From Erysipelotrichaceae bacterium (lineage in GTDB: Bacteria > Bacillota_I > Bacilli_A > Erysipelotrichales > Erysipelotrichaceae): a stretch of DNA of 64,000 bases. This document shows, piece by piece, positions 1 through 64,000 of the stretch. Under the pieces are notes generated by a model, which was not told the DNA's origin, ran no database searches, and worked only from the letters and a program-made list of their open reading frames with translations. Both the position numbers and the translations under genes were made by a program. The number at the start of each line of letters is the position of its first letter. Within the stretch, counting starts at the first letter, position 1. The DNA lies in the NCBI GenBank assembly GCA_040266995.1, contig JAWRHV010000023.1, positions 47,922 to 111,921 of the forward strand, written 5' to 3'.

Positions 1-793
1 CCTGTCTGGCCTGATTGTATGCCAGCAGCAATTCTTCTTTTAACTCATCCGCATTATCTGTAGCAGCTTCCATCGCCATACGACGACTAGCCTGCTCACT
101 CGTTTTACTTTCTAAATAGCGTGTATAGACAATCGATTTGATTGCCATAGGTACAATAATAGCCAGCAATTCGGATTCCTGTGGTTCAAAATCCGTAATC
201 GCGTTGGTACCGATTTCCTGATTTTCTTCTCTTAATGTAACCGGAACAACGGTTTCCATGATCGGCTGGAATGTCAACGTGTTCTTATAATGTGTATACA
301 TCACCTGGATCCTGGAAATTTCCCCTTGTTCAAACAGGCGTAAAGCCTTTTCAAGAACAGAAGCTAACTCCTGATAGGCAATATCATTATTCAGATCCAT
401 CAATTCCGTTTCCACCTTGATGTCACGGGCACGCGCCCATGCGCATCCCTTAAAACCAATCATGACAATATGGTCATTTTCACGGATCTCATCCTTCAGG
501 ACACGAAACAAGTTCGCATTATACGATCCACACATTCCCATATCGCTGGTAAAAACAATCAGGAAGGCCGGTTTCCCTTCATTTTCATTCAAATAAACAG
601 AATCGGATTCATTGTTCTTCAAAGCAAAGTTCAACAATTGCTCAAAGGCAATCGCGTACTCCCGGTTATTGTCCATCAGCCGGCGCTGTTTTGTCAGTTC
701 CGTACTGGCAATCAGCTGCATGACCCGCGTGATCTTGGACGTAGATTCTACCGAACGGATACGATTCTTTATAGCCTGTCTGCTTTGTGCCAT
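1..793 (-). CDS. atpG: ATP synthase F1 gamma subunit; partial, C-terminal ~20 aa run off the window start
   Basis: Minus-strand translation from the ATG at 791-793 reads MAQSRQAI and ends ...RMAMEAATDNADELKEELLLAYNQARQ near position 1. This is F1-gamma-like. It sits directly downstream of atpA in the usual operon order. Confidence 0.85.
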   Translation of the reverse strand, partial: MAQSRQAIKNRIRSVESTSKITRVMQLIASTELTKQRRLMDNNREYAIAFEQLLNFALKNNESDSVYLNENEGKPAFLIVFTSDMGMCGSYNANLFRVLKDEIRENDHIVMIGFKGCAWARARDIKVETELMDLNNDIAYQELASVLEKALRLFEQGEISRIQVMYTHYKNTLTFQPIMETVVPVTLREENQEIGTNAITDFEPQESELLAIIVPMAIKSIVYTRYLESKTSEQASRRMAMEAATDNADELKEELLLAYNQARQ

Positions 794-795
794 TT

Positions 796-2316
796 TTAAG
801 CACCTTCAGACATTGTAAATACTTTCAGATAAGCTTCAATTGCGGTACGCATCTGTTGTTCCAGACTTTCATCCAGAGCCTTTTCTGTTTCTATACGGTC
901 AAATACATTCGGGTATTCCGAATGGACATAATTCAATAATCCCTCTTCAAATGCGTTGACCTGTTCCACAGCCACATTTTCCAGATATTTATGCTTCGCG
1001 GCATACAAAGACAATACCTGCTCAGATACGGACATCGGCTTGTATTGCTGCTGAATCAGCAGTCTTTCCAGACGGGCCCCGTGATCAAGGATGGATTTGG
1101 TTGTCGCGTCCAGATCGGATCCGAATTTGGAGAATGCTTCCATTTCATGGTATTGCGCCAATTCCAGTTTCAATGAATTGGATACTTGTTTCATAGCCTT
1201 TACCTGGGCAGCAGAGCCTACACGGCTGACGCTCAGACCGCTGTCTACACTCGGGCGAATACCGGCATTGAACATATCCGTATTCAAAAATATCTGTCCA
1301 TCGGTAATAGAAATTACGTTGGTCGGAATATATGCTGCAATATCGCCGGCCTGCGTTTCAATAATCGGGAGAGCCGTTAATGATCCGCCCCCGTATTCCG
1401 GGCTCAGTCGGGCAGCCCGCTCCAGTAAACGGGAATGCAAATAGAAAACATCCCCCGGATAAGCCTCTCGTCCCGGTGGACGACGAAGCAGTAAGGACAT
1501 GGTACGGTACGCAACAGCATGTTTGCTGAGGTCATCATAGATGATCAGAACATCCTGTCCCTGCTCCATCCACTCTTCACCCATCGCACATCCGGCATAT
1601 GGAGCCAGATACTGCAACGGAGCCGAATCGCTGGCTGTCGATACAACGATCGTTGTATATTCCATAGCGCCGGCCTGTTTCAATTTTTCAACAATTTGTG
1701 CGACCGTACTGGCTTTCTGCCCAATGGCCACATAAATACACTTTACATTTGTATCTTTCTGATTCAAGATCGTATCAATTGCTATGGCTGTCTTTCCGGT
1801 TTGACGATCCCCGATAATCAGCTCACGTTGTCCGCGACCGATAGGAATCATGGAATCCAGTACTTTTAAACCGGTCTGTAAAGGAACCGATACACTTTTT
1901 CGGGTCATAACACCCGGTGCCACTCGTTCAACCGGTCGTGTTTTCGTGCTTTCCACCGGACCTTGCCCGTCAATAGGCTGTCCTAATGCATTCAATACAC
2001 GTCCAAGCATGCAGTCTCCGACCGGAACTTCTACAATGTGGCCTGTCCTTTTTACCGGGTCTCCTTCTTTAATATCCGGATTGTCCCCCAGCAATACAAC
2101 ACCGACATGTTCCTGCTCCAGGTTCATGACCATTCCATATACATCATGAGGGAACAATAACAGTTCACTCATCATCGCATTTCGTAAACCATATACAATC
2201 GAGATACCATCACCAATGCTGATGACTGTACCACTTTCTGTCAATTCTAGATCCTGGTCGATATTTTGAATTTGGGCTTTAATCAATTTACTGATTTCTG
2301 CTGGATTTAAACTCAT
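796..2316 (-). CDS. atpA: ATP synthase F1 alpha subunit
   Basis: 506 aa with a Walker A motif GDRQTGKT and typical alpha-subunit blocks. It lies between the delta and gamma subunits. Confidence 0.95.
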
Positions 2317-2329
2317 AGTATCACCTTTC

Positions 2330-2860
2330 CTATCCGCGTTTCATTCGTTCTTTCATCGCTTCCGCTCTTGAAACAATCGTGTTGTCGAGAACGAATTGAC
2401 TCGTTTGCACGCGTAAGCCTGCAATCAGACTCTTGTCTGTATTTATTAACAATTCCACGTTTTTCTTTAATTTCTGTGTCAATAAAGCCTTTAAAGCTTT
2501 CATCTGCTGTTCATCCAATTCACTGGCTGAAGTCACGTTTACCACTTCGATCTGATGGTCTTTATAATAGTTCTCACGATAGGCCAGAAATATTTCCGGT
2601 ATATACGCACTGACATCATGCATGACCAAGACCTGGTTAAAGCGATAAATCAAGGGATCCAGTTCCTGTTTAAATACAGTATCCAGAACCTCTTGCTTCT
2701 TCACCCGTGTCACCTTTGGATGTTTCAAAAACTGCACCAGTTCCGGATTCGATTTCCAGATACCAGCCAGTTCCTCCAGCCGATCCATCACTTCTTCTGA
2801 CTGATCGTTTGTCTGCGCAATTTCATATAGTGCCTGACTATAAGGGGAAACATCTACCAT
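2330..2860 (-). CDS. atpH: ATP synthase F1 delta (OSCP) subunit
   Basis: 176 aa, located between the b and alpha subunits. The sequence is OSCP-like. Confidence 0.8.
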
Positions 2861-3369
2861 TGCTGATCCCCTGCCTGTTGAATAAAGTCATCCACAAATT
2901 TTTTCTGGATTTCTTCATCCATTTCTTTTTCAATCAGTTTTTTCGCCGCTTCCATCGCTACATCGCTGATTGCATCACGCATATCCTGCTGTGCTTTGCG
3001 ACGATCACGCTGAATCTCTTCCTGCGCTCTTTCCTTGATACGGAATGCTTCGTTCTCGGCCTGCTCGATAATCTGGCGTTTTTGCTGATCTGCATTGACA
3101 CGTGCTGTTTCAATGATCGCATGAGCATCTTTGCCGGCATCCTTCATCTTTTCGTCATATTTTTCTTTTTCTGCTAAAGCAGCTGCCTTTAGCTGCTCAG
3201 AAGAATCAATGTTTTCCTGAATTAAATCCTGTCTTTTCTGGATAAAACCCAGAATCTTATCCCAGAAAAAGTGTTTCGCAAACAAAATAATCAAGCCAGT
3301 AGAAATCAACACCATGACAACATCCTGCAAAGAAATACGCAGATAATTCGCAACGTTAAAATCTACCAT
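2854..3369 (-). CDS. atpF: ATP synthase F0 b subunit
   Basis: 171 aa with an N-terminal transmembrane helix and a long charged coiled-coil region. Its operon position fits the b subunit. Confidence 0.8.
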   Translation of the reverse strand: MVDFNVANYLRISLQDVVMVLISTGLIILFAKHFFWDKILGFIQKRQDLIQENIDSSEQLKAAALAEKEKYDEKMKDAGKDAHAIIETARVNADQQKRQIIEQAENEAFRIKERAQEEIQRDRRKAQQDMRDAISDVAMEAAKKLIEKEMDEEIQKKFVDDFIQQAGDQQW

Positions 3370-3381
3370 GTTCGTATCCTC

Positions 3382-4344
<963 letters not shown>

Positions 4345-4352
<8 letters not shown>

Positions 4353-4710
4353 CGCTGTTATTCCTTTCTGTATACGTATAGATAAACAAAGATGCTTTAT
4401 GACAAAGAAATCCGACCAGCATGGAAAGCACCGGTATACGCAGATAGGCGCCCAATCCGAAAATTAACGCATAAACGACATACCGGGCCGCATAGCCGGC
4501 TGCTCCTTTTGTCTTTCCATCTTCTTGACCGGACAGAGTATCGACCATCGATAGGATCATCTGATAGCCTATCAACCCTGTGCCGGCCCCGATCCAGACA
4601 CCCAGGCAGGCTTGCCAGCCGAAGATCCACAACGCCAGCAATGAACCTCCTGCACTTAAGCCTACCGTTGTACGGCGTATGAACCGGTTCATCTTTTTTA
4701 ATTGATTCAT
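4345..4710 (-). CDS. atpI: AtpI-like small membrane protein (ATP synthase protein I)
   Basis: 121 aa hydrophobic protein overlapping the atpB start by 8 nt. It is in the upp-atpI-atpB position seen in Bacilli. Confidence 0.55.
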
Positions 4711-5331
4711 TTAGTCTGTACCGAAAATACGATCTCCCGCATCGCCCAGACCAGGTACGATATAACCGATTTCATTCAATTTTTCATCCAGTGCTGCCAG
4801 ATAGATATCAACATCCGGATGTTTTTCTTCAATCACCTTAACTCCTTCCGGTACGCCGACCAGACATACTAGACGGATTCGTGTAGCCCCTTGCTTTTTG
4901 CACATATCAATGGCAGCTGCGGCCGATCCGCCGGTCGCCAGCATCGGGTCAACAATAATAACATCCATGTCGGCAAAACCCTTTGGATATTTTTCAAAAT
5001 AAGGAACCGGCTGTAAAGTCTCTTCATCACGATATAAACCGATATGGGCAATCTTAGCCGTAGGAACCAACGCCTGGATACCGGCTACCATTCCCAACCC
5101 GGCACGAAGGATCGGAACCAATGCGACATCCTTGGCCAGTTTTTTACCGATGCATTTTCCCATCGGCGTTTCGATCTCGACATCCTTGGTCTCCAGATCA
5201 CGCAGGGCTTCATAAACCATTAATGACCCAATCTCATCCAGATTCTCCCGAAACCAGATATTCGGCGATTCTTTGTCTCTCATAATTGTTAACTTATGAT
5301 CGATCAATGGGTGTGACAATACTTTCAACAT
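4711..5331 (-). CDS. upp: uracil phosphoribosyltransferase
   Basis: The ORF reads [19 protein letters not shown]... with the PRPP-binding motif [14 protein letters not shown] started it at the second Met, MLKV. Confidence 0.9.
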
Positions 5332-5348
5332 ACAATTTCCTCCTCGTG

Positions 5349-6116
5349 TCATTCATTGTATAGATCCATACCCAGAGATGTGATGGTATGCTGCCCAGCA
5401 GCTTCCCAGTCGATCCCTGTATACGGTAGATCCCTCTTTAAAAATGTATTTTGTAAAACATCCAAGGCCAGTTCCGGATTGTTGGCCTCTTCGGATAAAT
5501 GTGCCAATACAATTCTTTTTGTATTGGTGTTGATCAATCCTGTCAAACAGGAAGAAGCATCTTCGTTATTTAAATGCCCGCTGTCTCCCAGTATCCTCTG
5601 CTTGACAAACATCGGCCGCCGGGTCTTCATCAAGGTGGCCACATCATGATTGCTTTCAAATATATAGTAATCGGCATTCTCCAGATACTTTTTCTCATGG
5701 TTCGGAATATATCCGGTATCGGTAATATAAACCAGTTTTTCTTCCGGTGTTTCCAGAACATAGCCGACCGTTTTCGGTGCATCATGGCTCAGCCCGATGA
5801 CCCGGATATGAAGATCTTTGACATCAAACTGGGACAAAGGACGCACGATCCGATGCTGGCTGCAATCCTCCAGATCACAGTATGAATAGATCGGAAGATC
5901 CCGAAAATGTTTTAGTTGGGCGATATGATCTTTGTGGGTGTGCGTTATCAAAACGGCATCCATATCCTTCTTTTTCACACCGGCCTGCATAAATGCCTGT
6001 GTCAGATATTTTTTGGTCGAACCACAGTCGATCATCAACTGCGTATCCTTGTGCCGGATAATACAACAGTTTCCTTTGGAGCCGCTGCATAATAGATCAA
6101 CCCGCATAGATATCAT
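5349..6116 (-). CDS. MBL-fold metallo-hydrolase (YycJ-like)
   Basis: 255 aa with the HxHxDH motif (ITHTHKDHI). Confidence 0.75.
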
Positions 6117-7446
6117 CTCCCGTTACAGCCGCATAATTTGTAAAGCGGGATATGTTCTTTTCAAAAGCCAGCTGGATCCGTCCGATGGACCCGTTACGAT
6201 GCTTCGCCAGTGTCAGATCGATCACTTCGGTTTCCTCTTGTTCTTCTTTTTCTTTATCGTAATAATTTTTCCGATATAAGAACATGACAATATCCGCATC
6301 CTGTTCGATTGAACCGGACTCACGTAAATCCGATAACTGCGGTTCGTGGTCCTGGCGCTCCTCTACCCTTCGAGACAACTGTGACAGCGCGATGACCGGA
6401 CAATCCATCTCCTTGGCAAGGATCTTCAGATTTCGGGATATATCGGATACCTCCTGCTGCCGGGAATCCGCCCGCGTTCCTGTAATTAACTGCAGATAGT
6501 CGATAACGACCAAAGATAACGTTCCATACTCACTTTTCAGCTTACGACATTTGGAAAAGATCTGAGATACCCGGATACTGCTGGTATCATCAATAAAGAT
6601 CATTCGTTCGGACAGTCGCGAAGCTGCTTCGTTAAGCTTGGACATATCCGCATCGCTCAGCTTGCCGTTACGCAGTTTATCCGACTGGATCCGGCTTTCA
6701 CAGCTCATCAGACGTTTCATCAAGGAGTCGGCCGGCATTTCCAGAGAGAATAAGGCAACGCAGCCATCGTTTCGCTTAGCCACTTGATTGACAAAGTTCA
6801 ACGCCAACGCACTTTTCCCCATCGCCGGACGTGCGGCCAAAATGATCATATCTCCGCGCTGAAATCCGTTAGTAATCGCATCCAGTGCGGAGTAGCCGGT
6901 CTTAATGCCGGTAACCCCCCTGTGATTCCGCAATTCATTCAGCTGCTCGATGACCCGTGTCGAAATCTCCCGGCTCGATTCAAATTCAGCTCCACGGCGA
7001 TTTCGCGTCACTTCCATAATGGAGCGCTCGGCCTCGTCCAGCACCGTATCAATGTCTTCGCTTTCCTGGTAGCTTCGACTGGCAATCTGATCGGCTGTAT
7101 AGATCAAACGACGGAGCTGTGCTTTATTTTTGATTTCCTCAATATAAGAATGCACCATAGCCGGACTGATGGCCGCATCGGCCAGCCCCAGGATATAATC
7201 CGTTCCTCCGGCACTATCCAGCTGCTGTTTATCATTCAAACGCGAGATGACCGTCATCTGATCGATCGGCATCGAGGATTCCTGGATTTCCATCATACAT
7301 TCAAACAAACGCTGATGAGCCGGAAGATAGAACTCTTCAGCCATCAGATCCAGGTCCTGACAATCCGCCATTACATTCGGAAATACCATTAACGCCCCAA
7401 GTACCGCACTCTCCAGATTCTGGCTATTCGGTAATTCTCTTGGCAT
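6097..7446 (-). CDS. dnaB: replicative DNA helicase DnaB
   Basis: 449 aa with Walker A (AARPAMGKSA) and the DnaB C-terminal RecA-like domain. The dnaB-rplI synteny supports the call. Confidence 0.9.
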   Translation of the reverse strand: MPRELPNSQNLESAVLGALMVFPNVMADCQDLDLMAEEFYLPAHQRLFECMMEIQESSMPIDQMTVISRLNDKQQLDSAGGTDYILGLADAAISPAMVHSYIEEIKNKAQLRRLIYTADQIASRSYQESEDIDTVLDEAERSIMEVTRNRRGAEFESSREISTRVIEQLNELRNHRGVTGIKTGYSALDAITNGFQRGDMIILAARPAMGKSALALNFVNQVAKRNDGCVALFSLEMPADSLMKRLMSCESRIQSDKLRNGKLSDADMSKLNEAASRLSERMIFIDDTSSIRVSQIFSKCRKLKSEYGTLSLVVIDYLQLITGTRADSRQQEVSDISRNLKILAKEMDCPVIALSQLSRRVEERQDHEPQLSDLRESGSIEQDADIVMFLYRKNYYDKEKEEQEETEVIDLTLAKHRNGSIGRIQLAFEKNISRFTNYAAVTGDDIYAG

Positions 7447-7449
7447 GGC

Positions 7450-7899
7450 TTATCCTTTCTCACGTACTCTTACGATAATTTCTCCGATGACCTGGTTTTT
7501 GTACAGATCCACTTTCACACGGGTCGTTCCCAGTGAAGCGATGGGCTGTTCCAATAAAATCTTACGTTTTTCGATCTTAATGTCCTTTTTGGCCAGTTCA
7601 GATACAATATTTTTGGACGAAACCGACCCGAAGACCTGCCCTTCTTTACCTGTATTCAAATAGAATTCGACCGGAGTATCTTCCAACAGCTTCTTGATCT
7701 CCAGTGCTTCTTCTTTTAACTCATCTTCCCTTTTCTGTTTTTCTTCCATCTGACGGTTCAACACTTTTTTGGATCCTTCCGTATACGCAACAGCGTATCC
7801 GTTCTTGATCAGAAAGTTACGGGCATAGCCATCGCTAACCTCCTTGACTTCATCCTTTTTTCCGACTTTGCGGACATCTTTAAGTAAGATTATTTTCAT
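7450..7899 (-). CDS. rplI: 50S ribosomal protein L9
   Basis: 149 aa starting MKIILLKDVRKVGKKDEVKEVSDGYARNFL, which is a typical L9 N-terminus. Confidence 0.95.
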   Translation of the reverse strand: MKIILLKDVRKVGKKDEVKEVSDGYARNFLIKNGYAVAYTEGSKKVLNRQMEEKQKREDELKEEALEIKKLLEDTPVEFYLNTGKEGQVFGSVSSKNIVSELAKKDIKIEKRKILLEQPIASLGTTRVKVDLYKNQVIGEIIVRVREKG

Positions 7900-9847
7900 A
7901 CGTTTCCTCCTTCAGCATCTGTAACAAGACACCCTTCAGCTCCTCCGGTGAAAGATCTTCTCTTTCTACCGCAGCGGCGCTGAAATGGCCACCTCCCTGC
8001 AATCCTTCCATGATCTTCTGCACGTTAAAGGTGCCGTCACTTCGGGCACTGACAGCTGTCACCTGCCGACTGCCATTCAGAGGGGCAATCACAAAGGAGG
8101 CCACACAGCCCTGGATCGTCAGTAAAGACTGGGCGATCTTCGCTAACATTGTCTTGTCCACACTCTCATCTTCTATACAAGCGACCATGAAACGTCCAAA
8201 ATATGGAATAGCTTCCTGGATCAGACGATTCTTGGTGCTGAATTCGCTGTAGTCCACACACAAGGCCTTTTCCGCATAGGCAGCATTGGCTCCCCAGACA
8301 CGCAAGGTCGAAGCCGCGCCAAAGGTACGAGCGTCGGTGTGCATTTTAAACCGGTTGGTATCTACCAGGATCCCCAGATACATCATTGTCGCTTCCGGTT
8401 CATAGATCGGGACATGGTTCGGAATGGTTTCCAGCATTTCCGTAATCAGCTCACAAGCCGAACTGGATGTGCTTTCCACATATGCCAGCATCGAATTCGG
8501 AACAAAATTAGAGCCTCTTCGATGATGGTCGATCACAATGATCTTACGGCATCGCGATATAAACGCACTGGCACTGGATATAGCCGGTACTCCATGATCG
8601 ACCATGATCAAAAGATCGCTTTTCGGATCGATCATGGCGTCCGCTTGTTCCGGGGATATGAAATGATGCCGGTTGACCAGATTTTTTCGATAGTAATCCA
8701 TCGCATTTTGCAGCTGAACATCCCTTGGTACATCCTTCAATACAATATTGGCTGTCTTGCCGATGGATTTCACCCAGCTGGAAACCCCTAACGCAGAGCC
8801 CATACAGTCAAAATCACTGTCCACATGGCCGGCAATAAAAATGTTGCCTGCTTCCAGCATAGCGCCCTGAATGGATTGTGCCATGGTATGCACCCGCACC
8901 TTGGAGCGCTGGGAACTGCTCTCGCTGTTTCCGCCGACATACTGGATGGTTCCATCTACATGCCGGAACGCCACCTGATCGCCACCACGGCTTTGTGCCA
9001 GTTCGATCAGCTGGTTGACCATCGCATCCAGCTGTCCATAGTTGTTGGTTCCATACGCAAAAGCCATGCTTAAAGTGATGGAAACATCCATCTGTTTGGC
9101 ATGATCTTTAATTGTCTGCAGGATGGAAAAGTCCTCCTGTCTGGCTTTATCGAATATTTCGGTATTTAATACCAGAAAAAAGCGGTCCGACCGAAGGCGT
9201 CGGATCAACATCCCTCTTTCTTTCGCCCACTTGATTAAAGCGGAGCGTAAATTGACATTGATGGCCGCCATTATTTCTTCATTTTCATACGCCTGGTACT
9301 CCATATAATTATCGAGAACCATCATGCCGACTACGACACTGTTTTCCCGGCTATGTCGCCGCAGACGTTCATATTCCGTTACATCCCGCACAAACAGCAC
9401 GTTGGAATCTTCCTTGCGGGTGATCTCATACGCTGCTGAGTTATTATATCCGATAATGTAATCCACTTCTTCTTCAAATAAAGTTCGTATTTCACGGATC
9501 CAGGATGTAACCCGTTTATTGACTATATCAATATTTCTTTCTTTAAAAAACTCGGATGTCCATGTGACATTGTACTCATCATCATACGTCAACAGGCCGA
9601 TATTCCCGAAATTCAATGCATCCTTGGCATCACGGCCCAGAAAGCGCGTAATATCCACTTCCGCTTCGATCCGCTTTTTCCGCGCTCCGTTCCAGAGCCC
9701 CATAAATGCGATCAGAGACAATATCGTAATCAAGATCACGGCTGCTAAAACAGCCCATTGTTCATGCAAGCCCAGGTAGGCGCAATAAACAACGGAAACT
9801 AAAAACGCTGTTGCCATGAGTACATTCCATCGTCTTAAACCCTTCAT
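7880..9847 (-). CDS. gdpP: cyclic-di-AMP phosphodiesterase GdpP (TM-PAS-degenerate GGDEF-DHH/DHHA1)
   Basis: 655 aa with N-terminal transmembrane helices and a DHH domain. The DHHA1 GGGH motif is present (LQGGGHFSAAA). Its position between yybS and rplI fits. Confidence 0.85.
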   Translation of the reverse strand: MKGLRRWNVLMATAFLVSVVYCAYLGLHEQWAVLAAVILITILSLIAFMGLWNGARKKRIEAEVDITRFLGRDAKDALNFGNIGLLTYDDEYNVTWTSEFFKERNIDIVNKRVTSWIREIRTLFEEEVDYIIGYNNSAAYEITRKEDSNVLFVRDVTEYERLRRHSRENSVVVGMMVLDNYMEYQAYENEEIMAAINVNLRSALIKWAKERGMLIRRLRSDRFFLVLNTEIFDKARQEDFSILQTIKDHAKQMDVSITLSMAFAYGTNNYGQLDAMVNQLIELAQSRGGDQVAFRHVDGTIQYVGGNSESSSQRSKVRVHTMAQSIQGAMLEAGNIFIAGHVDSDFDCMGSALGVSSWVKSIGKTANIVLKDVPRDVQLQNAMDYYRKNLVNRHHFISPEQADAMIDPKSDLLIMVDHGVPAISSASAFISRCRKIIVIDHHRRGSNFVPNSMLAYVESTSSSACELITEMLETIPNHVPIYEPEATMMYLGILVDTNRFKMHTDARTFGAASTLRVWGANAAYAEKALCVDYSEFSTKNRLIQEAIPYFGRFMVACIEDESVDKTMLAKIAQSLLTIQGCVASFVIAPLNGSRQVTAVSARSDGTFNVQKIMEGLQGGGHFSAAAVEREDLSPEELKGVLLQMLKEETYENNLT

Positions 9848-10779
9848 AATTCTTCCTCATATCCAATGCGATTGCGAAGCTGCAATAAGGAATCCAGTTC
9901 TCCCATCACCATCCAAATAAAATTCACAACCGGGATAAACGCTCCCATAATTGCCAAAAATGCAAGACTTCTTCTTTTGGTTCGAGCGGCTTTTGACAAA
10001 AAATACAAAACGCCCAGATAATCCAGCACCATGCAATCTACAATAAAAACGATCTGTAAAATATCCGTAGCTCTTGTATTTAATTCTACCATATTTTGAC
10101 ACAAAAGGAACACGAGACAGATGATCAATGACACAAAACCAACCCAGCGTGGAGAACGCATCTTGCGAACCGGTGTAATGGCCGGAATCGGGATGCGCAT
10201 GCGAAGACAGATCATCAGAGCAACCAGATGAATACACAATCCTTCCAATATTCCCATCAGAAGTACAAACAAAAAAATCAGTACGTTCAGGTGGATCACC
10301 GGAAAATAGTGCGTATAGACAGATAACTCGGTCGCCAGATCGTAGCCGAAGATGCCCGCCCATAGATAGACGGTCATACCCGTACCGATGATCGACAACA
10401 AGGCCGCCAGAGAAAAATTCACCATGTTTTTCCAGTGGTGATAGATTCCCGCCCCATAGACATATCCAGTCAAAATAGCTGACCAGCTGTAGAACCATGT
10501 AGTAAAGGCACCAAACAATAGGGTCATCAATGCCATCGCAACCGCCGGAATACCGGAGATCCGGGCACCGTTGGTCGCTGTATAGATCAAGATAGGAAAC
10601 GCAAAGAGCCATGAAGCACTGGTTTCGATTGCCAGCGCCGTCTGTTGATTTGCGAACAATAAAAGACCGTATATACCGCAGACCATAGCGCCGCGTGTTA
10701 ATTGATGTGTGTTCATATGTGCATATTTTACTCTATTTGCGCATAAATGAAAAGCCAGCCAATCCAGACAATCCGCCAA
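9844..10779 (-). CDS. yybS: YybS-family integral membrane protein (DUF2232)
   Basis: About 300 aa polytopic membrane protein directly upstream of and overlapping gdpP. The true start may be an internal Met near 10716. Confidence 0.7.
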   Translation of the reverse strand: MADCLDWLAFHLCANRVKYAHMNTHQLTRGAMVCGIYGLLLFANQQTALAIETSASWLFAFPILIYTATNGARISGIPAVAMALMTLLFGAFTTWFYSWSAILTGYVYGAGIYHHWKNMVNFSLAALLSIIGTGMTVYLWAGIFGYDLATELSVYTHYFPVIHLNVLIFLFVLLMGILEGLCIHLVALMICLRMRIPIPAITPVRKMRSPRWVGFVSLIICLVFLLCQNMVELNTRATDILQIVFIVDCMVLDYLGVLYFLSKAARTKRRSLAFLAIMGAFIPVVNFIWMVMGELDSLLQLRNRIGYEEEL

Positions 10780-10783
10780 AAGT

Positions 10784-10815
10784 GTAAAAAAAAAACTGCG
10801 GTCTGCACCACAGTT
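10784..10815 (-). terminator. intrinsic terminator after rpsR
   Basis: Hairpin AACTGCGG-loop-CCACAGTT (10794-10815) followed on the minus strand by a U-run, the complement of the A-run at 10784-10795. Confidence 0.7.
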
Positions 10816-10826
10816 TATATTTTGAA

Positions 10827-11057
10827 TTAATCGACTACGTATGGTAACAATGCCATTTGACGAGCCCGTTTAATAGCAACTGCTAACATTCTCTGGTATT
10901 TAGCACGTGTACCGGTTACACGTCTAGGAATGATCTTTCCGTTGGCATTGATAAAACGCTTTAACAATTCAACATCTTTGTAGTCGATGTATTTAATTTT
11001 ATTTTTTGTAAAATAACAGATCTTTTTACGACCCATACGTTGTTTTCTAAAAGCCAT
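10827..11057 (-). CDS. rpsR: 30S ribosomal protein S18
   Basis: The C-terminal block reads [26 protein letters not shown]...RRVTGT.AKYQR.LA.AIKRAR. I started it at [12 protein letters not shown] (11057) rather than the longer ORF. Confidence 0.9.
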
Positions 11058-11070
11058 CTCTTTATCCTTT

Positions 11071-11565
11071 CTAGAATGGTAAATCATCACTGGCAATATC
11101 CAGTGTGTCATTTACATCAAATGAATCGAATTCACTTGTCTCGGACTGTTGCGGCGCGCTGTATGTATTCTGTCCGTTGTATGAATTATACTGGCCAGAA
11201 TAACCGTTGGCCGACTGCTGTCCGTACGCGTTTTGCTGCGATTGCGCATTTTTAGGTTCCAGGAACTGAACACTGTCACTGATTACCTCGGTGACATAGA
11301 CTCTTTGTCCCTGTTGATTGTCATAGTTACGCGTCTGAATGCGCCCTTCCACACCAATCAAAGAACCTTTATGTAAATATTGTGCCATCAGCTCTGCGGT
11401 CCGATTCCATGCCACACAGTTGATGAAGTCGGCATCCGGCTGACCCGGCTGTGAACTTCTACGGCCTACTGCCAATGTGTAGGAAACCACACTGGCTCCA
11501 CTTTGTGTTTTTCTCAATTCAGGCTCTCTAGTCAGACGCCCTACCAAAATTACTCGATTGATCAT
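11071..11565 (-). CDS. ssb: single-stranded DNA-binding protein
   Basis: 164 aa starting [20 protein letters not shown] with an OB fold. It has a Gln/Tyr/Gly-rich tail and an acidic C-terminus ending DDLPF. Confidence 0.95.
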
Positions 11566-11577
11566 AAAACACTCCGT

Positions 11578-11871
11578 TTATTTCTCTTCTTCTGTTTTAA
11601 TAACCATGACACGGACAATGTTGTTGTTGATACGAGCCATACGCTGATATTCTGCAATACCTTCATTGTTGGCTGTTACGTTCATAACGGCATAATGTCC
11701 TTTTTTCATGTGATCGATTTCATATGCAAAATCACGGATTCCCCAGTCATCGAAAGAATCGATGGAACCTCCATGCTGGATGATTGAATTGTTCAGACGG
11801 TCTGTTACAGTCTGGAACTGTTCTTCATCTAAATTTGATTTTACAATGTACATGATCTCATACTTTTTCAT
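11578..11871 (-). CDS. rpsF: 30S ribosomal protein S6
   Basis: 97 aa starting MKKYEIMYIV.... The rpsF-ssb-rpsR operon order supports it. Confidence 0.9.
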   Translation of the reverse strand: MKKYEIMYIVKSNLDEEQFQTVTDRLNNSIIQHGGSIDSFDDWGIRDFAYEIDHMKKGHYAVMNVTANNEGIAEYQRMARINNNIVRVMVIKTEEEK

Positions 11872-12077
11872 CGCTGTACACCTCCCTTTGGACTTTGGTT
11901 TCTTTTTACAAGAAACAGAGAACAGGTAAAAACCTGCTAAATAATATTATCATTTCACTATGCGGATGTAAAGGTAAAATCGCCTTGTTTTATAGAAAAC
12001 GCCCAATCATTTCTAAAGTTTCTTTCCAGATCCCGTGCTGAAAGGAAGGTCTTTCTGTCCTTTATTATGGAAAGCAG

Positions 12078-12111
12078 TATAAAAAAGGACTCAATCTATA
12101 CGATTAAGTCC
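12078..12111 (-). terminator. intrinsic terminator after the methyltransferase gene
   Basis: GGACTCAATC-tatac-GATTAAGTCC stem (12087-12111) followed on the minus strand by UUUUUUAU. Confidence 0.7.
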
Positions 12112-12118
12112 TGTCAAA

Positions 12119-12889
12119 CTATTTGACCGCAATCAAGAACAGCCGAGGGAAGTGAAATAAAATCTCTCCATTCTTTTGTACAGGGAATGATTTTTTGACT
12201 TCTTCAAATATCTCGGATTCAAACTGTTTGGATTCTTCCTCATTCAATTTCTCAAGATATGGGAACATACCGATTCCCTTCAACAGCTCCATAATACTTT
12301 CATGATCCGGCATACGATGGCAATACGTCGTAAACCAATATGTAAAATCACTGGACAGCTCGCTTAACAAGTCAAAGTATTCTTCTTCTTTTAAATTATA
12401 AAAAGTCCGGATCCCTTCCAGCTTTTCTTTCCACGGTTCCCGCTGGCACACGTTTTGAATGATCGCATGCATCGGATGGCCGGCCTGCATCGGTGTCTGA
12501 ATGGCAACGACGCCCCCTTCATTGACAATGTCCATCATATTTCGCAATACCTGGGCATGATTCGGAATCCATTGAATGGCCGTATTGGAAAACAGAAGAT
12601 CATACTTCTGTTTGATGCTGACAAGATCTTTGGTGACATCTAAATAACAGAATGTCAGATCCGGATGATACTCGCGGGCTTTGTTCAAAGCTTCTCGAGA
12701 ATGATCCACCCCGATAATATGTGCATTTGGATATCTTTTTTTCAAAACGTCGGTACTGTTTCCCAATCCACATCCAATATCCATAATTCTCTTTGGGCTG
12801 GTTAACGGAATATGTATTGCCAGATCGACAGAAGCTCTTGTCCGGGCATCTGAAAACTGGCTGTATTGTTTTAAACTCATTTTCTGCAT
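12119..12889 (-). CDS. class I SAM-dependent methyltransferase (trans-aconitate methyltransferase-like)
   Basis: SAM-binding motif DIGCGLGNST. I started it at MQKMSLKQY, an internal Met of the longer ORF. Confidence 0.7.
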   Translation of the reverse strand: MQKMSLKQYSQFSDARTRASVDLAIHIPLTSPKRIMDIGCGLGNSTDVLKKRYPNAHIIGVDHSREALNKAREYHPDLTFCYLDVTKDLVSIKQKYDLLFSNTAIQWIPNHAQVLRNMMDIVNEGGVVAIQTPMQAGHPMHAIIQNVCQREPWKEKLEGIRTFYNLKEEEYFDLLSELSSDFTYWFTTYCHRMPDHESIMELLKGIGMFPYLEKLNEEESKQFESEIFEEVKKSFPVQKNGEILFHFPRLFLIAVK

Positions 12890-13130
12890 AAATCGTTCCC
12901 CCTGTATCTTAATAGGTTTATTATACCCCATTCGCACGCATTATTCATCTAAAGCCTTCTTAAATTGTATTTCATACAATTCCATACAGACGCCGAAAAA
13001 CTTTTATTTGATCTATGCTTGTTCCTGTCGTCCTTTTCTTCATCGAATCAGTCCTTCTATCCGATCCATCCTCTCTGTTGTCATTCCTTTTTCAATAAAA
13101 CTCGTAGAATTGATATATAAAAGAAACGGA

Positions 13131-13811
13131 TTACTCCGTTTCTGTCTGTTCTATAATGATGGCATAATAGGCTGATGCAATCTGTTTTGCCAGCATCCGT
13201 GTATTTCTTTGTATATTTCTGCACTCTTCCGGATGGGTAATAAAACCCACTTCCATCAACATTGAGGGAATCTGCAGATTGTTGACCACATATAATGGTT
13301 CATGATCCGTTTGGTTGATGCCTCTGCTTTGTGACCAATGGATCTGGTTGAGATTTTCTTCGATGTGATCGGCGATGGCTCTGCTGATTTCATCATCGGA
13401 ACGAATATAAAAGCTATATCCTCTCGCTTCAGAATTTTCTGAAGCATCCAGATGGATCGATAGATAATAGTCTGCTTGCTGCTCATTGGCAAAGATGACG
13501 CGTCCGATCAGATCATCCGTTTCGTTATCCGCCCAATCCACTACATCGTCATCCCTTACATACACCACTTTGATACGTCGGTCCATGCGATGCAGTGTTT
13601 TTCCCACTTGTTTGGCTAACTTCAATGTCACATCTTTTTCCATCGTACCATCGGCACCAATGGAACCGGGATCATATCCACCATGCCCGGCATCGATGAC
13701 AACTGTAGCTATGGTGTGGGACTCATAATAGAAATGCATACACAGACAGCCGGAAATCACCAACAAAATCGCAAGCAGGCCGATCATAATCTTTTTTCCT
13801 AAATGATTCAT
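13131..13811 (-). CDS. N-acetylmuramoyl-L-alanine amidase (Amidase_3, CwlD-like)
   Basis: 226 aa with a signal-like N-terminus, then VVIDAGHGGYDPGS and the conserved Glu/His zinc ligands of the Amidase_3 family. Confidence 0.75.
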   Translation of the reverse strand: MNHLGKKIMIGLLAILLVISGCLCMHFYYESHTIATVVIDAGHGGYDPGSIGADGTMEKDVTLKLAKQVGKTLHRMDRRIKVVYVRDDDVVDWADNETDDLIGRVIFANEQQADYYLSIHLDASENSEARGYSFYIRSDDEISRAIADHIEENLNQIHWSQSRGINQTDHEPLYVVNNLQIPSMLMEVGFITHPEECRNIQRNTRMLAKQIASAYYAIIIEQTETE

Positions 13812-13876
13812 AGTGCTATTCTAACAGAAACTTATGGGAAAACAATGGGAAGAAAAAAAGTGCTTTTTCAGCACTT

Positions 13877-14305
13877 TTACGGTAAGATATCCAATACTTT
13901 ATACAATAACCGGTACAATTCCTTTCCATCCTGCGGATCCAAAGCGATACACTGTCCAACCTGCTCGGGAATATTGCAGGCCTGCTGCTGCAGATCCATG
14001 CCTTTCTGTGTCAGGCTGACCTCTGTGACTCTTTCGTCTTCTTTACTGCGACAGCGGCTCACATACCCGTTTTTTTCCATCTTTTTTAATAATGGGGTTA
14101 AAGTACCGCTATCCAGATACAGCTTCTCGCATAAGTCTCCTACCCGCATCGTTCCGTGTTCCCACAGGACCATAAAAACAATGTATTGTGTATACGTTAA
14201 CCCCAGCGCTTTCAGATACGGTGTATACACATTTGTTACTTTACGAGCTGCCGCGTATAAAGGGAAGCATAGCTGGTTATCCAGTTTCAATTCATCACAG
14301 ATCAT
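13877..14305 (-). CDS. MarR-family transcriptional regulator
   Basis: Winged-HTH block LGLTYTQYIVFMVLWEHGTMRVGDLCEKLYLDSGTLTPLLKKMEKNGYVSR. I chose the start at MICDEL (14305) so it does not overlap trxA. Confidence 0.75.
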   Translation of the reverse strand: MICDELKLDNQLCFPLYAAARKVTNVYTPYLKALGLTYTQYIVFMVLWEHGTMRVGDLCEKLYLDSGTLTPLLKKMEKNGYVSRCRSKEDERVTEVSLTQKGMDLQQQACNIPEQVGQCIALDPQDGKELYRLLYKVLDILP

Positions 14306-14318
14306 ATCCACTACCCTG

Positions 14319-14630
14319 CTAAGCGACAGCTTGTTCGATCCAGCTGCGTAAAGCCGGTTCCGGACGGAAACCAATTGTCTGTGCCACCGGTTTTCCATCT
14401 TTTAATACAATCATTGTCGGGATGCTCTGGATACCGAACTGCATTGCCAGTTCATCGTTTACATCCACATCCAAATTGTAGAAAGCAACTTCGCTCATCT
14501 CTTCCGACAGCTTTTCCAGGATCGGCGCTGTCATCTTGCATGGACCACACCATACAGCGGAGAAGTCGATGACTGCGTACTTCTTTGTGAGCGCTTCGCT
14601 CATATCGTTGTTCTGAATAATGTTTACCAT
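14319..14630 (-). CDS. trxA: thioredoxin
   Basis: 103 aa with the WCGPC active site. Confidence 0.9.
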   Translation of the reverse strand: MVNIIQNNDMSEALTKKYAVIDFSAVWCGPCKMTAPILEKLSEEMSEVAFYNLDVDVNDELAMQFGIQSIPTMIVLKDGKPVAQTIGFRPEPALRSWIEQAVA

Positions 14631-14634
14631 AGTT

Positions 14635-15504
14635 TTATCCTCTTTTCTTTTGATCTAAATAATTAACGGCACTCAAAGCCGCTACATTGCCTTGTCCGGC
14701 TGCTTTAATATACTGATATGGCTGTCCGGCGATATCACCGGCAGCAAACAATCCCGGTATATTGGTTTTCATCTGCAGATCCACCTTGACCGCGTTGCCG
14801 TCAATTTCCAGTCCCGGTACCAGTTGTCCCGGAAATTGTGCTGCTCTTAAGATAAAGACACAATCCACATCATACGTATTCTGATTCGTTTTTAATGACT
14901 GGATCTTCATGCCACCCTTCATTTCAACAGGTCGTTCATGAATCACCTCTACATTATCATGGGTGAATACCGGCTCTTCTTTGTACAGAGGAAAATAGTA
15001 GACTTTCTGACATACTTCTCCCAGGAAATCCGCTTCGGCTTCCTCCTCTTTCGAACCACCGATGCATGCGACGACCTTTCCTTTATACAAAGGGGCATCA
15101 CACGTTGCACAATAGCTCACGCCTCGTCCCAGGAACTGTTCTTCTCCCGGGTACGGTTTCCCGGCTACCACACCACTGGCCAGGATCACAGCTTCCGCCT
15201 CGACCATACTGTTATCCGACAGCTGCAAGGTGAAGAAATCACCCATCGCATACACCGTCGTGACTTTTTTCTCCGTAATGTCGATTCCCAGTGCTTCGAG
15301 CTGCCGGGTGAAAGCCTGTGCCATTTCCTTTCCGGTGGCCTCCGGCAATCCTAAATAGTTCTTGATGGGATGGTCCACGACCTGCATCTTATTGGACAAT
15401 TGTTTGTTGCCGAATAACACAATATTTTTGTTTCTTACTTTAGCGGTAATTGCCGCCTCCAGGCCGGCAGGACCGGTCCCTATAATCGCAATATCATAAC
15501 GCAT
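14635..15504 (-). CDS. trxB: thioredoxin-disulfide reductase-like flavoprotein
   Basis: 289 aa with an N-terminal FAD motif (GTGPAG) and redox CATC (CxxC). The central NAD(P) motif GGSKEE is atypical, so the call is tentative. Confidence 0.7.
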   Translation of the reverse strand: MRYDIAIIGTGPAGLEAAITAKVRNKNIVLFGNKQLSNKMQVVDHPIKNYLGLPEATGKEMAQAFTRQLEALGIDITEKKVTTVYAMGDFFTLQLSDNSMVEAEAVILASGVVAGKPYPGEEQFLGRGVSYCATCDAPLYKGKVVACIGGSKEEEAEADFLGEVCQKVYYFPLYKEEPVFTHDNVEVIHERPVEMKGGMKIQSLKTNQNTYDVDCVFILRAAQFPGQLVPGLEIDGNAVKVDLQMKTNIPGLFAAGDIAGQPYQYIKAAGQGNVAALSAVNYLDQKKRG

Positions 15505-15516
15505 GGTACACCCTCC

Positions 15517-16062
15517 TTAGATCAGAGAAGCAACGCAGCTCTTAACCTCTTTCATATCCGCTGTCGGTTCAAAACGAGCAACTACATTGCCGGAACGATC
15601 TACCACAAATTTTGTGAAATTCCATTTGATATCCGGATTCGTTTTATAATTTTTATCTATCTTTTTGAGCATGGCACTCATAGCTAACGCTTTCGGTCCC
15701 CGACCAAAGCCTTCAAATCCCTTCTGGGATTTCAAATATGTAAACAAAGGCAGCGCATGATCTCCGTTGACCTCGCTCTTTTTCATCTGTGGAAACTGTG
15801 TATTGTATTTTAATGTACAGAACTGATGGATTTCCTCATCCGTTCCCGGTGTCTGGCCTGCAAACTGATTACAAGGTACATCGATAATTTCCAAACCCTT
15901 GTCATGGTATTCCTCATATATTTTTTCCAGATCTTCATATTGAGGTGTAAAACCACAGCCTGTTGCGGTATTGACAATTAACACGACTTTTCCTTCAAAA
16001 TCCTTCATAGAAACATCTTCGCCCGACGGCTTTTTTACTGTATATTCATAGAAACTCATCAT
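15517..16062 (-). CDS. gpx: glutathione peroxidase
   Basis: VNTATGCGFTPQYEDLE, the FPCNQF-like VPCNQFAGQ block and WNFTKF(L/V)VDR motifs. Confidence 0.9.
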   Translation of the reverse strand: MMSFYEYTVKKPSGEDVSMKDFEGKVVLIVNTATGCGFTPQYEDLEKIYEEYHDKGLEIIDVPCNQFAGQTPGTDEEIHQFCTLKYNTQFPQMKKSEVNGDHALPLFTYLKSQKGFEGFGRGPKALAMSAMLKKIDKNYKTNPDIKWNFTKFVVDRSGNVVARFEPTADMKEVKSCVASLI

Positions 16063-16130
16063 TGACTCCTCCTTTTATATTTTGTTCAATTATATTTTAC
16101 TAAATTTATTTGAATTGTCAATCAGAATGT

Positions 16131-16946
16131 TTACTTTTCCTTTAATAATCGTACCAATCGTTCTATGAGCCAGTCATTCTCCAGGCCTCTGTCATTATAA
16201 TATCGTATGCACTGCACATAAAGACGGATCCATTCCGCTGTCGGTGCTGTATCCGGTCTTACCTTCAGGATCCAAGGAGCCAAGGATGGTGCCGCTACCC
16301 CTTTTTTCATGCATAGCACCAGATAATCCCGATATAACGAAAAAGAATAAGAAACTTGTTCCATCCTTTCATTCAGGATGTCCCAGTACTCGTCCTTCCC
16401 CATCTTCACTAGCTGTATACAATCTGCCACCATCTTTTGGCGGCTTTCTTTATATAGATCCTGATAGAAAGGATCTGTCTTCGCATATGCCCGTAATGCC
16501 TTCTGATAACAAGTGATGGCTTTGGACGGCAGGCTGATCTTCTGGTATGCCCGAGCCCTCTGATCATAACATTCACCCTGTACATAATATATATGCGCAT
16601 ATTGGATGGCTGCCTCAAAGCAATATGGACAAGCTTCATGATAGTGTGGAAATACTTTTCCGCAATTCGTACAAACATAGCTTTCCTGGTTCTTGCTGAT
16701 ACACCGTTTTTTATACGGTGTTTTGTGAAGATGATCCATCCATATCGTCTTTTCGATTTCCTGAATAGAAGGCACGACACTTAAAAACGCCTCCGGGGCA
16801 TTCCTTCCCATTGTCTGCAGACCTTTTTCAATCAGCAATCGCCGCTTTTGATATATAGGATTTTTAGAATTCGGATCCAGATCCGATGGTGTATATTCAA
16901 AATAATCATTTCCGATCAAAAACCGATGATACTTTGTCAATGTCAT
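16131..16946 (-). CDS. hypothetical protein with a CxxC...CxxC zinc-ribbon and helical (TPR-like) repeats
   Basis: 271 aa with CTNCGKVFPHYHEACPYC followed by repeated AxxYxxA-type helices. I recognise no family for it. Confidence 0.45.
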   Translation of the reverse strand: MTLTKYHRFLIGNDYFEYTPSDLDPNSKNPIYQKRRLLIEKGLQTMGRNAPEAFLSVVPSIQEIEKTIWMDHLHKTPYKKRCISKNQESYVCTNCGKVFPHYHEACPYCFEAAIQYAHIYYVQGECYDQRARAYQKISLPSKAITCYQKALRAYAKTDPFYQDLYKESRQKMVADCIQLVKMGKDEYWDILNERMEQVSYSFSLYRDYLVLCMKKGVAAPSLAPWILKVRPDTAPTAEWIRLYVQCIRYYNDRGLENDWLIERLVRLLKEK

Positions 16947-17076
16947 GGAAATCTCCTTTTTCTATCTCTTTTTTCAATTATATCGGTTTATAGCCGTTAT
17001 ATCAAAATATATATCTGTTATATTCCGTCATAGTCATCATCGAAATCCTTTAAAATATAGATAAGGTTTTATAAGT

Positions 17077-17385
17077 ATGATGGAAAAACAGTTTATTGAA
17101 CGCCTTGTTGAGCTCCGTATGAAAAAAGGGGTTTCTGCCCGAGACATGAGTACGACGATAGGATTTAACGCAGGATATATCAATGACATCGAATCAGGAA
17201 AATCAATGCCGACAATGGCCAACTTCTTTAACATCTGCCAATATCTGCAGATTACACCGGAACAATACTTTCAATACCAGAATTCGTGTCCGAAAGAAGT
17301 CGAAGACATCTGCCGGAATCTAAAAAAGCTGACGGATGAACAATTATATGTGGTTCGTTTTCTGATTCGTGGATGGTTAGAATAA
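17077..17385 (+). CDS. XRE-family helix-turn-helix transcriptional regulator
   Basis: 102 aa with the HTH_3 block LVELRMKKGVSARDMSTTIGFNAGYINDIESGKSMPTMANFFNICQYLQITPEQYF. Confidence 0.8.
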   Translation: MMEKQFIERLVELRMKKGVSARDMSTTIGFNAGYINDIESGKSMPTMANFFNICQYLQITPEQYFQYQNSCPKEVEDICRNLKKLTDEQLYVVRFLIRGWLE

Positions 17386-17430
17386 AAAACATGAAGCAAG
17401 CGTAATGCTGCTTCATGTTTTATTTTTATA
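17386..17430. terminator. bidirectional intrinsic terminator (XRE gene / ddh)
   Basis: AACATGAAGCA-loop-TGCTTCATGTT 11-bp stem. An A-run lies upstream and a T-run (ttttatttttat) downstream. Confidence 0.75.
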
Positions 17431-17460
17431 TAATTATCATTAAAATGACCGCCGGTCGGT

Positions 17461-18444
17461 TTATAACAAATGAGCCCGTAGATCATCATCGGATAGAGTA
17501 CTTAAATAAGCTGGTGGAATATCCAAAACAGTCTTACAGCCGGTCACGCCTTCATCGTAAAGACGTTTCACTGCCCGTGCATAAGCGACCAGTACACTGG
17601 TTGTGAATTCCGGATTTGAATCCAGCTTCAAGCTGTATTCAATAATGTGCTTATTCTCCTGATTCCATCCGGTTGTGCCGCTGCGGAATACAAAACCGCC
17701 GTGTGCCATTCCCTGGTGGTTGGCATTGAATTCTTCTTCCGAAATAAAATGTACAGTTGTATCATATTCATCAAAGTAGTTCGGCATCGTAACAATTTCC
17801 TGTTCCACTTTGGTGGCATCCGCGCCTTCTTTCAAGACTACAAAACATTCTCTGGTGTGTTTCTGACGGACGGAAAGCTGTGGCTGGCTGCCACTGCGTA
17901 CAGCATCCAGCGCTTCCTGTACCGGAATGGTATACTGTTTTGCGTTCTTGACGCCATCAATGCGTCGGATCGCATCCGAATGCCCCTGGGAAACACCTTT
18001 GCCCCAGAATGTATAGTCACTGCCATTTGGCAGGATTGCGTTGGCATATACACGATTCAAGGAGAACAATCCCGGATCCCAACCTACGGAAATCATAGCA
18101 ACATGACCAGAGTCCTTCGCTGCCTGATCTACGTTTTTAAAATGGGTTGGAATATTGGCGTGGGTATCAAAGCTGTCTATCACATTAAAGTACTTCGCAT
18201 ATTCCGGTGTTTGTACCGGCAGATCGGTGGCGCTTCCACCGCAAATGATCATAACGTCAATTTTATCCACCCATTGTTCCACATCGGCTACACTGCAGAC
18301 AGGCACATCTTCACAATGAATTTTTAATGTAGATGGATCTCTACGTGTAAAGACGGCAACCAGTTCCATATCCGGCGCAGCGGATACAGCACATTCTACT
18401 CCACGGCCCAAATTTCCATAACCAATAATACCAATTCTTGTCAT
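17461..18444 (-). CDS. ddh: meso-diaminopimelate D-dehydrogenase
   Basis: 327 aa starting MTRIGIIGYGNLGRGVE (Rossmann fold). The overall sequence is Ddh-like, and the gene is last in a lysA-dapA-dapB operon. Confidence 0.8.
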   Translation of the reverse strand: MTRIGIIGYGNLGRGVECAVSAAPDMELVAVFTRRDPSTLKIHCEDVPVCSVADVEQWVDKIDVMIICGGSATDLPVQTPEYAKYFNVIDSFDTHANIPTHFKNVDQAAKDSGHVAMISVGWDPGLFSLNRVYANAILPNGSDYTFWGKGVSQGHSDAIRRIDGVKNAKQYTIPVQEALDAVRSGSQPQLSVRQKHTRECFVVLKEGADATKVEQEIVTMPNYFDEYDTTVHFISEEEFNANHQGMAHGGFVFRSGTTGWNQENKHIIEYSLKLDSNPEFTTSVLVAYARAVKRLYDEGVTGCKTVLDIPPAYLSTLSDDDLRAHLL

Positions 18445-18480
18445 AGTCTCATCCTCCTCCTTTATTTGTGTATATTTTTT

Positions 18481-19185
18481 CTATAATAAGCTCTTCATAT
18501 TGTACATACCGGCCGGCTGGTTGACCACGAATTCAGCGGCACGGACAGCTCCGTTTACAAAAATCTGACGATTGGTCGCATGATGGGTAATCGTAATACT
18601 TTCATTGTCCCCAAAGAAATGCACCGTATGCTCTCCGGCTTCGGTTCCACCACGCAGGGCATGTACACCGATTTCCTTCTGCCGTGCACCAATCAGGCCT
18701 TCACGACCATATACCTTTTTATAGGCATTGTTCGGATCCATCGCTTCCAGCAATGCTTTCGCTGTCCCGCTGGGAGCATCCGCTTTCTGGTTATGGTGTG
18801 TCTCCACCAATTCCATATCAAAGGAATCTTCCAACAAAGGTGTCACCATTTTCAGCAATTCCGTCAGTACTGTTACACCATAAGAGAAATTGGCACTGAA
18901 GAAAACACGATGCTGTTTGGAAAGATCGGTCAGTTTCTGCTTCTGCGCTTCATCCAGACCGGTCGTTCCGTAGACCAGCGCGCAATCTGTTTTTGCGACA
19001 TAATCAAGGATCCAGTCCAGATTATCACGATGACTGAAATCCAGTAATACATCGGCTGGTTCCAGCCCTTCCAATACACTTAGATCGGTAGCATCCACAT
19101 TGGCCAGTACTGTATGACCTTTGGCTTCCGCCGTCTCTTTGATCAAAGAGCCCATGCGGCCTTTTCCGCCAATCAGCACTTTCAT
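18481..19185 (-). CDS. dapB: 4-hydroxy-tetrahydrodipicolinate reductase
   Basis: 234 aa starting MKVLIGGKGRMGSLI.... The DapB C-terminal domain is present. Confidence 0.85.
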   Translation of the reverse strand: MKVLIGGKGRMGSLIKETAEAKGHTVLANVDATDLSVLEGLEPADVLLDFSHRDNLDWILDYVAKTDCALVYGTTGLDEAQKQKLTDLSKQHRVFFSANFSYGVTVLTELLKMVTPLLEDSFDMELVETHHNQKADAPSGTAKALLEAMDPNNAYKKVYGREGLIGARQKEIGVHALRGGTEAGEHTVHFFGDNESITITHHATNRQIFVNGAVRAAEFVVNQPAGMYNMKSLL

Positions 19186-20057
19186 AAAAGCCCCACCTTT
19201 TCCATCTCGGCCTTCATCTTCGCCTTGTTTGCTTCACTCATCTCATACAAAGGTAACCGCAGAGTACCGGCATGCATACCCATTAGATTCAGGGCGGCTT
19301 TAACCGGGATCGGGTTTACTTCATAGAATAATGAATGAATATAGTCCAGATATTTCAGCTGAATATCCAGGGCTTTTTTCGTATCCCCGTTTAAATAGGA
19401 AGCAACCATTTCGTGGCATTCCTTCGGATTCGTATTGGCGAATACACTGATGACACCACTGCCTCCTAAGGAAAGGATCGGTACAACCATATCGTCATTG
19501 CCGCTATACATCACAAAATCATCATTAATCAGTTTAGCTACATTGGCAGCGTAGCTGATGTTTCCGCTGGCTTCCTTGATTCCTACAATATTCTTATGTT
19601 TTGATAATACTTCAACGGCATGCAGGCTCAAAGAGCATCCGGTACGTCCCGGTACATTGTAGATGATGATCGGTGTATGCACGCGGTCAGCGACAGCCAG
19701 GAAGTGTCGGATCATTCCTTCTTCGTTGGCCTTATTGTAGTATGGAGTAATCAGCAATAACGCATCGACTCCCATCCTTTCATATTTCAAGCTCTTTTCG
19801 ATGGCTGTCTGGGTATCGTTCGATCCGGAACCGGCAATCACCGGAACTCGCCCGTTGACCACCTTCATGGTATGTTCAACGACAGAGTCATCCTCTTCAT
19901 GTGTCATTGTGGAGCTCTCTCCGGTTGTTCCCAAAACAAGGATTCCATCCGTACCGTTTGAAATCTGGAATTCCAGCAAATTGGTCAAAGCCTCAAAATT
20001 AACGCTTCCATCTTCATTAAATGGTGTAACTAAAGCTACGATTGATCCTTTTATCAT
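19182..20057 (-). CDS. dapA: 4-hydroxy-tetrahydrodipicolinate synthase
   Basis: 291 aa with the GTTGES motif and a DapA-like fold. It overlaps the dapB start. Confidence 0.9.
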   Translation of the reverse strand: MIKGSIVALVTPFNEDGSVNFEALTNLLEFQISNGTDGILVLGTTGESSTMTHEEDDSVVEHTMKVVNGRVPVIAGSGSNDTQTAIEKSLKYERMGVDALLLITPYYNKANEEGMIRHFLAVADRVHTPIIIYNVPGRTGCSLSLHAVEVLSKHKNIVGIKEASGNISYAANVAKLINDDFVMYSGNDDMVVPILSLGGSGVISVFANTNPKECHEMVASYLNGDTKKALDIQLKYLDYIHSLFYEVNPIPVKAALNLMGMHAGTLRLPLYEMSEANKAKMKAEMEKVGLL

Positions 20058-20078
20058 AGTATTCTCCTCTTTTCTTTT

Positions 20079-21344
20079 TTAAAGATCCTGTTTGATCAGA
20101 TCTTCATATGTATCTCTTTTTACAACCAGACGACTTTGTCCGTCTTTGACAAAGACGACAGCCGGCCGGCATATACGATTGTAGTGACTGGACATGCTGA
20201 ATCCATAAGCTCCCGTTGTATAGGTGATCAACAGATCGCCCGGTTCGCATTTTGGCAGCATGGCTTGCTGCACCAGAATATCGCCGGATTCACAAAGCTT
20301 ACCAGCTACGCAGACCTCCTCCGTTTTATCTTCATCCATTCGGTTGGCAATATCACAGCTATATTTCGCGTCATACAATGCCGGCCGAATGTTATCGGAC
20401 ATACCTCCATCGACAAAGATATATTTTTTATGTAATGTGGTCTTCTGAAATCCTACCGTATACAGCGTACTTCCCGCTTCAGCCGCAATGCTGCGCCCCG
20501 GTTCGATCATCACTCTTTCCAGAGGAAGATTGTATTTTTCCTTCATAGCCTGGCACGTGGAGATAATCGTATCACAGACAACCGGTAACGGGATCGGTGT
20601 ATCCTCTTCTGTGTAGACGGCCGCAAACCCGCCACCCAGATCCAGCGTTTTTGCCTGGATTCCATACTCAGTCTGCAGCTCATACATGAACTTCGTCATC
20701 GTTTCGATCTCCGCCACGAAGGCATTCTTATCAAAGATCTGAGAACCGATATGTGCTTGAAATCCATCAAATACGATGTTTTCGCTTTCATCGAACAGTC
20801 GGATCAGCTGTGCGATCTCGTCTTTCAACCCGATCGCAATCCCGAATTTGGAATCCACATTGGCTGTTACGATGAACTTATGCGTATGGGCATCCACCCC
20901 CGGATTGACACGCAGGATAATATGCAGCTGATGATCTTCGTTTTTCATTCGCTCCACCAGATATCTGGCTTCCATGATATTATCCACAAAAAACGTTTTT
21001 ACTTTTGAAGAAATGGCATAATCCATTTCCGGCACCGATTTATTATTCCCGTTAAAATACATTCGGTCCGGATCAAAGCCGGCTGCCAACGCTGTATAGA
21101 TTTCCCCGCCGGATACTACATCCAGCGACAATCCATATTCATTGACCAGTTTCACCATTTCTTTGATACAGAACGCTTTGGATGCGTATAAAACCTCCGT
21201 ATCAAATAACTCCGATGTAAATAACGATTTATAATCACTTAATTTCTGACGAATGGCATTTTCGTCATATACATACAAAGGCGTCCCATATTCTTCTGCC
21301 AGCTTTGTGACCGGCACATCCTGAATTCTTAACACTTTCTCCAT
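20079..21344 (-). CDS. lysA: diaminopimelate decarboxylase
   Basis: 421 aa PLP-dependent decarboxylase (alanine racemase fold). It is directly downstream of an L-box. Confidence 0.9.
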   Translation of the reverse strand: MEKVLRIQDVPVTKLAEEYGTPLYVYDENAIRQKLSDYKSLFTSELFDTEVLYASKAFCIKEMVKLVNEYGLSLDVVSGGEIYTALAAGFDPDRMYFNGNNKSVPEMDYAISSKVKTFFVDNIMEARYLVERMKNEDHQLHIILRVNPGVDAHTHKFIVTANVDSKFGIAIGLKDEIAQLIRLFDESENIVFDGFQAHIGSQIFDKNAFVAEIETMTKFMYELQTEYGIQAKTLDLGGGFAAVYTEEDTPIPLPVVCDTIISTCQAMKEKYNLPLERVMIEPGRSIAAEAGSTLYTVGFQKTTLHKKYIFVDGGMSDNIRPALYDAKYSCDIANRMDEDKTEEVCVAGKLCESGDILVQQAMLPKCEPGDLLITYTTGAYGFSMSSHYNRICRPAVVFVKDGQSRLVVKRDTYEDLIKQDL

Positions 21345-21361
21345 AGACTCACCCCTTATCT

Positions 21362-21580
21362 AATAAAAATGTCAGTAGAATACAATCCTACTGACAAACA
21401 AATGAAAAATCCATCAATAAGATAGCACTCCTACTTACGTAGACAGTCCGACAAATATTCTTTGCCGACCCACCATTTAAAAATGCCTTTTTAAACAGTT
21501 CGGCGAAATTGCCTCCGTCTTATATCCAACGTTTGCCAACTCTATAAGACTTCATCGTTTTCGCGCCTCTATCAATTAGG
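21362..21580 (-). promoter_or_regulatory. lysine riboswitch (L-box) with an OFF-state terminator, leader of lysA-dapA-dapB-ddh
   Basis: The minus strand reads TAGAGGCGCGAAAACGATGAAG ... GACGGAGGCAATTTCGCCGAACTG ... TGGTGGGTCGGCAAAG ... GGACTGTCTACGTAAGTAGGAGTGCTATC. These match the conserved L-box blocks (AGAGGCGC, GGAG..GCCGAA, CTGTC, GGAG.GCTATC). A terminator follows: TGTCAGTAG-9nt-CTACTGACA plus UUUUUAUU (21371-21397). Confidence 0.85.
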
Positions 21581-21678
21581 AATATAATAGCACTAATCCC
21601 CTATGAAATCAATCCATTTATCAAAGATCGATTAAAGTCAAAAAAACCAATATACATACATGTATACTGGTTATTTCT

Positions 21679-22908
21679 TTAATCCGTCATTCGGTTGACC
21701 TTGATAAACAAGAATAAGCCGATGATAAACATCAAGGTCAGGACACCCACGCCCAGATTGACGCTGTTGGTCATTTGCGAGACGATACCGACCAGTGTCG
21801 TTCCCACAAAGCTGGCTCCCTTTCCACAGATGTCCATCAGACCGAAGAATTCTCCGGACATATTGGCCGGAATGATCTTCGTGAAATAGGAGCGGGACAA
21901 GGCCTGAATTCCACCCTGGAACATACCTACCAGAATGGCCAGGATCCAGAACTGGATCTGGGAAGCCAGGAACATCGCAAAGATCGTAATGCCCAGATAC
22001 GCCAGGATACAGACGGTAATCAACCGGGCCGAATCAAATTTGGAAGAGAGCCTTCCAAACAGGATGGCAAAGGGAAAAGCGACAAACTGTGTCACCAGCA
22101 ATGCCAGCAATAAGCTGGTCGAGCTCAGTCCTAAGGCGGTTCCATAGGCTGTGGCCATATCAATGATCGTGTAAACACCATCAATATAGAAGAAGAAGGC
22201 CAATAAGAACAAGAAAGCTCTCTTATGCTGCCTTGCGTTTTTCAAAGTATGTCCGATCCGGGCAAAGCTGTCTTTGACAACATGCTCCGGTTTTTCCACA
22301 TAGTGTTTCTGCTGATAGGATCTCAATAAAGGCAATGTTGCCCCCACCCACCATATAGCGATGATCACAAAAGAAATCATCATAGCGGTTTCCATGCTCA
22401 ACCCAAACTTGGAAGAATTCAGCACGATGATCAGGCAGAGAATAAACGGAACACAACTGCCGATATAGCCCCACGCATAGCCTTGTGTCGATACGTAATC
22501 CATTCGCTCTTCGCTCGTGATGTCCGGCAGCATGGAGTCATAGAAAATCAGACTCATCTGATAGCCAATCTTGGCAATGATAAAGATAACCAGGAATACA
22601 ACCCATTCCTTGGCAAATCCCATCAGAATACAGCCAATGGCTCCGACCGCCAGAGCTGCCATAAATATCTTTTTCTTAAATCCTTTTGTATCCGATAAGG
22701 TACCCATAATCGGTCCGGCAACAGCTACAACGATCGTACATATGGAAGCCGCATATCCCCAGTAGGCCAGATAGTCGACACTGGACAAGCCTTCATTGGA
22801 TGCCAAATAGTTAAAATAAATCGGCAATATTGTCGTACACAACAAAGTAAATGCTGAGTTTCCCACATCATAAAGCACGAAACTCCGTTCCTGTTTGGTT
22901 AATTTCAT
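21679..22908 (-). CDS. MFS transporter
   Basis: 409 aa with about 12 transmembrane helices and typical MFS loop motifs. Confidence 0.8.
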   Translation of the reverse strand: MKLTKQERSFVLYDVGNSAFTLLCTTILPIYFNYLASNEGLSSVDYLAYWGYAASICTIVVAVAGPIMGTLSDTKGFKKKIFMAALAVGAIGCILMGFAKEWVVFLVIFIIAKIGYQMSLIFYDSMLPDITSEERMDYVSTQGYAWGYIGSCVPFILCLIIVLNSSKFGLSMETAMMISFVIIAIWWVGATLPLLRSYQQKHYVEKPEHVVKDSFARIGHTLKNARQHKRAFLFLLAFFFYIDGVYTIIDMATAYGTALGLSSTSLLLALLVTQFVAFPFAILFGRLSSKFDSARLITVCILAYLGITIFAMFLASQIQFWILAILVGMFQGGIQALSRSYFTKIIPANMSGEFFGLMDICGKGASFVGTTLVGIVSQMTNSVNLGVGVLTLMFIIGLFLFIKVNRMTD

Positions 22909-23005
22909 GATTCTTTCTCTCCCTGATTTCTCTTTAGAATTGTATAATTTCTAAATTTCAGTTTCAACCATAAAATGGAAGGCTTCCCCATGGTATACTG
23001 ATTTC

Positions 23006-23551
23006 ATGAAAATCAATTATATCCGTCTCAGTAAAAAAATCGCATATATACTCCGTCATCATCCCCAGGCCATCGGAATCACACTGGACGCATACGGTTT
23101 TGCGGATGAAGACGAATTATTAAAAGGATTGAACCAAAAGTATTCCTTTGGAAGAAACATCACACACGAAGACATTGTTTATCTGATCGAACACTCCGAA
23201 AAGAAACGTTTTGAGATCCAGAATCACAAAATTCGTGCATTATATGGTCATTCTTTGCCTGCTAAAGTGATAAAGGACGTTAGGAGACCACCGGTCCTTC
23301 TCTACCATGGAACTTCGCCGGATGTACTCCAATCCATCCATGAAAAAGGATTGCTGCCGATGAACCGACAATATGTCCATTTATCCGAAGACAGAAAAAC
23401 AGCCGAACAAGTCGGCCGACGCCATAGTCAGAAACCCGTGATCCTTGTCATTGAAGCACAGAAAGCATACCGGAACGGCATATCCTTTTTTTATGGAAAC
23501 GATACCACATGGCTTAGCCAGCCCATTCCACCTGTCTACATCCATCAATAA
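23006..23551 (+). CDS. kptA: RNA 2'-phosphotransferase KptA/Tpt1
   Basis: 181 aa with LSKKIAYILRHHP near the N-terminus (the Tpt1 substrate-binding tetrad region) and HGTS/YVHLS blocks. Confidence 0.8.
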   Translation: MKINYIRLSKKIAYILRHHPQAIGITLDAYGFADEDELLKGLNQKYSFGRNITHEDIVYLIEHSEKKRFEIQNHKIRALYGHSLPAKVIKDVRRPPVLLYHGTSPDVLQSIHEKGLLPMNRQYVHLSEDRKTAEQVGRRHSQKPVILVIEAQKAYRNGISFFYGNDTTWLSQPIPPVYIHQ

Positions 23552-23552
23552 A

Positions 23553-23583
23553 ACCCTCCCTGCCACGAAGGCAAAGAGGGTTG
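23553..23583. terminator. shared terminator between convergent kptA and the GH32 gene
   Basis: AACCCTCCTGCC-acgaa-GGCAAAGAGGGTT hairpin. A U-run follows on the minus strand, so it is stronger in that direction. Confidence 0.6.
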
Positions 23584-23590
23584 ATATCTG

Positions 23591-26500
23591 TTATTTCCTG
23601 TGTTTTCCAACAAAGAAGAATCCCAGCAGCGATGTAAAGAAAGCCCCCAGATGGATGCCGGCCATGGAACCGGCACCGGTGTTGACCCCGGCATTTTGCC
23701 TAGGTTGGAGCGGTTTTGTTTCTTTTTCATCCATGATTGATCCTTCCGGCTTTTCAGCAATCGTCTCTATCAGCTCGGATGGATTGGTTGGATCTTCGAT
23801 AGCAGAATCTTCTTGTTTTTCTATAAACACCGTCCGTTTCAAAGAATACACTTCAATATCGGCAATCACCGGATCGCCTAACGCATAGACACTGGCATAC
23901 AGGCTGCCCGGATCCGGGAAGATCTGGTTGGCCCCGGCTGCCGTATAGTCTCCGGTAAATACTTCTACGCTGGCACGGTCGACGAAAATACGAAGCGTCA
24001 AAGAGCCATCCGCGTTGCGAGTGACCGCTTGACTATCCATCTCGGCAAAGCGGTCGGAAAGGATGACACCGGAGCGCGAACGATCGATATAGAGCCGGCC
24101 CGTTGCCATATCATAATAAATCAATGTTTCCTGTTCCTGGTTAGCAGCCCGAAGCTTTCTTCGGCCTCCCCCGGTGTTTTCCACTGCGCTCTGGGCGCTT
24201 TTTCGAAGTTTAAAGCCAAACTGCGTGGTACCTTCTCCCGGATAGAACGTAGCGATGATTTCATAGGTATCGCTCTTTACGTCATCGAGCAGATTGTTGG
24301 TTTCCGTGACCTCTGTGTTCTGCAGATCGACCAGTTTCTTATCACGGATGGTTTCCAGTTGTTCCACCGGCGTTTGTGTAAGTAACCAGTTACCGTTTCC
24401 ATCTTCGATCAATCCCACCTTTAACGGCAGATTAAAGGTGCCGTTGAAGGACTGCCCCAGCGTATCTGCCACCAGATTACAATAATCATCCCAGGTGTTC
24501 ATCCAGTTGATTTCGATAATATCCGGTAATGTCGGCTGTTGCGGTGTGCCGAAGTCATGCACATAGAAGGTCATGGCCGCATAAGAATCCTTTCCGAAAT
24601 TCATAATACCATCATAATTTTCATAATATGTATCCGGTATAAATTTCCACGATCCGTTATCCTTGGTAAAGTCACCTACCTTATAGGTACGTCCACCTCT
24701 TGACAAGACCCACTTGATCCCTTTGTCCGTCTGGATCGGATATAGATCCGGACATTCTGTATGCAAGGAAGGATACGCCGTCTCCAGTTTCCAGTTTCGC
24801 AGATCCGGACTGGAGTAAATGCGTAATGGTCCCCCGGCAATGACCATAAACCATTGGTCATCCCAACGGAATACTTTTGGATCCCGGAAAGCACTGTCCA
24901 TTAACGGATCATAGTACCAGTCGGCCGCAATTTCTTCCACTTTGTTCCATGTCCTGCCTTCATCTGTGCTGTAAGCCAGTTTGATCCGCTGCCCGTTGCC
25001 ATCGCACGTGATCAACGCAACCAAACCACCTTGTCCTTTTTCAAATAAACCCGATGTGTTCTTATCATCTACGACAATACATCCTGAGAACATCGTTCCA
25101 TTGGCATCCGGATAGAAAGCAATCGGCTGATCGGTCCAATGGATCAAATCTGTGCTTGTCGCATGTGCCCAATGCATCGGTCCCCACCGGGTGTCATCAT
25201 AGAATTGATAGAAGAAGTGATACGTTCCGTTATAATATACCAAACCGTTAGGATCATTGGCCCATCCCTCTTTTACAGAGTAATGATACTGATCTCGATA
25301 TTGTTCATTTCCATAAACGGCATCCGGTTGAAACTTATGTACATTGATCCGATACGATGCACTTACCTGCTGTCCTGTATCGGATACCAACGTGCTGACG
25401 ATCCGGAACCAGTTGATTCCTGTCTGCACCGGAATTGCCTGTATATTCGCGACTGGTTGACCGTCACTGTCATAGACTGTGATTTGGGCATCCGGATTCC
25501 ATGTCTGTGCATGGATGGAAATCGTTTCCACATCATTATTGACATACTGGATCCGGATTGGTTCCTGCGGATCCCATTGGAAAGCCGGTTGCACCGTCCC
25601 TTCATTCGCAGTTATGGAAACGTCCGTAACGACCGGATTAAAGAGTTCATCGATTGTCTGATAATACGTATTCTGAAAGGAGACATCTCCGTTCCAGTTC
25701 AACAATCCGAACAACCCGGCATCGATATAAGTCGGCTGCCCGCGATCATCTCTTTGTAAAGTGTAGTCACCCAGACTGGCGACCAGCACATCGTCTATGT
25801 AATACTGGATCCAGCTTCCGATTGCGACAACCTTCAAGGTATAGGTATCCTTGGCCGCCACCTCTTTTTCATCGATCAGCTGCAACGCATCATTCTCAAA
25901 CCAGCGCCATAGCTTTGCCCGATGGCTGCCTCCGTCAATATTGATCGCATACGCTTCCTTTCCGGACGGATCGTTGTTGCTTCGAAACAGCAGACCGGCT
26001 GCCCCTTGCGAAGAATGAAAGGTGATATCTGTACTATATACAAAATCCTGCCCCTGTATACCGGAATATACAAATGTATCTCCGACATCGCGTGCATCGC
26101 TATGAAGGCCGGTATCGTCGATGACCCAGCTGCCGCCAACATACTTCGTATCCTTCAAATTCGTTTGATATTCCGGACCTAACGGAAGATCCTGGCCGGA
26201 TGGCCCGATCACCTGGCTATGATCCATGCGGTCGATAAAGCGAATATTGTAGAAGGTAGCTTCGGATACAAACGACAACAATCCGACATAGCCTCCTTGC
26301 CAGTTACCGATGACCGTCGACATCGTATACAAAGGCGCGCCGCTGTTTCCAAACGAATACACCAAGGTCCCATCCGCTGAAACATCCAGCTTCAGATGAA
26401 GCGGTTGATTCAGATCGATATCACGGATGCTTCCCTCTGTTGTGATGATATCATGGCCGGCACCAAATACCCGGAAAAGATCCGGTCGGTCCATGCGTGA

Positions 26501-26971
26501 ATAATCGACATTGGCCGCATACCAATACGTACCTGGATGTGTTTTGGAGGAAGTTCCGAACACCAGACCAGCACTGTTGTTTCCATTATTATTTGTTGGT
26601 TCAAAACGTAGATCTGCCTCCAGGACAAAATCGTTTGTCTTCTCTTCGAGGCCATTGTACATCGCAAAATGATCACCACCGCTGTTTCCGATCGTGACAC
26701 TTTTTTCTTCTTCATCGACACTGAATTCAGCAATTCCTATATTATTAAAATCTGTTGTATTTTCCACTTCCGTCTGACGATCGGATTCCACTAAATCATT
26801 ACTTTCAATGGGTGCAGAATTCTCTGTGACCGGTTGGTCTGTTACCTCAGAAGGCACATCCGTCACAGGTGCCTCATCCAATTCTTCCGCGTGGATGATG
26901 TTGGGAATAACCATCAACGCAAAAGCTGAGCCTAACGCGGAGGCTGAGGCCCATTTTTTCATGTCTTTCAT
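23591..26971 (-). CDS. cell-surface glycoside hydrolase family 32 fructan hydrolase (levanase/fructanase-like) with N-terminal lectin/LamG-like domains
   Basis: 1126 aa. It has a signal peptide (MKDMKKWASASALGSAFALMVIPNIIHA). The GH32 motifs are WANDPNGLVYYNGTYHFFYQ (the WMNDPNG block), FRDPKVF (RDP) and ECPDL (EC). The C-terminus has a hydrophobic segment followed by a basic tail, GKHRK. Confidence 0.85.
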   Translation of the reverse strand: MKDMKKWASASALGSAFALMVIPNIIHAEELDEAPVTDVPSEVTDQPVTENSAPIESNDLVESDRQTEVENTTDFNNIGIAEFSVDEEEKSVTIGNSGGDHFAMYNGLEEKTNDFVLEADLRFEPTNNNGNNSAGLVFGTSSKTHPGTYWYAANVDYSRMDRPDLFRVFGAGHDIITTEGSIRDIDLNQPLHLKLDVSADGTLVYSFGNSGAPLYTMSTVIGNWQGGYVGLLSFVSEATFYNIRFIDRMDHSQVIGPSGQDLPLGPEYQTNLKDTKYVGGSWVIDDTGLHSDARDVGDTFVYSGIQGQDFVYSTDITFHSSQGAAGLLFRSNNDPSGKEAYAINIDGGSHRAKLWRWFENDALQLIDEKEVAAKDTYTLKVVAIGSWIQYYIDDVLVASLGDYTLQRDDRGQPTYIDAGLFGLLNWNGDVSFQNTYYQTIDELFNPVVTDVSITANEGTVQPAFQWDPQEPIRIQYVNNDVETISIHAQTWNPDAQITVYDSDGQPVANIQAIPVQTGINWFRIVSTLVSDTGQQVSASYRINVHKFQPDAVYGNEQYRDQYHYSVKEGWANDPNGLVYYNGTYHFFYQFYDDTRWGPMHWAHATSTDLIHWTDQPIAFYPDANGTMFSGCIVVDDKNTSGLFEKGQGGLVALITCDGNGQRIKLAYSTDEGRTWNKVEEIAADWYYDPLMDSAFRDPKVFRWDDQWFMVIAGGPLRIYSSPDLRNWKLETAYPSLHTECPDLYPIQTDKGIKWVLSRGGRTYKVGDFTKDNGSWKFIPDTYYENYDGIMNFGKDSYAAMTFYVHDFGTPQQPTLPDIIEINWMNTWDDYCNLVADTLGQSFNGTFNLPLKVGLIEDGNGNWLLTQTPVEQLETIRDKKLVDLQNTEVTETNNLLDDVKSDTYEIIATFYPGEGTTQFGFKLRKSAQSAVENTGGGRRKLRAANQEQETLIYYDMATGRLYIDRSRSGVILSDRFAEMDSQAVTRNADGSLTLRIFVDRASVEVFTGDYTAAGANQIFPDPGSLYASVYALGDPVIADIEVYSLKRTVFIEKQEDSAIEDPTNPSELIETIAEKPEGSIMDEKETKPLQPRQNAGVNTGAGSMAGIHLGAFFTSLLGFFFVGKHRK

Positions 26972-27143
26972 TTCCTTTCCTTCCCGTTTCTTGAAAAAAT
27001 ATCCCTAGTTTATTATCAATAGAAAGTATATATGGCCATATTTACTTTCAATATACATTTTTCAACGACCTGTTCATACCCAAAAAGCATATTCCAATAC
27101 CCAAATCCAACATACAGCTTCTGTCTTTCTTCTTTTTTTGACC

Positions 27144-27180
27144 ATGAAAAAACCGGCTTCCCTGCCAGGAAGTCCGGTTT
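27144..27180 (-). terminator. intrinsic terminator after the 423-aa secreted protein gene
   Basis: AACCGGCTTCC-ctgcca-GGAAGTCCGGTT hairpin followed on the minus strand by UUUUUU. Confidence 0.7.
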
Positions 27181-27213
27181 GTTCTCTGCGTATTTTCTTT
27201 GTTGATCCATCAA

Positions 27214-28485
27214 TTAATCAAACTGATATTGGGAAGGATATGCGTAGATGTCGTAATGATCTACATCCTTTGCGGTAATGTCTCCCGGAATGGATAGAGA
27301 ATTCATAGAGAATCCAATCTTATCTCCGGCTTTTAATGGATCGGACAGAATTGTATAACAGCTGGCAATCATCTGTCCTTTCTTGTTGTACATAAGGATA
27401 ACAACGTTGGTAAAATCACTGTCCTTGTCGGAATCGTTTTCCACACGACCGGTGACAGAGATTCCTCCATACGACTTATCTTTGACCTTTACATCCGAAG
27501 TTTTAAAGCGGATACAATCCACCGTAGCCTTCTTTACATTCACATGCGGTACAACGGTCAAATCTTCCACTTCATCGGTATCAAGGATCGTCTCTTCGTA
27601 ATAGTAGGCCGTTTCTCCTGGCTTAACGATTTGCGGATAGGCATTTACATAGGTCACACTGTCTACAAGTTCGCCATCTTTGTTTTCCAGATCCATGGTT
27701 GCGTCTTCTAAATACAGATTGCCTTCGCCTGTATTTTCAATTGGCACAACGATCTGTACCCAGATCGAATCAATGCTGTCCTGCCAGGATGCCACAGTCG
27801 CCTTGCCAACTTCCCATTTCGCCTTTCCGGATTTATCAGAGCTCTTCTTTGACTCTTTTTTGGAATCATCTTTGTTCGTTTTTGTATCCTTAGCATCTGC
27901 CGTATCGCTCAAGCTTTCCGAACTCTTACAGATTTTTTCGAAGTCTCCGTCATATTCATACACGGCATTGTCACTTTCTCCTAAGCAGAAACATACGATC
28001 TGCTTGGTATCGGCATTGTAAACGAAGATGACTTCGAATGTAACAGACATATCTTCGATTTCACCGGTTGCCAGGATTCCATAGGCTTCATAACCGGCAA
28101 TCGTCAGATCGATTTCATCCTGCACGGACACATCCGCGCCCATACCGGAAATAAAATCGTCCTTGATCTGCTCTTTATATTTCCCGAAATCTTTCTGGAT
28201 GGATGACGGTGCCTTTTCCTCCGCCAACATCAACATCACAACCGATTCACCTGTTTCTGCATAGTAGTATAAAGTGTCATCGGAAGAGTTATCCCCCTTT
28301 TCAAAATAAGTCGGAATCTGGATGGCCATACCACCAAACGTAATAACTTCATTTGTGTTTTCATCAAAACCGTTTTTATCCTCTCGGGCATAAACAACCG
28401 ATGAACCGATCATCGGAACAGCGCCGGACAGATTAAAACTCAAGACAGTAAAAACAGCTAAGATAGCCGCAAATAGTTTTTTCAT
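27214..28485 (-). CDS. secreted hypothetical protein
   Basis: 423 aa with a signal peptide (MKKLFAAILAVFTVLSFNLSGAVP). It has a central Lys/Asp/Ser-rich linker (KDTKTNKDDSKKESKKSSDKSGKAK). I recognise no catalytic motif. Confidence 0.5.
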   Translation of the reverse strand: MKKLFAAILAVFTVLSFNLSGAVPMIGSSVVYAREDKNGFDENTNEVITFGGMAIQIPTYFEKGDNSSDDTLYYYAETGESVVMLMLAEEKAPSSIQKDFGKYKEQIKDDFISGMGADVSVQDEIDLTIAGYEAYGILATGEIEDMSVTFEVIFVYNADTKQIVCFCLGESDNAVYEYDGDFEKICKSSESLSDTADAKDTKTNKDDSKKESKKSSDKSGKAKWEVGKATVASWQDSIDSIWVQIVVPIENTGEGNLYLEDATMDLENKDGELVDSVTYVNAYPQIVKPGETAYYYEETILDTDEVEDLTVVPHVNVKKATVDCIRFKTSDVKVKDKSYGGISVTGRVENDSDKDSDFTNVVILMYNKKGQMIASCYTILSDPLKAGDKIGFSMNSLSIPGDITAKDVDHYDIYAYPSQYQFD

Positions 28486-28853
28486 AATACAGACACCTCT
28501 CTCTTTATTTTGGTATATGATTGTCTATATTTTACCTTGTTTTAACAAAACTTTGTACTTTTATTCAAAAAAAAGATGCATAAAAAGCATTTTGTGTTGT
28601 TTTCCAGTCTTCTTTTACAAATTATCACTTTCTTCAGTCCAAACATTCTACTTTTTTTCATACACACGCCAATGGATCGCCCCTACAAATCCATGTGGAT
28701 CCGGTTATCCTCCCTTTAAAAAACACCAATGTGTGAATAGATCTGAGAAATAAGCTCTTTCTATTTTTTGTTGATTCTAAATATTAAGAACAGGAATTTG
28801 TCGAATCGGTTTCCTGTCTTGAAATCCATTTCAAAATCCGATACGATTGAGAC

Positions 28854-29462
28854 ATGCCAAGGATCCAACAAGACTGTACCCATTCCCTGGAGATCAAAAA
28901 GAGCCGTTTCATCACGTATTTGCATCGCACCAGTGAAGAACAGGAAGCCAGGGAATTTATCAAAAAGATAAAAAAAGAGCATCCGACAGCGCGTCATTAT
29001 TGCACGGCGATGATCATCGGTCATATCGTACGTTCCAACGATGACGGCGAACCCTCCGGAACTGCCGGCCATCCTATGCTGGATGTGCTGATGCACGAAA
29101 ACATGGAGGATATCCTCGTTGTGGTCGTTCGCTATTTCGGCGGGATCAAATTAGGAACCGGTGGTTTGGTGCGCGCTTATAGCAGCAGTGTACAGGAAGC
29201 CTTGCGTCATGCGATATTAACCCAGACAACGACAGTTCAGGTCTACGAAATAACGTTTCCTTATGATCTGATCGGCAAGCTGGATGCCTTTTTCCGTATG
29301 CAGAATATAGAAATCATCGATAAAGACTATGGAGAATTCGTGACTTATCAGTATGCGGTGCCTTCTGACATCACCGATGCCATCCAGGAAGTGTCCAACG
29401 GAACGATCTATCCAAAACGTCTTCAAGATAAACGCATTGAACTACCCATAGAAAGGACATAA
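28854..29462 (+). CDS. yigZ: YigZ/IMPACT-family protein
   Basis: KKSRFITYLHRTSEEQEAREFIKKIKKEHPTARHYCTAMIIG ... DDGEPSGTAGHPML ... VVVVRYFGGIKLGTGGLVRAY. These are characteristic UPF0029/IMPACT blocks. Confidence 0.8.
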   Translation: MPRIQQDCTHSLEIKKSRFITYLHRTSEEQEAREFIKKIKKEHPTARHYCTAMIIGHIVRSNDDGEPSGTAGHPMLDVLMHENMEDILVVVVRYFGGIKLGTGGLVRAYSSSVQEALRHAILTQTTTVQVYEITFPYDLIGKLDAFFRMQNIEIIDKDYGEFVTYQYAVPSDITDAIQEVSNGTIYPKRLQDKRIELPIERT

Positions 29463-29464
29463 GC

Positions 29465-29728
29465 ATGGATTTATTTATTCTCATTCTCCTGTTCTTTATA
29501 ATAGGAGCCCTATTAATCTACTTACTACCTGTTCTGGCACCGGTTTTTGCGATCCTGTATATAATCATGGTGATCCGCCGGTATCTGTTCAGGAGCCACA
29601 ATACCAGCGAGAGCTCGGAAGCAACGTATCAGCAGACTTATTATGATCCGCTGCATTCCCCTTCCAACGATCCGAATGTGATCGATGCAGAATATACCGA
29701 AGAATACGAAGAGGATGAAGTACAATGA
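29465..29728 (+). CDS. small membrane protein (2 TM) with an acidic C-terminus
   Basis: 87 aa, hydrophobic over the first 40 aa. Its stop overlaps the next start (ATGA). Confidence 0.4.
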   Translation: MDLFILILLFFIIGALLIYLLPVLAPVFAILYIIMVIRRYLFRSHNTSESSEATYQQTYYDPLHSPSNDPNVIDAEYTEEYEEDEVQ

Positions 29729-30633
29729 TCGTATCCAGCAGCCACCCATATAGAAAAGAAATTGCTTATTTATTATCGCAGTCCATGATCCAGATGAGCG
29801 CAGCCCAGATCCAGGCATGGATGAAGACGATATATGATCCTGACAACATGTTTTGTATGATCCAGGATAACCGGGTTGCGGCCTGTATCCAGGTACGGCA
29901 CAGCGTACTAGTCTATCAGGGCAAGAAAGCAGCTGCCTGTCAGATTCTTCTGGCCGCCGTTCATCCGGACTATCGGCGCAGAAAGTATTTTTCACAGCTG
30001 TTGGATGTTGTTCTGGAACAGGCCCAGTACAATGAGCTGTTTACCATCTGCTGCACGGACTTTCCGAAGCTGTTTACCAACCGTGGTTTTCAGCCTGTCA
30101 GCCACACCCGGACATGCTGGACCTCCCTGGAAGGCTTCTCGAAAGGAGAGCCGGACAATGTCGTTCCTTATACAGAAGCCATTGATCTGTACCCGTTCTA
30201 CGCAAAGTTCATGAGCTACTTCGATGGCAGTATTCTCTATGACCGGGAAACGTTACAGCGTATTCTTTCCTACTATACGTTGAACAATCACAAGATCGTC
30301 GTTTTGATGGACCGACAGGATAAAGTACGAGGCTATGCCATTTACCGGCATGCGGAATCCACGATCCACATTGAAATTCTTATGTATCTGAATTCCAACG
30401 CCTTGTATGACCTGCTTCATTATTTGTCCAAGCGGACCCGCTCCGTCTCGTTTGTGATTACCGACCAGGAACGCCTGGAACATATCGTCAATGTAGATTA
30501 TCCGAGAGAAAAAAGCACCATTCTGGCAAGAATCAATGATCCGAAGCTGTTTACCCGCTGGGTCAACAAGAAGACCAACAACGCGCAGATGGCGTATGAA
30601 CGCTTGAAAAGGCCGGATTGGAATCATTTATAG
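29725..30633 (+). CDS. putative GNAT-like acetyltransferase (Eis-like architecture)
   Basis: 302 aa, with a weak acetyl-CoA motif region (YRRRKYFSQLL). The assignment is tentative. Confidence 0.35.
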   Translation: MIVSSSHPYRKEIAYLLSQSMIQMSAAQIQAWMKTIYDPDNMFCMIQDNRVAACIQVRHSVLVYQGKKAAACQILLAAVHPDYRRRKYFSQLLDVVLEQAQYNELFTICCTDFPKLFTNRGFQPVSHTRTCWTSLEGFSKGEPDNVVPYTEAIDLYPFYAKFMSYFDGSILYDRETLQRILSYYTLNNHKIVVLMDRQDKVRGYAIYRHAESTIHIEILMYLNSNALYDLLHYLSKRTRSVSFVITDQERLEHIVNVDYPREKSTILARINDPKLFTRWVNKKTNNAQMAYERLKRPDWNHL

Positions 30634-30650
30634 ATAAAGGGATGTGATTT

Positions 30651-31340
30651 ATGAATATAGAAATTTATCAATGCATTGAAGGAGCTCGTCAGGCTAAAGG
30701 TGTCGTCGTCATCATCGATGTCTTCCGGGCTTACACATTAGAATGTGTTTTGTTTAGTAAAAACGCCAAAGAAATCCATCCGGTCGGAAAACTGGAGCAG
30801 GCTTTCGCCCTTAAACAAGAGCATCCGGACTGGATCCTGTTTGGAGAAAGAAAAGGAGCTATGGTACAAGGCTGTGACTATGGGAACTCCCCTTCCGCCA
30901 TTGCCAAACTGGACTTTACCGATCGGATTTTGATCCATTCCACCAGCGCAGGAACACAGGGAATTGTCAATGCGGTTCATGCCGATACCATACTAGTCGC
31001 ATCTTTGGCCAATGCCAAAGCCACGGCTACCTGGATACGCCGGGAACAGCCGGAAACCGTTTCGCTGGTCGCTATGGGGGATGCCGGAATCCGTCCGACG
31101 GAAGAGGATGATCTGTGTGCACAGTATATACGTAGTTTATTATTAGAGGAATCCTTTCCGGTGGTGGAAAAGGCACAGGCCTTACGTCATGGCGCAGGGG
31201 CTAAATTCTTTGACCCCTCTACCCAGCATATTTTCCCGAGGGAAGATTTTGCGTATTGTATCGATGTAAACAAATATAACTTCGCCATTTTGTATGATAT
31301 GAAAAGGCACATCACGATTCCAAAAAAAATGTCGCTATAA
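30651..31340 (+). CDS. 2-phosphosulfolactate phosphatase family protein (ComB/YitC-like)
   Basis: 229 aa starting MNIEIYQCIEGARQAKGVVVIIDVFRAYTLE..GCDYGNSPS, as in the ComB family. Confidence 0.6.
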   Translation: MNIEIYQCIEGARQAKGVVVIIDVFRAYTLECVLFSKNAKEIHPVGKLEQAFALKQEHPDWILFGERKGAMVQGCDYGNSPSAIAKLDFTDRILIHSTSAGTQGIVNAVHADTILVASLANAKATATWIRREQPETVSLVAMGDAGIRPTEEDDLCAQYIRSLLLEESFPVVEKAQALRHGAGAKFFDPSTQHIFPREDFAYCIDVNKYNFAILYDMKRHITIPKKMSL

Positions 31341-31349
31341 ACGACATTT

Positions 31350-32651
31350 TTATTTGTTTTCTACGATATCTCCGTCATCAAACGGATCGCCACATTCCGG
31401 ACAGAATTTTGGCGGATTTTGCGGGTCATCCGGCTGCCAGCCACATTTGTCACAGCGGTACAAAGGCAGTCCGGCCGGTTTCGGTTTTCCACATTCTGTA
31501 CAGAATCTTCCCTGGTTGATTGCGCCACAGCTGCATGTCCATCCCTGTACCGGCGCCGGTTTCGGGTTTCCGCACTGGGCACAGAAGTTTCCTGTGTTTT
31601 CCGCGCCGCAGGAGCAAGTCCATGTGTCTGCAGCAGATTGTGTCGACTGGGCTGTCTGGTAAAGGCCGGCTGCATTCATGCCACCGGTCTGAGCAGCCAT
31701 GTTCATTCCCATAAAACCGGTCATCGCTCCATTTGGATTCTTGGCAGCTTCCCGCATCGCATCTGCCTGCGCACCGGCTAACTGGGCTGCGGCCATATTC
31801 GGATCGCGGTTGATGGCTGCTTTCTGCAGCTGCTTGATCAGTTCTTGATCTTCCTCCGGTAACGTTATAGAATTGATTGCGATGGATACAACTTCCAATC
31901 CACGCAGTTGCGCCCACTTATTTGTCAAAGACTGGTTCATGGCCTGGCAAAGTTCATCTACATGCCCTGTCAGCTCATATGGACGAATTTCCATGGCCGA
32001 TAACTTGGCAAAGGAAGGCTGCAGTCCACTGATAAATTCCGACTTTAGCTGACGGTCGATTTCCGAACGCTCATAGGTAGAAGAGACATTTCCACATACG
32101 TTTGTATAGAAAAGCAGCGGATCTTTTAAACGATAAGAATACACCCCGTTGCAACGGACAGATACATCGATATCCAGTCCGATATTCTTGTCAACGATCC
32201 GGAAAGGCACCGGTGTCGGTGTACCGAATTTATTATCAACAATTTCCTTGGTATTAAAATAATAGACTCTTTGATCTTTGGCAGCCTGCCCACCATAGGC
32301 GAAGCGCTTTCCGATTTCGTCAAAGGTCTTACGGATTCCATCGCCTAAAGAGCCCGTAAATATGCTCGGCTCCAGATCTGTACGATAGGTGAACTGTCCG
32401 GGTTCAGCGCAGACCTCCACAATCTTCCCTTGTTCGACGATGATCATACATTGTCCGTCGGCTACCACAATACCGGAGCCGTCCGAAATCACATTGTCAC
32501 TTCCTCTTGTGTTTGAAGAACGTCTGGACGTATGTTTTTGTCCTTTGGCCACCAATGTATCCACATCCAGGGCTTCACATACAAAATACTCTTTCCATTG
32601 ATCAGCTAATACACTGTTTACGGCACCAGCTGCTGCTCTTAATAATCCCAT
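31350..32651 (-). CDS. SPFH (band-7)-domain protein with three C-terminal zinc-ribbon modules
   Basis: 433 aa with an N-terminal SPFH-like domain. The C-terminus has WTCSCGAENTGNFCAQCGNPKP, WTCSCGAINQGRFCTECGKPKP and YRCDKCGW...FCPECGDP. Confidence 0.6.
   Translation of the reverse strand: MGLLRAAAGAVNSVLADQWKEYFVCEALDVDTLVAKGQKHTSRRSSNTRGSDNVISDGSGIVVADGQCMIIVEQGKIVEVCAEPGQFTYRTDLEPSIFTGSLGDGIRKTFDEIGKRFAYGGQAAKDQRVYYFNTKEIVDNKFGTPTPVPFRIVDKNIGLDIDVSVRCNGVYSYRLKDPLLFYTNVCGNVSSTYERSEIDRQLKSEFISGLQPSFAKLSAMEIRPYELTGHVDELCQAMNQSLTNKWAQLRGLEVVSIAINSITLPEEDQELIKQLQKAAINRDPNMAAAQLAGAQADAMREAAKNPNGAMTGFMGMNMAAQTGGMNAAGLYQTAQSTQSAADTWTCSCGAENTGNFCAQCGNPKPAPVQGWTCSCGAINQGRFCTECGKPKPAGLPLYRCDKCGWQPDDPQNPPKFCPECGDPFDDGDIVENK
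31475..31640 (-). repeat. imperfect tandem duplication of an ~81-bp unit encoding the zinc-ribbon module
   Basis: ccggtttcggttttccacattctgtacagaa... at 31475 recurs as ccggtttcgggtttccgcactgggcacagaag... at 31556. The period is 81 bp, which is 27 aa. Confidence 0.7.
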
Positions 32652-32685
32652 ACTCTACTCCTTTTAATTGTTTTTCTTCATTATA

Positions 32686-32710
32686 CATCAATCAACAAAA
32701 AAAGAGAGAA
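32686..32710 (-). terminator. intrinsic terminator after the PH-domain gene
   Basis: AGAGAGA-agca-TCTCTCT hairpin followed on the minus strand by UUUUUUUG. Confidence 0.6.
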
Positions 32711-32718
32711 GCATCTCT

Positions 32719-33129
32719 CTAAATTTGATCATCAAACCGATCGAAATCAAAATCCTCTGCCTCTTGATCCAACCCGTGATGATCCAGATTCTCTCTTGTA
32801 TATACGCGTTTCTTTTCTCGTTCTTTTTCAACAAACTGAGACAATTGTTCTTTCACCGCACGGCTTTTTTTCACATTCACCAGTTTGAAATCCTGTAAGG
32901 ATGAATCGCTGGAACAGATAGAAATGGTTCCCAAGCCAAAGATTCTCTGGATAAATCCCTGTGTCAAACCGATATCTTTGATACGGTACAGACGTACCTC
33001 ATCTTCTTTGACAGACAAAAAGCCGGTTTTAATGAACAGACGATCTTCACTTAAACTATATACAGTAAATGTCCAAGGCAGCCCGCACCATAAACGCTTA
33101 CGATCCTGCCATATAATATGATTTGCCAT
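32719..33129 (-). CDS. bacterial PH-domain protein (bPH_2/DUF304, YdbT-like)
   Basis: 136 aa with LPWTFTVYSLSEDRLFIKTGFLSVKEDEVRLYRIKDIGLTQGFIQRIFGLGTI, a typical bPH_2 fold signature. Confidence 0.7.
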   Translation of the reverse strand: MANHIIWQDRKRLWCGLPWTFTVYSLSEDRLFIKTGFLSVKEDEVRLYRIKDIGLTQGFIQRIFGLGTISICSSDSSLQDFKLVNVKKSRAVKEQLSQFVEKEREKKRVYTRENLDHHGLDQEAEDFDFDRFDDQI

Positions 33130-33176
33130 AGGAATGCCTCCCTTTCTCTAAAGATATGATACTTCGCTTTCAAGTT

Positions 33177-34583
33177 TTATTCCAGTATTCTTTCCAACAG
33201 TCCGGTTGATTCCAAGAACAGAATAAACATCATGACCGGTGCGATATAACGGATCATAACCGTATACAGTTTTTTCCGTCCGAAGCGATGACCGCTTTTC
33301 TCCATTTCATCAATGATCCATTGTGGTTTGACGATCCAGCCGATCAGAATACAGGACAATAAAGAGATGACTGGCATCATAAAGCTGTTGCTGATATAAT
33401 CCATCACATCCAGAAGCTGCCCGATATTACCGGTCGGCAAAGGAATCTCCACATAAAACAGACTATATCCTAGGGCAATCACAACCGAGGCCACGCAATA
33501 AAACACGGACAAGAAAACAGTCGTCTTCTTTCTTGATGTATGGAACAGTTCCATACAGTTGGCAACAATCGATTCCAGTACCGAAATACAGGATGTCAAT
33601 GCCGCAAAGGCCGCCATCAGGAAGAAAGCGGTACCGACGATCATTCCGATTGGCCCCATCGCATCAAACACCTTCGGTAACGAGATAAACATCAAACTTG
33701 GACCACTTCCCATGCCCTCCATGCCGGAAAACACGTAAATGGATGGAATGATCATCATTCCGGCCAAAAAGGCCACAAGCGTATCAAAGACCTCGATTTG
33801 TCCAACGGCCTGGTTCAGATTCACATCGTCCTTGACATAGGAGCCATACGTAATCATGATGCCCATCGAAACGCTCAAAGAAAAGAACAACTGGCTCATC
33901 GCATCCAGCAGAACCTGCATAAACCGACTGAGTGTCAGACCTTCCAGATTGGGCGTCAGATAAAACTGCAGTCCCTGTATGCCCGTACGCAGATGTCCCT
34001 GCCCATCGGTATGGGTCAGAGTCAAAGAATAGATCGCAATCGCCACGATCATTACCAGAAGAACAGGCATAACAATTTTCGAACATTTCTCAATGCCGCT
34101 TTCTACCCCGTTATAAACGATAAAAGCCGTCAGGAGCATAAAGAACAGAGAAAAAAACACAGGGGCCTGCGGCGATGTGATAAATTGCGTGAAATAGCCA
34201 TCCGAAGCCGCTAAATGACCTTGCCCGGTTATAAATACGATGAAATATTTTGTGATCCAGCCTCCGATTACAGCATAATACGTCATGATCAACACAGGGA
34301 CAAAGAACGTCAGAATACCGAGAAAACGCCATTTTTTCCGCATTTGCTCATATGCGTAGATAGCGCTTTTTTTCGTTTTCCGTCCGATGGCGATATCCGA
34401 TGTCAATAATGTAAAACCGAAAGTAAGGATCAAGATCAGATAGACAAGCAGGAATAAGCCCCCACCATCTTTGGCGGCCAAATAAGGAAACCGCCAGAGA
34501 TTTCCTACACCGACTGCACTGCCGGCTGCAGCTAACACAAAACCGATTTGTCCGCTGAAACTGCTCCCGTTTTTTGTTTCCAT
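33177..34583 (-). CDS. sodium-dependent transporter, NSS (SNF) family
   Basis: 468 aa with the NSS signature GFVLAAAGSAVGVGNLWRFPYLA near the N-terminus. Confidence 0.9.
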   Translation of the reverse strand: METKNGSSFSGQIGFVLAAAGSAVGVGNLWRFPYLAAKDGGGLFLLVYLILILTFGFTLLTSDIAIGRKTKKSAIYAYEQMRKKWRFLGILTFFVPVLIMTYYAVIGGWITKYFIVFITGQGHLAASDGYFTQFITSPQAPVFFSLFFMLLTAFIVYNGVESGIEKCSKIVMPVLLVMIVAIAIYSLTLTHTDGQGHLRTGIQGLQFYLTPNLEGLTLSRFMQVLLDAMSQLFFSLSVSMGIMITYGSYVKDDVNLNQAVGQIEVFDTLVAFLAGMMIIPSIYVFSGMEGMGSGPSLMFISLPKVFDAMGPIGMIVGTAFFLMAAFAALTSCISVLESIVANCMELFHTSRKKTTVFLSVFYCVASVVIALGYSLFYVEIPLPTGNIGQLLDVMDYISNSFMMPVISLLSCILIGWIVKPQWIIDEMEKSGHRFGRKKLYTVMIRYIAPVMMFILFLESTGLLERILE

Positions 34584-34595
34584 ATATTATCTCCT

Positions 34596-34632
34596 AAAAA
34601 AATGGCAAAATATAAAACCTTATATTTTGCCA
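34596..34632 (-). terminator. strong intrinsic terminator after the C11 peptidase gene and immediately before the NSS RBS
   Basis: A perfect 13-bp stem TGGCAAAATATAA-aacc-TTATATTTTGCCA followed on the minus strand by UUUUUUU, then AGGAGAU and the NSS ATG. Confidence 0.8.
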
Positions 34633-34642
34633 ATGTACTTTG

Positions 34643-34671
34643 ATTTTACCCGATATATACCTTGATTTCAA
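34643..34671 (-). promoter_or_regulatory. candidate sigma-A promoter (TTGAAA-17-TAAAAT) between the C11 stop and the terminator
   Basis: On the minus strand, -35 TTGAAA lies at 34671-34666 and -10 TAAAAT at 34648-34643, with a 17-nt spacer. Confidence 0.35.
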
Positions 34672-34674
34672 TTT

Positions 34675-37002
34675 CTATTTCATAATGGCTTCCGAATAGT
34701 GTGTCTGATTATAGGTATCGGTAAAACGATATACGATCTTCACCTTACCCTTTCCAACATCAATATTCCGGATCTTCATATCCTTTGTAACGGTCAAAGG
34801 CTCATCCAGCAGATAGCTGTTTTCATATTCCCCATCGTATGTATAGTAATCACAGACAAATTCCAGGGTGTCTCCTTCCTCCAGCTGAGTCAATGATTTT
34901 GCCACCGTTTCGGTTTCACCGTCGATATAATCTGTCGTCGCCCCGGCAATTATACCATCCGGATTTTCATTGGTGAATACTAGAATCAGATTGACACGCG
35001 TACCGTTTAAAAGAGCCGGTACATAGCCTGTAATCGTGTAATTGTCGCCATCTTCCTGGGTATCCGTATGATAATAGGCAACCACTCTTCCATTGATGGA
35101 TAACCAGGTACGATCTGTCACCGCAATCAGATTACCCTCGTCATCAAAGTCGTAGTTGTTGTCTAGTCCCAGATCCACATATCCGGTTCCATCATCATAA
35201 TACAAGCTCTGATCGACGGTCTGCACCATTTCCCATTGCTCTTCCGTCAAGGATAATTTATACGTTCCATCCTCTTCCTTCCACGTTAACTGGGAATCGT
35301 CGATATGATGTTTATCGACAAAATCGGTAATCTCTTCATTGGTGATGGACCGTCCGGATAGGAAGTTCGTATTCGAGCTGTTCAGACCATTAACAGAACT
35401 GTAATTGCCCCCACCGAGGAACAGATTCAGCAGTTCCATCATCGCTTCGGAATCGGAATTCGAAGTGGACTGTTGACTTCCACCTAACAGATTCAACAAG
35501 TTCTGGGAAGAACCGGACTGCGAGGAGTAAGCTTGTCCGCCGGCTTCCACACTGGCAAATTCCTGAATACATTTCGCATATTCTTCGTCCATGCCAATTT
35601 TTGAATACGTATCCACAACCGTATCCACACTGGAAATGCGGTCATACGGGAAAAAGATGGATAATCCGTAGGAATTGGTCATGTTCGAGGAAGTTCGGTT
35701 GTATTTTACGGCCCCCTTGACCGCCTCCGAAAGTGCTTTTCCTTCTTCCGTATTCATTTTGTCAGCCAGATCCACCAGGTCGACCTGATCAATACGCTGG
35801 CTGGTCGCAAAGGTCCGGCACTGGTTTCGTGCCTGGGAGACCGTACTGTATTCCTTGGCCTTGATTTTTGTGGAAATCGATTTAGCAAACGCATTTAACT
35901 TATCCGGTACGGTATTCTGCAATTCCGCCAGATCCACTAAAGCCAGGGTTGTTTTCTGTCCCGGACAACGCGATCCGCATTTCGTTACAAAATCATCGCA
36001 GATCTGTTTTCCTATATCCAGTGTTTTCATCGATGTGTTGTTGGAAAGCTTTGTTAACCAGTCCGTATAATACCAACCGATGCCCGGTTCAGTTTCTTCG
36101 GATCCAATCAGATAATCCGCATAATTTGCCAGCATACTGGCCGTTTCGACCGTTCCCATCAAACAGGCATCAAATCCAATAAAGTCAAAGTTGACATTTG
36201 CGTTATCCAGAGCCTGATTGATTTCACTGAGATCCATGGAGCCGCTGGACCGGTACTTTTCATCATACCCAAATCCGCTGATCGAGCCGCCACCATGATC
36301 CCACAGGATCAGTTCATAACGATTCGCTTTATAATTCTTGGCACACCATTTGATAAAAGACGTCAACGTGGTTGGATCGGTCATGGATTTACGACCGTCA
36401 TCGGCAACGACCCGTGCCATCTTACCATCCTTGATCTGATAGATCTGGTTCACGCTGGAGCTGACAACATTATTATTCCATCGTGCGCATCCGCCGGTAT
36501 ATACCAGCAGGTTCACATTATCGCCAATCGTCGCCGCCAGCATTTCCTGCAGATCGCTGGTTGCCATGCGGCTTCGGGATTCCAGATCGGTACCGCACAT
36601 ATATACCATGATCGTGACTGTATCCTGGCCATCTCCCATCAGTTTGGTGCGCTTTGCCCGCGATCCCTTGGCAACCGTGGTATCCAGTTTCGCGACATTG
36701 GAATCTGTCCACTGGCCATAGGTATTCGATGTCTGGTATGAATACTGTGACTGGCCAGAACCGCCACCAGTGGAAGGGGCCCCGCCAAACAAGCTGGAAA
36801 GACTGACGCCGCCCCCCATCAGCAGCATCAACAAGATGACCAGAATGCCTCCAAAACCTCCACGCGTTCCGGATCGTTTCGGGCCGGATCCTCCCGGACC
36901 GACCGGTCCGCTGTTCAAGCCGGATCCACGTCGATGCACATTTCCTTGCACGCTATGATCTACATGTGTTTCTCTTCTTCGTGGTCTTCTCTTATTATCC
37001 AT
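34675..37002 (-). CDS. clostripain-family (C11) cysteine peptidase, membrane-anchored
   Basis: 775 aa. An Arg/Gly-rich N-terminal tail is followed by a single transmembrane helix (ILVILLMLLMGGGV). The catalytic dyad context is ILWDHGGG (His) and GFDACLMG (Cys), together with IMVYMCGTDLES. Confidence 0.8.
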   Translation of the reverse strand: MDNKRRPRRRETHVDHSVQGNVHRRGSGLNSGPVGPGGSGPKRSGTRGGFGGILVILLMLLMGGGVSLSSLFGGAPSTGGGSGQSQYSYQTSNTYGQWTDSNVAKLDTTVAKGSRAKRTKLMGDGQDTVTIMVYMCGTDLESRSRMATSDLQEMLAATIGDNVNLLVYTGGCARWNNNVVSSSVNQIYQIKDGKMARVVADDGRKSMTDPTTLTSFIKWCAKNYKANRYELILWDHGGGSISGFGYDEKYRSSGSMDLSEINQALDNANVNFDFIGFDACLMGTVETASMLANYADYLIGSEETEPGIGWYYTDWLTKLSNNTSMKTLDIGKQICDDFVTKCGSRCPGQKTTLALVDLAELQNTVPDKLNAFAKSISTKIKAKEYSTVSQARNQCRTFATSQRIDQVDLVDLADKMNTEEGKALSEAVKGAVKYNRTSSNMTNSYGLSIFFPYDRISSVDTVVDTYSKIGMDEEYAKCIQEFASVEAGGQAYSSQSGSSQNLLNLLGGSQQSTSNSDSEAMMELLNLFLGGGNYSSVNGLNSSNTNFLSGRSITNEEITDFVDKHHIDDSQLTWKEEDGTYKLSLTEEQWEMVQTVDQSLYYDDGTGYVDLGLDNNYDFDDEGNLIAVTDRTWLSINGRVVAYYHTDTQEDGDNYTITGYVPALLNGTRVNLILVFTNENPDGIIAGATTDYIDGETETVAKSLTQLEEGDTLEFVCDYYTYDGEYENSYLLDEPLTVTKDMKIRNIDVGKGKVKIVYRFTDTYNQTHYSEAIMK

Positions 37003-37086
37003 AACTCTGTCCTCACTCTATTTGTTCTTTTCATCTATTCTAACATATTTTGCGTTGGCCGTAACTTTTATGATACCCTTAATAAC

Positions 37087-39600
37087 ATGAAAAGAATCGT
37101 TACCGGAATACTAGCCCATGTCGATGCTGGAAAAACCACATGCATCGAAAGTATGTTATACAATGCCGGCAAGCTTCGAATGATGGGAAGAGTCGATCAC
37201 AAGGATGCTTATCTGGACTATGACAGCCAGGAACGGGATCGGGGCATCACCATTTACTCAAAGGAAGCCAATTATACTTGGAAAGATGCGGAAATCTATC
37301 TAATCGATACCCCGGGCCACGTAGACTTTTCCAGTGAGATGGAACGAAGTCTGCAGATCCTGGATCTGGCCATCTTGTTGATCAACGGGATGGACGGGGT
37401 ACAAAGCTATACGGAAACCATCTGGAAATGTCTGCAGCACTATCATGTGCCTACGTTGATCTTCATCAATAAAATGGATATTACCTACATGGAAAAAGAA
37501 CAGCTGCTCCATGACCTGCAGACAAAATGCTCATCCAATTGTATTGCGTTCAATCAGACAGATACGATGGAACAGCTTGCGTTGGTCAATGAGCCCATGT
37601 TAAACCAGTTTATGGAAACAGGTGACATTTCCTTGTCGATGATCCAGGAAGCCGTCCTGAAACGTGAATGTTTTCCTTGTTTCTTCGGCTCCGCTTTAAA
37701 AAATAACGGGATCACCGACTTGATGGATGCTATTGTGACCTGTTCCTTCCAAAGAGAATACCCGAAAGAATTTGCGGCCAGAGCCTATAAGATCTCCACC
37801 GATGCCCAGGGTAACCGTCTGACCCATATGAAGATCACCGGTGGCAGCCTGGCAGCCAAACAGAAGATCAACGATGAAGAAAAGGTCGATCAGATCTGGA
37901 TCTATAACGGGCCGGATCGGCAGGCTGTTCAACAAGTGCAGGCAGGCATGGTCTGTGCGGTAAAAGGGTTGCATTCCATCCAGGCCGGACAGCCGTTAGG
38001 CGCGGAAACAGACACCACAAAACCGGTTTTAAGTGCGTGTTTGCGTTACCAGCTTTTGCTTCCGGAAGGCGTCGATGCTCTGGAGATGATGCAAACCTGC
38101 CGCCAGCTGGCGGCCGAGGATCCACAGCTGCAAATTGAATTTGACGAGCAAAGTAAAAAGATCCACATTCAGCTGATGGGTGCCATTCAGATGGAAGTCC
38201 TTCAGAATCAGATTTATCAACGCTCCAAAGTACACGTTGGTTTTCAAAGCGGACAGGTCCTTTATCGAGAAACGATTGCCAAGCCTGTACTCGGTATCGG
38301 TCATTTTGAACCCTTGCGTCATTATGCCGAGGTTCTTCTTCAGCTGGAACCTTTACCTGCGGGAAGCGGCCTTGTCTTTGAAAGCCAATGCTCCCAGGAC
38401 CAGCTGGCGTTAAACTGGCAGCGCTTGATCCTGACCCATCTTCAAGAACGCACCCATAAGGGTGTATTGACCGGATCTCCGATTACGGATATGAAGATCA
38501 CTCTATTGGCGGGGATAGCCCATGTGAAGCATACCGAAGGGGGCGACTTTCGTCAGGCCACCTACCGGGCAGTCCGCCAAGGCTTAAAAAAAGCCGAAAG
38601 TGTATTATTGGAACCGTATTATGCCTTTACGATCCAGGTTCCCCAGGACAGCCTGAGCCGCACGTTATACGATCTGGATTGCCGGCATGCCACCGTCCAG
38701 ATCGAGCAACAGGATCGCGATTATGTCGAAATTACCGGAAAAGGTCCGGTCCGACGGATGGCGAATTATCAAAAGGAATTGATTTCCTTTACCCGGGGAC
38801 TGGGTAAGTACAGCTGTACTGTCGACGGTTACTTTCCTTGTGCCGATCAAGACGAAATCGTCCGTCAGATCGGTTATGACAGTGAACATGACCTTCGCAA
38901 TCCAACGGGTTCGGTCTTTTGTTCCCATGGTTCGCGTTTCTATGTTCCCTATGATCAGGTAGAGGACTATATGCATATCCAATGGAAGCAGCCGAAAGCG
39001 CCTTCCTCTTTGTCCAGCCGGAAATATACGATCCAGGAGGAAGAGATGAAGCGCATCTTCCAGAATGCCGGCGGCAGAAACCGCAACGAAAAAAAAGTGA
39101 CACCGAAGCCAAAAAAGAAAATCGATATGGAGCCCCAATCGGTACAGATCCAGGCGCCAAAGCCAAACTGTTTGATCGTTGACGGTTACAATATGCTCTA
39201 TTCCTGGACTTCCTTCCAAGAATCGGTACGAACCAGTTTCAGCTCCGCCCGCGATCAGCTGATCGATATGATCATCAACTATCAAGGATATAGAGGGTAT
39301 GTTCTATACCTTGTCTTTGATGCTTACCGTGTTAAGGACAATGCCGGAAAAACGTATCGCAGAGGCAACACAAATATCATTTACACCAAAACCAATCAGA
39401 CAGCCGATGACTATATTGAACGTCTTGTGCATGATCTGAAAAAGAAGTATCGGTTGATTGTCGCTACCAGTGACGGTCTGATCCAGAATGCTGTGTTAGC
39501 CAACGGCGGGCAAAGAATGTCCAGCCGGGAACTGGAAAATGCCGTCCGCAATGTAAATACACTGGCTCTATCCCACGGAAAAAAAGGTGGTTCGTTTTAA
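37087..39600 (+). CDS. TetM/TetO-like translational GTPase fused to a C-terminal Rae1/YacP-type NYN ribonuclease domain
   Basis: The G motifs are AHVDAGKTT, RGITI, DTPGH and NKMD. The body is TetM-like (CFPCFFGSALKNNGITDLMDAIV). After a Lys/Pro linker comes CLIVDGYNMLYSW...LVFDAYRVKDN...IIYTKTNQTADDYIERL...LIVATSD, which matches the YacP/Rae1 NYN fold. It is one uninterrupted reading frame. I started it at MKRIVTG, not at the 51-aa upstream extension. Confidence 0.8.
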   Translation: MKRIVTGILAHVDAGKTTCIESMLYNAGKLRMMGRVDHKDAYLDYDSQERDRGITIYSKEANYTWKDAEIYLIDTPGHVDFSSEMERSLQILDLAILLINGMDGVQSYTETIWKCLQHYHVPTLIFINKMDITYMEKEQLLHDLQTKCSSNCIAFNQTDTMEQLALVNEPMLNQFMETGDISLSMIQEAVLKRECFPCFFGSALKNNGITDLMDAIVTCSFQREYPKEFAARAYKISTDAQGNRLTHMKITGGSLAAKQKINDEEKVDQIWIYNGPDRQAVQQVQAGMVCAVKGLHSIQAGQPLGAETDTTKPVLSACLRYQLLLPEGVDALEMMQTCRQLAAEDPQLQIEFDEQSKKIHIQLMGAIQMEVLQNQIYQRSKVHVGFQSGQVLYRETIAKPVLGIGHFEPLRHYAEVLLQLEPLPAGSGLVFESQCSQDQLALNWQRLILTHLQERTHKGVLTGSPITDMKITLLAGIAHVKHTEGGDFRQATYRAVRQGLKKAESVLLEPYYAFTIQVPQDSLSRTLYDLDCRHATVQIEQQDRDYVEITGKGPVRRMANYQKELISFTRGLGKYSCTVDGYFPCADQDEIVRQIGYDSEHDLRNPTGSVFCSHGSRFYVPYDQVEDYMHIQWKQPKAPSSLSSRKYTIQEEEMKRIFQNAGGRNRNEKKVTPKPKKKIDMEPQSVQIQAPKPNCLIVDGYNMLYSWTSFQESVRTSFSSARDQLIDMIINYQGYRGYVLYLVFDAYRVKDNAGKTYRRGNTNIIYTKTNQTADDYIERLVHDLKKKYRLIVATSDGLIQNAVLANGGQRMSSRELENAVRNVNTLALSHGKKGGSF

Positions 39601-39610
39601 ACGAATCACC

Positions 39611-40798
39611 TTATTCTTTTACGATTTCAACACCATCCGGATTTCCGACGATCGAAGTGAAATAATCGGCAATCCATTGTTTGGTCATATCTTCACCCTT
39701 TGTGACTGTACAATAATGGCTGGCTGCCAGATCATCGGTCCACTGCTCGATCGTATAGACTTTATAATTCTGATAATTGGCATCATACCAGGTTATCGTC
39801 GGCGTAAACTTAACATCGGAAAAGCTTGTTTCCTTGGTCCTGAAATTATAGGACAAGCAGAAACTCGGCATACCCCCGACCATATTTTCGTTGTGATCCT
39901 GCGAGCTCAGGAAATTGCCGACCGAATAATAGCACAACGTATCCTGGTTTTGACCATGAATGATTTCTACCGGCTGGACCACATGCGGATGGCCGCCAAT
40001 GATAACCTCCACACCCAGTTCATTTAACAGTTCGGCATAATATTTCTGTTCTTCGTTCGGTATGGTTTCATACTCTACGCCCCAGTGCATCGATACGATC
40101 TGGATATCGCTGACTTCTTTCAGTTTTTCCATGTCGCTTCGGATCTTGTCTTCCTCAATCAGATTAATCAGCCATTCATAGCCTTCCGGTAGTTCAAATC
40201 CATTGAGCCCGTATGTATAACTGGCCAGACCGACCCGGATCCCGTTCATCTCCACGACCGTCGGGATCTCTGATTCCTCTTTCGAAGTATAAGAACCTGT
40301 GACCGTCAGCTGCGGATCGTGCTCCTTGATATAGTTCAGATTTGCCAGGACACCTTGGACACCCCGGTCAAATGTATGATTGGAGCATAAAGATAACCAG
40401 TTAAACCCGGCATGCGCAATGGAATCGTTAAATTCAGTCGGTCCGTTAAAGACCGGATAGCCGCTGTATTCAAGTTCCTGGCCGGCACAGATCGTCTCAT
40501 AGTTGATATAGTTCAAATCACTTTTTTCTGTATACTCCTTGATGGGATCGTAAATATCGTCATAGTTGCCATCTTCATCATACGCGAAGATCACATCGTG
40601 TAAAAGATTATCCCCTACCCCCATAAAACGGAAGGAGCCGATTTGGTCTTGTTCTGCTGCGGTTTCCTCCTTCTTTTCTTTTTTCTCTTTTACTACGGGT
40701 TTCTCTTCTTTTTCCAGATGTGTATAAATCAGATAACCATCCAGGCCGATACACGCGATCAAGAGAACACTGAGTATACCTATCAGTACTTTCTTCAT
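39611..40798 (-). CDS. CapA-family metallophosphoesterase (PGA_cap)
   Basis: 395 aa with a signal/TM N-terminus, a Lys/Glu linker, then FMGVGDNLLHD and the GGHPHV motif typical of CapA. Confidence 0.75.
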   Translation of the reverse strand: MKKVLIGILSVLLIACIGLDGYLIYTHLEKEEKPVVKEKKEKKEETAAEQDQIGSFRFMGVGDNLLHDVIFAYDEDGNYDDIYDPIKEYTEKSDLNYINYETICAGQELEYSGYPVFNGPTEFNDSIAHAGFNWLSLCSNHTFDRGVQGVLANLNYIKEHDPQLTVTGSYTSKEESEIPTVVEMNGIRVGLASYTYGLNGFELPEGYEWLINLIEEDKIRSDMEKLKEVSDIQIVSMHWGVEYETIPNEEQKYYAELLNELGVEVIIGGHPHVVQPVEIIHGQNQDTLCYYSVGNFLSSQDHNENMVGGMPSFCLSYNFRTKETSFSDVKFTPTITWYDANYQNYKVYTIEQWTDDLAASHYCTVTKGEDMTKQWIADYFTSIVGNPDGVEIVKE

Positions 40799-40859
40799 AG
40801 TTTTAAGGTATCATAGCTTACTCGTTCGAACAAACTGAAAGTTCGGTATTTTCTTTTTT

Positions 40860-41498
40860 ATGGAAATCTCTTATAGTAAATCCATGAAACGTTTGATCCT
40901 TTTGATCCTGTTTCTGTTCTGTCCGGTTCTGATCATCCTGGTCGGTGATCTGCTTTTGATCGGCATACCCGAAAAGGATACAAAGAAAACAAAAGGTAAG
41001 ATTGCCAATATGATCCGGAATCCCGATCCCGTTGAAATACAGCCAGGCAATGAATGTGGCGCTTATTCCAGCGCCTATGTACGAAGATTCTGGGGCGATG
41101 CTATAAAGGGAAAGGATCTATACCGGACGATGCCGACCATGTATAATGGCGGGATTCTTCCGAAACACCTGAAACGCTCCCTGCAGCAGAATGGTTTTGA
41201 TGTGGCTTATCGGAAGGGAACGATCCAATCTTTGAAACGGCAGATCGATCTGGGACAACCTGTTATCGTGTTGACCCGAACCTTTGAAAACAGCCGTTAT
41301 CTGCACTATACAACGATCGTAGGCTATGATCCGGACTATTTATACATATCGGATTCCTTTCATCCGCTGATAAACAGTCCACACACATACTATAACCGAA
41401 AAATATCCTATGAAAATTTTCAAAAGATATGGAAAACCAACTTCTTCTATATGCCTTTTTATAAAAATACCTTTTTTGCCATCAAAAAAGCGGATTGA
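40860..41498 (+). CDS. C39-like papain-fold peptidase domain protein
   Basis: 212 aa with an N-terminal transmembrane helix. The catalytic Cys context is GNECGAYSSAY, and there is a downstream His region (LHYTTIVGYD). Confidence 0.5.
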   Translation: MEISYSKSMKRLILLILFLFCPVLIILVGDLLLIGIPEKDTKKTKGKIANMIRNPDPVEIQPGNECGAYSSAYVRRFWGDAIKGKDLYRTMPTMYNGGILPKHLKRSLQQNGFDVAYRKGTIQSLKRQIDLGQPVIVLTRTFENSRYLHYTTIVGYDPDYLYISDSFHPLINSPHTYYNRKISYENFQKIWKTNFFYMPFYKNTFFAIKKAD

Positions 41499-41510
41499 CC
41501 GCTTTTTTTT
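41484..41510. terminator. bidirectional terminator shared by convergent genes
   Basis: AAAAAAGCGG-attga-CCGCTTTTTTTT. The stop codons of both flanking genes lie within or adjacent to the hairpin. Confidence 0.65.
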
Positions 41511-42385
41511 CATAGTAAACTGGCACCAATCAGTCCTGCATCATCCGAAAACTCTGCCATCTTGTATTTCAGGTACTCTGGTTTTATATAATACTGTTTC
41601 GCTTTTTCAAAGACCATATGTACAAAATCCGGATTGAAAATGGCAATGCTGCCACCGACCACATAGATTTCCGGATCGATGACACAACCGACATTGGCAA
41701 TTCCCTTAGCTGCCACATCCGCCGTTCTTTCGATTAAAGCGGCGGCCTTCGGGTCGTTCTGATGCCATAACGCAAACAGTTCTTCCGCGGACATCGGGCG
41801 GCCGAAGGTTTCCTGGGCAAGTACAGATAATCCATATCCTCCGCACTGTTCATTCAAACTGCCGGGATTGGTTCCTTTATGATGATGCGGGTCTTCGTTG
41901 ACGATCATATTGTAGATTTCACCAGCGCAAGTACTGATGCCATTGATCAATTCATTCCGGAAGATATACGCTCCGCCAAAACCGGTGGACATTGTCACAT
42001 AAAAAACAGACTCACAGCCCTTTCCGGCTCCTAACACCGCCTCGGCCAGGCCGGCTACGTTGGCATCGTTGGACATGACGGTCGGTAGTCCGGTTTGGTT
42101 CTGAAAGAATTCCACGATAGGAAAATTATCCCACCCGACAAGATTCGGCGGATCCAGAATCAGCCCCTTCTTAGCATCCAGCGGTCCCGGGCAGCCGATA
42201 CCGATCCGATGGATCGGTTGGGGGAAATCTTGTATAAACGCAATGACCGGTTCCAGATTCTGTGCCGCATCCTTCGCTTTATCGTTTGGGGATTTATAAT
42301 ATTGTACCCTTTTGTGTGCTTTATCAAAGATCGCACAGCGGATATTTGTTCCTCCGATATCGATTCCGACTGTATACATTTTCAT
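41510..42385 (-). CDS. ROK-family sugar kinase (glucokinase-like)
   Basis: 291 aa starting MKMYTVGIDIGGTNIRCAIFD, with ROK zinc/ATPase motifs. Confidence 0.8.
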   Translation of the reverse strand: MKMYTVGIDIGGTNIRCAIFDKAHKRVQYYKSPNDKAKDAAQNLEPVIAFIQDFPQPIHRIGIGCPGPLDAKKGLILDPPNLVGWDNFPIVEFFQNQTGLPTVMSNDANVAGLAEAVLGAGKGCESVFYVTMSTGFGGAYIFRNELINGISTCAGEIYNMIVNEDPHHHKGTNPGSLNEQCGGYGLSVLAQETFGRPMSAEELFALWHQNDPKAAALIERTADVAAKGIANVGCVIDPEIYVVGGSIAIFNPDFVHMVFEKAKQYYIKPEYLKYKMAEFSDDAGLIGASLL

Positions 42386-42497
42386 TCTCTCCTTTTTCCC
42401 TATTATTTCATGACCCTCTTTTTCTTTTCAAGTGGATAAATTGACGAAGAATCTCTTTTCTTCTTATAATACCTATAATAAAAAAAGGAGAACTCCT

Positions 42498-44048
42498 ATG
42501 GATTTTTATAAAGAAAAATATGATGTAGTCGTGATCGGAGGCGCTTTAGCCGGTATGAGCTGCGCGATGAAGCTGGCATCCGAAGGAAAATCCGTCCTGA
42601 TTTTGGAAAGGCACAATCTGCCTGGTGGTCTGGCAACTTCTTTTGTACGCAATGGTGTGGAAATGGAAGCCACCCTTCATGAGATGATGTCGATCGGACC
42701 GGAGGATAAACCCCTCTTTATCCGGGAATATCTGGAACAGATGGGTGTGAAGATCAACTGGCTGCGTGTACCGGAGGCTTATGGCCTGTTATCCCCACAG
42801 GACAATATTGACATTGAGATACATGCCGGACGCAGAGACGATGGTACATGGATCTGTGCCGATGAAATCGATGCACAATATCCGGGAACCAAAGACGAGA
42901 TCAACCGGCTGCTGGAGACATGTAAGTCGGTCTATGAATCGGTCTTATTCTTAAACGAACATAGTGCTTCCAAACTCACATTGCTGCTGAAACACGAGCC
43001 GTTGACAAAGACGGCCGGATACAGTGCCAAGGAAGTCATTGACAAGGCATTTCATCTGCCTAAGGATGTTGTCCATATCCTGTCCGCCTACTGGATCTAT
43101 GTCGGGGTACCTATATCCAATCTGCCCTTTACCATCTATTCTTTTCTGATGGCGGACTATTTATTGGGAGGAAGCTACGTTGCCAAAGGCTTCTCTCATG
43201 AAATGTCGGTGGCCATGGCCGAAAAATGTGAAGAGCTGGGTGTACAGTTTGAATATTGCCAGGAGGTCACAAAGATCCTGGTCAAAGAGAATCACGTATA
43301 TGGTGTTCGTACCAAGCGAGGCGACCAAATCTATTGCGATGCGGTGGCCTGCGCGCCGTATCCGAATGTCACTTACGCGAAAATGATCGAACCGCAAAGC
43401 GAAGTACCTGTAAAAGCTATAAAATATGCCAATGCGATGCCGATGGGTGTCACCTGCTTCTCGGTAGTCATGCAGTTAGACGCTAGACCGGAGGATCTCC
43501 ATATCAACCGATATTCCGTATTTTCCTCCAACATCCCGTTCGATACGGATGTTTTCTGGGAACAAGGAAAACAATTAGGCGGCTGGTCCAATCTGACGAC
43601 CATCTGTCTAAACTATGCCAATCCGGATGGTGTTCCACAAGGAAAAACCTCCCTGTCCATCACCTACCTGCCGGTATCCGATCCTTTTATGGATGTCAAG
43701 GTAGATGACTATCAGACGATGAAGCGAAGGATCGCCAAGGAAATGATCGAACAGGTCAGCGCTTATCTGGGTGTGGATCTGCTGGATCACATCGAGGAGA
43801 TTGAAATCGAATCCCCGATGACCATTGCTCATTTTGCCAATGCGTACCGTGGTGGAATCTACGGCTACCAGCATTCAATGAACAATTCGGTGGTTGCGCG
43901 TTTAGAAGATGTCGAGAAAGAACAGTGGATCAAGGGTCTGGTAGGCTGTGCCAGCCATCAGCTGGTAGGCGATGGTATGGCATGCAATATCAACAATGGA
44001 AAAATTGCCGCTAAACTCATCATGGAATCTTTAAAGGAGGGACGATAA
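42498..44048 (+). CDS. FAD-dependent oxidoreductase, phytoene-desaturase (amine-oxidase) superfamily
   Basis: The N-terminus reads YDVVVIGGALAGMSCAMKLASEGKSVLILERHNLPGGLATS (dinucleotide fold). I started it at MDFYKEK, which is preceded by AAAGGAG. Confidence 0.75.
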   Translation: MDFYKEKYDVVVIGGALAGMSCAMKLASEGKSVLILERHNLPGGLATSFVRNGVEMEATLHEMMSIGPEDKPLFIREYLEQMGVKINWLRVPEAYGLLSPQDNIDIEIHAGRRDDGTWICADEIDAQYPGTKDEINRLLETCKSVYESVLFLNEHSASKLTLLLKHEPLTKTAGYSAKEVIDKAFHLPKDVVHILSAYWIYVGVPISNLPFTIYSFLMADYLLGGSYVAKGFSHEMSVAMAEKCEELGVQFEYCQEVTKILVKENHVYGVRTKRGDQIYCDAVACAPYPNVTYAKMIEPQSEVPVKAIKYANAMPMGVTCFSVVMQLDARPEDLHINRYSVFSSNIPFDTDVFWEQGKQLGGWSNLTTICLNYANPDGVPQGKTSLSITYLPVSDPFMDVKVDDYQTMKRRIAKEMIEQVSAYLGVDLLDHIEEIEIESPMTIAHFANAYRGGIYGYQHSMNNSVVARLEDVEKEQWIKGLVGCASHQLVGDGMACNINNGKIAAKLIMESLKEGR

Positions 44049-44049
44049 T

Positions 44050-45237
44050 ATGAAGGTCAATGTTTTTTTTAAAGATGTTCTCGGTTCCTCCCGTGTCATA
44101 AAGGAACGTCGTCATCGGATCGAAGAGGCAGATCCAAACATGATCTACGATGACCCGATCAACGAGATGGCCCACCAGCTGCATCCGGATCAAACCCATG
44201 TCAAGGTAACAGCTGTCAAGGATGTATCTCCGAGCGCACGCACGATCACATTTACAGCGGACCAGAATGATATATTGCCACCCTTTCAGTGTGGACAATA
44301 CGTATCTTTAGAGCTTGAAATCGACGGAACGCTGACAACCCGGCCCTATTCCATCAGCTCAGCGCCGTTTCAGGCCCGGGAGGTGGATCAACCCTTCTTT
44401 GAGATCACCGTTCGCAACGGAAAAAAAGGACAAGGCTTTGCCAGCTGCTGGTTATATGACAACGTAAAGCCGGGGGATACCTTTATTGCCCATCTTCCGT
44501 TTGGCCAATTCTATGTGGAACCCTTACGCGATTCCAAACATATTGTTGGCTTAGCTGGTGGATCCGGGATCACACCCTTTTATTCCATGGCCAAAGAGAT
44601 CGAACACGGTTCGCTGGATGTAGATCTGACCATCCTTTATGGATCGGTGTCCACTCGTGATATCATCCTCAAGGAACAGCTGGAAGCCATCCAGAGTCCA
44701 CGTGTACGCATTATCCATGTCATCAGCGATCAACCGGAGTATCCGGGAGAAAAGGGATTCTTGACCGCCCGGCTTATTGAAAAATATGCGCATAAGGATT
44801 CAACCTTCTTTGTGTGCGGTCCTCTGCCGATGTACCGCTTTGTGTATAAAGAACTGAAAAAACTGCAGGTACCGGATAAACGGATCCGGATGGAAGTATT
44901 CGGAGCGCCTGTCAATATCATGCAGGAAGACGGATATCCGCTGGATATGCAGCCGCAGACATTCCGTTTGTTGGTCGTTCGCGGGATCCATGAAGATGTG
45001 ATCGAAGCCAAGAGCACAGAGCCTTTAGCCGTCGCATTGGAAAGAGCCGCCATTAAAAACCATACACGCTGCCGAAGCGGGGCATGTGGAGCTTGTCGCT
45101 GTAAATTGATTTCCGGCAAGGTGTTTATTCCTTCCACCGGAGATGGGCGGCGAGCAGCTGACAAACAGTACAGCTATGTCCATGCCTGCTCTACATATCC
45201 ATTAAGCGATTGCACGATTAAAATTCCGATCTTATAA
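44050..45237 (+). CDS. ferredoxin-NAD(P) reductase-like flavoprotein with a C-terminal 2Fe-2S ferredoxin domain
   Basis: 395 aa with FAD-binding RPYSIS, an NAD-binding GGSGITP motif and a C-terminal CRSGACGACRC cluster. Its start overlaps the stop of the preceding gene. Confidence 0.7.
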   Translation: MKVNVFFKDVLGSSRVIKERRHRIEEADPNMIYDDPINEMAHQLHPDQTHVKVTAVKDVSPSARTITFTADQNDILPPFQCGQYVSLELEIDGTLTTRPYSISSAPFQAREVDQPFFEITVRNGKKGQGFASCWLYDNVKPGDTFIAHLPFGQFYVEPLRDSKHIVGLAGGSGITPFYSMAKEIEHGSLDVDLTILYGSVSTRDIILKEQLEAIQSPRVRIIHVISDQPEYPGEKGFLTARLIEKYAHKDSTFFVCGPLPMYRFVYKELKKLQVPDKRIRMEVFGAPVNIMQEDGYPLDMQPQTFRLLVVRGIHEDVIEAKSTEPLAVALERAAIKNHTRCRSGACGACRCKLISGKVFIPSTGDGRRAADKQYSYVHACSTYPLSDCTIKIPIL

Positions 45238-45261
45238 AAAAACCGGCTTTAGCCGGTTTTA
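45236..45261. terminator. bidirectional terminator
   Basis: AAAAACCGGCT-tt-AGCCGGTTTT perfect hairpin. It overlaps both convergent stop codons. Confidence 0.8.
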
Positions 45262-45816
45262 TTCGTAGGATGGGCGTGGCTGTGACTGGTTTTCCTGCCA
45301 GTACTCCATAGCCAATTCATACATAACTTCATCAATATCCTCTTCTTCATATTCCAGTGCATCTTCATAAAAATCATCATAATGCGCTTGAGCATAATCC
45401 TCGGCTGTCGGATACTGGTCCACTTCCTTATCCCGTGCCTGTTCAAATCGTTCCCACTTTTCATACGCAGCCTGCGCATTGATACACCAGATCTTTTCTC
45501 CGTTCTTTTCCTCCATATGAGGCAGCCCGTCATCATCCCAATACAGTTTGTTGATCCGCTGCACTTTCGTGACTTTGCCGTTTCGTACGCGAACCATCAA
45601 TACACGTTCGCCCTGGATCTTCCATATATATACATTATTCTTATAAGAGGTATGCTTGCCACAAAGCGTTTCATCGATATCTTGTTCCGGCATTCCTTCA
45701 TAGGGAACCTCTTGTGAAGTTCTTGTTTCTGTTGTAGTGACCTGGGCAGTTGTTTGTTCATAACCGACACAACCAATCAACAACCAAAGAACGCATGCCC
45801 ATTGAAACCATTTCAT
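45259..45816 (-). CDS. lipoprotein with an acidic C-terminal region
   Basis: Lipobox LLIGC after MKWFQWACVLW. I started it at the internal Met of the 238-aa ORF. Confidence 0.55.
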   Translation of the reverse strand: MKWFQWACVLWLLIGCVGYEQTTAQVTTTETRTSQEVPYEGMPEQDIDETLCGKHTSYKNNVYIWKIQGERVLMVRVRNGKVTKVQRINKLYWDDDGLPHMEEKNGEKIWCINAQAAYEKWERFEQARDKEVDQYPTAEDYAQAHYDDFYEDALEYEEEDIDEVMYELAMEYWQENQSQPRPSYE

Positions 45817-45949
45817 ATCTTTAGTATACACGAAAAGATGAAAAACAGATAAAAACATCTTGATAAACAAAAATATTTTATCGTTTTTCGATATATTTTT
45901 ATTGACTTTCAAAATATTGAATGTTACCATCACGGTGGAGGTACTACTT

Positions 45950-46411
45950 ATGAATTCAAAAATTGTTACTTTCACAAAAACATGTCTGGATATTATTTTT
46001 GTTCTCAGTATACTTGGAACCCTGGCATGCCCTTACCTGATCAAACTCTATGCGATGCATCAAAGGACCAACCAATATGCTCGTATAGGTCATAATTATG
46101 TTCTTTTATGTATATTATTTACCATTGCGGGCTTTTTGGGGATCTTGATTCTCTTTGAGCTTAGAAAGATGATGAAATCCGTACAGAAAGAAGACTGTTT
46201 TGTCTATGAAAACGTAACGAGTTTAAAAAAAATGGGAACCTATGCGTTTCTGATTTCCATCGATATGAGCTTACGTGTCTTTACCTACATAACCCCTTCT
46301 ATTTTATTGATCGTCTTTACGTTTCTGATTGCCGGGCTTTTCAGCAAAGTGCTGGCTCTGGTCTTTGAACAGGCAGTCCAGTATAAGCTGGAAAACGATA
46401 TGACAATCTAG
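45950..46411 (+). CDS. DUF2975-family membrane protein
   Basis: 153 aa with four transmembrane helices. It is directly upstream of a YozG-like small HTH gene, which is the usual pairing. Confidence 0.6.
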   Translation: MNSKIVTFTKTCLDIIFVLSILGTLACPYLIKLYAMHQRTNQYARIGHNYVLLCILFTIAGFLGILILFELRKMMKSVQKEDCFVYENVTSLKKMGTYAFLISIDMSLRVFTYITPSILLIVFTFLIAGLFSKVLALVFEQAVQYKLENDMTI

Positions 46412-46425
46412 TGGAGGTGACATTT

Positions 46426-46641
46426 ATGGCTATTATCGTAAATTTGGATGTCATGATGGCAAAAAGAAAGATCGGTTTGTCCGAACTGGCGGAGCGTGTA
46501 AACATCACCAACGCCAATTTATCCATTTTGAAAAACAATCGGGCCAAAGCCGTACGTTTCAGCACTCTGGATGCCATCTGTAAGGAACTAAACTGCCAGG
46601 TCGGTGACATTCTTGAATATGTACCGGATGAAAAGGAGTGA
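46426..46641 (+). CDS. small XRE/Cro-like HTH regulator (YozG-like)
   Basis: MAIIVNLDVMMAKRKIGLSELAERVNITNANLSILKNNRAKAVRFSTLDAICKELNCQVGDILEY. It is preceded by GGAGGTG. Confidence 0.8.
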   Translation: MAIIVNLDVMMAKRKIGLSELAERVNITNANLSILKNNRAKAVRFSTLDAICKELNCQVGDILEYVPDEKE

Positions 46642-46645
46642 TCGA

Positions 46646-48115
46646 ATGAACCAAAAAAAGGAAGCGGTAGTCCCGCAGCCCCCTGTCTTTACTATAAAAA
46701 ATGAAAGAATGGAAAACTTCCATCGTTTCGGAACGGCCAGTCTGCTCTTTGCGGGCTTATATATCCTGTGCTTGTATCAGAACCCTCACGGTATCCTTTA
46801 CCCGATTTTTATGGGTGGCACATTGTATTTGATGAAACGCGTGGCCCGAAAGGATACATATACAAAAATGGATTGGTTTTATACACTCTCCCTAATGGTC
46901 CTTTCTGTCTGTAAGTGTATGATCCTTTCGGTGCCTATGCAGTTTGCGGATACGCTGGCTATCGGATGTCTTTGGATCGGTTACATTCTGCATATGTATA
47001 CAGATATGGTTCAGTGGTCTATCGGACAGAAGAGCCTGGCCTTGATCAAAATGGCCGGACAGTTGATCGTTCGGTGCATGCAGCCATTATTTTCTCTATT
47101 TGGTGTATTTCATACACTTAATTTTAATAAAAAAGAGATTATTGTTCCGGTTGTTATCGGTTTGATGACTGCCTTCCCTTTGGTGGGAATCATCTTGGTG
47201 CTGTTGACATCGGCTGATGCCGTATTTGATTCCATGGTTCATTCCATGATCCGTCTGATATTCATACCGGAGGATATCGGGAATATCCTGCAAATTCTGT
47301 GGACCTTTATCGCTATGTATATCCTGTTTTTTGACATACACATGGTTGTTCAAAACATACCGGATAAAAAGCAGGAAAAACGGACCCTCTACAGCTCCAT
47401 TACCGCCATTACCACATCCAGTGTCCTGGCGGTGGTCTACATTGCGTTCAGCTGTATTCAGATCGTGTATTTATTTATCGGAAATATGAAGTTACCGGAT
47501 GGTTATACCTATGCGCAGTATGTGCATGAAGGCTTCTATGAGCTATTGGCAGTCAGTCTTATCAATCTTGTGCTGGTGCTTATATGTAAAGAGATCTTTA
47601 AGCCCTCCAGGATCCTCAATGGACTGCTGACGATCATCTGCCTGTGTACAGGCATTATGATTGCTTCCAGCGCTCTTCGGATGAGTATGTATATCCAGTC
47701 CTATCATCTGACCTTCCTGCGCTTGTTTGTGTTATGGTTTCTGTTTGTTCTCAGCATTTGGATCGTACTGACAACCATTCACATCTATCGATCAGATCTG
47801 CCGTTATTACGATATGGGATGATTGCCATAACTCTGTGCTGGATCGGATTTCATCTGATCCGTCCGGAATACCAAATTGCCCGCTATGATCTCTCTCACA
47901 GACAGGATGTACCGGTTTATGAAGATTCCATGGATACATATCTTCTTTACCTGTCCGAAGATGCCGTAGATGCCTTCGACATGAACAGTGACATCGGAAA
48001 GGAGTATGCTCGTATCCACGCAAACCAACAACCTTCCACGCTTCTGCAGAAGATCCGAACCTTTAACTTTTCCCAAGCGCACGCCAACCGCATCTTTCAC
48101 AAATTGAACCCCTGA
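46646..48115 (+). CDS. polytopic membrane protein of unknown function (DUF4153-like)
   Basis: About 490 aa with at least 10 predicted transmembrane helices. Confidence 0.5.
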   Translation: MNQKKEAVVPQPPVFTIKNERMENFHRFGTASLLFAGLYILCLYQNPHGILYPIFMGGTLYLMKRVARKDTYTKMDWFYTLSLMVLSVCKCMILSVPMQFADTLAIGCLWIGYILHMYTDMVQWSIGQKSLALIKMAGQLIVRCMQPLFSLFGVFHTLNFNKKEIIVPVVIGLMTAFPLVGIILVLLTSADAVFDSMVHSMIRLIFIPEDIGNILQILWTFIAMYILFFDIHMVVQNIPDKKQEKRTLYSSITAITTSSVLAVVYIAFSCIQIVYLFIGNMKLPDGYTYAQYVHEGFYELLAVSLINLVLVLICKEIFKPSRILNGLLTIICLCTGIMIASSALRMSMYIQSYHLTFLRLFVLWFLFVLSIWIVLTTIHIYRSDLPLLRYGMIAITLCWIGFHLIRPEYQIARYDLSHRQDVPVYEDSMDTYLLYLSEDAVDAFDMNSDIGKEYARIHANQQPSTLLQKIRTFNFSQAHANRIFHKLNP

Positions 48116-48140
48116 GATCATAGTCTCAGGGGTTCTTTCT
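48106..48140 (+). terminator. intrinsic terminator after the membrane-protein gene
   Basis: CCCCTGAGA-tcatag-TCTCAGGGG followed by TTCTTTCT. Confidence 0.7.
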
Positions 48141-49216
48141 CAGAACAGAATATCTTTGAAGCAGATACTTTGTTTTTCCTCTGCATAATCCCAGGTATGC
48201 GCTGCACCACCTCGACAAAACTCTTTGTCTGAACAATGGCTGCATGTTTTGTTACGTTGGGCCAAAGGGGTCCGGTAGATATCAAACCGGTCATTCCAGA
48301 CATCGGTAAATCGATCTTTATAAATATTTCCCTGGATGGTTTTCTTATTCCGGTCAATATCCAGACACGCCAGGATATCTCCATTAGCGGCAATACTGGC
48401 CACATAGAGGCCGGCACTGCAGATAAAATAATGATTCCGAACTTCCCGTTCCACATCCAATCCCAGGTAATGGGAACAACCATAGGTCACCGGCAGGTTT
48501 TGTATTCTCTTATCCATGATAAAGCGAAAGAGCATTTTCTGATCTTCCGGTGTCAGTAGTAAGTCTTTTCGCATCAGTGCGCGACCAATCGGTTCTATAC
48601 CGATCACCCGCCAGGAATCTATGTCCATCGTATTGAAGATTGTAAACAGCGCCTCCAGTTCATGAATATTTTCATGGGTTACCACTGTGGTCACCTGTAC
48701 GATATAGTCATGCGGAATCAACGCCTGTATGGCCTGCATGGATTTTTTATAGGCCCCTTTGATACCTCGGAAAGTATCATGCGTGGCCTCCAGTCCGTCT
48801 ATACTGATGGATACAGACCGCATGCCACATTGTTCCAGCATGCCTGCTACATCGTCATCGATCAAGGTTCCATTGGATGTCATCCCCCAGCGAAACCCTA
48901 GATCTTTGGCATACTGCATAATTTCAAAAAAATCTTCTCGTAATAAAGGCTCGCCGCCGGTAATACATAAAAGCAGCTCTTGCAGATCAAAGTTTTCCTT
49001 GACTTCCTCCAGCACGGAAAAGATAACCTCTTTTGGTAAATCCTTTGAAACGATATCGCCGCAACGACTGCCGCAATGTGCGCAATATTCATTACAGCGT
49101 TGTGTCAATTCAATAAAAAACTCTTTTAACCTTGGTGTTTGACATAATTCTTTATGATAATTTGCCAGCTGCTGCAAATGTTGTTTTTTTAACGCGATGA
49201 TTTCTTCGTATGTCAT
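48140..49216 (-). CDS. radical SAM enzyme with a C-terminal SPASM/twitch Cys cluster
   Basis: CNEYCAHC (CX3CX2C) at about aa 40, GGEPLL, and a C-terminal cluster CSHYLG...CSAG...ILAC...CSHCSDKEFCRGG. Confidence 0.75.
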   Translation of the reverse strand: MTYEEIIALKKQHLQQLANYHKELCQTPRLKEFFIELTQRCNEYCAHCGSRCGDIVSKDLPKEVIFSVLEEVKENFDLQELLLCITGGEPLLREDFFEIMQYAKDLGFRWGMTSNGTLIDDDVAGMLEQCGMRSVSISIDGLEATHDTFRGIKGAYKKSMQAIQALIPHDYIVQVTTVVTHENIHELEALFTIFNTMDIDSWRVIGIEPIGRALMRKDLLLTPEDQKMLFRFIMDKRIQNLPVTYGCSHYLGLDVEREVRNHYFICSAGLYVASIAANGDILACLDIDRNKKTIQGNIYKDRFTDVWNDRFDIYRTPLAQRNKTCSHCSDKEFCRGGAAHTWDYAEEKQSICFKDILF

Positions 49217-49428
49217 GATTCGTCCTCAGGAGGTCCGTAAACGGCAGGTTCCCTATTTTCCTCCGGCTCCAGATCAACAGGTGGCCCATAGACTTCCTCC
49301 ACTTTTTCTTGTTGCGGATCATATGGTTCCGGATACTTCACCTCTTTCTGTGGCTGAAAACAACCTCCCAGTAAAAAGGCAGAAGTGACAGCTGTTCCGA
49401 CAATAATTCTTTTTTTAGGTTTTTTCAT
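49213..49428 (-). CDS. small Pro/Glu/Tyr-rich lipoprotein translationally coupled to the radical-SAM gene
   Basis: MKKPKKRIIVGTAVTSAFLLGGC (lipobox), then ...EVYGPPVDLEPEENREPAVYGPPEDES. Its stop overlaps the radical-SAM ATG (ATGA). Confidence 0.5.
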   Translation of the reverse strand: MKKPKKRIIVGTAVTSAFLLGGCFQPQKEVKYPEPYDPQQEKVEEVYGPPVDLEPEENREPAVYGPPEDES

Positions 49429-49499
49429 ACTGCTTCTCCTGCTTTCAGTATAAGTGAATTTCATTCCACGTTTCAAGAAAAATGGTGTAGTATAACTAT

Positions 49500-49853
49500 A
49501 TGCATGAGATGAGCTATGTAATCCGTTTTGTGAATATAGCAATCGAAACAGCGCAGTCACAAAACGCAAAACACGTTGAATCCCTGGTTGTAGAGGTTGG
49601 TGAAATGACCTCTGTATTACCGGAATATCTTCATAAGTACTATCCCCAGGCCATTAAAAATACGATCCTGGAAGGATCGCAGTTAAAAACTATTGCCGTA
49701 AAAGCGAAGGTCGAATGTTTATCATGTCATACACAATACCACCCGGAACGTTCCCATCAATACCTTTGCCCTGTGTGCCAGAGTGCCATGGGGCGGATCC
49801 TGGAAGGACGGGATGTTCGTTTAAAAGAGGTGCAGGTGACCATCGACGATTAA
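49500..49853 (+). CDS. hypA: hydrogenase nickel-insertion metallochaperone HypA
   Basis: 117 aa starting MHEMSYV..., with the CxxC...CxxC zinc site (CLSCH...CPVC). Confidence 0.85.
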   Translation: MHEMSYVIRFVNIAIETAQSQNAKHVESLVVEVGEMTSVLPEYLHKYYPQAIKNTILEGSQLKTIAVKAKVECLSCHTQYHPERSHQYLCPVCQSAMGRILEGRDVRLKEVQVTIDD

Positions 49854-50830
49854 CAGATCCGCGGCAAGCCTTCCGTCTGCAATACCGAAAGACGTCGGAT
49901 CCCGCCAATATCCGTATGGAGCAGTAATTGCCCCGGCTGGTCGGTTTCGACAGATCCAATGATGGATGCGTTTTGTCCATAGGGACTATGGCGAAGGATG
50001 TCCAATGCTTTTTGAGCATCTTTTTTTGCGACAATGCAGACGCATTTCCCTTCGTTGCCCATATATAATGGATCTAAACCCAATAAACCACAGAAATCTT
50101 GCACAACCCGGGAAACCGGGATTTCTTTTTCATAAATATGAAAAGCTTTTTGAGCGCTTTCTGCCAGTTCTTTTAAAACAGTAGCCAACCCTCCTCTGGT
50201 TACATCACGCATACTGTGTATTTCCACATTGGATTCCAGTAAACGTTCAACCATTGTATTCAAGGGAGCCACATCACTGCCAATCTCGCTGTGAATGGAC
50301 AAACGATGTCCTAAAATGGCTGCATGATGGTCTCCCAGATTGCCGGACACAAGGATGACATCTCCCTCCTGGGCTTTCTTTGCGGAAATATCCACTCTTG
50401 GATCGACAAAGCCAATGCCAGCTGTATTAATATACATACCACCATTTCCTTCGATCACTTTGGTATCACCGGCAACAATGGATACACCAGCTTCTTTGGC
50501 AGTCTGTGCCATGGAGTTTACTACTTTCTTTAACAGATCAATGGACAATCCTTCCTCCAGAATAAACCCGCAGGTCAGATATTTCGGAATCGCTCCCCGC
50601 ATCAACAGATCATTGACAGTACCACAAACCGCAAGACGTCCAATATCGCCATTTTTAAAGACAAGGGGGTTAACCACAAAGCTGTCCGTGGAGACCGCCA
50701 GCTTTTGATAGCCGGCGACCACAGCACAATCTTCCATTTCATTGGAAAATGAACGGGCAAAGATTGTCCGGATCAAATCTTCCGTAGCTTGTCCACCACT
50801 GCCATGGATCATCAAAATACTATCGTTCAT
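49850..50830 (-). CDS. hypE: hydrogenase maturation protein HypE
   Basis: AIR-synthase-related fold starting MIHGSGG. I chose the start at MNDSIL (RBS AGGTGA). An alternative start MTGDRM at 50845 would overlap hypD. Confidence 0.8.
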   Translation of the reverse strand: MNDSILMIHGSGGQATEDLIRTIFARSFSNEMEDCAVVAGYQKLAVSTDSFVVNPLVFKNGDIGRLAVCGTVNDLLMRGAIPKYLTCGFILEEGLSIDLLKKVVNSMAQTAKEAGVSIVAGDTKVIEGNGGMYINTAGIGFVDPRVDISAKKAQEGDVILVSGNLGDHHAAILGHRLSIHSEIGSDVAPLNTMVERLLESNVEIHSMRDVTRGGLATVLKELAESAQKAFHIYEKEIPVSRVVQDFCGLLGLDPLYMGNEGKCVCIVAKKDAQKALDILRHSPYGQNASIIGSVETDQPGQLLLHTDIGGIRRLSVLQTEGLPRIC

Positions 50831-50834
50831 TCTA

Positions 50835-51884
50835 TCACCTGTCATTTCTCTGATTGATAAAATAGGAATGACAATTGCCTTCCTCACTGACCATACAAGC
50901 TCCCTGTGGTTGTAAAGGCGTACATGTCTTTCCGTACAATGGACACTGGTAAGGTCGCATTTTTCCTGTCAAAACCTGATCGCAGCAACACTTCTGATTC
51001 ATCTTATGATCCTCGTTCAAATTAGCACTTCCGGCATCAAAAGCACTATATTGATTACGCAGCTGACGACCGGAACCACAGATTATCCCCATTCCACGCC
51101 AAACCGCATCCACCGGTTCAAAGTAACGGTCAATCAATTCCTGTGCCTTTTCGTTGCCGGCTTCTGTAACCACTTCCGGATAAAAATTCATCACCTTCGG
51201 CTGATGATAGGCATGCAGGATTCCATACAGGGCCACTAAGATTTGGCTAGCTTGAAATCCGGCAACTCCAAAAGGAATCTTATACGTTTGTGCCAGGGGA
51301 TCAAATACTTTATATCCTGTTACGACCGCTACATGCCCGGGAGCAAGAAATCCATCGATCTTTGCCTGCTGGGCACATAATGTATCCAGGACCGGCGGCA
51401 TGGTCTTCAAAGCTTTCAGCAGTTTTACATTGGAAACAGATTCCTGCTCCAGGGTCTGCATCAATAACGCATACACCGGCATGGTCGTTTCAAAGCCGAC
51501 AGCCGCAAACACAAACGTCGTTTGTGGTTCCTTTGCAGCAAGCTTTAAAATATCAAAAGGGGAGTATACCATCTCTACATGCGCGCCTTGTCCTTTGGCC
51601 TGGGCCAAACTGACTGTGCTTCCGGGGATCCGGAGCATGTCTCCGAAGGTAACCACACACGTATCCTTTCTCATAGATAACTCGATCAGACGGTCTACAT
51701 AAGAAGACGGCGTCACACAAACCGGACAACCGGGTCCGGAAATCAAATGAATTTTATGCGACAATAAAGAGGGAATGCCGCTTTTGGCAATGGCTCCTGT
51801 ATGTGAGCCACATACCTCCATGATGGAAACCTCCGGCCCGTCATACGCTTGCAGATACCGGATGATATCGGTTCGATCCATCAT
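50835..51884 (-). CDS. hypD: hydrogenase maturation protein HypD
   Basis: CGSHT, GPGCPVC and the C-terminal Fe-S Cys motifs. Confidence 0.9.
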   Translation of the reverse strand: MMDRTDIIRYLQAYDGPEVSIMEVCGSHTGAIAKSGIPSLLSHKIHLISGPGCPVCVTPSSYVDRLIELSMRKDTCVVTFGDMLRIPGSTVSLAQAKGQGAHVEMVYSPFDILKLAAKEPQTTFVFAAVGFETTMPVYALLMQTLEQESVSNVKLLKALKTMPPVLDTLCAQQAKIDGFLAPGHVAVVTGYKVFDPLAQTYKIPFGVAGFQASQILVALYGILHAYHQPKVMNFYPEVVTEAGNEKAQELIDRYFEPVDAVWRGMGIICGSGRQLRNQYSAFDAGSANLNEDHKMNQKCCCDQVLTGKMRPYQCPLYGKTCTPLQPQGACMVSEEGNCHSYFINQRNDR

Positions 51885-52096
51885 TTGAAAGCCTCCAGTT
51901 GTGAAAACAGCTCCGTCATCTGTTCAGCTTCTATTTCGTTCATTTTTTGTAAGATACAGCCAGCATGTACCAATACATAGTCTCCTGTTTTTACATCCAC
52001 CAGACCGGTTCTTGCTTCAACTTGATTTCCATTAAAATCCACAAGGGCCTTTTGACTGAACACCTTTTGTACCTTTCCAGGCAGGGCAACACACAT
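51881..52096 (-). CDS. hypC: hydrogenase maturation protein HypC
   Basis: Starts MCVALPGKV, the HypC N-terminal Cys signature. I used the internal start of the 77-aa ORF. Confidence 0.8.
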   Translation of the reverse strand: MCVALPGKVQKVFSQKALVDFNGNQVEARTGLVDVKTGDYVLVHAGCILQKMNEIEAEQMTELFSQLEAFK

Positions 52097-52144
52097 GATG
52101 ATCACTCCTTTCACTTCATTTAGAAAGGTGGAGCTTTCTCCACC

Positions 52145-52627
52145 TTATTGAATTTCTTGTTTTTCTTCGGCTGCTTTTTTTGCTGCTTCCGCTTTCTTTT
52201 TCGCCAAAGCCTCTTCTCTTGCTTTTTTCGCGGCCGCAGCCTTCTTGGCAATTTCAGCTCGTTTGGCTGCTTCTGCTGCCATCACTTCCGGTGATTTTTG
52301 ATAGACTGCTTCCTGTTTCACAGGACCCGGCGTCTGATAGCCGGGAACAATATGCAGACATTTCTTTGGACAACGCTGTACACAATAACCACAGGCAATG
52401 CAGTCAAAGCGGTTGATGGTCCATGTCCCTTCCACCTTATTGACTTTCAGACAACGTGGCGGACAGCCACGTGTACATAGCCCGCAGGAAATACATTCAT
52501 CAATGTCGATTTCTATATGCCCGCGGCTTCTTTCCGGATAGACGGCAGGCTTCTCCGGATAACTTGTCGTAACCGGTTTGGAAACCAGATTTTTTAATAC
52601 CTGACCGGTAAATGTTAGAATTCCCAT
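52145..52627 (-). CDS. echF: Ech hydrogenase 2x[4Fe-4S] ferredoxin subunit (NuoI-like) with a Lys/Ala-rich C-terminal tail
   Basis: Two CxxCxxCxxxCP motifs (CISCGLCTRGCP and CIACGYCVQRCP). About 45 aa of AKKA-type repeats follow. I started it at MGILTF (RBS AGGTGA). Confidence 0.7.
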   Translation of the reverse strand: MGILTFTGQVLKNLVSKPVTTSYPEKPAVYPERSRGHIEIDIDECISCGLCTRGCPPRCLKVNKVEGTWTINRFDCIACGYCVQRCPKKCLHIVPGYQTPGPVKQEAVYQKSPEVMAAEAAKRAEIAKKAAAAKKAREEALAKKKAEAAKKAAEEKQEIQ

Positions 52628-52635
52628 GCTCTCAC

Positions 52636-53715
52636 CTATCTTTCTGTACAGCTGATACATGGATCAATTGTTAAGATCAAAATCGGAACATCGGCATAAT
52701 TGCAACCTTTCAGCATTTCCACTAAGGCCGGCAGATTCGCAAAGGTCGGTGTCCTGATTCGTAAACGATCCAGGTATAGTTTTCCCGTCCCTTTTACGTA
52801 ATATATCGCTTCCCCTCGTGGCTGTTCGATACGAACAAAGTGCTCCCCTTTTACGTTGCCTTTGACCGAAACGCTCAATTCGCCTTCCGGAATCTTACCA
52901 ATGGCTTGACGAATGATATCGATGGATTGATAAATCTCATGGATACGCACTTCACAACGGGCATAACTGTCCCCGTCCGAAGATACGATCGGTTCAAAAT
53001 CCAGATCTCCATAGGCTTCATAACCTAGAGAACGCATATCGATATTGATACCGCTGGCCCGCGCAAACGGACCGACAGCACCTAACATATGCACTTGTTT
53101 ACGGCTTAATACGCCAACGCCTTTCAACCGGCTCTGCACAGAATAATCAAACAGGAAGGTATGTTCGATAACACGTACATCGGCTTCCACCTGGTCCAGC
53201 TCTGTCAGGATGTGTTTCAACATATCCGGTGTGATATCCTTTAATACACCGCCTACTTTATTGACAGAAAAGATGACCCGGCCACCAGTCGTCAATTCAA
53301 TCAGATCCAGGATCCTTTCGCGTATTCTCCAGCTTTGATAGAACAAGCTTTCAAAGCCGAAGCCGTCAGCCAGTAATCCCAGCCACAGTAAATGGCTATG
53401 CAGCCGGGAAAGCTCCATCCAGATGGTGCGTAAATACTTTGCGCGATCCGGGATCTCCACATCCATGACTTCCTCCACAGCTTCACAATACCCCATTCCA
53501 TGGCCAAAACTGCAGATTCCGCATGTTCTTTCCGCCACATATACCATCTCAAAATAGTCTTTTTTCTCCGTCAGGCTTTCCAGTCCCCGGTGAATAAAAC
53601 CAATAGAAGGAATAACATTGGTAACAATTTCGTCTTCCAAGACAAGATCCAGATGGATTGGTTCCGGTAAAACCGGGTGTTGCGGACCAAATGGTACAAT
53701 ACTCTTTTTACCCAT
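52636..53715 (-). CDS. echE: group 4 (energy-converting) [NiFe] hydrogenase large subunit
   Basis: N-terminal RTCGICS (RxCGxC) and a C-terminal end exactly at DPCISCTER (DPCxxCxxR). There is no C-terminal extension. The sequence is NuoD-like. Confidence 0.85.
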   Translation of the reverse strand: MGKKSIVPFGPQHPVLPEPIHLDLVLEDEIVTNVIPSIGFIHRGLESLTEKKDYFEMVYVAERTCGICSFGHGMGYCEAVEEVMDVEIPDRAKYLRTIWMELSRLHSHLLWLGLLADGFGFESLFYQSWRIRERILDLIELTTGGRVIFSVNKVGGVLKDITPDMLKHILTELDQVEADVRVIEHTFLFDYSVQSRLKGVGVLSRKQVHMLGAVGPFARASGINIDMRSLGYEAYGDLDFEPIVSSDGDSYARCEVRIHEIYQSIDIIRQAIGKIPEGELSVSVKGNVKGEHFVRIEQPRGEAIYYVKGTGKLYLDRLRIRTPTFANLPALVEMLKGCNYADVPILILTIDPCISCTER

Positions 53716-53716
53716 A

Positions 53717-54082
53717 TTATTTCTTCTCCTTCGGAAGGAACGGTGTCTCTTTTTCAATGCGATACAGCTTATTATTGTAGTCCAGTGAAATATATTTCAC
53801 ATTGACACCATAAAGCTCCTTCATCTCATTCTCATAAAATACTGCCATCGGATAGATTTCCGTTATGCTCGGTACTTCCGTGTCCAGATCGCAGATGACA
53901 CGCAGTGTCGTAAAGCGATGTAGACCATCCTGAATAAATGAATAGCTCAACTCATATTTACCATCGACATAGGCTGCACAGATCTGACTGATCCGTTCCC
54001 CTCTGTTTTTTCGTTCCAGCACATTCAGAAGCAGCTCACCTAAGTCAATTTCTTCAATCTTATATTCCCGGTTTGGTCTCAT
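53717..54082 (-). CDS. echD: Ech hydrogenase subunit D (NuoC-like)
   Basis: 121 aa, located between the small and large subunits. Confidence 0.65.
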   Translation of the reverse strand: MRPNREYKIEEIDLGELLLNVLERKNRGERISQICAAYVDGKYELSYSFIQDGLHRFTTLRVICDLDTEVPSITEIYPMAVFYENEMKELYGVNVKYISLDYNNKLYRIEKETPFLPKEKK

Positions 54083-54083
54083 T

Positions 54084-54533
54084 TTACCGTTCCTCCGTTG
54101 TCAGCTGATACGTATAGTCATCACATCGTTTTTCAAACAAGTTGATGGCCTGTACCAGTCCATCGATGATCGATTGTGGTCTGGCCGCACAGCCAGGCAC
54201 ATAAATATCTACCGGTATGGTCGTATCCACACCGCCTTTGATATTGTAGCATTCTTTAAAAATACCCCCTGTACAAGCACATGTTCCGACGGCGACGACC
54301 ACCTTCGGGTTGGACATCTGCTCATACAGCTGTTTCACAACGGGTTGATTCTGCGAGTTGATCCCCCCGGTAATCAAAAAGATATCGGCTTGTAAAGGGT
54401 CTCCGGTATTTACAATGCCAAAGCGCTCCGCATCATAAACGGGTGTCAGGCAGGCCAGAACTTCTATATCGCACCCATTACAGCTGGATCCGTCATAATG
54501 AAGGACCCAGGGCGAACGTTTTACTTTTGCCAT
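54084..54533 (-). CDS. echC: [NiFe] hydrogenase small subunit (NuoB-like)
   Basis: 149 aa with a Cys set for the proximal cluster (CNGC...GTCACTGG...PGCAARP). Confidence 0.85.
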   Translation of the reverse strand: MAKVKRSPWVLHYDGSSCNGCDIEVLACLTPVYDAERFGIVNTGDPLQADIFLITGGINSQNQPVVKQLYEQMSNPKVVVAVGTCACTGGIFKECYNIKGGVDTTIPVDIYVPGCAARPQSIIDGLVQAINLFEKRCDDYTYQLTTEER

Positions 54534-54546
54534 CTTTACACCTCCA

Positions 54547-55419
54547 TCAATGAACCAGCATCAGGACCAAAAGATTCAGTCCGGCTGCAAATAACGTGAC
54601 AAGCCAGGTAATGCGAAGCATATTTTTCATTTTCATACGGGCACTGACATTATCGATCAATACCTCTGTAAAAAATACCAACGCCACAAGCACAGCGGCC
54701 AGCGGAATGCTCCACAGATTCTTGTTCAATACAAACAAAGCGACAAATCCTAACAAAAATACATTTTCATACCACTCTGCAACATGGAAAATAGCCAGAT
54801 TTCTGGCACCCATCTCCGTAGTGATCCCTTGGACCAGCTCCTGGTGTGCATGATGCCCTCCGCTGATATCGAATGGAGATTTTCGCATCTTGATGGTCAA
54901 TATGAACACAAAAGCGATAAAGAAACCGGGCAGCTGCCACAACAAGACAGAATCCGTCTGGCTGATCGCCCCTACATTAAATGTACCGGTTACCAGATAG
55001 AAGCCGACACAAGCCAGCAAAACAGCCGGTTCATAGGTCATGATCTGTACCAGTTCACGATTGGCTGCGATCGAGTTATATGGTGAACTGGTGACAACGG
55101 CGGCAAAATATAAAAAGGTAGAAGCCGTTGACAGAACAAAAACGCTCATCAGAATATCACTGCCACTAAAAAAGATAGCCCCGGACATGATCATCAGAAT
55201 CATATAGGATAACAATAAACCGGACATCGAGGTATCCACTACATCGATCCTTTGTTTATTCAATAATTTTTTAATATCGTAGAACGGCTGCAGAACGGAA
55301 GGTCCGATACGCCCTTGCATGCGGGCTGAAAGCTTACGGTCAATGCCGCTGAGAAGGCCCCCGATCAAAGGTCCGAATACGATAAAACCAACAACACCGA
55401 GCACATTAATAATCGTCAT
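54547..55419 (-). CDS. echB: Ech hydrogenase membrane subunit (NuoH/HycD-like)
   Basis: About 290 aa polytopic protein. The start at MTIINVLG overlaps the echA stop (ATGA). Confidence 0.75.
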   Translation of the reverse strand: MTIINVLGVVGFIVFGPLIGGLLSGIDRKLSARMQGRIGPSVLQPFYDIKKLLNKQRIDVVDTSMSGLLLSYMILMIMSGAIFFSGSDILMSVFVLSTASTFLYFAAVVTSSPYNSIAANRELVQIMTYEPAVLLACVGFYLVTGTFNVGAISQTDSVLLWQLPGFFIAFVFILTIKMRKSPFDISGGHHAHQELVQGITTEMGARNLAIFHVAEWYENVFLLGFVALFVLNKNLWSIPLAAVLVALVFFTEVLIDNVSARMKMKNMLRITWLVTLFAAGLNLLVLMLVH

Positions 55420-57335
55420 ACGATCATCCCTCCCAGAATCATACAGAACAGGATGAGGATCCAGCCACTGGCAATCAGCTGAGAAAGCTTCATCGTTCGT
55501 TCCGGTTGAATAAAGTCCGTAAAATACAGATTGGACAACCACAATTTATTGTTGTGGCCCAGTGAATTGACAAACTGATTGTTGTTGCCCACATTCACAC
55601 CACTCATATAAGACAGCTTTACATTGGACTGTTGATGTCGGATATAGGTGAAAGAAACAACCGGCACCATAAAGACAAACAGGAAGATCACAACCATGAT
55701 GATCAGAATCGGTAAGGACAAAACATCCGTATACGTTCCGAACATCTCTATCAGTAACGGGTCTACGAATACCTGTGAAATGATTGGAAGCAATACGCAT
55801 AACATGATCATCATACCGGCATGTACACGCAAAGAAAGCTTTTGGCTATCCTGTGTAATCGCATCGGTCTTCGCGCTTCCTCGATGATTGCGGCTGATTA
55901 GTTTTCCCACCCATTTTGTCCAATAAAGCCCTGTTGTCGCGCTGCCAAAAGCAATGAACAGAACCAAAAGAATATTACTGTCATCCACCGCTGCTTTTAA
56001 CGCCGACCATTTGGAAATCAACATACCAAAAGGAGCCAGGAACATTCCGGCAATCCCGATAAACATAAATGTAGCTAACGAGGGTAAACGGTAGAGCAGA
56101 CCATGCATATTTTCGATATCCCTGCTTCCGATCCGGTTTTCCACAGCCCCTACTGTCTGGAACAGCAAAGATTTGGAAATCGAATGAAACATCATCAGGA
56201 ACACAGCAGCCCAGATGGTTTCCGGCATTCCCACACCACAGCAGGCAACCATCAAACCCAGATTGGAAATGGTCGAAAAAGCCAAAACCCTTTTTCCGTC
56301 ATTTTGTGAAATAGCCAGAATACTCGCTACAAAGAAGGTAAAGCCCCCAACAAAGGACACCATATTGCCTGTTAAGGTACCACGCATGGCCGGAGCCAGA
56401 CGCAGCAGAATATAGATTCCTGCTTTGACCATCGTTGCACTATGTAACAATGCGCTCGATGGTGTCGGTGCCACCATAGCCCCCATCAGCCAGGTGGAAA
56501 AAGGCATCTGTGCCGCTTTTGTCAGAGCAGCAAATGCGATACATGCGATCGGAATGATGGCCGCCGCATTCTGCATATTCCCAAACAAAACAAGGTCATG
56601 GATCGAAACCGTTCCGACGGAACAACCAAAATAGACAATCCCGAATGCCAGGACCATTCCGCCCAACAGGTTCATCCACAAGGCCCGAAATGAATTATTG
56701 ACAGCCTCTTCTGTCTTTGTATAACCGATCAGAAGGAATGAACAAACACTGGTGATTTCCCAGAACAGATCGATCCACAAAAGACTGGATGACAGCACAA
56801 AACCGAACATAGCACCGATAAATATAAATAATAAGGCAAAGAAGTATTGCCGCCGATCGGTATATTCTTTATGGTGGTTATGATATCCATACATATATCC
56901 AACCGCATATATTATAATCAGCCCTCCGATAAAGCCGATGATCAAACACATCAGGATGGACAGATGATCCACATAAATATGGTTCATCGTCTCCATTTCC
57001 GGTCCCTTGAGTTCAAACCACGTGATCAGCAGGGTAGGAACGATTGAGAGCAGACTGACCCAGTACTTTCGATACTTAAAGCTAAGGTAGGTAATCAGGC
57101 ACATCAGTCCGATTTCAGCCGCTAAAATAAAATGATCTATCCTATCTGTTTCCGGATAATAAGACATCACTTTGGTTCCGTTTGCCAGCCATTGACCAAC
57201 CAGCAGGAATACGGCAGCCATAATCACAGCAACCCCTGCATACATGATATGATCCCTTATTTTCGGTTCTTTTATGCAATAGATAAAAGGAGCACATAAA
57301 AAAGGGAATACAATTAAAAATACGGTTATCGGCAT
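55416..57335 (-). CDS. echA: Ech hydrogenase antiporter-like membrane subunit (NuoL/HyfB-like)
   Basis: 639 aa with about 16 transmembrane helices. It is first in the six-gene cluster and has the RBS AGGGCGGAGGG. Confidence 0.75.
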   Translation of the reverse strand: MPITVFLIVFPFLCAPFIYCIKEPKIRDHIMYAGVAVIMAAVFLLVGQWLANGTKVMSYYPETDRIDHFILAAEIGLMCLITYLSFKYRKYWVSLLSIVPTLLITWFELKGPEMETMNHIYVDHLSILMCLIIGFIGGLIIIYAVGYMYGYHNHHKEYTDRRQYFFALLFIFIGAMFGFVLSSSLLWIDLFWEITSVCSFLLIGYTKTEEAVNNSFRALWMNLLGGMVLAFGIVYFGCSVGTVSIHDLVLFGNMQNAAAIIPIACIAFAALTKAAQMPFSTWLMGAMVAPTPSSALLHSATMVKAGIYILLRLAPAMRGTLTGNMVSFVGGFTFFVASILAISQNDGKRVLAFSTISNLGLMVACCGVGMPETIWAAVFLMMFHSISKSLLFQTVGAVENRIGSRDIENMHGLLYRLPSLATFMFIGIAGMFLAPFGMLISKWSALKAAVDDSNILLVLFIAFGSATTGLYWTKWVGKLISRNHRGSAKTDAITQDSQKLSLRVHAGMMIMLCVLLPIISQVFVDPLLIEMFGTYTDVLSLPILIIMVVIFLFVFMVPVVSFTYIRHQQSNVKLSYMSGVNVGNNNQFVNSLGHNNKLWLSNLYFTDFIQPERTMKLSQLIASGWILILFCMILGGMIV

Positions 57336-57386
57336 ATTTTTTCCCTCCGCCCTTTAAGACTTATTTATCATATTCCTATTTCAGAC

Positions 57387-57417
57387 AAAAAAAAAGGGAT
57401 TGAATCCCTTTTTATTA
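57387..57417. terminator. bidirectional terminator
   Basis: AAAAAAAAAGGGAT-tgaa-TCCCTTTTTATT. Confidence 0.7.
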
Positions 57418-57421
57418 AATT

Positions 57422-57922
57422 TTATGAAATATCTGCTTGATGATCATGATATATACATACAGAATTTCCCTTGGCTCCAGCTTCATCTAACGCTTTGAAT
57501 GCTAAGTTAGCTGCCCCACGATATCCTCTGTCCAATTCATTGTCACTAATGGCAGCTCCTATGCTAACAGTAATTTTCTCACCGAATAATTCAGGTAGCT
57601 GAAGTGCCTGATGTAACTTCTCACATCGTTCTCTTAGCGTCTCCAGACTATCTAAATGATGAATCGCAATAATATAAGAGCCCCTGAACATCGAAGCAAT
57701 AATTGTATCTTTGTTTTCAAATTCAAGAAGCTTCTTTTCAATTTCATCGGTAACGGCTTCCATCTGTACCTTATTCAATACCACATTCAAATATATATAA
57801 TTGTCAATATCAAGCAGCACAACGGCATTGTTCGAACCGTTCAGATCCATTTCCCTAGCTTGTTTGCGGCATAATTCCTCAAAACTACTTCTTGTCTTCA
57901 TTTCAGTACACATCTTATACAC
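57422..57922 (-). CDS. stand-alone GGDEF-like domain protein with a degenerate active-site motif
   Basis: 166 aa with a DxD-type block (LLDIDNYIYLN). The GG(D/E)EF position reads RGSYI. Confidence 0.5.
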   Translation of the reverse strand: MYKMCTEMKTRSSFEELCRKQAREMDLNGSNNAVVLLDIDNYIYLNVVLNKVQMEAVTDEIEKKLLEFENKDTIIASMFRGSYIIAIHHLDSLETLRERCEKLHQALQLPELFGEKITVSIGAAISDNELDRGYRGAANLAFKALDEAGAKGNSVCIYHDHQADIS

Positions 57923-58131
57923 CTCCTTTCAAATAATAAAACCAATACGTAAAAAGACTCCTTTGGAGCCAGCACGTTCATAGATGATCTGATGGAAAAA
58001 TACTGTTAACGCTTGCTTTATTCTGAAATAATTAAAATTATTTCATCTAGTTTTTAATATTATAGCACCTATTTATTGATAATCGTATACATTTTATATA
58101 CTTTTGTTCATAATATTGTACTACTATAGTC

Positions 58132-58161
58132 AAAAAATACCACAGATGTGGTATTTTTTTC
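58132..58161. terminator. terminator after the lipoprotein gene
   Basis: AAAAAATACCACA-ga-TGTGGTATTTTTTT. Confidence 0.7.
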
Positions 58162-58202
58162 AATAAACATTTTCGCATTTTTGTACGATTATGGCTGATT
58201 TG

Positions 58203-58559
58203 TCACTTTGTTTTTTCAAATGTAAAAGTAACACCATCCTGTTCTACCACAAGATTATCACCATCTGCCTTAAACGCAAACGTATCCTGGCTGTCACTGA
58301 CTTCCACACCGTTGTCTGTTTCATCCCATTTTCCGTTGCCGCTTTCTTCATTAAATGTCACAACGGCTTTGCCGTTATCTTTCAATTCTACAGTAAATTC
58401 ACTATTTAGATCCTCCATGGACAGCTCCACACCGGAATATTCCCCTTTGGTCGCTTTCCATGTCCCTACATATTTACTTCCGGACATATCTTTTCCACAA
58501 CCCATCAAAACACAAACACATACAATGAGACAACTGATGAATGATACGATTCTTTTCAT
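58203..58559 (-). CDS. lipoprotein
   Basis: 118 aa starting MKRIVSFISCLIVCVCVLMGCG (lipobox). Confidence 0.6.
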   Translation of the reverse strand: MKRIVSFISCLIVCVCVLMGCGKDMSGSKYVGTWKATKGEYSGVELSMEDLNSEFTVELKDNGKAVVTFNEESGNGKWDETDNGVEVSDSQDTFAFKADGDNLVVEQDGVTFTFEKTK

Positions 58560-58642
58560 ATTTCCTCCTATTGATAAAAGTATTATTTCTATATGTATTT
58601 TATCAATCTGGAAGGGGGTTTGTTTACCCCCATCTGGGGGAT

Positions 58643-58674
58643 GAAAAAAAGAGCTGTTTCCAAGAACAGCTCCT
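58643..58674 (-). terminator. intrinsic terminator after hppA
   Basis: GAGCTGTT-tccaag-AACAGCTC followed on the minus strand by UUUUUUUC. Confidence 0.7.
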
Positions 58675-58681
58675 TAAATTT

Positions 58682-60814
58682 CTATCTAAATAAAGTGATA
58701 TGTGTGAAGACAACGGCCATCGAGTTGGCAACCGTCGACATCGTTTTGATAAAGATATCCAGCGCAACACCGACAACATCCTTACGAGTATCACCGACCG
58801 TATCGCCGGTTACAGCCGCTTTATGAGCCGGCGTTCCCTTTTCGCTGCCGGCAATGGCGCCACTTTCAATGTATTTCTTGGCATTATCGAATGCACCACC
58901 GGAATTTCCCATAAAGATAGCCCGTGGAATTGCACAGATTGTAGCACCGATCAGCATACCACCGACAAACTCAACACCGAATAAGAATCCACCGATAATC
59001 GGAATGACCAGAGCCAGCACCGATGGAACCAGCATCTTGCGTAAAGCCGTATTGGCAGCCATCGCAATCATCTTGTTGTAATCCGGTTTAACCGTTCCTT
59101 CCAGAACACCCGGAACGGATAACTGACGATCGCCTTCATCAGCCATCAGCTTGGCCGCATCGATCGTATTATCTGTCAGTAACGCACTGAAGTATTCAAC
59201 CATGGCACCACCGATGATACCACCGGCAATAACAACGAAGCTTGCCATATTCAATACCGGTTCTTTTCCTACAGTTGCATAGTTGGATACATAAGCAACA
59301 ATCAGAGATACCGTCGCAAAGGCAGCCGATCCAATGGCAAATCCTTTACCGACAGCAGCCGTTGTATTTCCGACTGCATCCAGCTTGTCTGTGATCACGC
59401 GGACCTTGGCATCCAGATGGCAGGACTCGGCAATACCACCGGCATTATCGGCAATCGGTCCGAATGCATCAATTGATACGGTTGCGCCGACAAAAGCCAG
59501 CATACCTAATGCAGATACGGCAATTCCGTAGGTTCCGCATAATTTTCCGGACAAGAACAAAGCGATACCGATCACAAGGATCGGAAGCAGACAGGACCGG
59601 GATCCTACCGCATCTCCCTTTGTGATAACAAAAGCTTCCCCTTCGTTGGCAATCTTAGCCAGATCACGGGTCGGTTTATAGTCAGTGCTTGTGTAATATT
59701 CGGTAATACTTCCGATCGCAACACCACTGATAATACCCAGTACGGAAGATAACCATGGAGATACCCATCCCAAGCGGAATGCATCGTACAAAGGAACGCG
59801 GGCGAAGATGATCATACTGGCAAAGAAGCCAAGACCAATTGTCAACCCGGCCGAGATCCATGTAGCCAGATCCAATTCCCGAGATGGATTATCCGACATC
59901 TTTTTGATGGAAGCATAGAACAAGCCGATCAGGCAGGATAATAATCCTAAACCTGCCAAAACGATCGGATAACGGATCGTCGCGTTCAGTGTCGCTTCCG
60001 TAATTCCCTTGGCGCTATTGGCAAGTGCACTATTATATACCGTTACCGCAATCATCAAAGAGGCAGCAATGGTTGCCACAAAGCTTTCCAGCAAGTCGGA
60101 ACAGTTACCGGCAATATCATTGACATTGTCCCCGATAAAATCGGCGATTGTGTTCGGCACACGGCTGTCATCTTCCGGCAGATCATGACGGATCTTTCCC
60201 AGAATATCCGCTGAAATATCAGCAGCCTTTGTATAGTTACCACCGGCAACACGGTTGAACATCGCCACGATCGAGCATCCCAGGGAATACGTCGTAATTC
60301 TTGTAATACCCGGATTACATGGTAAGTTCACTAACAATCCATGGCTTTCTGCCGAGGCATCAATGCCTTTAAAGATGAGCAAGACCAGAACCAATCCCAG
60401 CAGACCCATCGCCTGTACACTTAAACCGCTGATAGAACCGCCACATAGCGCAACCTTAACCGTTTCACCGATGGAAAGGCTCTTGCGCGCTTTGTTAGCC
60501 GTACGTACGTTGGCATAGGTTGCACTCTGCATACCTAATACACATACGATGCTGCTCATCAATGCGCCGACCATTAAAGTCAGACCACTTGTCTTTTCCA
60601 CAAACAAGCTGAAGATAATAGCCAAAACGATCACTACAGCGATGATAGCTTTGAACTCTGTTTTGATGAACGTATCGGCTCCATCACGAATAATACCCGC
60701 CAGTTCTTTCATGTCTTCCGTGCCTTCGCTCATTTTTTTGATACGATTATAATTCATGAATACATAGAGCATAGCCACGATACATAAAACGAGTATAATA
60801 CATAAATACAACAT
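58682..60814 (-). CDS. hppA: membrane-bound proton/sodium-translocating pyrophosphatase
   Basis: About 710 aa polytopic protein with the conserved GDTVGD and DxxGNTT/aspartate-rich blocks. I started it at MLYLCII (RBS GGGAGG), not at the upstream TTG. Confidence 0.85.
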   Translation of the reverse strand: MLYLCIILVLCIVAMLYVFMNYNRIKKMSEGTEDMKELAGIIRDGADTFIKTEFKAIIAVVIVLAIIFSLFVEKTSGLTLMVGALMSSIVCVLGMQSATYANVRTANKARKSLSIGETVKVALCGGSISGLSVQAMGLLGLVLVLLIFKGIDASAESHGLLVNLPCNPGITRITTYSLGCSIVAMFNRVAGGNYTKAADISADILGKIRHDLPEDDSRVPNTIADFIGDNVNDIAGNCSDLLESFVATIAASLMIAVTVYNSALANSAKGITEATLNATIRYPIVLAGLGLLSCLIGLFYASIKKMSDNPSRELDLATWISAGLTIGLGFFASMIIFARVPLYDAFRLGWVSPWLSSVLGIISGVAIGSITEYYTSTDYKPTRDLAKIANEGEAFVITKGDAVGSRSCLLPILVIGIALFLSGKLCGTYGIAVSALGMLAFVGATVSIDAFGPIADNAGGIAESCHLDAKVRVITDKLDAVGNTTAAVGKGFAIGSAAFATVSLIVAYVSNYATVGKEPVLNMASFVVIAGGIIGGAMVEYFSALLTDNTIDAAKLMADEGDRQLSVPGVLEGTVKPDYNKMIAMAANTALRKMLVPSVLALVIPIIGGFLFGVEFVGGMLIGATICAIPRAIFMGNSGGAFDNAKKYIESGAIAGSEKGTPAHKAAVTGDTVGDTRKDVVGVALDIFIKTMSTVANSMAVVFTHITLFR

Positions 60815-61002
60815 CTTTATATCCTCCCTTTTTACATATCGATATAACAATTTCCAATCTATCGTAACACATTTTCTCTATCTTTGTCACATATTTTTCA
60901 CATTATTTTTATTTTGAATTTTCAAAATTGACAATTTAAAAAAAGGGAAATTTCGATTATCATATAATTAAAGAACAACGACCGAACGGAAAGGAGACGA
61001 AC

Positions 61003-62079
61003 ATGTCAAACAAACCAAAAATAATGTATGTCGTAAAACGACTAAGTGGTGGTATTTTCACATATCTCGTTCATTTAACCGAAAGACTGATCGATAAATA
61101 TGACATTGTGATTGCTTATTCCACCACACCAGAAACACCAAAAAGGTTCCGTGACTATTTCGATTCCCGGATTCCAATGTTTCGCATTAAAAACTTCTCG
61201 GAAAGCTCCAACATTCTTTCTTTTTCCGGAGCCAAAGCCGAATTGAAAGCGCTTGTGGAAGAACAGGATCCGGATATCATACATTTCCACGGGCATGGTG
61301 CCGGAAAAATCGGACGTAGAGCTCTTGAAGGATGCGGAATACCGATGTTCTATACACCGCATGGATATTTGTATCTGGCGGAGAATCATAATATTCTGAC
61401 CAGAAGCATGGAACGCCGCAGCGAGGAACAAGGCGCCAAGATCGACTGTATGACCATTGCCTGCAGTAAGGGCGAATATGCGGAAACTCTGGGGTTAACC
61501 GATAATGCCACTTATGTAAACAATGGAATCGATATGGCTGAGCTGGATGAAATCGTAAGAAATGTCAAAATTGAAGACCATCCGCTGACTGTTTATACGA
61601 CCGGTTTGATCAACACACAGAAAAATGCCGGATTATTTAATGAAATTGCTCACGCTATGCCGGATGTGCAATTCAAATGGATCGGTGACGGAGATCGAAA
61701 ATACAAACTGACAGCACCCAATGTTCATGTAACCGGATGGTTATCCAGAGAAGATGCGATCCGGGAAGCTTATTCCTCCGATGTATTTATCCTGACCTCC
61801 TTATGGGAAGGCCTTCCGATTTCCCTGCTGGAAGCTATGTATATGCGTAAGCTCTGTGTTGTTTCCAATGTAGTCGGTTCAAGGGATGTAATCACTAACG
61901 GATTTAACGGGTTTGTCGTAGACAGCGCCGCTGCTTTTGTCAACGCCATCAACCAGATCGGTTATCCGCATGTCGAAGAAATCAAGGAGAATGCTTATCT
62001 GGATATCGTAGAAAACTACGATGTCAACAAAATGGCCATCGCATATGACCGCATTTATCAGAAAGCTCTGCATAAATAG
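61003..62079 (+). CDS. GT4-family glycosyltransferase
   Basis: 358 aa with the EGLPISLLEAM (E-x7-E) motif and a GT-B fold N-terminus. Confidence 0.75.
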   Translation: MSNKPKIMYVVKRLSGGIFTYLVHLTERLIDKYDIVIAYSTTPETPKRFRDYFDSRIPMFRIKNFSESSNILSFSGAKAELKALVEEQDPDIIHFHGHGAGKIGRRALEGCGIPMFYTPHGYLYLAENHNILTRSMERRSEEQGAKIDCMTIACSKGEYAETLGLTDNATYVNNGIDMAELDEIVRNVKIEDHPLTVYTTGLINTQKNAGLFNEIAHAMPDVQFKWIGDGDRKYKLTAPNVHVTGWLSREDAIREAYSSDVFILTSLWEGLPISLLEAMYMRKLCVVSNVVGSRDVITNGFNGFVVDSAAAFVNAINQIGYPHVEEIKENAYLDIVENYDVNKMAIAYDRIYQKALHK

Positions 62080-62085
62080 AATGGA

Positions 62086-62114
62086 AAGGTCCCTAATATA
62101 GGGACTCTTTTTTG
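62086..62114 (+). terminator. intrinsic terminator
   Basis: GTCCCTA-ata-TAGGGAC followed by TCTTTTTT. Confidence 0.7.
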
Positions 62115-62135
62115 GTTCTTTGATAAAATATAGCC

Positions 62136-62384
62136 ATGAGCCATTACGTTTACATCGTCGAATGCAGCGACGGATCGTATTATACCGGATATACAAACAA
62201 CATAAAAAAACGGCTTGCAGCCCACAATACCGGAAAAGGTGCAAAATACACAAAAAGCCGACGGCCCGTGCGATTGATCTATCAGGAAGCCTTTGAACAC
62301 AAAACTGACGCTTTAAAGCGTGAATACGCCATCAAGCAGCTGTCAAGAAGTGAAAAAGCCGCGCTAATACGCAAGATTTCTTGA
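62136..62384 (+). CDS. GIY-YIG domain protein (UPF0213/YazA-like)
   Basis: 82 aa starting MSHYVYIVECSDGSYYTGYTNNIKKRLAAHN.... Confidence 0.8.
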   Translation: MSHYVYIVECSDGSYYTGYTNNIKKRLAAHNTGKGAKYTKSRRPVRLIYQEAFEHKTDALKREYAIKQLSRSEKAALIRKIS

Positions 62385-62444
62385 TATATCCTTATTGTTT
62401 ATATTAATATGAGATTAATGAATGATAATAAAACAGGAGGTTCC

Positions 62445-63275
62445 ATGAAGAGTTTTATCCGAAAATTTGGTATCTTTATAACCAGTCTGGCGATTTTATG
62501 CTCTATCTTTGCGGTTTCATTCAGTCAGACCCTATTTAAAGAAGATTTTATGAAAGCGCAGCTTGACAAAACCAACCTATATTCCGATATTACCATCGAA
62601 ATCAAGCGCGATATGAAACAATCCATTATGGAGGACACAACATTCGGGACGGCCCTGGAATCGGTCATCGATGTATTCCTGGACACCATCATCACACAGG
62701 AAGCAATCACGAAAGAGGTAGACGCGGTCATCGATCAAATCTATGAAGGCAAGGATATCCAGATCAGCGGCGAGTATTTGACCCAGGATTATGTATCCCA
62801 TATGCAGGCATTCCTGAAAGAATACAACGTTACTGCCGGTGAAAAGGAGCTGAAATCCCTCATTGACCCGATTGTACAGGAGTCATTGAAAAATGTGGTC
62901 ATCAGCGATCGTGTCAAAAATGCCGTGAATCTGTTCTATCAGGCAAAACAGGCGACCGATATTGCCAAGTATGCGGCACCAGCTGTTTCCATACTGCTGA
63001 TCCTGGCCATGCTGATCTTTACACAGGATAAGATAAAAAACGTTGGATTCATATTCTTATGGGCCGGTATCATTCTGGCTGTACTGATTACGCTTGGATT
63101 TGCAGCAACCGTTCTGCTGAAGCTGTATCCATCCAGTGCAACTGTAACCAGCTTCATCAACACTCTACGTGACAGTCTGATGATCGCTTATTACATTACC
63201 GCCGGCATTAGTGCCGCCTTCGGCCTGCTTCTGTTATTGATCCATTGGATCATCAAGAAAATCAGAAACCGATAA
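62445..63275 (+). CDS. membrane protein of unknown function
   Basis: An N-terminal transmembrane helix, a soluble middle and three C-terminal transmembrane helices. I started it at MKSFIRK (RBS AGGAGG). Confidence 0.45.
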   Translation: MKSFIRKFGIFITSLAILCSIFAVSFSQTLFKEDFMKAQLDKTNLYSDITIEIKRDMKQSIMEDTTFGTALESVIDVFLDTIITQEAITKEVDAVIDQIYEGKDIQISGEYLTQDYVSHMQAFLKEYNVTAGEKELKSLIDPIVQESLKNVVISDRVKNAVNLFYQAKQATDIAKYAAPAVSILLILAMLIFTQDKIKNVGFIFLWAGIILAVLITLGFAATVLLKLYPSSATVTSFINTLRDSLMIAYYITAGISAAFGLLLLLIHWIIKKIRNR

Positions 63276-63306
63276 TCAGGAGAATTGTCTCTCCTGATTT
63301 TTTATA
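63274..63306 (+). terminator. intrinsic terminator
   Basis: AATCAGGAGA-attgtc-TCTCCTGATT followed by TTTTTAT. Confidence 0.75.
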
Positions 63307-63597
63307 TGTTGTACCTCTGTTTATATGTTTAAAAACAGTAAATATTTTATGGTTTTAACTATTTTCATAAATTATTAGTTGAAAAACTCATCAAACAGGA
63401 TTAATATGAAATTGTAAAGGATTGAAAGCCCTTTCAATCCATAAAACTGAATGATACCTAAGGAGATTTTGAGAGCATTGGAGGTATATGATTGTGGTTA
63501 AATCATATTTTTCTGTGCTCTTTTTTAATACAAATATCATATTTCAAAGGTATCTATCAGTTTATGTATATACGGCCAAGAAGCCCGAGGTATCCCC

Positions 63598-64000
63598 ATG
63601 ACACATAATGATTTTATCGCTTTGTTGGAGAACACTCCCGTTGTTGCCGCAATAAAAGATGATGAAGGCCTGCACCGATGTCTTGCGTCGGACATAGATA
63701 TTATTTTTATACTTTATGGTGACATCATTACATTGCCATCCATCATACGAACGTTGAAGGATGCCGGAAAGGTTGCAATCGTTCATATCGATTTAATCAA
63801 TGGCCTTTCTGCCAAAGAGATTACATTGGATTATCTTCATAAGAATACAGACTTAGACGGAATCATAACGACGAAAGTACATTTGATATCCCATGCCAAA
63901 CAAATCGGTATGATTACGATATTACGGTATTTTCTGCTGGACAGCATAGCGATGGAAAATATCAAAGTACAAGGTAAAAAAGCCGTACAGCCGGATATTG
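63598..64000 (+). CDS. glpP: glycerol uptake operon antiterminator GlpP; partial, runs off the window end
   Basis: VHIDLINGLSAKEITLDYL, GIITTKVHLISHAKQ and LLDSIAMENIK match B. subtilis GlpP blocks. There is no stop within the window. Confidence 0.75.
   Translation, partial: MTHNDFIALLENTPVVAAIKDDEGLHRCLASDIDIIFILYGDIITLPSIIRTLKDAGKVAIVHIDLINGLSAKEITLDYLHKNTDLDGIITTKVHLISHAKQIGMITILRYFLLDSIAMENIKVQGKKAVQPDI

Follow-up and report, generated by a model that had tools for sequence, protein, structure and literature searches.

A TetM-like GTPase fused to a Rae1-type NYN endonuclease: a candidate ribosome-surveillance factor of gut Firmicutes

The nuclease considered here is related to Rae1 (YacP) of Bacillus subtilis. 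All of the latter's experimentally mapped substrates are mRNAs, and their cleavage depends on translation (PMC10351889, PMC12407103, PMC13622287). Both PMC10351889 and PMC12407103 describe an earlier in silico docking of Rae1 in the ribosomal A site; the authors of that model have since moved the cut to 12 nt upstream, where the stalled ribosome has its tail (PMC12407103). The message truncated by free-standing Rae1 is then resolved by tmRNA. According to PMC13622287, its binding is transient, so that there is no structure of Rae1 on the ribosome, and the way in which it recognizes ribosomes that have stalled or collided is an open question.

Fusions of a TetM-like GTPase with an NYN_YacP domain have been reported by Atkinson 2015 (PMC4342817) and Matelska et al. 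2017 (PMC5499597), in both cases as an architecture only, found in ten species or in 'some Clostridia', and the arrangement is also annotated by Pfam and NCBI. The architecture is not new, and a sequence-only reading of this DNA, which knew of no characterized protein of the kind, was right only in the experimental sense: our literature search found no functional study and no experimentally characterized member. The authors of the Rae1 work may have mentioned such fusions as well. Here we analyze a gene of this type in a 64-kb stretch of DNA (the window) from the chromosome of a gut Firmicute (Faecalitalea-like), and confirm that the covalent joining of GTPase and nuclease is genuine and conserved.

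Gene structure and domain organization

The gene lies within an uninterrupted open reading frame at 36934-39600 on the plus strand (ORF list and translation), the strand of all domain and motif coordinates given below. Homologs that begin with MKRIV or MISMKRIV support the ATG at 37087 (MKRIVTGILAHVDAGKTT) as the start, which gives a complete fusion gene (37087..39600) encoding 837 residues, in which Pfam finds EF-G/TetM-type domains I-V and then a C-terminal NYN_YacP (Rae1) domain, with no frameshift or stop between the two halves. The single-ORF fusion described in the sequence-only reading therefore stands. The gene is monocistronic, with opposite-strand genes on both sides, and a 13-bp terminator-like hairpin over its stop codon (39584..39612, purely a pattern match from a consensus scan) is common to it and the convergent PGA_cap gene. 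No tet(M)-like leader or attenuator RNA occurs in the 84-bp intergenic region, which gave no Rfam match, and there is no second NYN or translational GTPase gene in the window or in the homologous loci.

The G domain, in which the G' insert is shortened (residues 1-222, 37087..37752; Pfam GTP_EFTU at residues 4-219, E = 6.5e-50), carries the four motifs named in the sequence-only reading: G1 AHVDAGKTT at residues 10-18 (37114-37140), RGITI at 52-56 with T55 of G2, G3 DTPGH at 74-78 with the catalytic His78 (codon 37318-37320), and G4 NKMD at 128-131; a G5 SAL is also present. D13, K16, T17, T55, D74, G77, H78, K129, and D131 are kept in all 76 species-level proteins. Domains II and III follow (residues about 225-388, 37759..38250; Pfam EF-G_D2 at 230-304 and EFG_III at 330-385; AF2 pLDDT mostly 80-92), then domain IV (residues 389-504, 38251..38598; EFG_IV, E = 3.6e-22) and domain V (residues 506-588, 38602..38850; EFG_C, E = 3.8e-16). 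With motifs G1-G5, the histidine after DxxG, and domains II-V, the protein belongs to the translational GTPase superfamily (EF2/EF-G), and a Foldseek search with the whole model returned EF-G structures only (S. aureus EF-G, E = 8e-51). At its tip, domain IV bears two loops peculiar to the family, GIGHFEPLRHYAEV (38293-38334) and GIAHVKHTEGGDFR (38512-38553); its residues H406, E408, P409, H412, E415, H482, T483, D487, and F488 are invariant (76/76), and K481, at the position of TetM Pro509, is kept in all members but one (75/76). Judging from its sequence, the GTPase half is apparently active.

Between domain V and the nuclease lie two further elements. The first is a conserved module of helix, beta-hairpin, and short helix (residues 589-632, 38851..38982; AF2 pLDDT about 80-89) with the motif YDxExDxxNPxGSVFCxHGxGFxVPxxxVxxYMH, of which Y597, D602, S609, F611, C612, and G615 are kept in 76/76; it lies where TetM has its C-terminal extension, is unrelated to that extension in sequence, and matches no NCBIfam model. 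The second is a Lys/Glu/Ser/Arg-rich tether (residues 633-693, 38983..39165), predicted to be mostly disordered, with AF2 pLDDT values below 50 at residues 636-651 and 662-689 and a helix at 651-660, in a model whose individual domains are confident, although the pTM is only 0.42. Within the tether, one short stretch of helix is conserved (motif EEEMKRIF, about 39031-39075), with E653 kept in 67/76 and followed by hydrophobic positions. Its length ranges from 57 to 189 residues among 35 members, and the minimum of 57 fits a required reach. It also contains an A8 homopolymer (39089-39096), and one homolog is split by a frameshift in this run at the equivalent site. The rare 678-aa homologs that appear to be 'GTPase-only' (P0105 and P0106) arise by one-base frameshifts in an A8 run, and the NYN frame is intact downstream.

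The Rae1-type endonuclease domain makes up the C-terminal 17% of the protein (residues 694-833, 39166..39585; Pfam NYN_YacP, E = 2.8e-40), the profile match extending over residues 696-824 with 138.5 bits against a gathering cutoff of 24.6. The block-by-block resemblance to YacP/Rae1 was reproduced by phmmer against PDB entries 5MQ8/5MQ9 (B. subtilis Rae1/YacP; E = 5e-21, about 40% identity), with LLVDGYNMIGAW, VVFDAH, TKENETADERIEKL, and VATSD as aligned blocks. Its four catalytic aspartates, D699 (39181-39183), D745 (39319-39321), D774 (39406-39408), and D796 (39472-39474), whose conservation the sequence-only reading had singled out for checking, are present here and kept in 76/76. In the 5MQ8 alignment, D699 and D774 are equivalent to D7 and D81 of Rae1, and the D7N D81N protein is catalytically dead (PMC10351889). 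The nuclease half, too, is apparently active. The fused domains are typical YacP members, given the 138 bits scored here and the 161-185 bits of four Lachnospiraceae-type fusions, which cover profile positions 1-165. The window protein covers positions 1-131 of 166, and since the last ~35 (132-166) are absent in its clade, its nuclease may behave differently from canonical Rae1.

Distribution and genomic context

The same single-ORF architecture recurs in over 110 protein clusters (51-63% identity), and of 76 untruncated loci in species-representative GTDB genomes, 75 keep it as one ORF, with invariant residues in every module; a frameshift or assembly artifact was rejected on these grounds. 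None of the three observations by which the sequence-only reading would have been overturned (an interrupted frame, a missing NYN profile match, or missing acidic residues) was made. The family extends over Erysipelotrichaceae, Lachnospiraceae, Oscillospiraceae, and other Clostridia and is abundant in human-gut Firmicutes, with at least 531 pattern-confirmed matches in species genomes, about 220 clusters (50% identity, E <= 1e-30), and a single 90%-identity cluster of 12,434 sequences. When a diverse alignment (A1) served as the search profile, one abundant 896-aa Lachnospiraceae clade dominated the matches, and little diversity was gained. Mean pairwise identity is 0.46 for the GTPase, 0.48 for the module after domain V, and 0.46 for the NYN domain, and distances in the GTPase correlate with those in the NYN domain (r = 0.53), as would follow if the modules had been inherited and constrained together. 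Identity to the window protein drops roughly by taxonomic family.

In the window, the fusion gene is situated in the core chromosome, with ATP synthase, dnaB, ssb, lysine biosynthesis, and hydrogenase genes nearby. An all-against-all comparison of 637 neighbor proteins from 80 loci (80 species) revealed no conserved neighbor or operon partner, the next commonest family being found at 13 of the 80, and the association with an HTH gene noted by Matelska in 2017 does not recur in this set. Transposon or conjugative genes are absent from the window, and mobile genes do not recur in the 80 loci. A plasmid collection of 72,556 records yielded two matches, both on large non-mobilizable replicons, and the one that we looked at, from Agathobacter rectalis, lies among housekeeping genes. 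Among 2.9 million viral contigs there was one weak match; two 'Bacteriophage sp.' records also match, one of which we examined and found to be an unverified scaffold with bacterial metabolic genes. Carriage by phage was rejected on the basis of this near-empty scan and the metabolic genes of that record, and membership in a defense system was rejected because PADLOC returned no match.

A model for ribosome surveillance and its competitors

What might a translational GTPase contribute to a Rae1-type nuclease? The natural reading of the fusion is a ribosome-directed RNase. We propose, with a probability of roughly 45%, that it is a chromosomal, housekeeping-type ribosome-surveillance factor in which a GTPase sensor is combined with a tethered Rae1-type nuclease. 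The observed basis of this model is the architecture, the intact catalytic residues of both halves, a tether between them, modules that are all under constraint across the family, and a context that is neither mobile nor operonic. The TetM/EF-G-like module would dock at the factor-binding site of the ribosome, and the tip of domain IV would probe the A site or decoding center and so read the stalled state, the NYN endonuclease being kept near by its flexible tether, which is no shorter than 57 residues. Cleavage of the mRNA would then take place outside the decoding center, likely where the message enters the bound ribosome or between the stalled ribosome and the collided one to its rear; the truncated mRNA would pass to tmRNA rescue, and GTP hydrolysis would release the factor. 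In this way, the GTPase may replace or reinforce the transient ribosome recognition of free Rae1. What we infer is that the protein binds ribosomes, which of their states it senses, that mRNA is what it cuts and at which place, and that tmRNA takes over afterwards. It is quite possible, and we put this only slightly more tentatively, that the protein is a self-contained factor for the rescue of stalls or collisions, whose GTPase reads the state of the A site on a stalled or collided ribosome and licenses the nuclease to cut mRNA away from the decoding center for tmRNA rescue.

The RNA substrate is not given by architecture alone, and an enzyme directed at rRNA or tRNA would have the same domains. 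The GTPase would dock on immature or damaged ribosomes in a kind of 'test drive', and the NYN domain would trim or cleave rRNA or tRNA in the course of maturation, quality control, or ribosome decommissioning, in analogy to the eIF5B-stimulated cleavage by Nob1 in yeast. The first prediction for NYN_YacP was in fact a role in the processing of rRNA/tRNA, on the strength of an operon shared with mrnC and a gene for an rRNA methyltransferase (PMC5499597, PMC4342817), and the 3' end of 16S rRNA would be close to the mRNA exit, where Rae1 would act on present views. We nevertheless consider this reading unlikely, in view of the exclusively mRNA substrates mapped for Rae1 (PMC10351889, PMC12407103, PMC13622287), the high, typically YacP scores of the fused domains, and the absence of rRNA-processing genes beside the fusion gene at all 80 loci.

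A variant of tetracycline ribosomal protection, in which the GTPase dislodges tetracycline in the manner of TetM and TetO, with the nuclease enhancing or altering the resistance, was suggested by Atkinson 2015. Some members are named TetM/TetW/TetO/TetS family proteins by NCBI. The window protein shares with TetM and TetO (PDB 3J9Y, 4V6V) the five-domain EF-G-like body; TetO aligns with it collinearly and in one piece over residues 1-585, stopping at TetO residue 613 of 639, and loop III has the TetO length and ends in the same DFR. Its best NCBIfam match is indeed tet_protect, yet the score of 394 bits is about half the cutoff of 775, and the thresholds of the specific Tet models lie far above what it attains (tet_protect_M_W 283/1100, Tet(M) 243/1420, and Tet(Q) 258/1425 bits). 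The EF-G equivalog TIGR00484 scores 304 bits against a cutoff of 659, and the protein is outside the curated thresholds for tetracycline resistance and for EF-G alike. In TetM, loop III comprises L505-V510, and Pro509 contacts C1054. The fusion reads AHVKHT in place of the TetM YYSPVS, with a lysine standing for Pro509 in 75 of 76 members; its loop I reads GHFEPLRHYAEV, which lacks the GGRGQ(Y/F)GHV motif of EF-G; the combined signature of loops I and III is invariant and different from that of TetM. Because the TetM S508A/P509A/V510A triple mutant is still active (PMC4750697), the mismatch in loop III is weak functional evidence, and loop sequence alone does not argue resistance away. The C-terminal helix of TetM is important for its function (PMC4750697), and this helix is absent from the fusion. 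The 44 residues found there instead form the unrelated helix-hairpin-helix module, followed by tether and nuclease. Genes for tetracycline ribosomal protection are typically carried on conjugative transposons or plasmids, unlike this chromosomal gene with its family-wise decay of identity and its two non-mobilizable plasmid matches. Altogether, a role in tetracycline resistance appears improbable.

The sequence-only reading had the GTPase deliver the nuclease to the decoding center, which would amount to RelE-like cleavage of the A-site codon. Both halves do relate to proteins of the A-site region, and the early docking of Rae1 placed it there; that premise has since been withdrawn by its proposers in favor of the cut 12 nt upstream (PMC12407103). 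By homology, the A site would already be taken up by domain IV, its invariant tip loops suggesting a contact of their own, and the NYN domain follows domain V at the opposite end, on a long, mostly disordered tether, rather than being presented at the domain IV tip. Delivery to the decoding center is therefore sterically unlikely, an argument from established EF-G/TetM-ribosome structures, and we give A-site cleavage very little credence. A toxin-like or anti-phage effector that halts translation upon infection or stress, as also raised in the sequence-only reading, seems just as far-fetched: ribosome-directed nucleases are common toxins, cleavage of invader mRNA by Rae1-type enzymes has been speculated upon (PMC13622287), and the A8 run in the tether could in principle permit an on/off switch, but the empty PADLOC result, the near absence from viral contigs, the core-gene neighborhood, and the lack of any recurrent antitoxin-like, immunity, or defense-island neighbor in 80 loci all speak against it.

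Relation to known systems

The joining of a Rae1-type nuclease to a GTPase suggests one solution to the recognition of stalled ribosomes. If the reading as a self-contained rescue factor is true, it would show how Rae1-type nucleases find ribosomes and would provide a one-protein counterpart to the eukaryotic logic of GTPase-guided surveillance and no-go-decay nucleases. Trapping of the GTPase with non-hydrolysable analogs could then yield the first structure that shows a Rae1-type domain in action, GDPNP or a His78 mutant being practical handles for cryo-EM and cleavage mapping. Members of the family are often labeled as TetM/TetW/TetO/TetS tetracycline-resistance proteins in RefSeq/GenBank, which can inflate resistome counts, and Rae1 surveys by hmmsearch without a size filter would silently count the fusions as Rae1.

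Compared with the fusions of Atkinson and Matelska, the window protein has the identical domain order and Pfam families and represents their Erysipelotrichaceae orthologue; the family is now seen to be much larger, with a domain IV signature of its own, a conserved module after domain V, and a minimum tether, and the window's clade has lost the C-terminal ~35 residues of Rae1. B. subtilis Rae1 has the same NYN_YacP fold, related sequence, and all four active-site aspartates, and a link to translation is expected for the fusion too. Rae1 is a free protein of ~170 residues, encoded in the gltX-cysS-mrnC-yacO-yacP operon, whereas its counterpart here is a domain of an 837-aa GTPase with none of those genes nearby, in the window or the other loci; the fusion could be a replacement for free-standing rae1 or an additional paralogue. 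EF-G and its paralogues (EF-G2, EFGII) share the fold, the GTPase motifs, and the intact catalytic histidine, and differ in having GGRGQ in loop I where the fusion has HFEPLRHYAEV; in the fusion, G' is shortened and a nuclease appended.

We know of no tested rescue factor that combines a translational GTPase with an active nuclease. The concept of bringing a nuclease-type domain to stalled or collided ribosomes is shared with SmrB of E. coli, Cue2 of yeast, and MutS2, all of which use an SMR fold in place of the NYN fold. In MutS2, an ABC-type ATPase clamp takes the part that a translational GTPase would play here, and the SMR domain is catalytically inactive. MutS2, whose NTPase and SMR domain share a single chain, thereby sets a precedent for combining an NTPase sensor with a nuclease fold (PMC13622287).

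Architecture and predicted structure of the fusion

A single open reading frame occupies 36934–39600 (+) of the window, and because homologues begin with MKRIV or MISMKRIV, we take the ATG at 37087 as the start codon, giving a protein of 837 residues. Pfam models match GTP_EFTU (residues 4–219, E = 6.5e-50), EF-G domain 2 (residues 230–304), EFG_III (residues 330–385), EFG_IV (residues 389–504), EFG_C (residues 506–588) and NYN_YacP (residues 696–824, E = 2.8e-40, 138.5 bits versus a gathering score of 24.6). The sequence-only reading, which had described a TetM/EF-G-like GTPase joined to a Rae1/YacP-type nuclease, was thus right in both content and coordinates: EF-G domains I–V and NYN_YacP all match in one frame, every G motif that it quoted is present, and the block-wise likeness to Bacillus subtilis YacP is reproduced by phmmer against the crystal structure of Rae1, 5MQ8/5MQ9 (E = 5e-21). 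Some database entries begin the gene at Met32 (806 aa), a choice that would lose the G1 motif. At 37020–37090 no Shine-Dalgarno sequence is recognisable upstream of the ATG, and a six-codon mini-ORF (MIPLIT), running from the ATG at 37070 to the TGA at 37088–37090, overlaps the fusion's start codon as ATGA.

In an AlphaFold2 model (mean pLDDT 79.6, pTM 0.42), domains I–V are confidently predicted and are followed by a small helix/beta-hairpin/helix module (residues 588–628, pLDDT about 80–89) and, further on, by a well-folded NYN domain (residues 694–833). Residues 636–651 and 662–689 are disordered, with a short helix (651–660) in between. Across 35 diverse members this tether measures 57–189 residues, with a minimum of 57. 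The NYN match of the window's clade ends at position 131 of the 166 in the YacP profile, and hence the canonical C-terminal ~35 residues of Rae1 have been lost; the match covers positions 1–161 to 1–165 in the Lachnospiraceae-type homologues P0136, P0146, P0241 and P0288. Another family member, P0270 (1,156 aa), carries an insertion of ~330 residues inside the G domain, such that its GTP_EFTU match spans residues 3–520; no Pfam family was detected in the insert.

A widespread, uniformly conserved family

How common is this domain order? In a search of 5.8 billion proteins, more than 110 clusters proved to share this architecture over their full length (51–63% identity), with named sources including Floccifex, Faecalicoccus and Thomasclavelia. 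An exhaustive HMMER search, for which only the last 249 residues served as query, yielded 2,734 cluster representatives at E <= 1e-3, of which 220 also reach E <= 1e-30; the full-length matches are mostly 800–1,156 aa and are matched at their C-termini. At least 531 relatives were confirmed in a scan that took a single genome for each GTDB species, and in all 80 of the best of these both the segment following domain V and the NYN domain are covered. Four of the 80 loci are cut at contig ends; in 75 of the 76 untruncated ones, one ORF of 822–997 aa contains both the G1 motif and an NYN domain. Among the matches listed, the family occurs in Erysipelotrichaceae, Lachnospiraceae, Oscillospiraceae/Ruminococcaceae, Christensenellales and Anaerovoracaceae, with Holdemanella hominis, Dubosiella muris, Faecalicoccus acidiformans, Longibaculum muris and Holdemania massiliensis among the named carriers. 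The nearest genome, at 97% identity, is a MAG of an uncultured Faecalitalea, which assigns the window to an Erysipelotrichaceae bacterium.

The rare 678-aa 'GTPase-only' homologues are products of a one-base frameshift in the linker's A8 run, after which the NYN frame continues intact. The corresponding homopolymer lies at 39089–39096 of the window, within the region encoding the Lys-rich tether. A one-base change in the equivalent run (about 8015–8040 of record L001) cuts the proteins of homologues P0105 and P0106 short at 678 aa, and the NYN frame on its 3' side stays intact; an error in sequencing, pseudogene formation or switching by slippage could each account for it.

Conservation was counted in an alignment of 76 species-level proteins. 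Invariant in all 76 are the GTPase catalytic set (D13, K16, T17, T55, D74, G77, H78, K129, D131), residues of the domain IV loops (H406, E408, P409, H412, E415, H482, T483, D487, F488), the post-domain-V positions Y597, D602, S609, F611, C612 and G615, and the NYN aspartates D699, D745, D774 and D796, the acidic residues on which the initial proposal had been made to depend. By phmmer, D699 aligns with D7 and D774 with D81 of Rae1, whose D7N D81N form is catalytically dead (PMC10351889). At the domain IV tip, both loops have a signature particular to this family, GxGHFEPLRHYAEV and AHxKHTEGGDFR, and K481, at the position of TetM Pro509, is kept in 75/76. The short tether helix constitutes a semi-conserved EExxIF motif, with E653 in 67/76 and hydrophobic residues at +1, +4 and +5. 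Mean pairwise identity is equal across modules (GTPase 0.46, post-V module 0.48, NYN 0.46), and GTPase and NYN distances are correlated (r = 0.53). To judge from these alignments, every module of the fusion is under equal constraint.

The architecture itself was taken to be undescribed, which is wrong: TetM-like/NYN_YacP fusions were reported by Atkinson 2015 (PMC4342817), who also proposed testing for a role of the RNase in resistance, and by Matelska et al. 2017 (PMC5499597). Our literature search found no paper characterising a member. The window protein is therefore a member of a previously noted, uncharacterised fusion family, and in its Erysipelotrichaceae clade the Rae1 tail is truncated. 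What we add is how large the family is and how far it extends among taxa, the domain IV signature, the conserved post-V module, the tether motif and minimum tether length, the failed membership tests for ribosomal protection proteins and EF-G, the non-mobile, non-phage context, and the connection to the revised model of Rae1 action.

Genomic setting

The fusion gene is monocistronic. It is flanked by the divergently oriented gene of a C11 clostripain-like peptidase and by a PGA_cap gene that converges on it, and its stop codon is overlapped by a terminator-like hairpin (by pattern match only). No known RNA leader was found upstream. The peptidase (34675–37002, −; 775 aa) is rich in Gly and Ser in its N-terminal region and contains a hydrophobic segment; its gene is not kept beside the fusion in other species. 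Across the 80 loci there is no recurrent neighbour family, the next commonest being present in 13/80, and neither the window nor these loci contain a second NYN or translational GTPase gene.

The remainder of the window is core chromosome, with genes for ATP synthase, upp, dnaB, GdpP, ssb, an Ech-type hydrogenase with hyp genes and an H+-pyrophosphatase. A lysine riboswitch (Rfam RF00168, 95.5 bits; 21415–21579, −) precedes and controls a lysA-dapA-dapB-diaminopimelate dehydrogenase operon (17461–21344, −), an ordinary arrangement. A Tpt1/KptA-family RNA 2'-phosphotransferase gene (23006–23551, +) stands alone beside a 1,126-aa GH32 glycoside hydrolase, and no Pfam family matches five ORFs of 238–423 aa at E <= 1e-5 (9857–10612, 16131–16946, 27214–28485 and 45259–45975, all −; 62409–63275, +).

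Among 2.9 million viral contigs the sole match is weak. Two faecal scaffolds labelled 'UNVERIFIED Bacteriophage sp.' match the fusion; the one examined, L084 (MT835563.1), encodes an 875-aa homologue beside genes for NAD(P)H-hydrate dehydratase, an enolase-superfamily enzyme and a citrate-type transporter, and because no phage hallmarks were found there it looks like mislabelled bacterial DNA. Fusions occur on 2 of 72,556 plasmid records, both large non-mobilizable replicons, and on the Agathobacter rectalis record the neighbours are housekeeping genes. The gene behaves as a vertically inherited housekeeping gene. The plasmid collection matches H7–H15 are Clostridioides difficile extrachromosomal elements of about 97–135 kb that encode a free-standing protein of NYN_YacP type, with 41% identity to the fusion's NYN part.

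Proposed mechanism and relation to known systems

On its sequence, the protein combines a predicted active, ribosome-activated GTPase with a predicted active Rae1-type nuclease, separated by a tether of minimum length. We propose, with a probability of roughly 0.45, that its GTPase gates a tethered nuclease, which cuts mRNA on stalled or collided ribosomes and thereby feeds tmRNA rescue. By analogy with EF-G– and TetM–ribosome structures, its body would sit in the ribosomal factor site and domain IV would fill the A site, in which case the NYN domain could not be in the A site simultaneously. The state sensed could be a vacant-A POST ribosome, as for TetM, or a rotated PRE ribosome, as for EF-G. 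For a disordered chain of 57 residues or more, the contour length is about 200 Å and we estimate that it typically spans about 60 Å, enough to reach the entry-side mRNA of the same ribosome. If the fusion sat on the rear one of two collided ribosomes, the tether would also reach the mRNA between them, now taken to be the place where free Rae1 cuts. A 2026 preprint reports that Rae1 makes tmRNA substrates on collided ribosomes, and describes a ribosome-bound Rae1 structure as absent and the recognition mode as unknown (PMC13622287). Its Rae1 survey used hmmsearch with no size filter, and fusions would therefore count as Rae1.

An alternative role in rRNA- or tRNA-directed maturation or decommissioning appears unlikely. 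That the fusion is a tetracycline-protection variant is more doubtful still. It qualifies by motifs and fold as an EF-G-family translational GTPase, but falls below the curated threshold for ribosomal protection proteins (tet_protect, 394 bits versus 775; specific Tet models far lower), as it does for EF-G (304 versus 659). Its loop III reads AHVKHT, against YYSPVS of equal length in TetO, and places Lys where TetM has Pro509, which touches C1054 of the tetracycline site (PMC8161019). This weakens the case for drug displacement without settling it, since the TetM S508A/P509A/V510A mutant retains activity (PMC4750697). Delivery of the nuclease to the A site, as the sequence-only reading had it, is very improbable: domain IV itself would hold that site, and the rationale predates the revised view of Rae1 cleavage. 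A defence or toxin effector is just as improbable; PADLOC returned zero matches.

NCBIfam has no model matching the C-terminal part, and database names are consequently inconsistent ('TetM/TetW/TetO/TetS family...', 'translation factor GTPase family protein', 'NYN domain-containing protein'). P0027, P0054, P0286 and WP_306784676.1 (record L085) are named 'TetM/TetW/TetO/TetS family tetracycline resistance ribosomal protection protein'; such names are likely to cause false resistance-gene calls in gut metagenomes, the window protein lying far below curated cut-offs.

We regard the fusion as a good experimental lead on how Rae1-type nucleases are targeted, rather than as a categorically new system. 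Where TetM has a C-terminal helix important for function (PMC4750697), the fusion has an unrelated conserved module. Its NYN part belongs genuinely to the YacP family, and the catalytic residues are intact; unlike Rae1, however, it is not free-standing, lacks the Rae1 tail in the window's clade, and is encoded outside the rae1 operon.

What the first reader, a model, noticed from the sequence alone, without database searches (positions are those of the whole stretch)
48140..49428. Small Tyr/Pro-rich lipoprotein translationally coupled (ATGA) to a radical-SAM/SPASM enzyme
A 71-aa lipoprotein precursor has a lipobox (LLGGC) and a mature part rich in Pro/Glu/Tyr, with two VYGPP repeats. Its stop overlaps the start of a radical-SAM protein that has CX3CX2C plus a C-terminal SPASM-type Cys cluster. 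SPASM enzymes typically modify peptide or protein substrates encoded next to them. AnSME-type members modify signal-peptide-bearing substrates before export. The pair could therefore be a substrate-maturase couple, for example a Tyr or Pro crosslink or hydroxylation on a surface lipoprotein. The pair shares a divergent promoter region with hypA.
Basis: inference. Interest (0 to 1): 0.55.

Follow-up and report, generated by a model that had tools for sequence, protein, structure and literature searches.

The report
YGPP lipoprotein with its radical-SAM maturase
A tiny surface lipoprotein carrying two Val-Tyr-Gly-Pro-Pro motifs is encoded with a dedicated iron-sulfur radical enzyme, and this pairing recurs in thousands of gut and rumen bacteria, so the enzyme almost certainly modifies that motif chemically before the protein is exported, by a reaction not yet established.

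Summary
On the minus strand, a 71-aa lipoprotein precursor (49428..49213, lipobox LLGGC, two VYGPP) overlaps by ATGA a 358-aa radical-SAM/SPASM gene (49216..48140). The pair has its own promoter-like site and hairpin terminator.

The substrate-maturase reading is strongly supported:
- 72 of 79 related genome loci have a same-strand upstream secreted protein with 1-7 [V/L]YGPP motifs, and 3 more have one about 5.7 kb upstream.
- YGPP occurs nowhere else in about 298,000 aa of six-frame flanking ORFs.
- No other neighbour is conserved.

The enzyme's best family is TIGR04133 ("rSAM/lipoprotein system", uncharacterised), but at 268 bits it is below the 425-bit cut-off, so it is a sister clade.

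Partners of more distant clades share only a [V/L/I/M/K]-Y-G-P-x-P core. They include true TIGR04133-type lipoproteins, dockerin proteins, cytosolic zinc-ribbon proteins and natural enzyme-partner fusions.

The chemistry is untested. [quoted passage not shown] Rivals are a Tyr crosslink, epimerisation or hydroxylation.

It is a new variant of a computationally known but experimentally unexplored kind. The link to hypA is local, not conserved.

The parts
49213..49428 (-). Gene for the 71-aa lipoprotein precursor, the proposed substrate
   Evidence: ORF and translation. No Pfam or NCBIfam family matches it. The ortholog in L099 is 88% identical and keeps both motifs.
49360..49428 (-). Signal peptide with lipobox (MKKPKKR-IIVGTAVTSAFL-LGGC, Cys23)
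   Evidence: Read directly from the sequence. The same N-terminal architecture occurs in most of the 72 partner proteins: 38 pass a strict lipobox regex, and others carry looser lipoboxes or signal peptides.
49279..49293 (-). VYGPP motif 1 (residues 46-50), a proposed modification site
   Evidence: GTC TAT GGG CCA CCT on the minus strand. Motif consensus from 226 sites in 72 loci: N(-6, 54%) ... [V 78% / L 16%]-Y-G-P-P-[E/P/S]-x-F.
49228..49242 (-). VYGPP motif 2 (residues 63-67), preceded by Asn at -6 as in the family consensus
   Evidence: GTT TAC GGA CCT CCT on the minus strand; consensus.
49213..49216 (-). ATGA stop/start overlap (translational coupling)
   Evidence: Sequence ...GAA TCA TGA CAT ACG.... 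A GAGGA lies 5 nt upstream of the enzyme's ATG. In related loci the partner's stop lies a median of 25 nt before the start of the tblastn match.
48140..49216 (-). Gene for the 358-aa cytoplasmic radical-SAM/SPASM enzyme, the proposed maturase
   Evidence: Pfam Radical_SAM + SPASM. TIGR04133 is the best NCBIfam hit at 268 bits over the full length, with a cut-off of 425. More than 3000 homologs. AlphaFold2 pLDDT 96.7. Foldseek top matches are SkfB, SuiB, CteB, anSMEcpe and ChlB.
49073..49096 (-). CX3CX2C radical-SAM cluster motif (C41, C45, C48), followed by the near-invariant C52
   Evidence: Invariant in 97 sequences down to 30% identity.
48161..48478 (-). SPASM-type auxiliary-cluster region (Cys 247, 266, 284, 325, 328, 334, 352)
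   Evidence: Pfam SPASM over residues 266-328. C266, C284, C325, C328, C334 and C352 are invariant across the superfamily. C247 is invariant only within the close clade.
49447..49476 (-). Promoter-like site TTGAAA-18-TATACT upstream of the lipoprotein gene
   Evidence: Consensus scan, 10 of 12 matches. This is a pattern match only.
48106..48135 (-). 12-bp GC-rich hairpin just after the enzyme's stop codon; probable terminator shared with the convergent DUF4153 gene
   Evidence: RNA fold -24.5 kcal/mol, z = -4.66 against shuffles.

Best explanation
The two genes form a self-contained substrate-maturase cassette.

Proposed sequence of events (all inferred):
1. The cytoplasmic radical-SAM/SPASM enzyme has no signal peptide and no RRE-type leader-binding domain. 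It recognises the short motif [V/L]-Y-G-P-P in the still unfolded, co-expressed lipoprotein precursor.
2. It uses a 5'-deoxyadenosyl radical to modify each motif.
3. The protein is then exported by Sec, lipidated at Cys23 and displayed on the cell surface as a short, acidic, Pro-rich, disordered chain.

The logic, local-motif recognition of a secreted protein before export, is that of anaerobic sulfatase-maturating enzymes.

The reaction itself is not shown. My leading candidate (about 0.4) is splicease-type excision of tyramine at the X-Y-G site. That would turn Val-Tyr-Gly into an alpha-keto-beta-valine-Gly ketoamide, an electrophilic protease-inhibitor warhead. Surface display by lipid anchor, or by dockerin in Ruminococcus, would then be a shield against proteases in the gut or rumen.

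The confidence given (0.72) is for the substrate-maturase claim, not for the specific chemistry.
For: Shown by tool results:

(a) Co-occurrence.
- 72 of 79 loci from 80 species genomes have a same-strand upstream ORF with 1-7 strict YGPP motifs, 226 motifs in all.
- 3 more loci have one about 5.7 kb upstream in the same cluster.
- All 15 YGPP hits elsewhere in about 298,000 aa of six-frame flanking ORFs are extra YGPP lipoproteins, so the true background is 0.

(b) Only the motif is conserved. Partner length (about 50-290 aa), spacers and anchoring mode vary, with a lipobox in some and a signal peptide plus Pfam Dockerin_1 in Ruminococcus.

(c) No other neighbour family is conserved: no protease, transporter or RRE.

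(d) The link extends over the whole enzyme superfamily.
- A near-TIGR04133 enzyme, P0170 (391 bits), is coupled to a 76-aa lipoprotein with 2x KYGPP.
- Clostridium swellfunianum has two tandem KYGPP lipoproteins.
- Alkaliphilus has a MYGPPP lipoprotein that passes TIGR04134.
- A deltaproteobacterial MAG has a downstream lipoprotein with LYGPMP, MYGPP and EYGPP repeats.
- A third clade has a downstream, overlapping, cytosolic zinc-ribbon protein with one IYGPRP or VYGPPP.
- P0129 and P0138 fuse such a partner to the enzyme, and P0134 carries VYGxxP motifs at its N-terminus.

(e) The predicted fold matches peptide- and protein-modifying SPASM or twitch enzymes. The whole-length matches, both TM-scores about 0.68, are to RRE-less anSMEcpe and ChlB.

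(f) The close relative L099 keeps both motifs.

For the chemistry:
- From the literature, spliceases are rSAM/SPASM enzymes that excise tyramine at X-Y-G (PMC11414181, PMC9811515, PMC5995677).
- Binary systems without an accessory protein exist, and PlpX acts leader-independently on a short tag such as PIRP-L-Y-G-L-P-I (PMC11414181, PMC10533398).
- YG-rich neighbours of rSAM-SPASM genes were the successful mining criterion for new spliceases (PMC10849128).
- The universal core of the motif here is exactly X-Y-G followed by Pro.
Against: - No biochemical evidence exists for any member.
- The enzyme does not belong to the PlpX family model: TIGR04103 scores 113 bits against a cut-off of 725, no better than AhbD, NirJ or MftC.
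- The AlphaFold2 model of the natural fusion P0129 leaves the IYGPP segment (residue 402) at low confidence, about 53 pLDDT. The fold prediction therefore gives no sign that the motif docks in the active site.
- Three Lachnospiraceae loci (L020, L032, L033) have a cation-diffusion-facilitator-like gene upstream and no YGPP protein within about 6 kb.
- Cytosolic zinc-ribbon partners in another clade show that surface display is not universal, so the proposed protease-shield role is weak inference.
Confidence: 0.72

Rival explanations
1. Same substrate-maturase pair, but the enzyme does not splice. Possible reactions:
- an intramotif crosslink, such as a three-residue cyclophane from the Tyr ring to Pro C-beta (Omega1-X2-X3 = Y-G-P) or a Tyr ether;
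- epimerisation of a residue;
- hydroxylation or dehydrogenation of Tyr or Pro.
Any of these would stiffen the surface chain or protect it from proteases.
For: - Structural neighbours include crosslinkers (SuiB, CteB, SkfB, PqqE) and an epimerase (EpeE).
- HMM scores to MftC (129 bits), which acts on a Val-Tyr terminus, and to WgkB exceed or equal the score to the PlpX family.
- Repeated short aromatic motifs are typical of triceptide precursors (literature).
- Position +2 after Tyr varies (P, C, V, T) across clades, as X3 does in cyclophane motifs.
Against: - The invariant pair across all clades is Y-G, which is the splicease signature. In the sources read here, X-Y-G was described only as the splicease target; whether any cyclophane or crosslinking family uses a Tyr-Gly core was not checked.
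- No HMM for a crosslinking family comes near its cut-off.
Confidence: 0.28
2. The small protein is a RiPP precursor rather than a mature surface protein. The signal peptide acts as leader and export signal, the repeated N-x4-VYGPP units are multiple cores, and extracellular proteases release small modified peptides that act as signals, inhibitors or antimicrobials.
For: - The units repeat, mostly 17-45 residues apart, and are separated by acidic spacers; the copy number varies from 1 to 7.
- The enzyme's fold is that of RiPP maturases.
- Relatives fused to a JAMM/MPN-like peptidase domain suggest that some clades do cleave their substrate.
Against: - No protease or exporter is conserved next to the cassette in 80 loci.
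- Partners carry stable anchoring devices: a lipobox, a Dockerin_1 domain, or a CarboxypepD_reg-like domain in the TIGR04134 member. This argues for a retained protein.
- There is no RRE domain in the enzyme.
Confidence: 0.12
3. The lipoprotein is not a substrate. The enzyme works on a small molecule or cofactor (AhbD/NirJ-like tetrapyrrole chemistry), or on another protein, and the YGPP protein is an unrelated or accessory neighbour.
For: - After TIGR04133, the next best NCBIfam hits are the heme b synthase AhbD (153 bits) and NirJ (144 bits).
- In this window the pair sits beside metallocentre-maturation genes: hypA, hypE-like, hypD and hypC.
Against: - Those scores are far below the cut-offs of 500-515.
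- The hyp neighbourhood is kept only in the 90%-identical relative and not in the 80 genome loci.
- The only conserved neighbour is the YGPP protein.
- Natural fusions and coupled zinc-ribbon partners that carry the same motif are hard to explain without direct enzyme-motif interaction.
- Enzyme and mature lipoprotein end up on opposite sides of the membrane, so they can only meet before export.
Confidence: 0.06

Closest known systems
TIGRFAMs/NCBIfam 'rSAM/lipoprotein system': TIGR04133 (radical SAM/SPASM protein) plus TIGR04134 (radical SAM-associated putative lipoprotein). Both are 'hypothetical equivalog' models, with no experimental characterisation found.
   Same: - It is the best-scoring family for the enzyme, aligned over the full length.
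- The layout is the same two-gene one, with a lipoprotein next to the enzyme.
- Partners of enzymes at or near TIGR04133 level also carry x-YGPP right after the lipobox.
- JGI names such relatives 'radical SAM enzyme (rSAM/lipoprotein system)'.
   Different: - The enzyme scores 268 bits against a cut-off of 425, and is about 35% identical to the near-member P0170.
- The window's lipoprotein does not match TIGR04134. It lacks the beta-sandwich (CarboxypepD_reg-like) domain of the Alkaliphilus member and consists only of acidic spacers with [V/L]YGPP repeats.
- The clade is specific to rumen and gut Clostridia and Erysipelotrichaceae, and it has dockerin-bearing partner variants.
Spliceases and spliceotides (PlpX/PlpY, PcpX, RhaX, RcsX, RasX): rSAM/SPASM enzymes that excise tyramine at X-Y-G to give alpha-keto-beta-amino acids
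   Same: - An rSAM/SPASM enzyme is encoded next to a precursor with conserved, often multiple, X-Y-G sites. X is hydrophobic (Met or Leu there, Val or Leu here), and Pro lies shortly after Gly (PlpA tag ...LYGLPI against LYGPP here).
- Binary systems without an accessory protein are known, as is leader-independent action on proteins (PMC11414181, PMC10533398, PMC11626197).
   Different: - The enzyme does not fall in the PlpX model TIGR04103 (113 bits against 725).
- The precursors here have Sec/lipoprotein signal peptides or dockerins instead of Nif11/NHLP leaders.
- No mass-loss data exist.
- Scott et al., Chem 2022, surveyed YG-rich neighbours of rSAM-SPASM genes. Whether that survey already lists this clade could not be checked, because the paper is not held.
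Anaerobic sulfatase-maturating enzymes (anSME, e.g. anSMEcpe, PDB 4K36-4K39)
   Same: - Size is similar (about 360-370 aa), the architecture is RRE-less rSAM + SPASM, and the whole-length structural match has TM about 0.68 both ways.
- They act on a short local motif of a signal-peptide-bearing protein in the cytoplasm before export (established knowledge).
   Different: - Identity is 19-21%.
- The partner has no Cys/Ser-x-Pro/Ala-x-Arg motif and there is no sulfatase.
- No anSME model appears among the 25 best NCBIfam hits.
Crosslinking and other peptide-modifying SPASM or twitch enzymes (SuiB, CteB, SkfB, PqqE, MftC, three-residue cyclophane synthases, the epimerase EpeE/YydG)
   Same: They share the fold and cluster-binding motifs. 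They also share the logic of an adjacent peptide substrate with a short target motif.
   Different: - Identity is 23% or less.
- Most of them carry or need an RRE and a leader peptide, which this enzyme lacks: its N-terminus is a single helix, residues 3-26.
- No such family reaches its HMM cut-off.

Membership tests
Radical SAM / SPASM superfamily | CX3CX2C cluster motif and Pfam Radical_SAM above its gathering score | tested here: met
   C41/C45/C48 are invariant. PF04055 scores 73.7 bits against 29.5.
Radical SAM / SPASM superfamily | C-terminal SPASM domain with about 7 Cys for auxiliary clusters | tested here: met
   PF13186 scores 32.5 bits against 21.5. There are seven conserved Cys. 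The AlphaFold2 model matches SPASM enzymes.
TIGR04133 (rSAM/lipoprotein system enzyme) | HMM score at or above the curated cut-off (425 bits) | tested here: not met
   268.1 bits; best hit, aligned over residues 11-353 against profile positions 4-345 of 350. The window enzyme is therefore a sister clade, not a member.
TIGR04133 (rSAM/lipoprotein system enzyme) | Encoded next to a small lipoprotein | tested here: met
   ATGA-coupled 71-aa lipoprotein with a lipobox. The same holds in 72-75 of 79 related loci.
TIGR04134 (radical SAM-associated putative lipoprotein) | HMM score at or above the cut-off (39.8 bits) | tested here: not met
   No hit at E <= 0.1 for the window protein, nor at E <= 1 for nine partners from related loci. 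The Alkaliphilus partner does pass, at 52.3 bits.
Bacterial lipoprotein precursor | Basic n-region, hydrophobic h-region and a lipobox ending in Cys within about 15-35 residues | tested here: met
   MKKPKKR / IIVGTAVTSAFL / LGGC, read from the sequence. It fits the Gram-positive lipobox pattern as I recall it. Lipidation itself is not testable here.
Spliceases (tyramine-excising rSAM enzymes) | Cognate precursor with conserved X-Y-G site(s) encoded next to the enzyme | tested here: met
   Two V-Y-G sites in the window. Position -1 is V, L or I in 221 of 226 sites, and Y-G is invariant across all clades examined.
Spliceases (tyramine-excising rSAM enzymes) | Membership of the PlpX family (TIGR04103 / IPR026482) or of a validated splicease clade | tested here: not met
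   TIGR04103 scores 113 bits against a cut-off of 725. Placement among the later-validated splicease types could not be tested, because their sequences and the survey paper are not held.
Spliceases (tyramine-excising rSAM enzymes) | Loss of C8H9NO (135.07 Da) per site with alpha-ketoamide formation | not testable with these tools
   Needs co-expression and mass spectrometry.
Anaerobic sulfatase-maturating enzymes | Sulfatase substrate with a Cys/Ser-x-Pro/Ala-x-Arg motif | tested here: not met
   The partner sequence has no such motif and no sulfatase domain. The similarity is structural only.
AhbD / NirJ tetrapyrrole-modifying rSAM enzymes | HMM above cut-off and heme/heme d1 pathway neighbours | tested here: not met
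   153 and 144 bits against 500 and 515. No tetrapyrrole genes are conserved in 80 loci.
Three-residue cyclophane synthases (triceptides) | Omega1-X2-X3 motif crosslinked from the aromatic ring to C-beta of X3; enzyme in the 3-CyFE clades | not tested
   Y-G-P formally fits the motif shape. No 3-CyFE model appeared among the 25 best NCBIfam hits, and no reference sequences were available.

The most novel reading that the evidence does not exclude
A very large, unstudied clade of radical-SAM enzymes in gut and rumen Firmicutes, with relatives in other phyla, installs backbone alpha-keto-beta-amino acids, or another radical modification, at [V/L]YGPP repeats of exported proteins. These proteins are then lipid-anchored or docked into cellulosomes, giving surface-displayed, multivalent, covalent protease-inhibitor 'armour'. 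That would move ribosomal beta-amino-acid chemistry out of secondary-metabolite peptides and into structural cell-surface proteins of abundant anaerobes. It would also give the orphan TIGR04133/TIGR04134 system a function.
Probability: 0.3. Interest if true: 0.8.

Novelty: new variant of a known kind. Interest (0 to 1): 0.62.

Why it matters
The cassette is abundant. More than 3000 clusters at 90% identity match at E <= 1e-20, mostly from rumen, horse and human gut Clostridia and Erysipelotrichaceae, yet no member has been studied.

It pairs a minimal enzyme with a five-residue target motif that is tolerated in very different protein contexts. That makes it a one-experiment problem: co-express, then weigh.

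If the reaction is tyramine splicing, these bacteria place electrophilic ketoamides on their surface or cellulosome. That would matter for protease resistance in the gut and for fibre-degrading consortia. It would also supply a compact leader-independent tag for protein engineering.

If it is another reaction, it is new radical-SAM chemistry on a Tyr-Gly-Pro core.

Either way it would assign a function to the TIGR04133/TIGR04134 'rSAM/lipoprotein system', for which I found no experimental characterisation.

Tried and rejected
- Heme or cofactor enzyme (AhbD/NirJ-like). Rejected: scores are far below the cut-offs and no pathway neighbours are present.
- Functional link to the hydrogenase maturation genes. 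Rejected: the neighbourhood is kept only in the 90%-identical relative L099, not in the 80 species loci.
- YGPP as a generic low-complexity linker of Firmicute lipoproteins. Rejected: there are zero occurrences outside the partner proteins in about 298,000 aa of six-frame flanking ORFs and in the window.
- A known family for the lipoprotein. Pfam and NCBIfam give nothing beyond signal-peptide-level noise.
- A second rSAM paralog at 61003-62079, which is also 358 aa. It is a GT4 glycosyltransferase.
- Docking test by AlphaFold2 on the natural fusion P0129. Inconclusive: the motif region has low pLDDT and the tool returns no coordinates or PAE.
- Whether the P0129 fusion recurs. Its tail is a singleton among the hits. 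However, P0138 and the separately encoded, overlapping zinc-ribbon partners show that the fusion joins two naturally adjacent genes.
- Literature. Nothing was found for YGPP/VYGPP with radical SAM, for TIGR04133/TIGR04134, or for 'rSAM lipoprotein system'. One search was too broad to be useful.
- Material that could not be obtained. Scott et al. 2022 (Chem) and the supplementary sequences of validated spliceases are not held, so no phylogenetic placement against them was possible.
- Look-ups that gave nothing. P0368 (Methanocella) is not on record, and L083 has no upstream sequence.
Full report
**1. What is in the window**

On the minus strand, ORF 49428..49213 encodes a 71-aa protein, MKKPKKRIIVGTAVTSAFLLGGC-FQPQKEVKYPEPYDPQQEKVEEVYGPPVDLEPEENREPAVYGPPEDES.
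- Its N-terminus has the three parts of a lipoprotein signal peptide: the basic stretch KKPKKR, a hydrophobic stretch, and the lipobox LLGG-C23.
- An AGGAG lies 7 nt before the ATG.
- The 48-residue mature part is acidic and Pro-rich, with 11 Glu, 10 Pro and 4 Tyr.
- It contains VYGPP twice, at residues 46-50 and 63-67.

The stop codon overlaps (ATGA, 49216-49213) the start of a 358-aa ORF, 49216..48140.
- This ORF has CNEYCAHC (C41/C45/C48), GGEPLL and seven C-terminal cysteines.
- Pfam calls Radical_SAM and SPASM above threshold.

A promoter-like TTGAAA-18-TATACT lies at 49476-49447. A 12-bp GC-rich hairpin (48135-48106; -24.5 kcal/mol, z = -4.7) follows the enzyme's stop. The pair therefore looks like a two-gene transcription unit.

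hypA starts 71 bp away on the other strand.

Two YGPP motifs arise in 7.5e-6 of shuffles of the mature sequence. No other ORF of the 64-kb window contains YGPP.

**2. What the enzyme is**

Against NCBIfam the best hit by far is TIGR04133, 'rSAM_w_lipo'. This is a 'hypothetical equivalog' model for the radical SAM/SPASM protein of a computationally defined 'rSAM/lipoprotein system'.
- It scores 268 bits, aligned end to end, but below the curated cut-off of 425.
- The next hits are AhbD 153, NirJ 144, MftC 129, WgkB 113 and the PlpX-type model TIGR04103 113. All are far below their cut-offs.

No solved structure is close by sequence; the best is SkfB at 59 bits.

An AlphaFold2 model built on 97 homologs is very confident (pLDDT 96.7).
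- Foldseek places it among peptide- and protein-modifying SPASM or twitch enzymes: SkfB, SuiB, CteB, anSMEcpe, ChlB, PqqE and EpeE, at 23% identity or less.
- The matches that cover both proteins fully (TM about 0.68 each way) are to anSMEcpe and ChlB.
- The N-terminus is a single helix (residues 3-26). There is no signal peptide, and no room for the roughly 80-100-aa RRE domain that SuiB and CteB carry.

**3. Comparative genomics: the partner is defined by the motif**

The enzyme has more than 3000 homolog clusters at E <= 1e-20. Most are 55-60% identical and come from rumen, horse and human gut Clostridia (Ruminococcus, Lachnospiraceae, Oscillospiraceae, Butyrivibrio, Eubacterium) and Erysipelotrichaceae or Solobacterium. 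I fetched 80 loci from distinct species genomes.

Co-occurrence:
- In 72 of the 79 loci that have upstream sequence, a same-strand ORF ending a median of 25 nt before the enzyme match carries at least one strict YGPP. There are 226 motifs, 1-7 per protein.
- Three further loci (L030, L056, L079) have a YGPP lipoprotein about 5.7 kb upstream in the same-direction cluster.
- L070 looks frameshifted.
- L020, L032 and L033 have none within reach.
- All 15 YGPP occurrences elsewhere in about 298,000 aa of six-frame flanking ORFs are additional YGPP lipoproteins, so the real background is zero.

The motif consensus is N(-6, 54%)-x4-[V 78% / L 16%]-Y-G-P-P-[E/P/S]-x-F.

Everything else about the partner varies:
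- length runs from about 50 to 290 aa;
- spacers differ, though they stay acidic (24% Asp+Glu, 4% Lys+Arg, 12% Pro);
- some loci have tandem duplicates;
- the mode of anchoring differs, with lipoboxes in many, and a signal peptide plus a Pfam Dockerin_1 domain in Ruminococcus, which would place the protein in the cellulosome.

All-against-all clustering of flanking ORFs finds no other conserved neighbour: no protease, exporter or RRE protein.

The 90%-identical relative L099 has an 88%-identical lipoprotein with both motifs intact.

**4. The link holds across the superfamily, including fusions**

A search of 1.8 billion cluster representatives gave 327 clusters at E <= 1e-30. All those tested have TIGR04133 as their best family. 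Contexts of distant members:
- P0170 is 35% identical to the window enzyme and scores 391 bits on TIGR04133. It is preceded, with overlap, by a 76-aa lipoprotein ...LMGCGGFSAKYGPPTSTKYGPPAY.... JGI names its relatives 'radical SAM enzyme (rSAM/lipoprotein system)'.
- Clostridium swellfunianum has two tandem 54- and 57-aa lipoproteins, each with 2x KYGPP.
- Alkaliphilus transvaalensis has ...LAGCGMYGPPPRSYY... followed by a beta-sandwich domain. That protein passes TIGR04134, at 52 bits against a cut-off of 39.8.
- A deltaproteobacterial MAG has a downstream lipoprotein with LYGPMP, MYGPPL, EYGPPA and LYGVPS repeats.
- A third clade, 42% identical to the window enzyme, has a downstream, overlapping gene for a cytosolic zinc-ribbon protein with a single ...QCIYGPRPVE... 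or ...GTVYGPPPDL....
- P0129 and P0138 are natural fusions of such a partner to the enzyme's C-terminus (...AVIYGPPEML......QTLYGPPPMN...). P0134 carries VVYGCATP, RVYGVATP and EVYGTPSS at its N-terminus.
- Relatives with a C-terminal JAMM/MPN-like extension have an upstream protein ending ...QCLYGCPTAK....

The one thing shared by all partners is [V/L/I/M/K]-Y-G followed within 1-3 residues by Pro. Adjacency, translational coupling, motif-only conservation and Rosetta-stone fusions together make a direct enzyme-motif interaction the only economical reading.

**5. How it most likely works**

Shown: the gene pair, its coupling, the cofactor-binding motifs, the fold class, and the motif-specific co-occurrence.

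Inferred:
- The enzyme acts in the cytoplasm. It needs SAM and a reductant and has no signal peptide.
- It acts on the unfolded precursor before Sec export and lipidation.
- It recognises the local motif rather than a leader, as anSMEs do with sulfatases (established knowledge).

The chemistry is not shown. The best lead comes from the literature on spliceases.
- Natively X is Met or Leu. The PlpA recognition tag is ...P-L/G-Y-G-L-P-I (PMC10533398).
- Binary systems lacking the accessory Y protein exist, and PlpX is leader-independent (PMC11414181).
- A survey that used YG-rich neighbours of rSAM-SPASM genes as its criterion found candidates in 189 genera and validated 27 pairs (as summarised in PMC10849128).
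- Ketoamides are protease-inhibitor warheads (PMC11414181, PMC9811515).

A lipid- or dockerin-anchored chain with several Val-ketoamide-Gly-Pro-Pro units would plausibly protect the cell surface or cellulosome in a protease-rich habitat. That functional step is speculation.

Against splicing:
- The enzyme is no closer to the PlpX model than to other SPASM families.
- The AlphaFold2 model of the fusion P0129 leaves the motif at low confidence.

I put the substrate-maturase claim at about 0.7-0.75. Within that, splicing is about 0.4 and other chemistry (crosslink, epimerisation, hydroxylation) about 0.3.

A released-peptide (RiPP) reading is about 0.12. It overlaps with the substrate-maturase claim, because it concerns the fate of the modified product rather than the enzyme-substrate link. 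'Not a substrate' is about 0.06.

**6. Comparison with what is known, and novelty**

By curated thresholds the window's proteins are not members of TIGR04133 or TIGR04134. They form a sister clade with a simpler, repeat-only partner. The system type, an rSAM enzyme plus an adjacent lipoprotein, was defined in silico by TIGRFAMs.

I found no paper on it in the held library, and none on YGPP or VYGPP. Scott et al. (Chem 2022) may already include this clade among splicease types. The paper is not held, so this remains an open caveat.

I therefore rate it a new variant of a known kind, with a real chance that a specialist survey has already catalogued it.

**7. Verdict**

The hypA adjacency is incidental.

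The finding is worth an experiment. The cassette is minimal, abundant and uncharacterised, and a single co-expression with mass spectrometry discriminates all the candidate chemistries.

Noticed in passing
window 49500-57335: The cassette lies next to a hydrogenase block. It comprises hypA (+ strand), then on the minus strand an AIRS-type (HypE-like) gene, hypD, hypC, a 2x[4Fe-4S] ferredoxin-like gene, a gene matching Pfam Complex1_49kDa and NiFeSe_Hases (a NuoD-like [NiFe]-hydrogenase large subunit), and genes matching Pfam NADHdh and Proton_antipo_M. This looks like an Ech/Mbh-type group 4 [NiFe]-hydrogenase with its maturation genes.
   Followed up: partly
window 52145-52660 (-): The ferredoxin-like protein ends in a roughly 45-residue Lys/Ala/Glu-rich low-complexity tail (...AAKRAEIAKKAAAAKKAREEALAKKKAEAAKKAAEEKQEIQ), which is unusual for a hydrogenase Fe-S subunit.
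   Followed up: no
proteins P0133, P0136, P0142, P0148; locus L084: Relatives of the enzyme at 40-43% identity carry a C-terminal extension of about 200 aa with an HxHPx6-7Sx2D signature (for example GFVHSHPDDLDLFLSEADVSLH). This resembles a JAMM/MPN metalloprotease. No Pfam domain was called for it. The upstream protein in L084 ends ...QCLYGCPTAK....
   Followed up: partly
proteins P0231, P0250, P0435, P0490: Other relatives are fused to family-2 glycosyltransferase domains (some with two or three tandem rSAM modules), to a GNAT acetyltransferase, or to a Cys-rich N-terminal domain with a precomputed Pfam PF15616 hit. The superfamily is architecturally diverse.
   Followed up: no
loci L030, L056, L079 (about 1-6000): In a Lachnospiraceae/Eubacterium subgroup, the YGPP lipoprotein and the enzyme are separated by two conserved genes for zinc-ribbon proteins. 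One has a predicted membrane segment (MICPFCNSEIP...). This may be a four-gene variant of the cassette.
   Followed up: partly
loci L006, L014, L022, L027, L031, L051, L052, L057, L058, L060, L071, L075 and others: In Ruminococcus, including R. flavefaciens, the partner is a signal-peptide protein with Thr-rich linkers, YGPP or YGP motifs and a type I dockerin. It would therefore be a cellulosome component rather than a lipoprotein.
   Followed up: partly
window 45860-48115 (+): Immediately downstream, and convergent with the enzyme gene, lies a trio: DUF2975 membrane protein, HTH_26 (Cro/C1-type) regulator, and a DUF4153 membrane protein.
   Followed up: no
window 45259-45975 (-): This 238-aa ORF has no Pfam family. 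An internal Met gives a lipoprotein-like start (MKWFQWACVLWLLIGC...). It may be another small surface protein, but it has no YGPP.
   Followed up: no
loci L020, L032, L033: Three Lachnospiraceae loci have a 382-aa membrane protein directly upstream of the enzyme. By eye it resembles a cation diffusion facilitator. They have no YGPP protein within the roughly 3-6 kb of flanking sequence held. The substrate may be encoded elsewhere, or the enzyme may be orphaned.
   Followed up: partly
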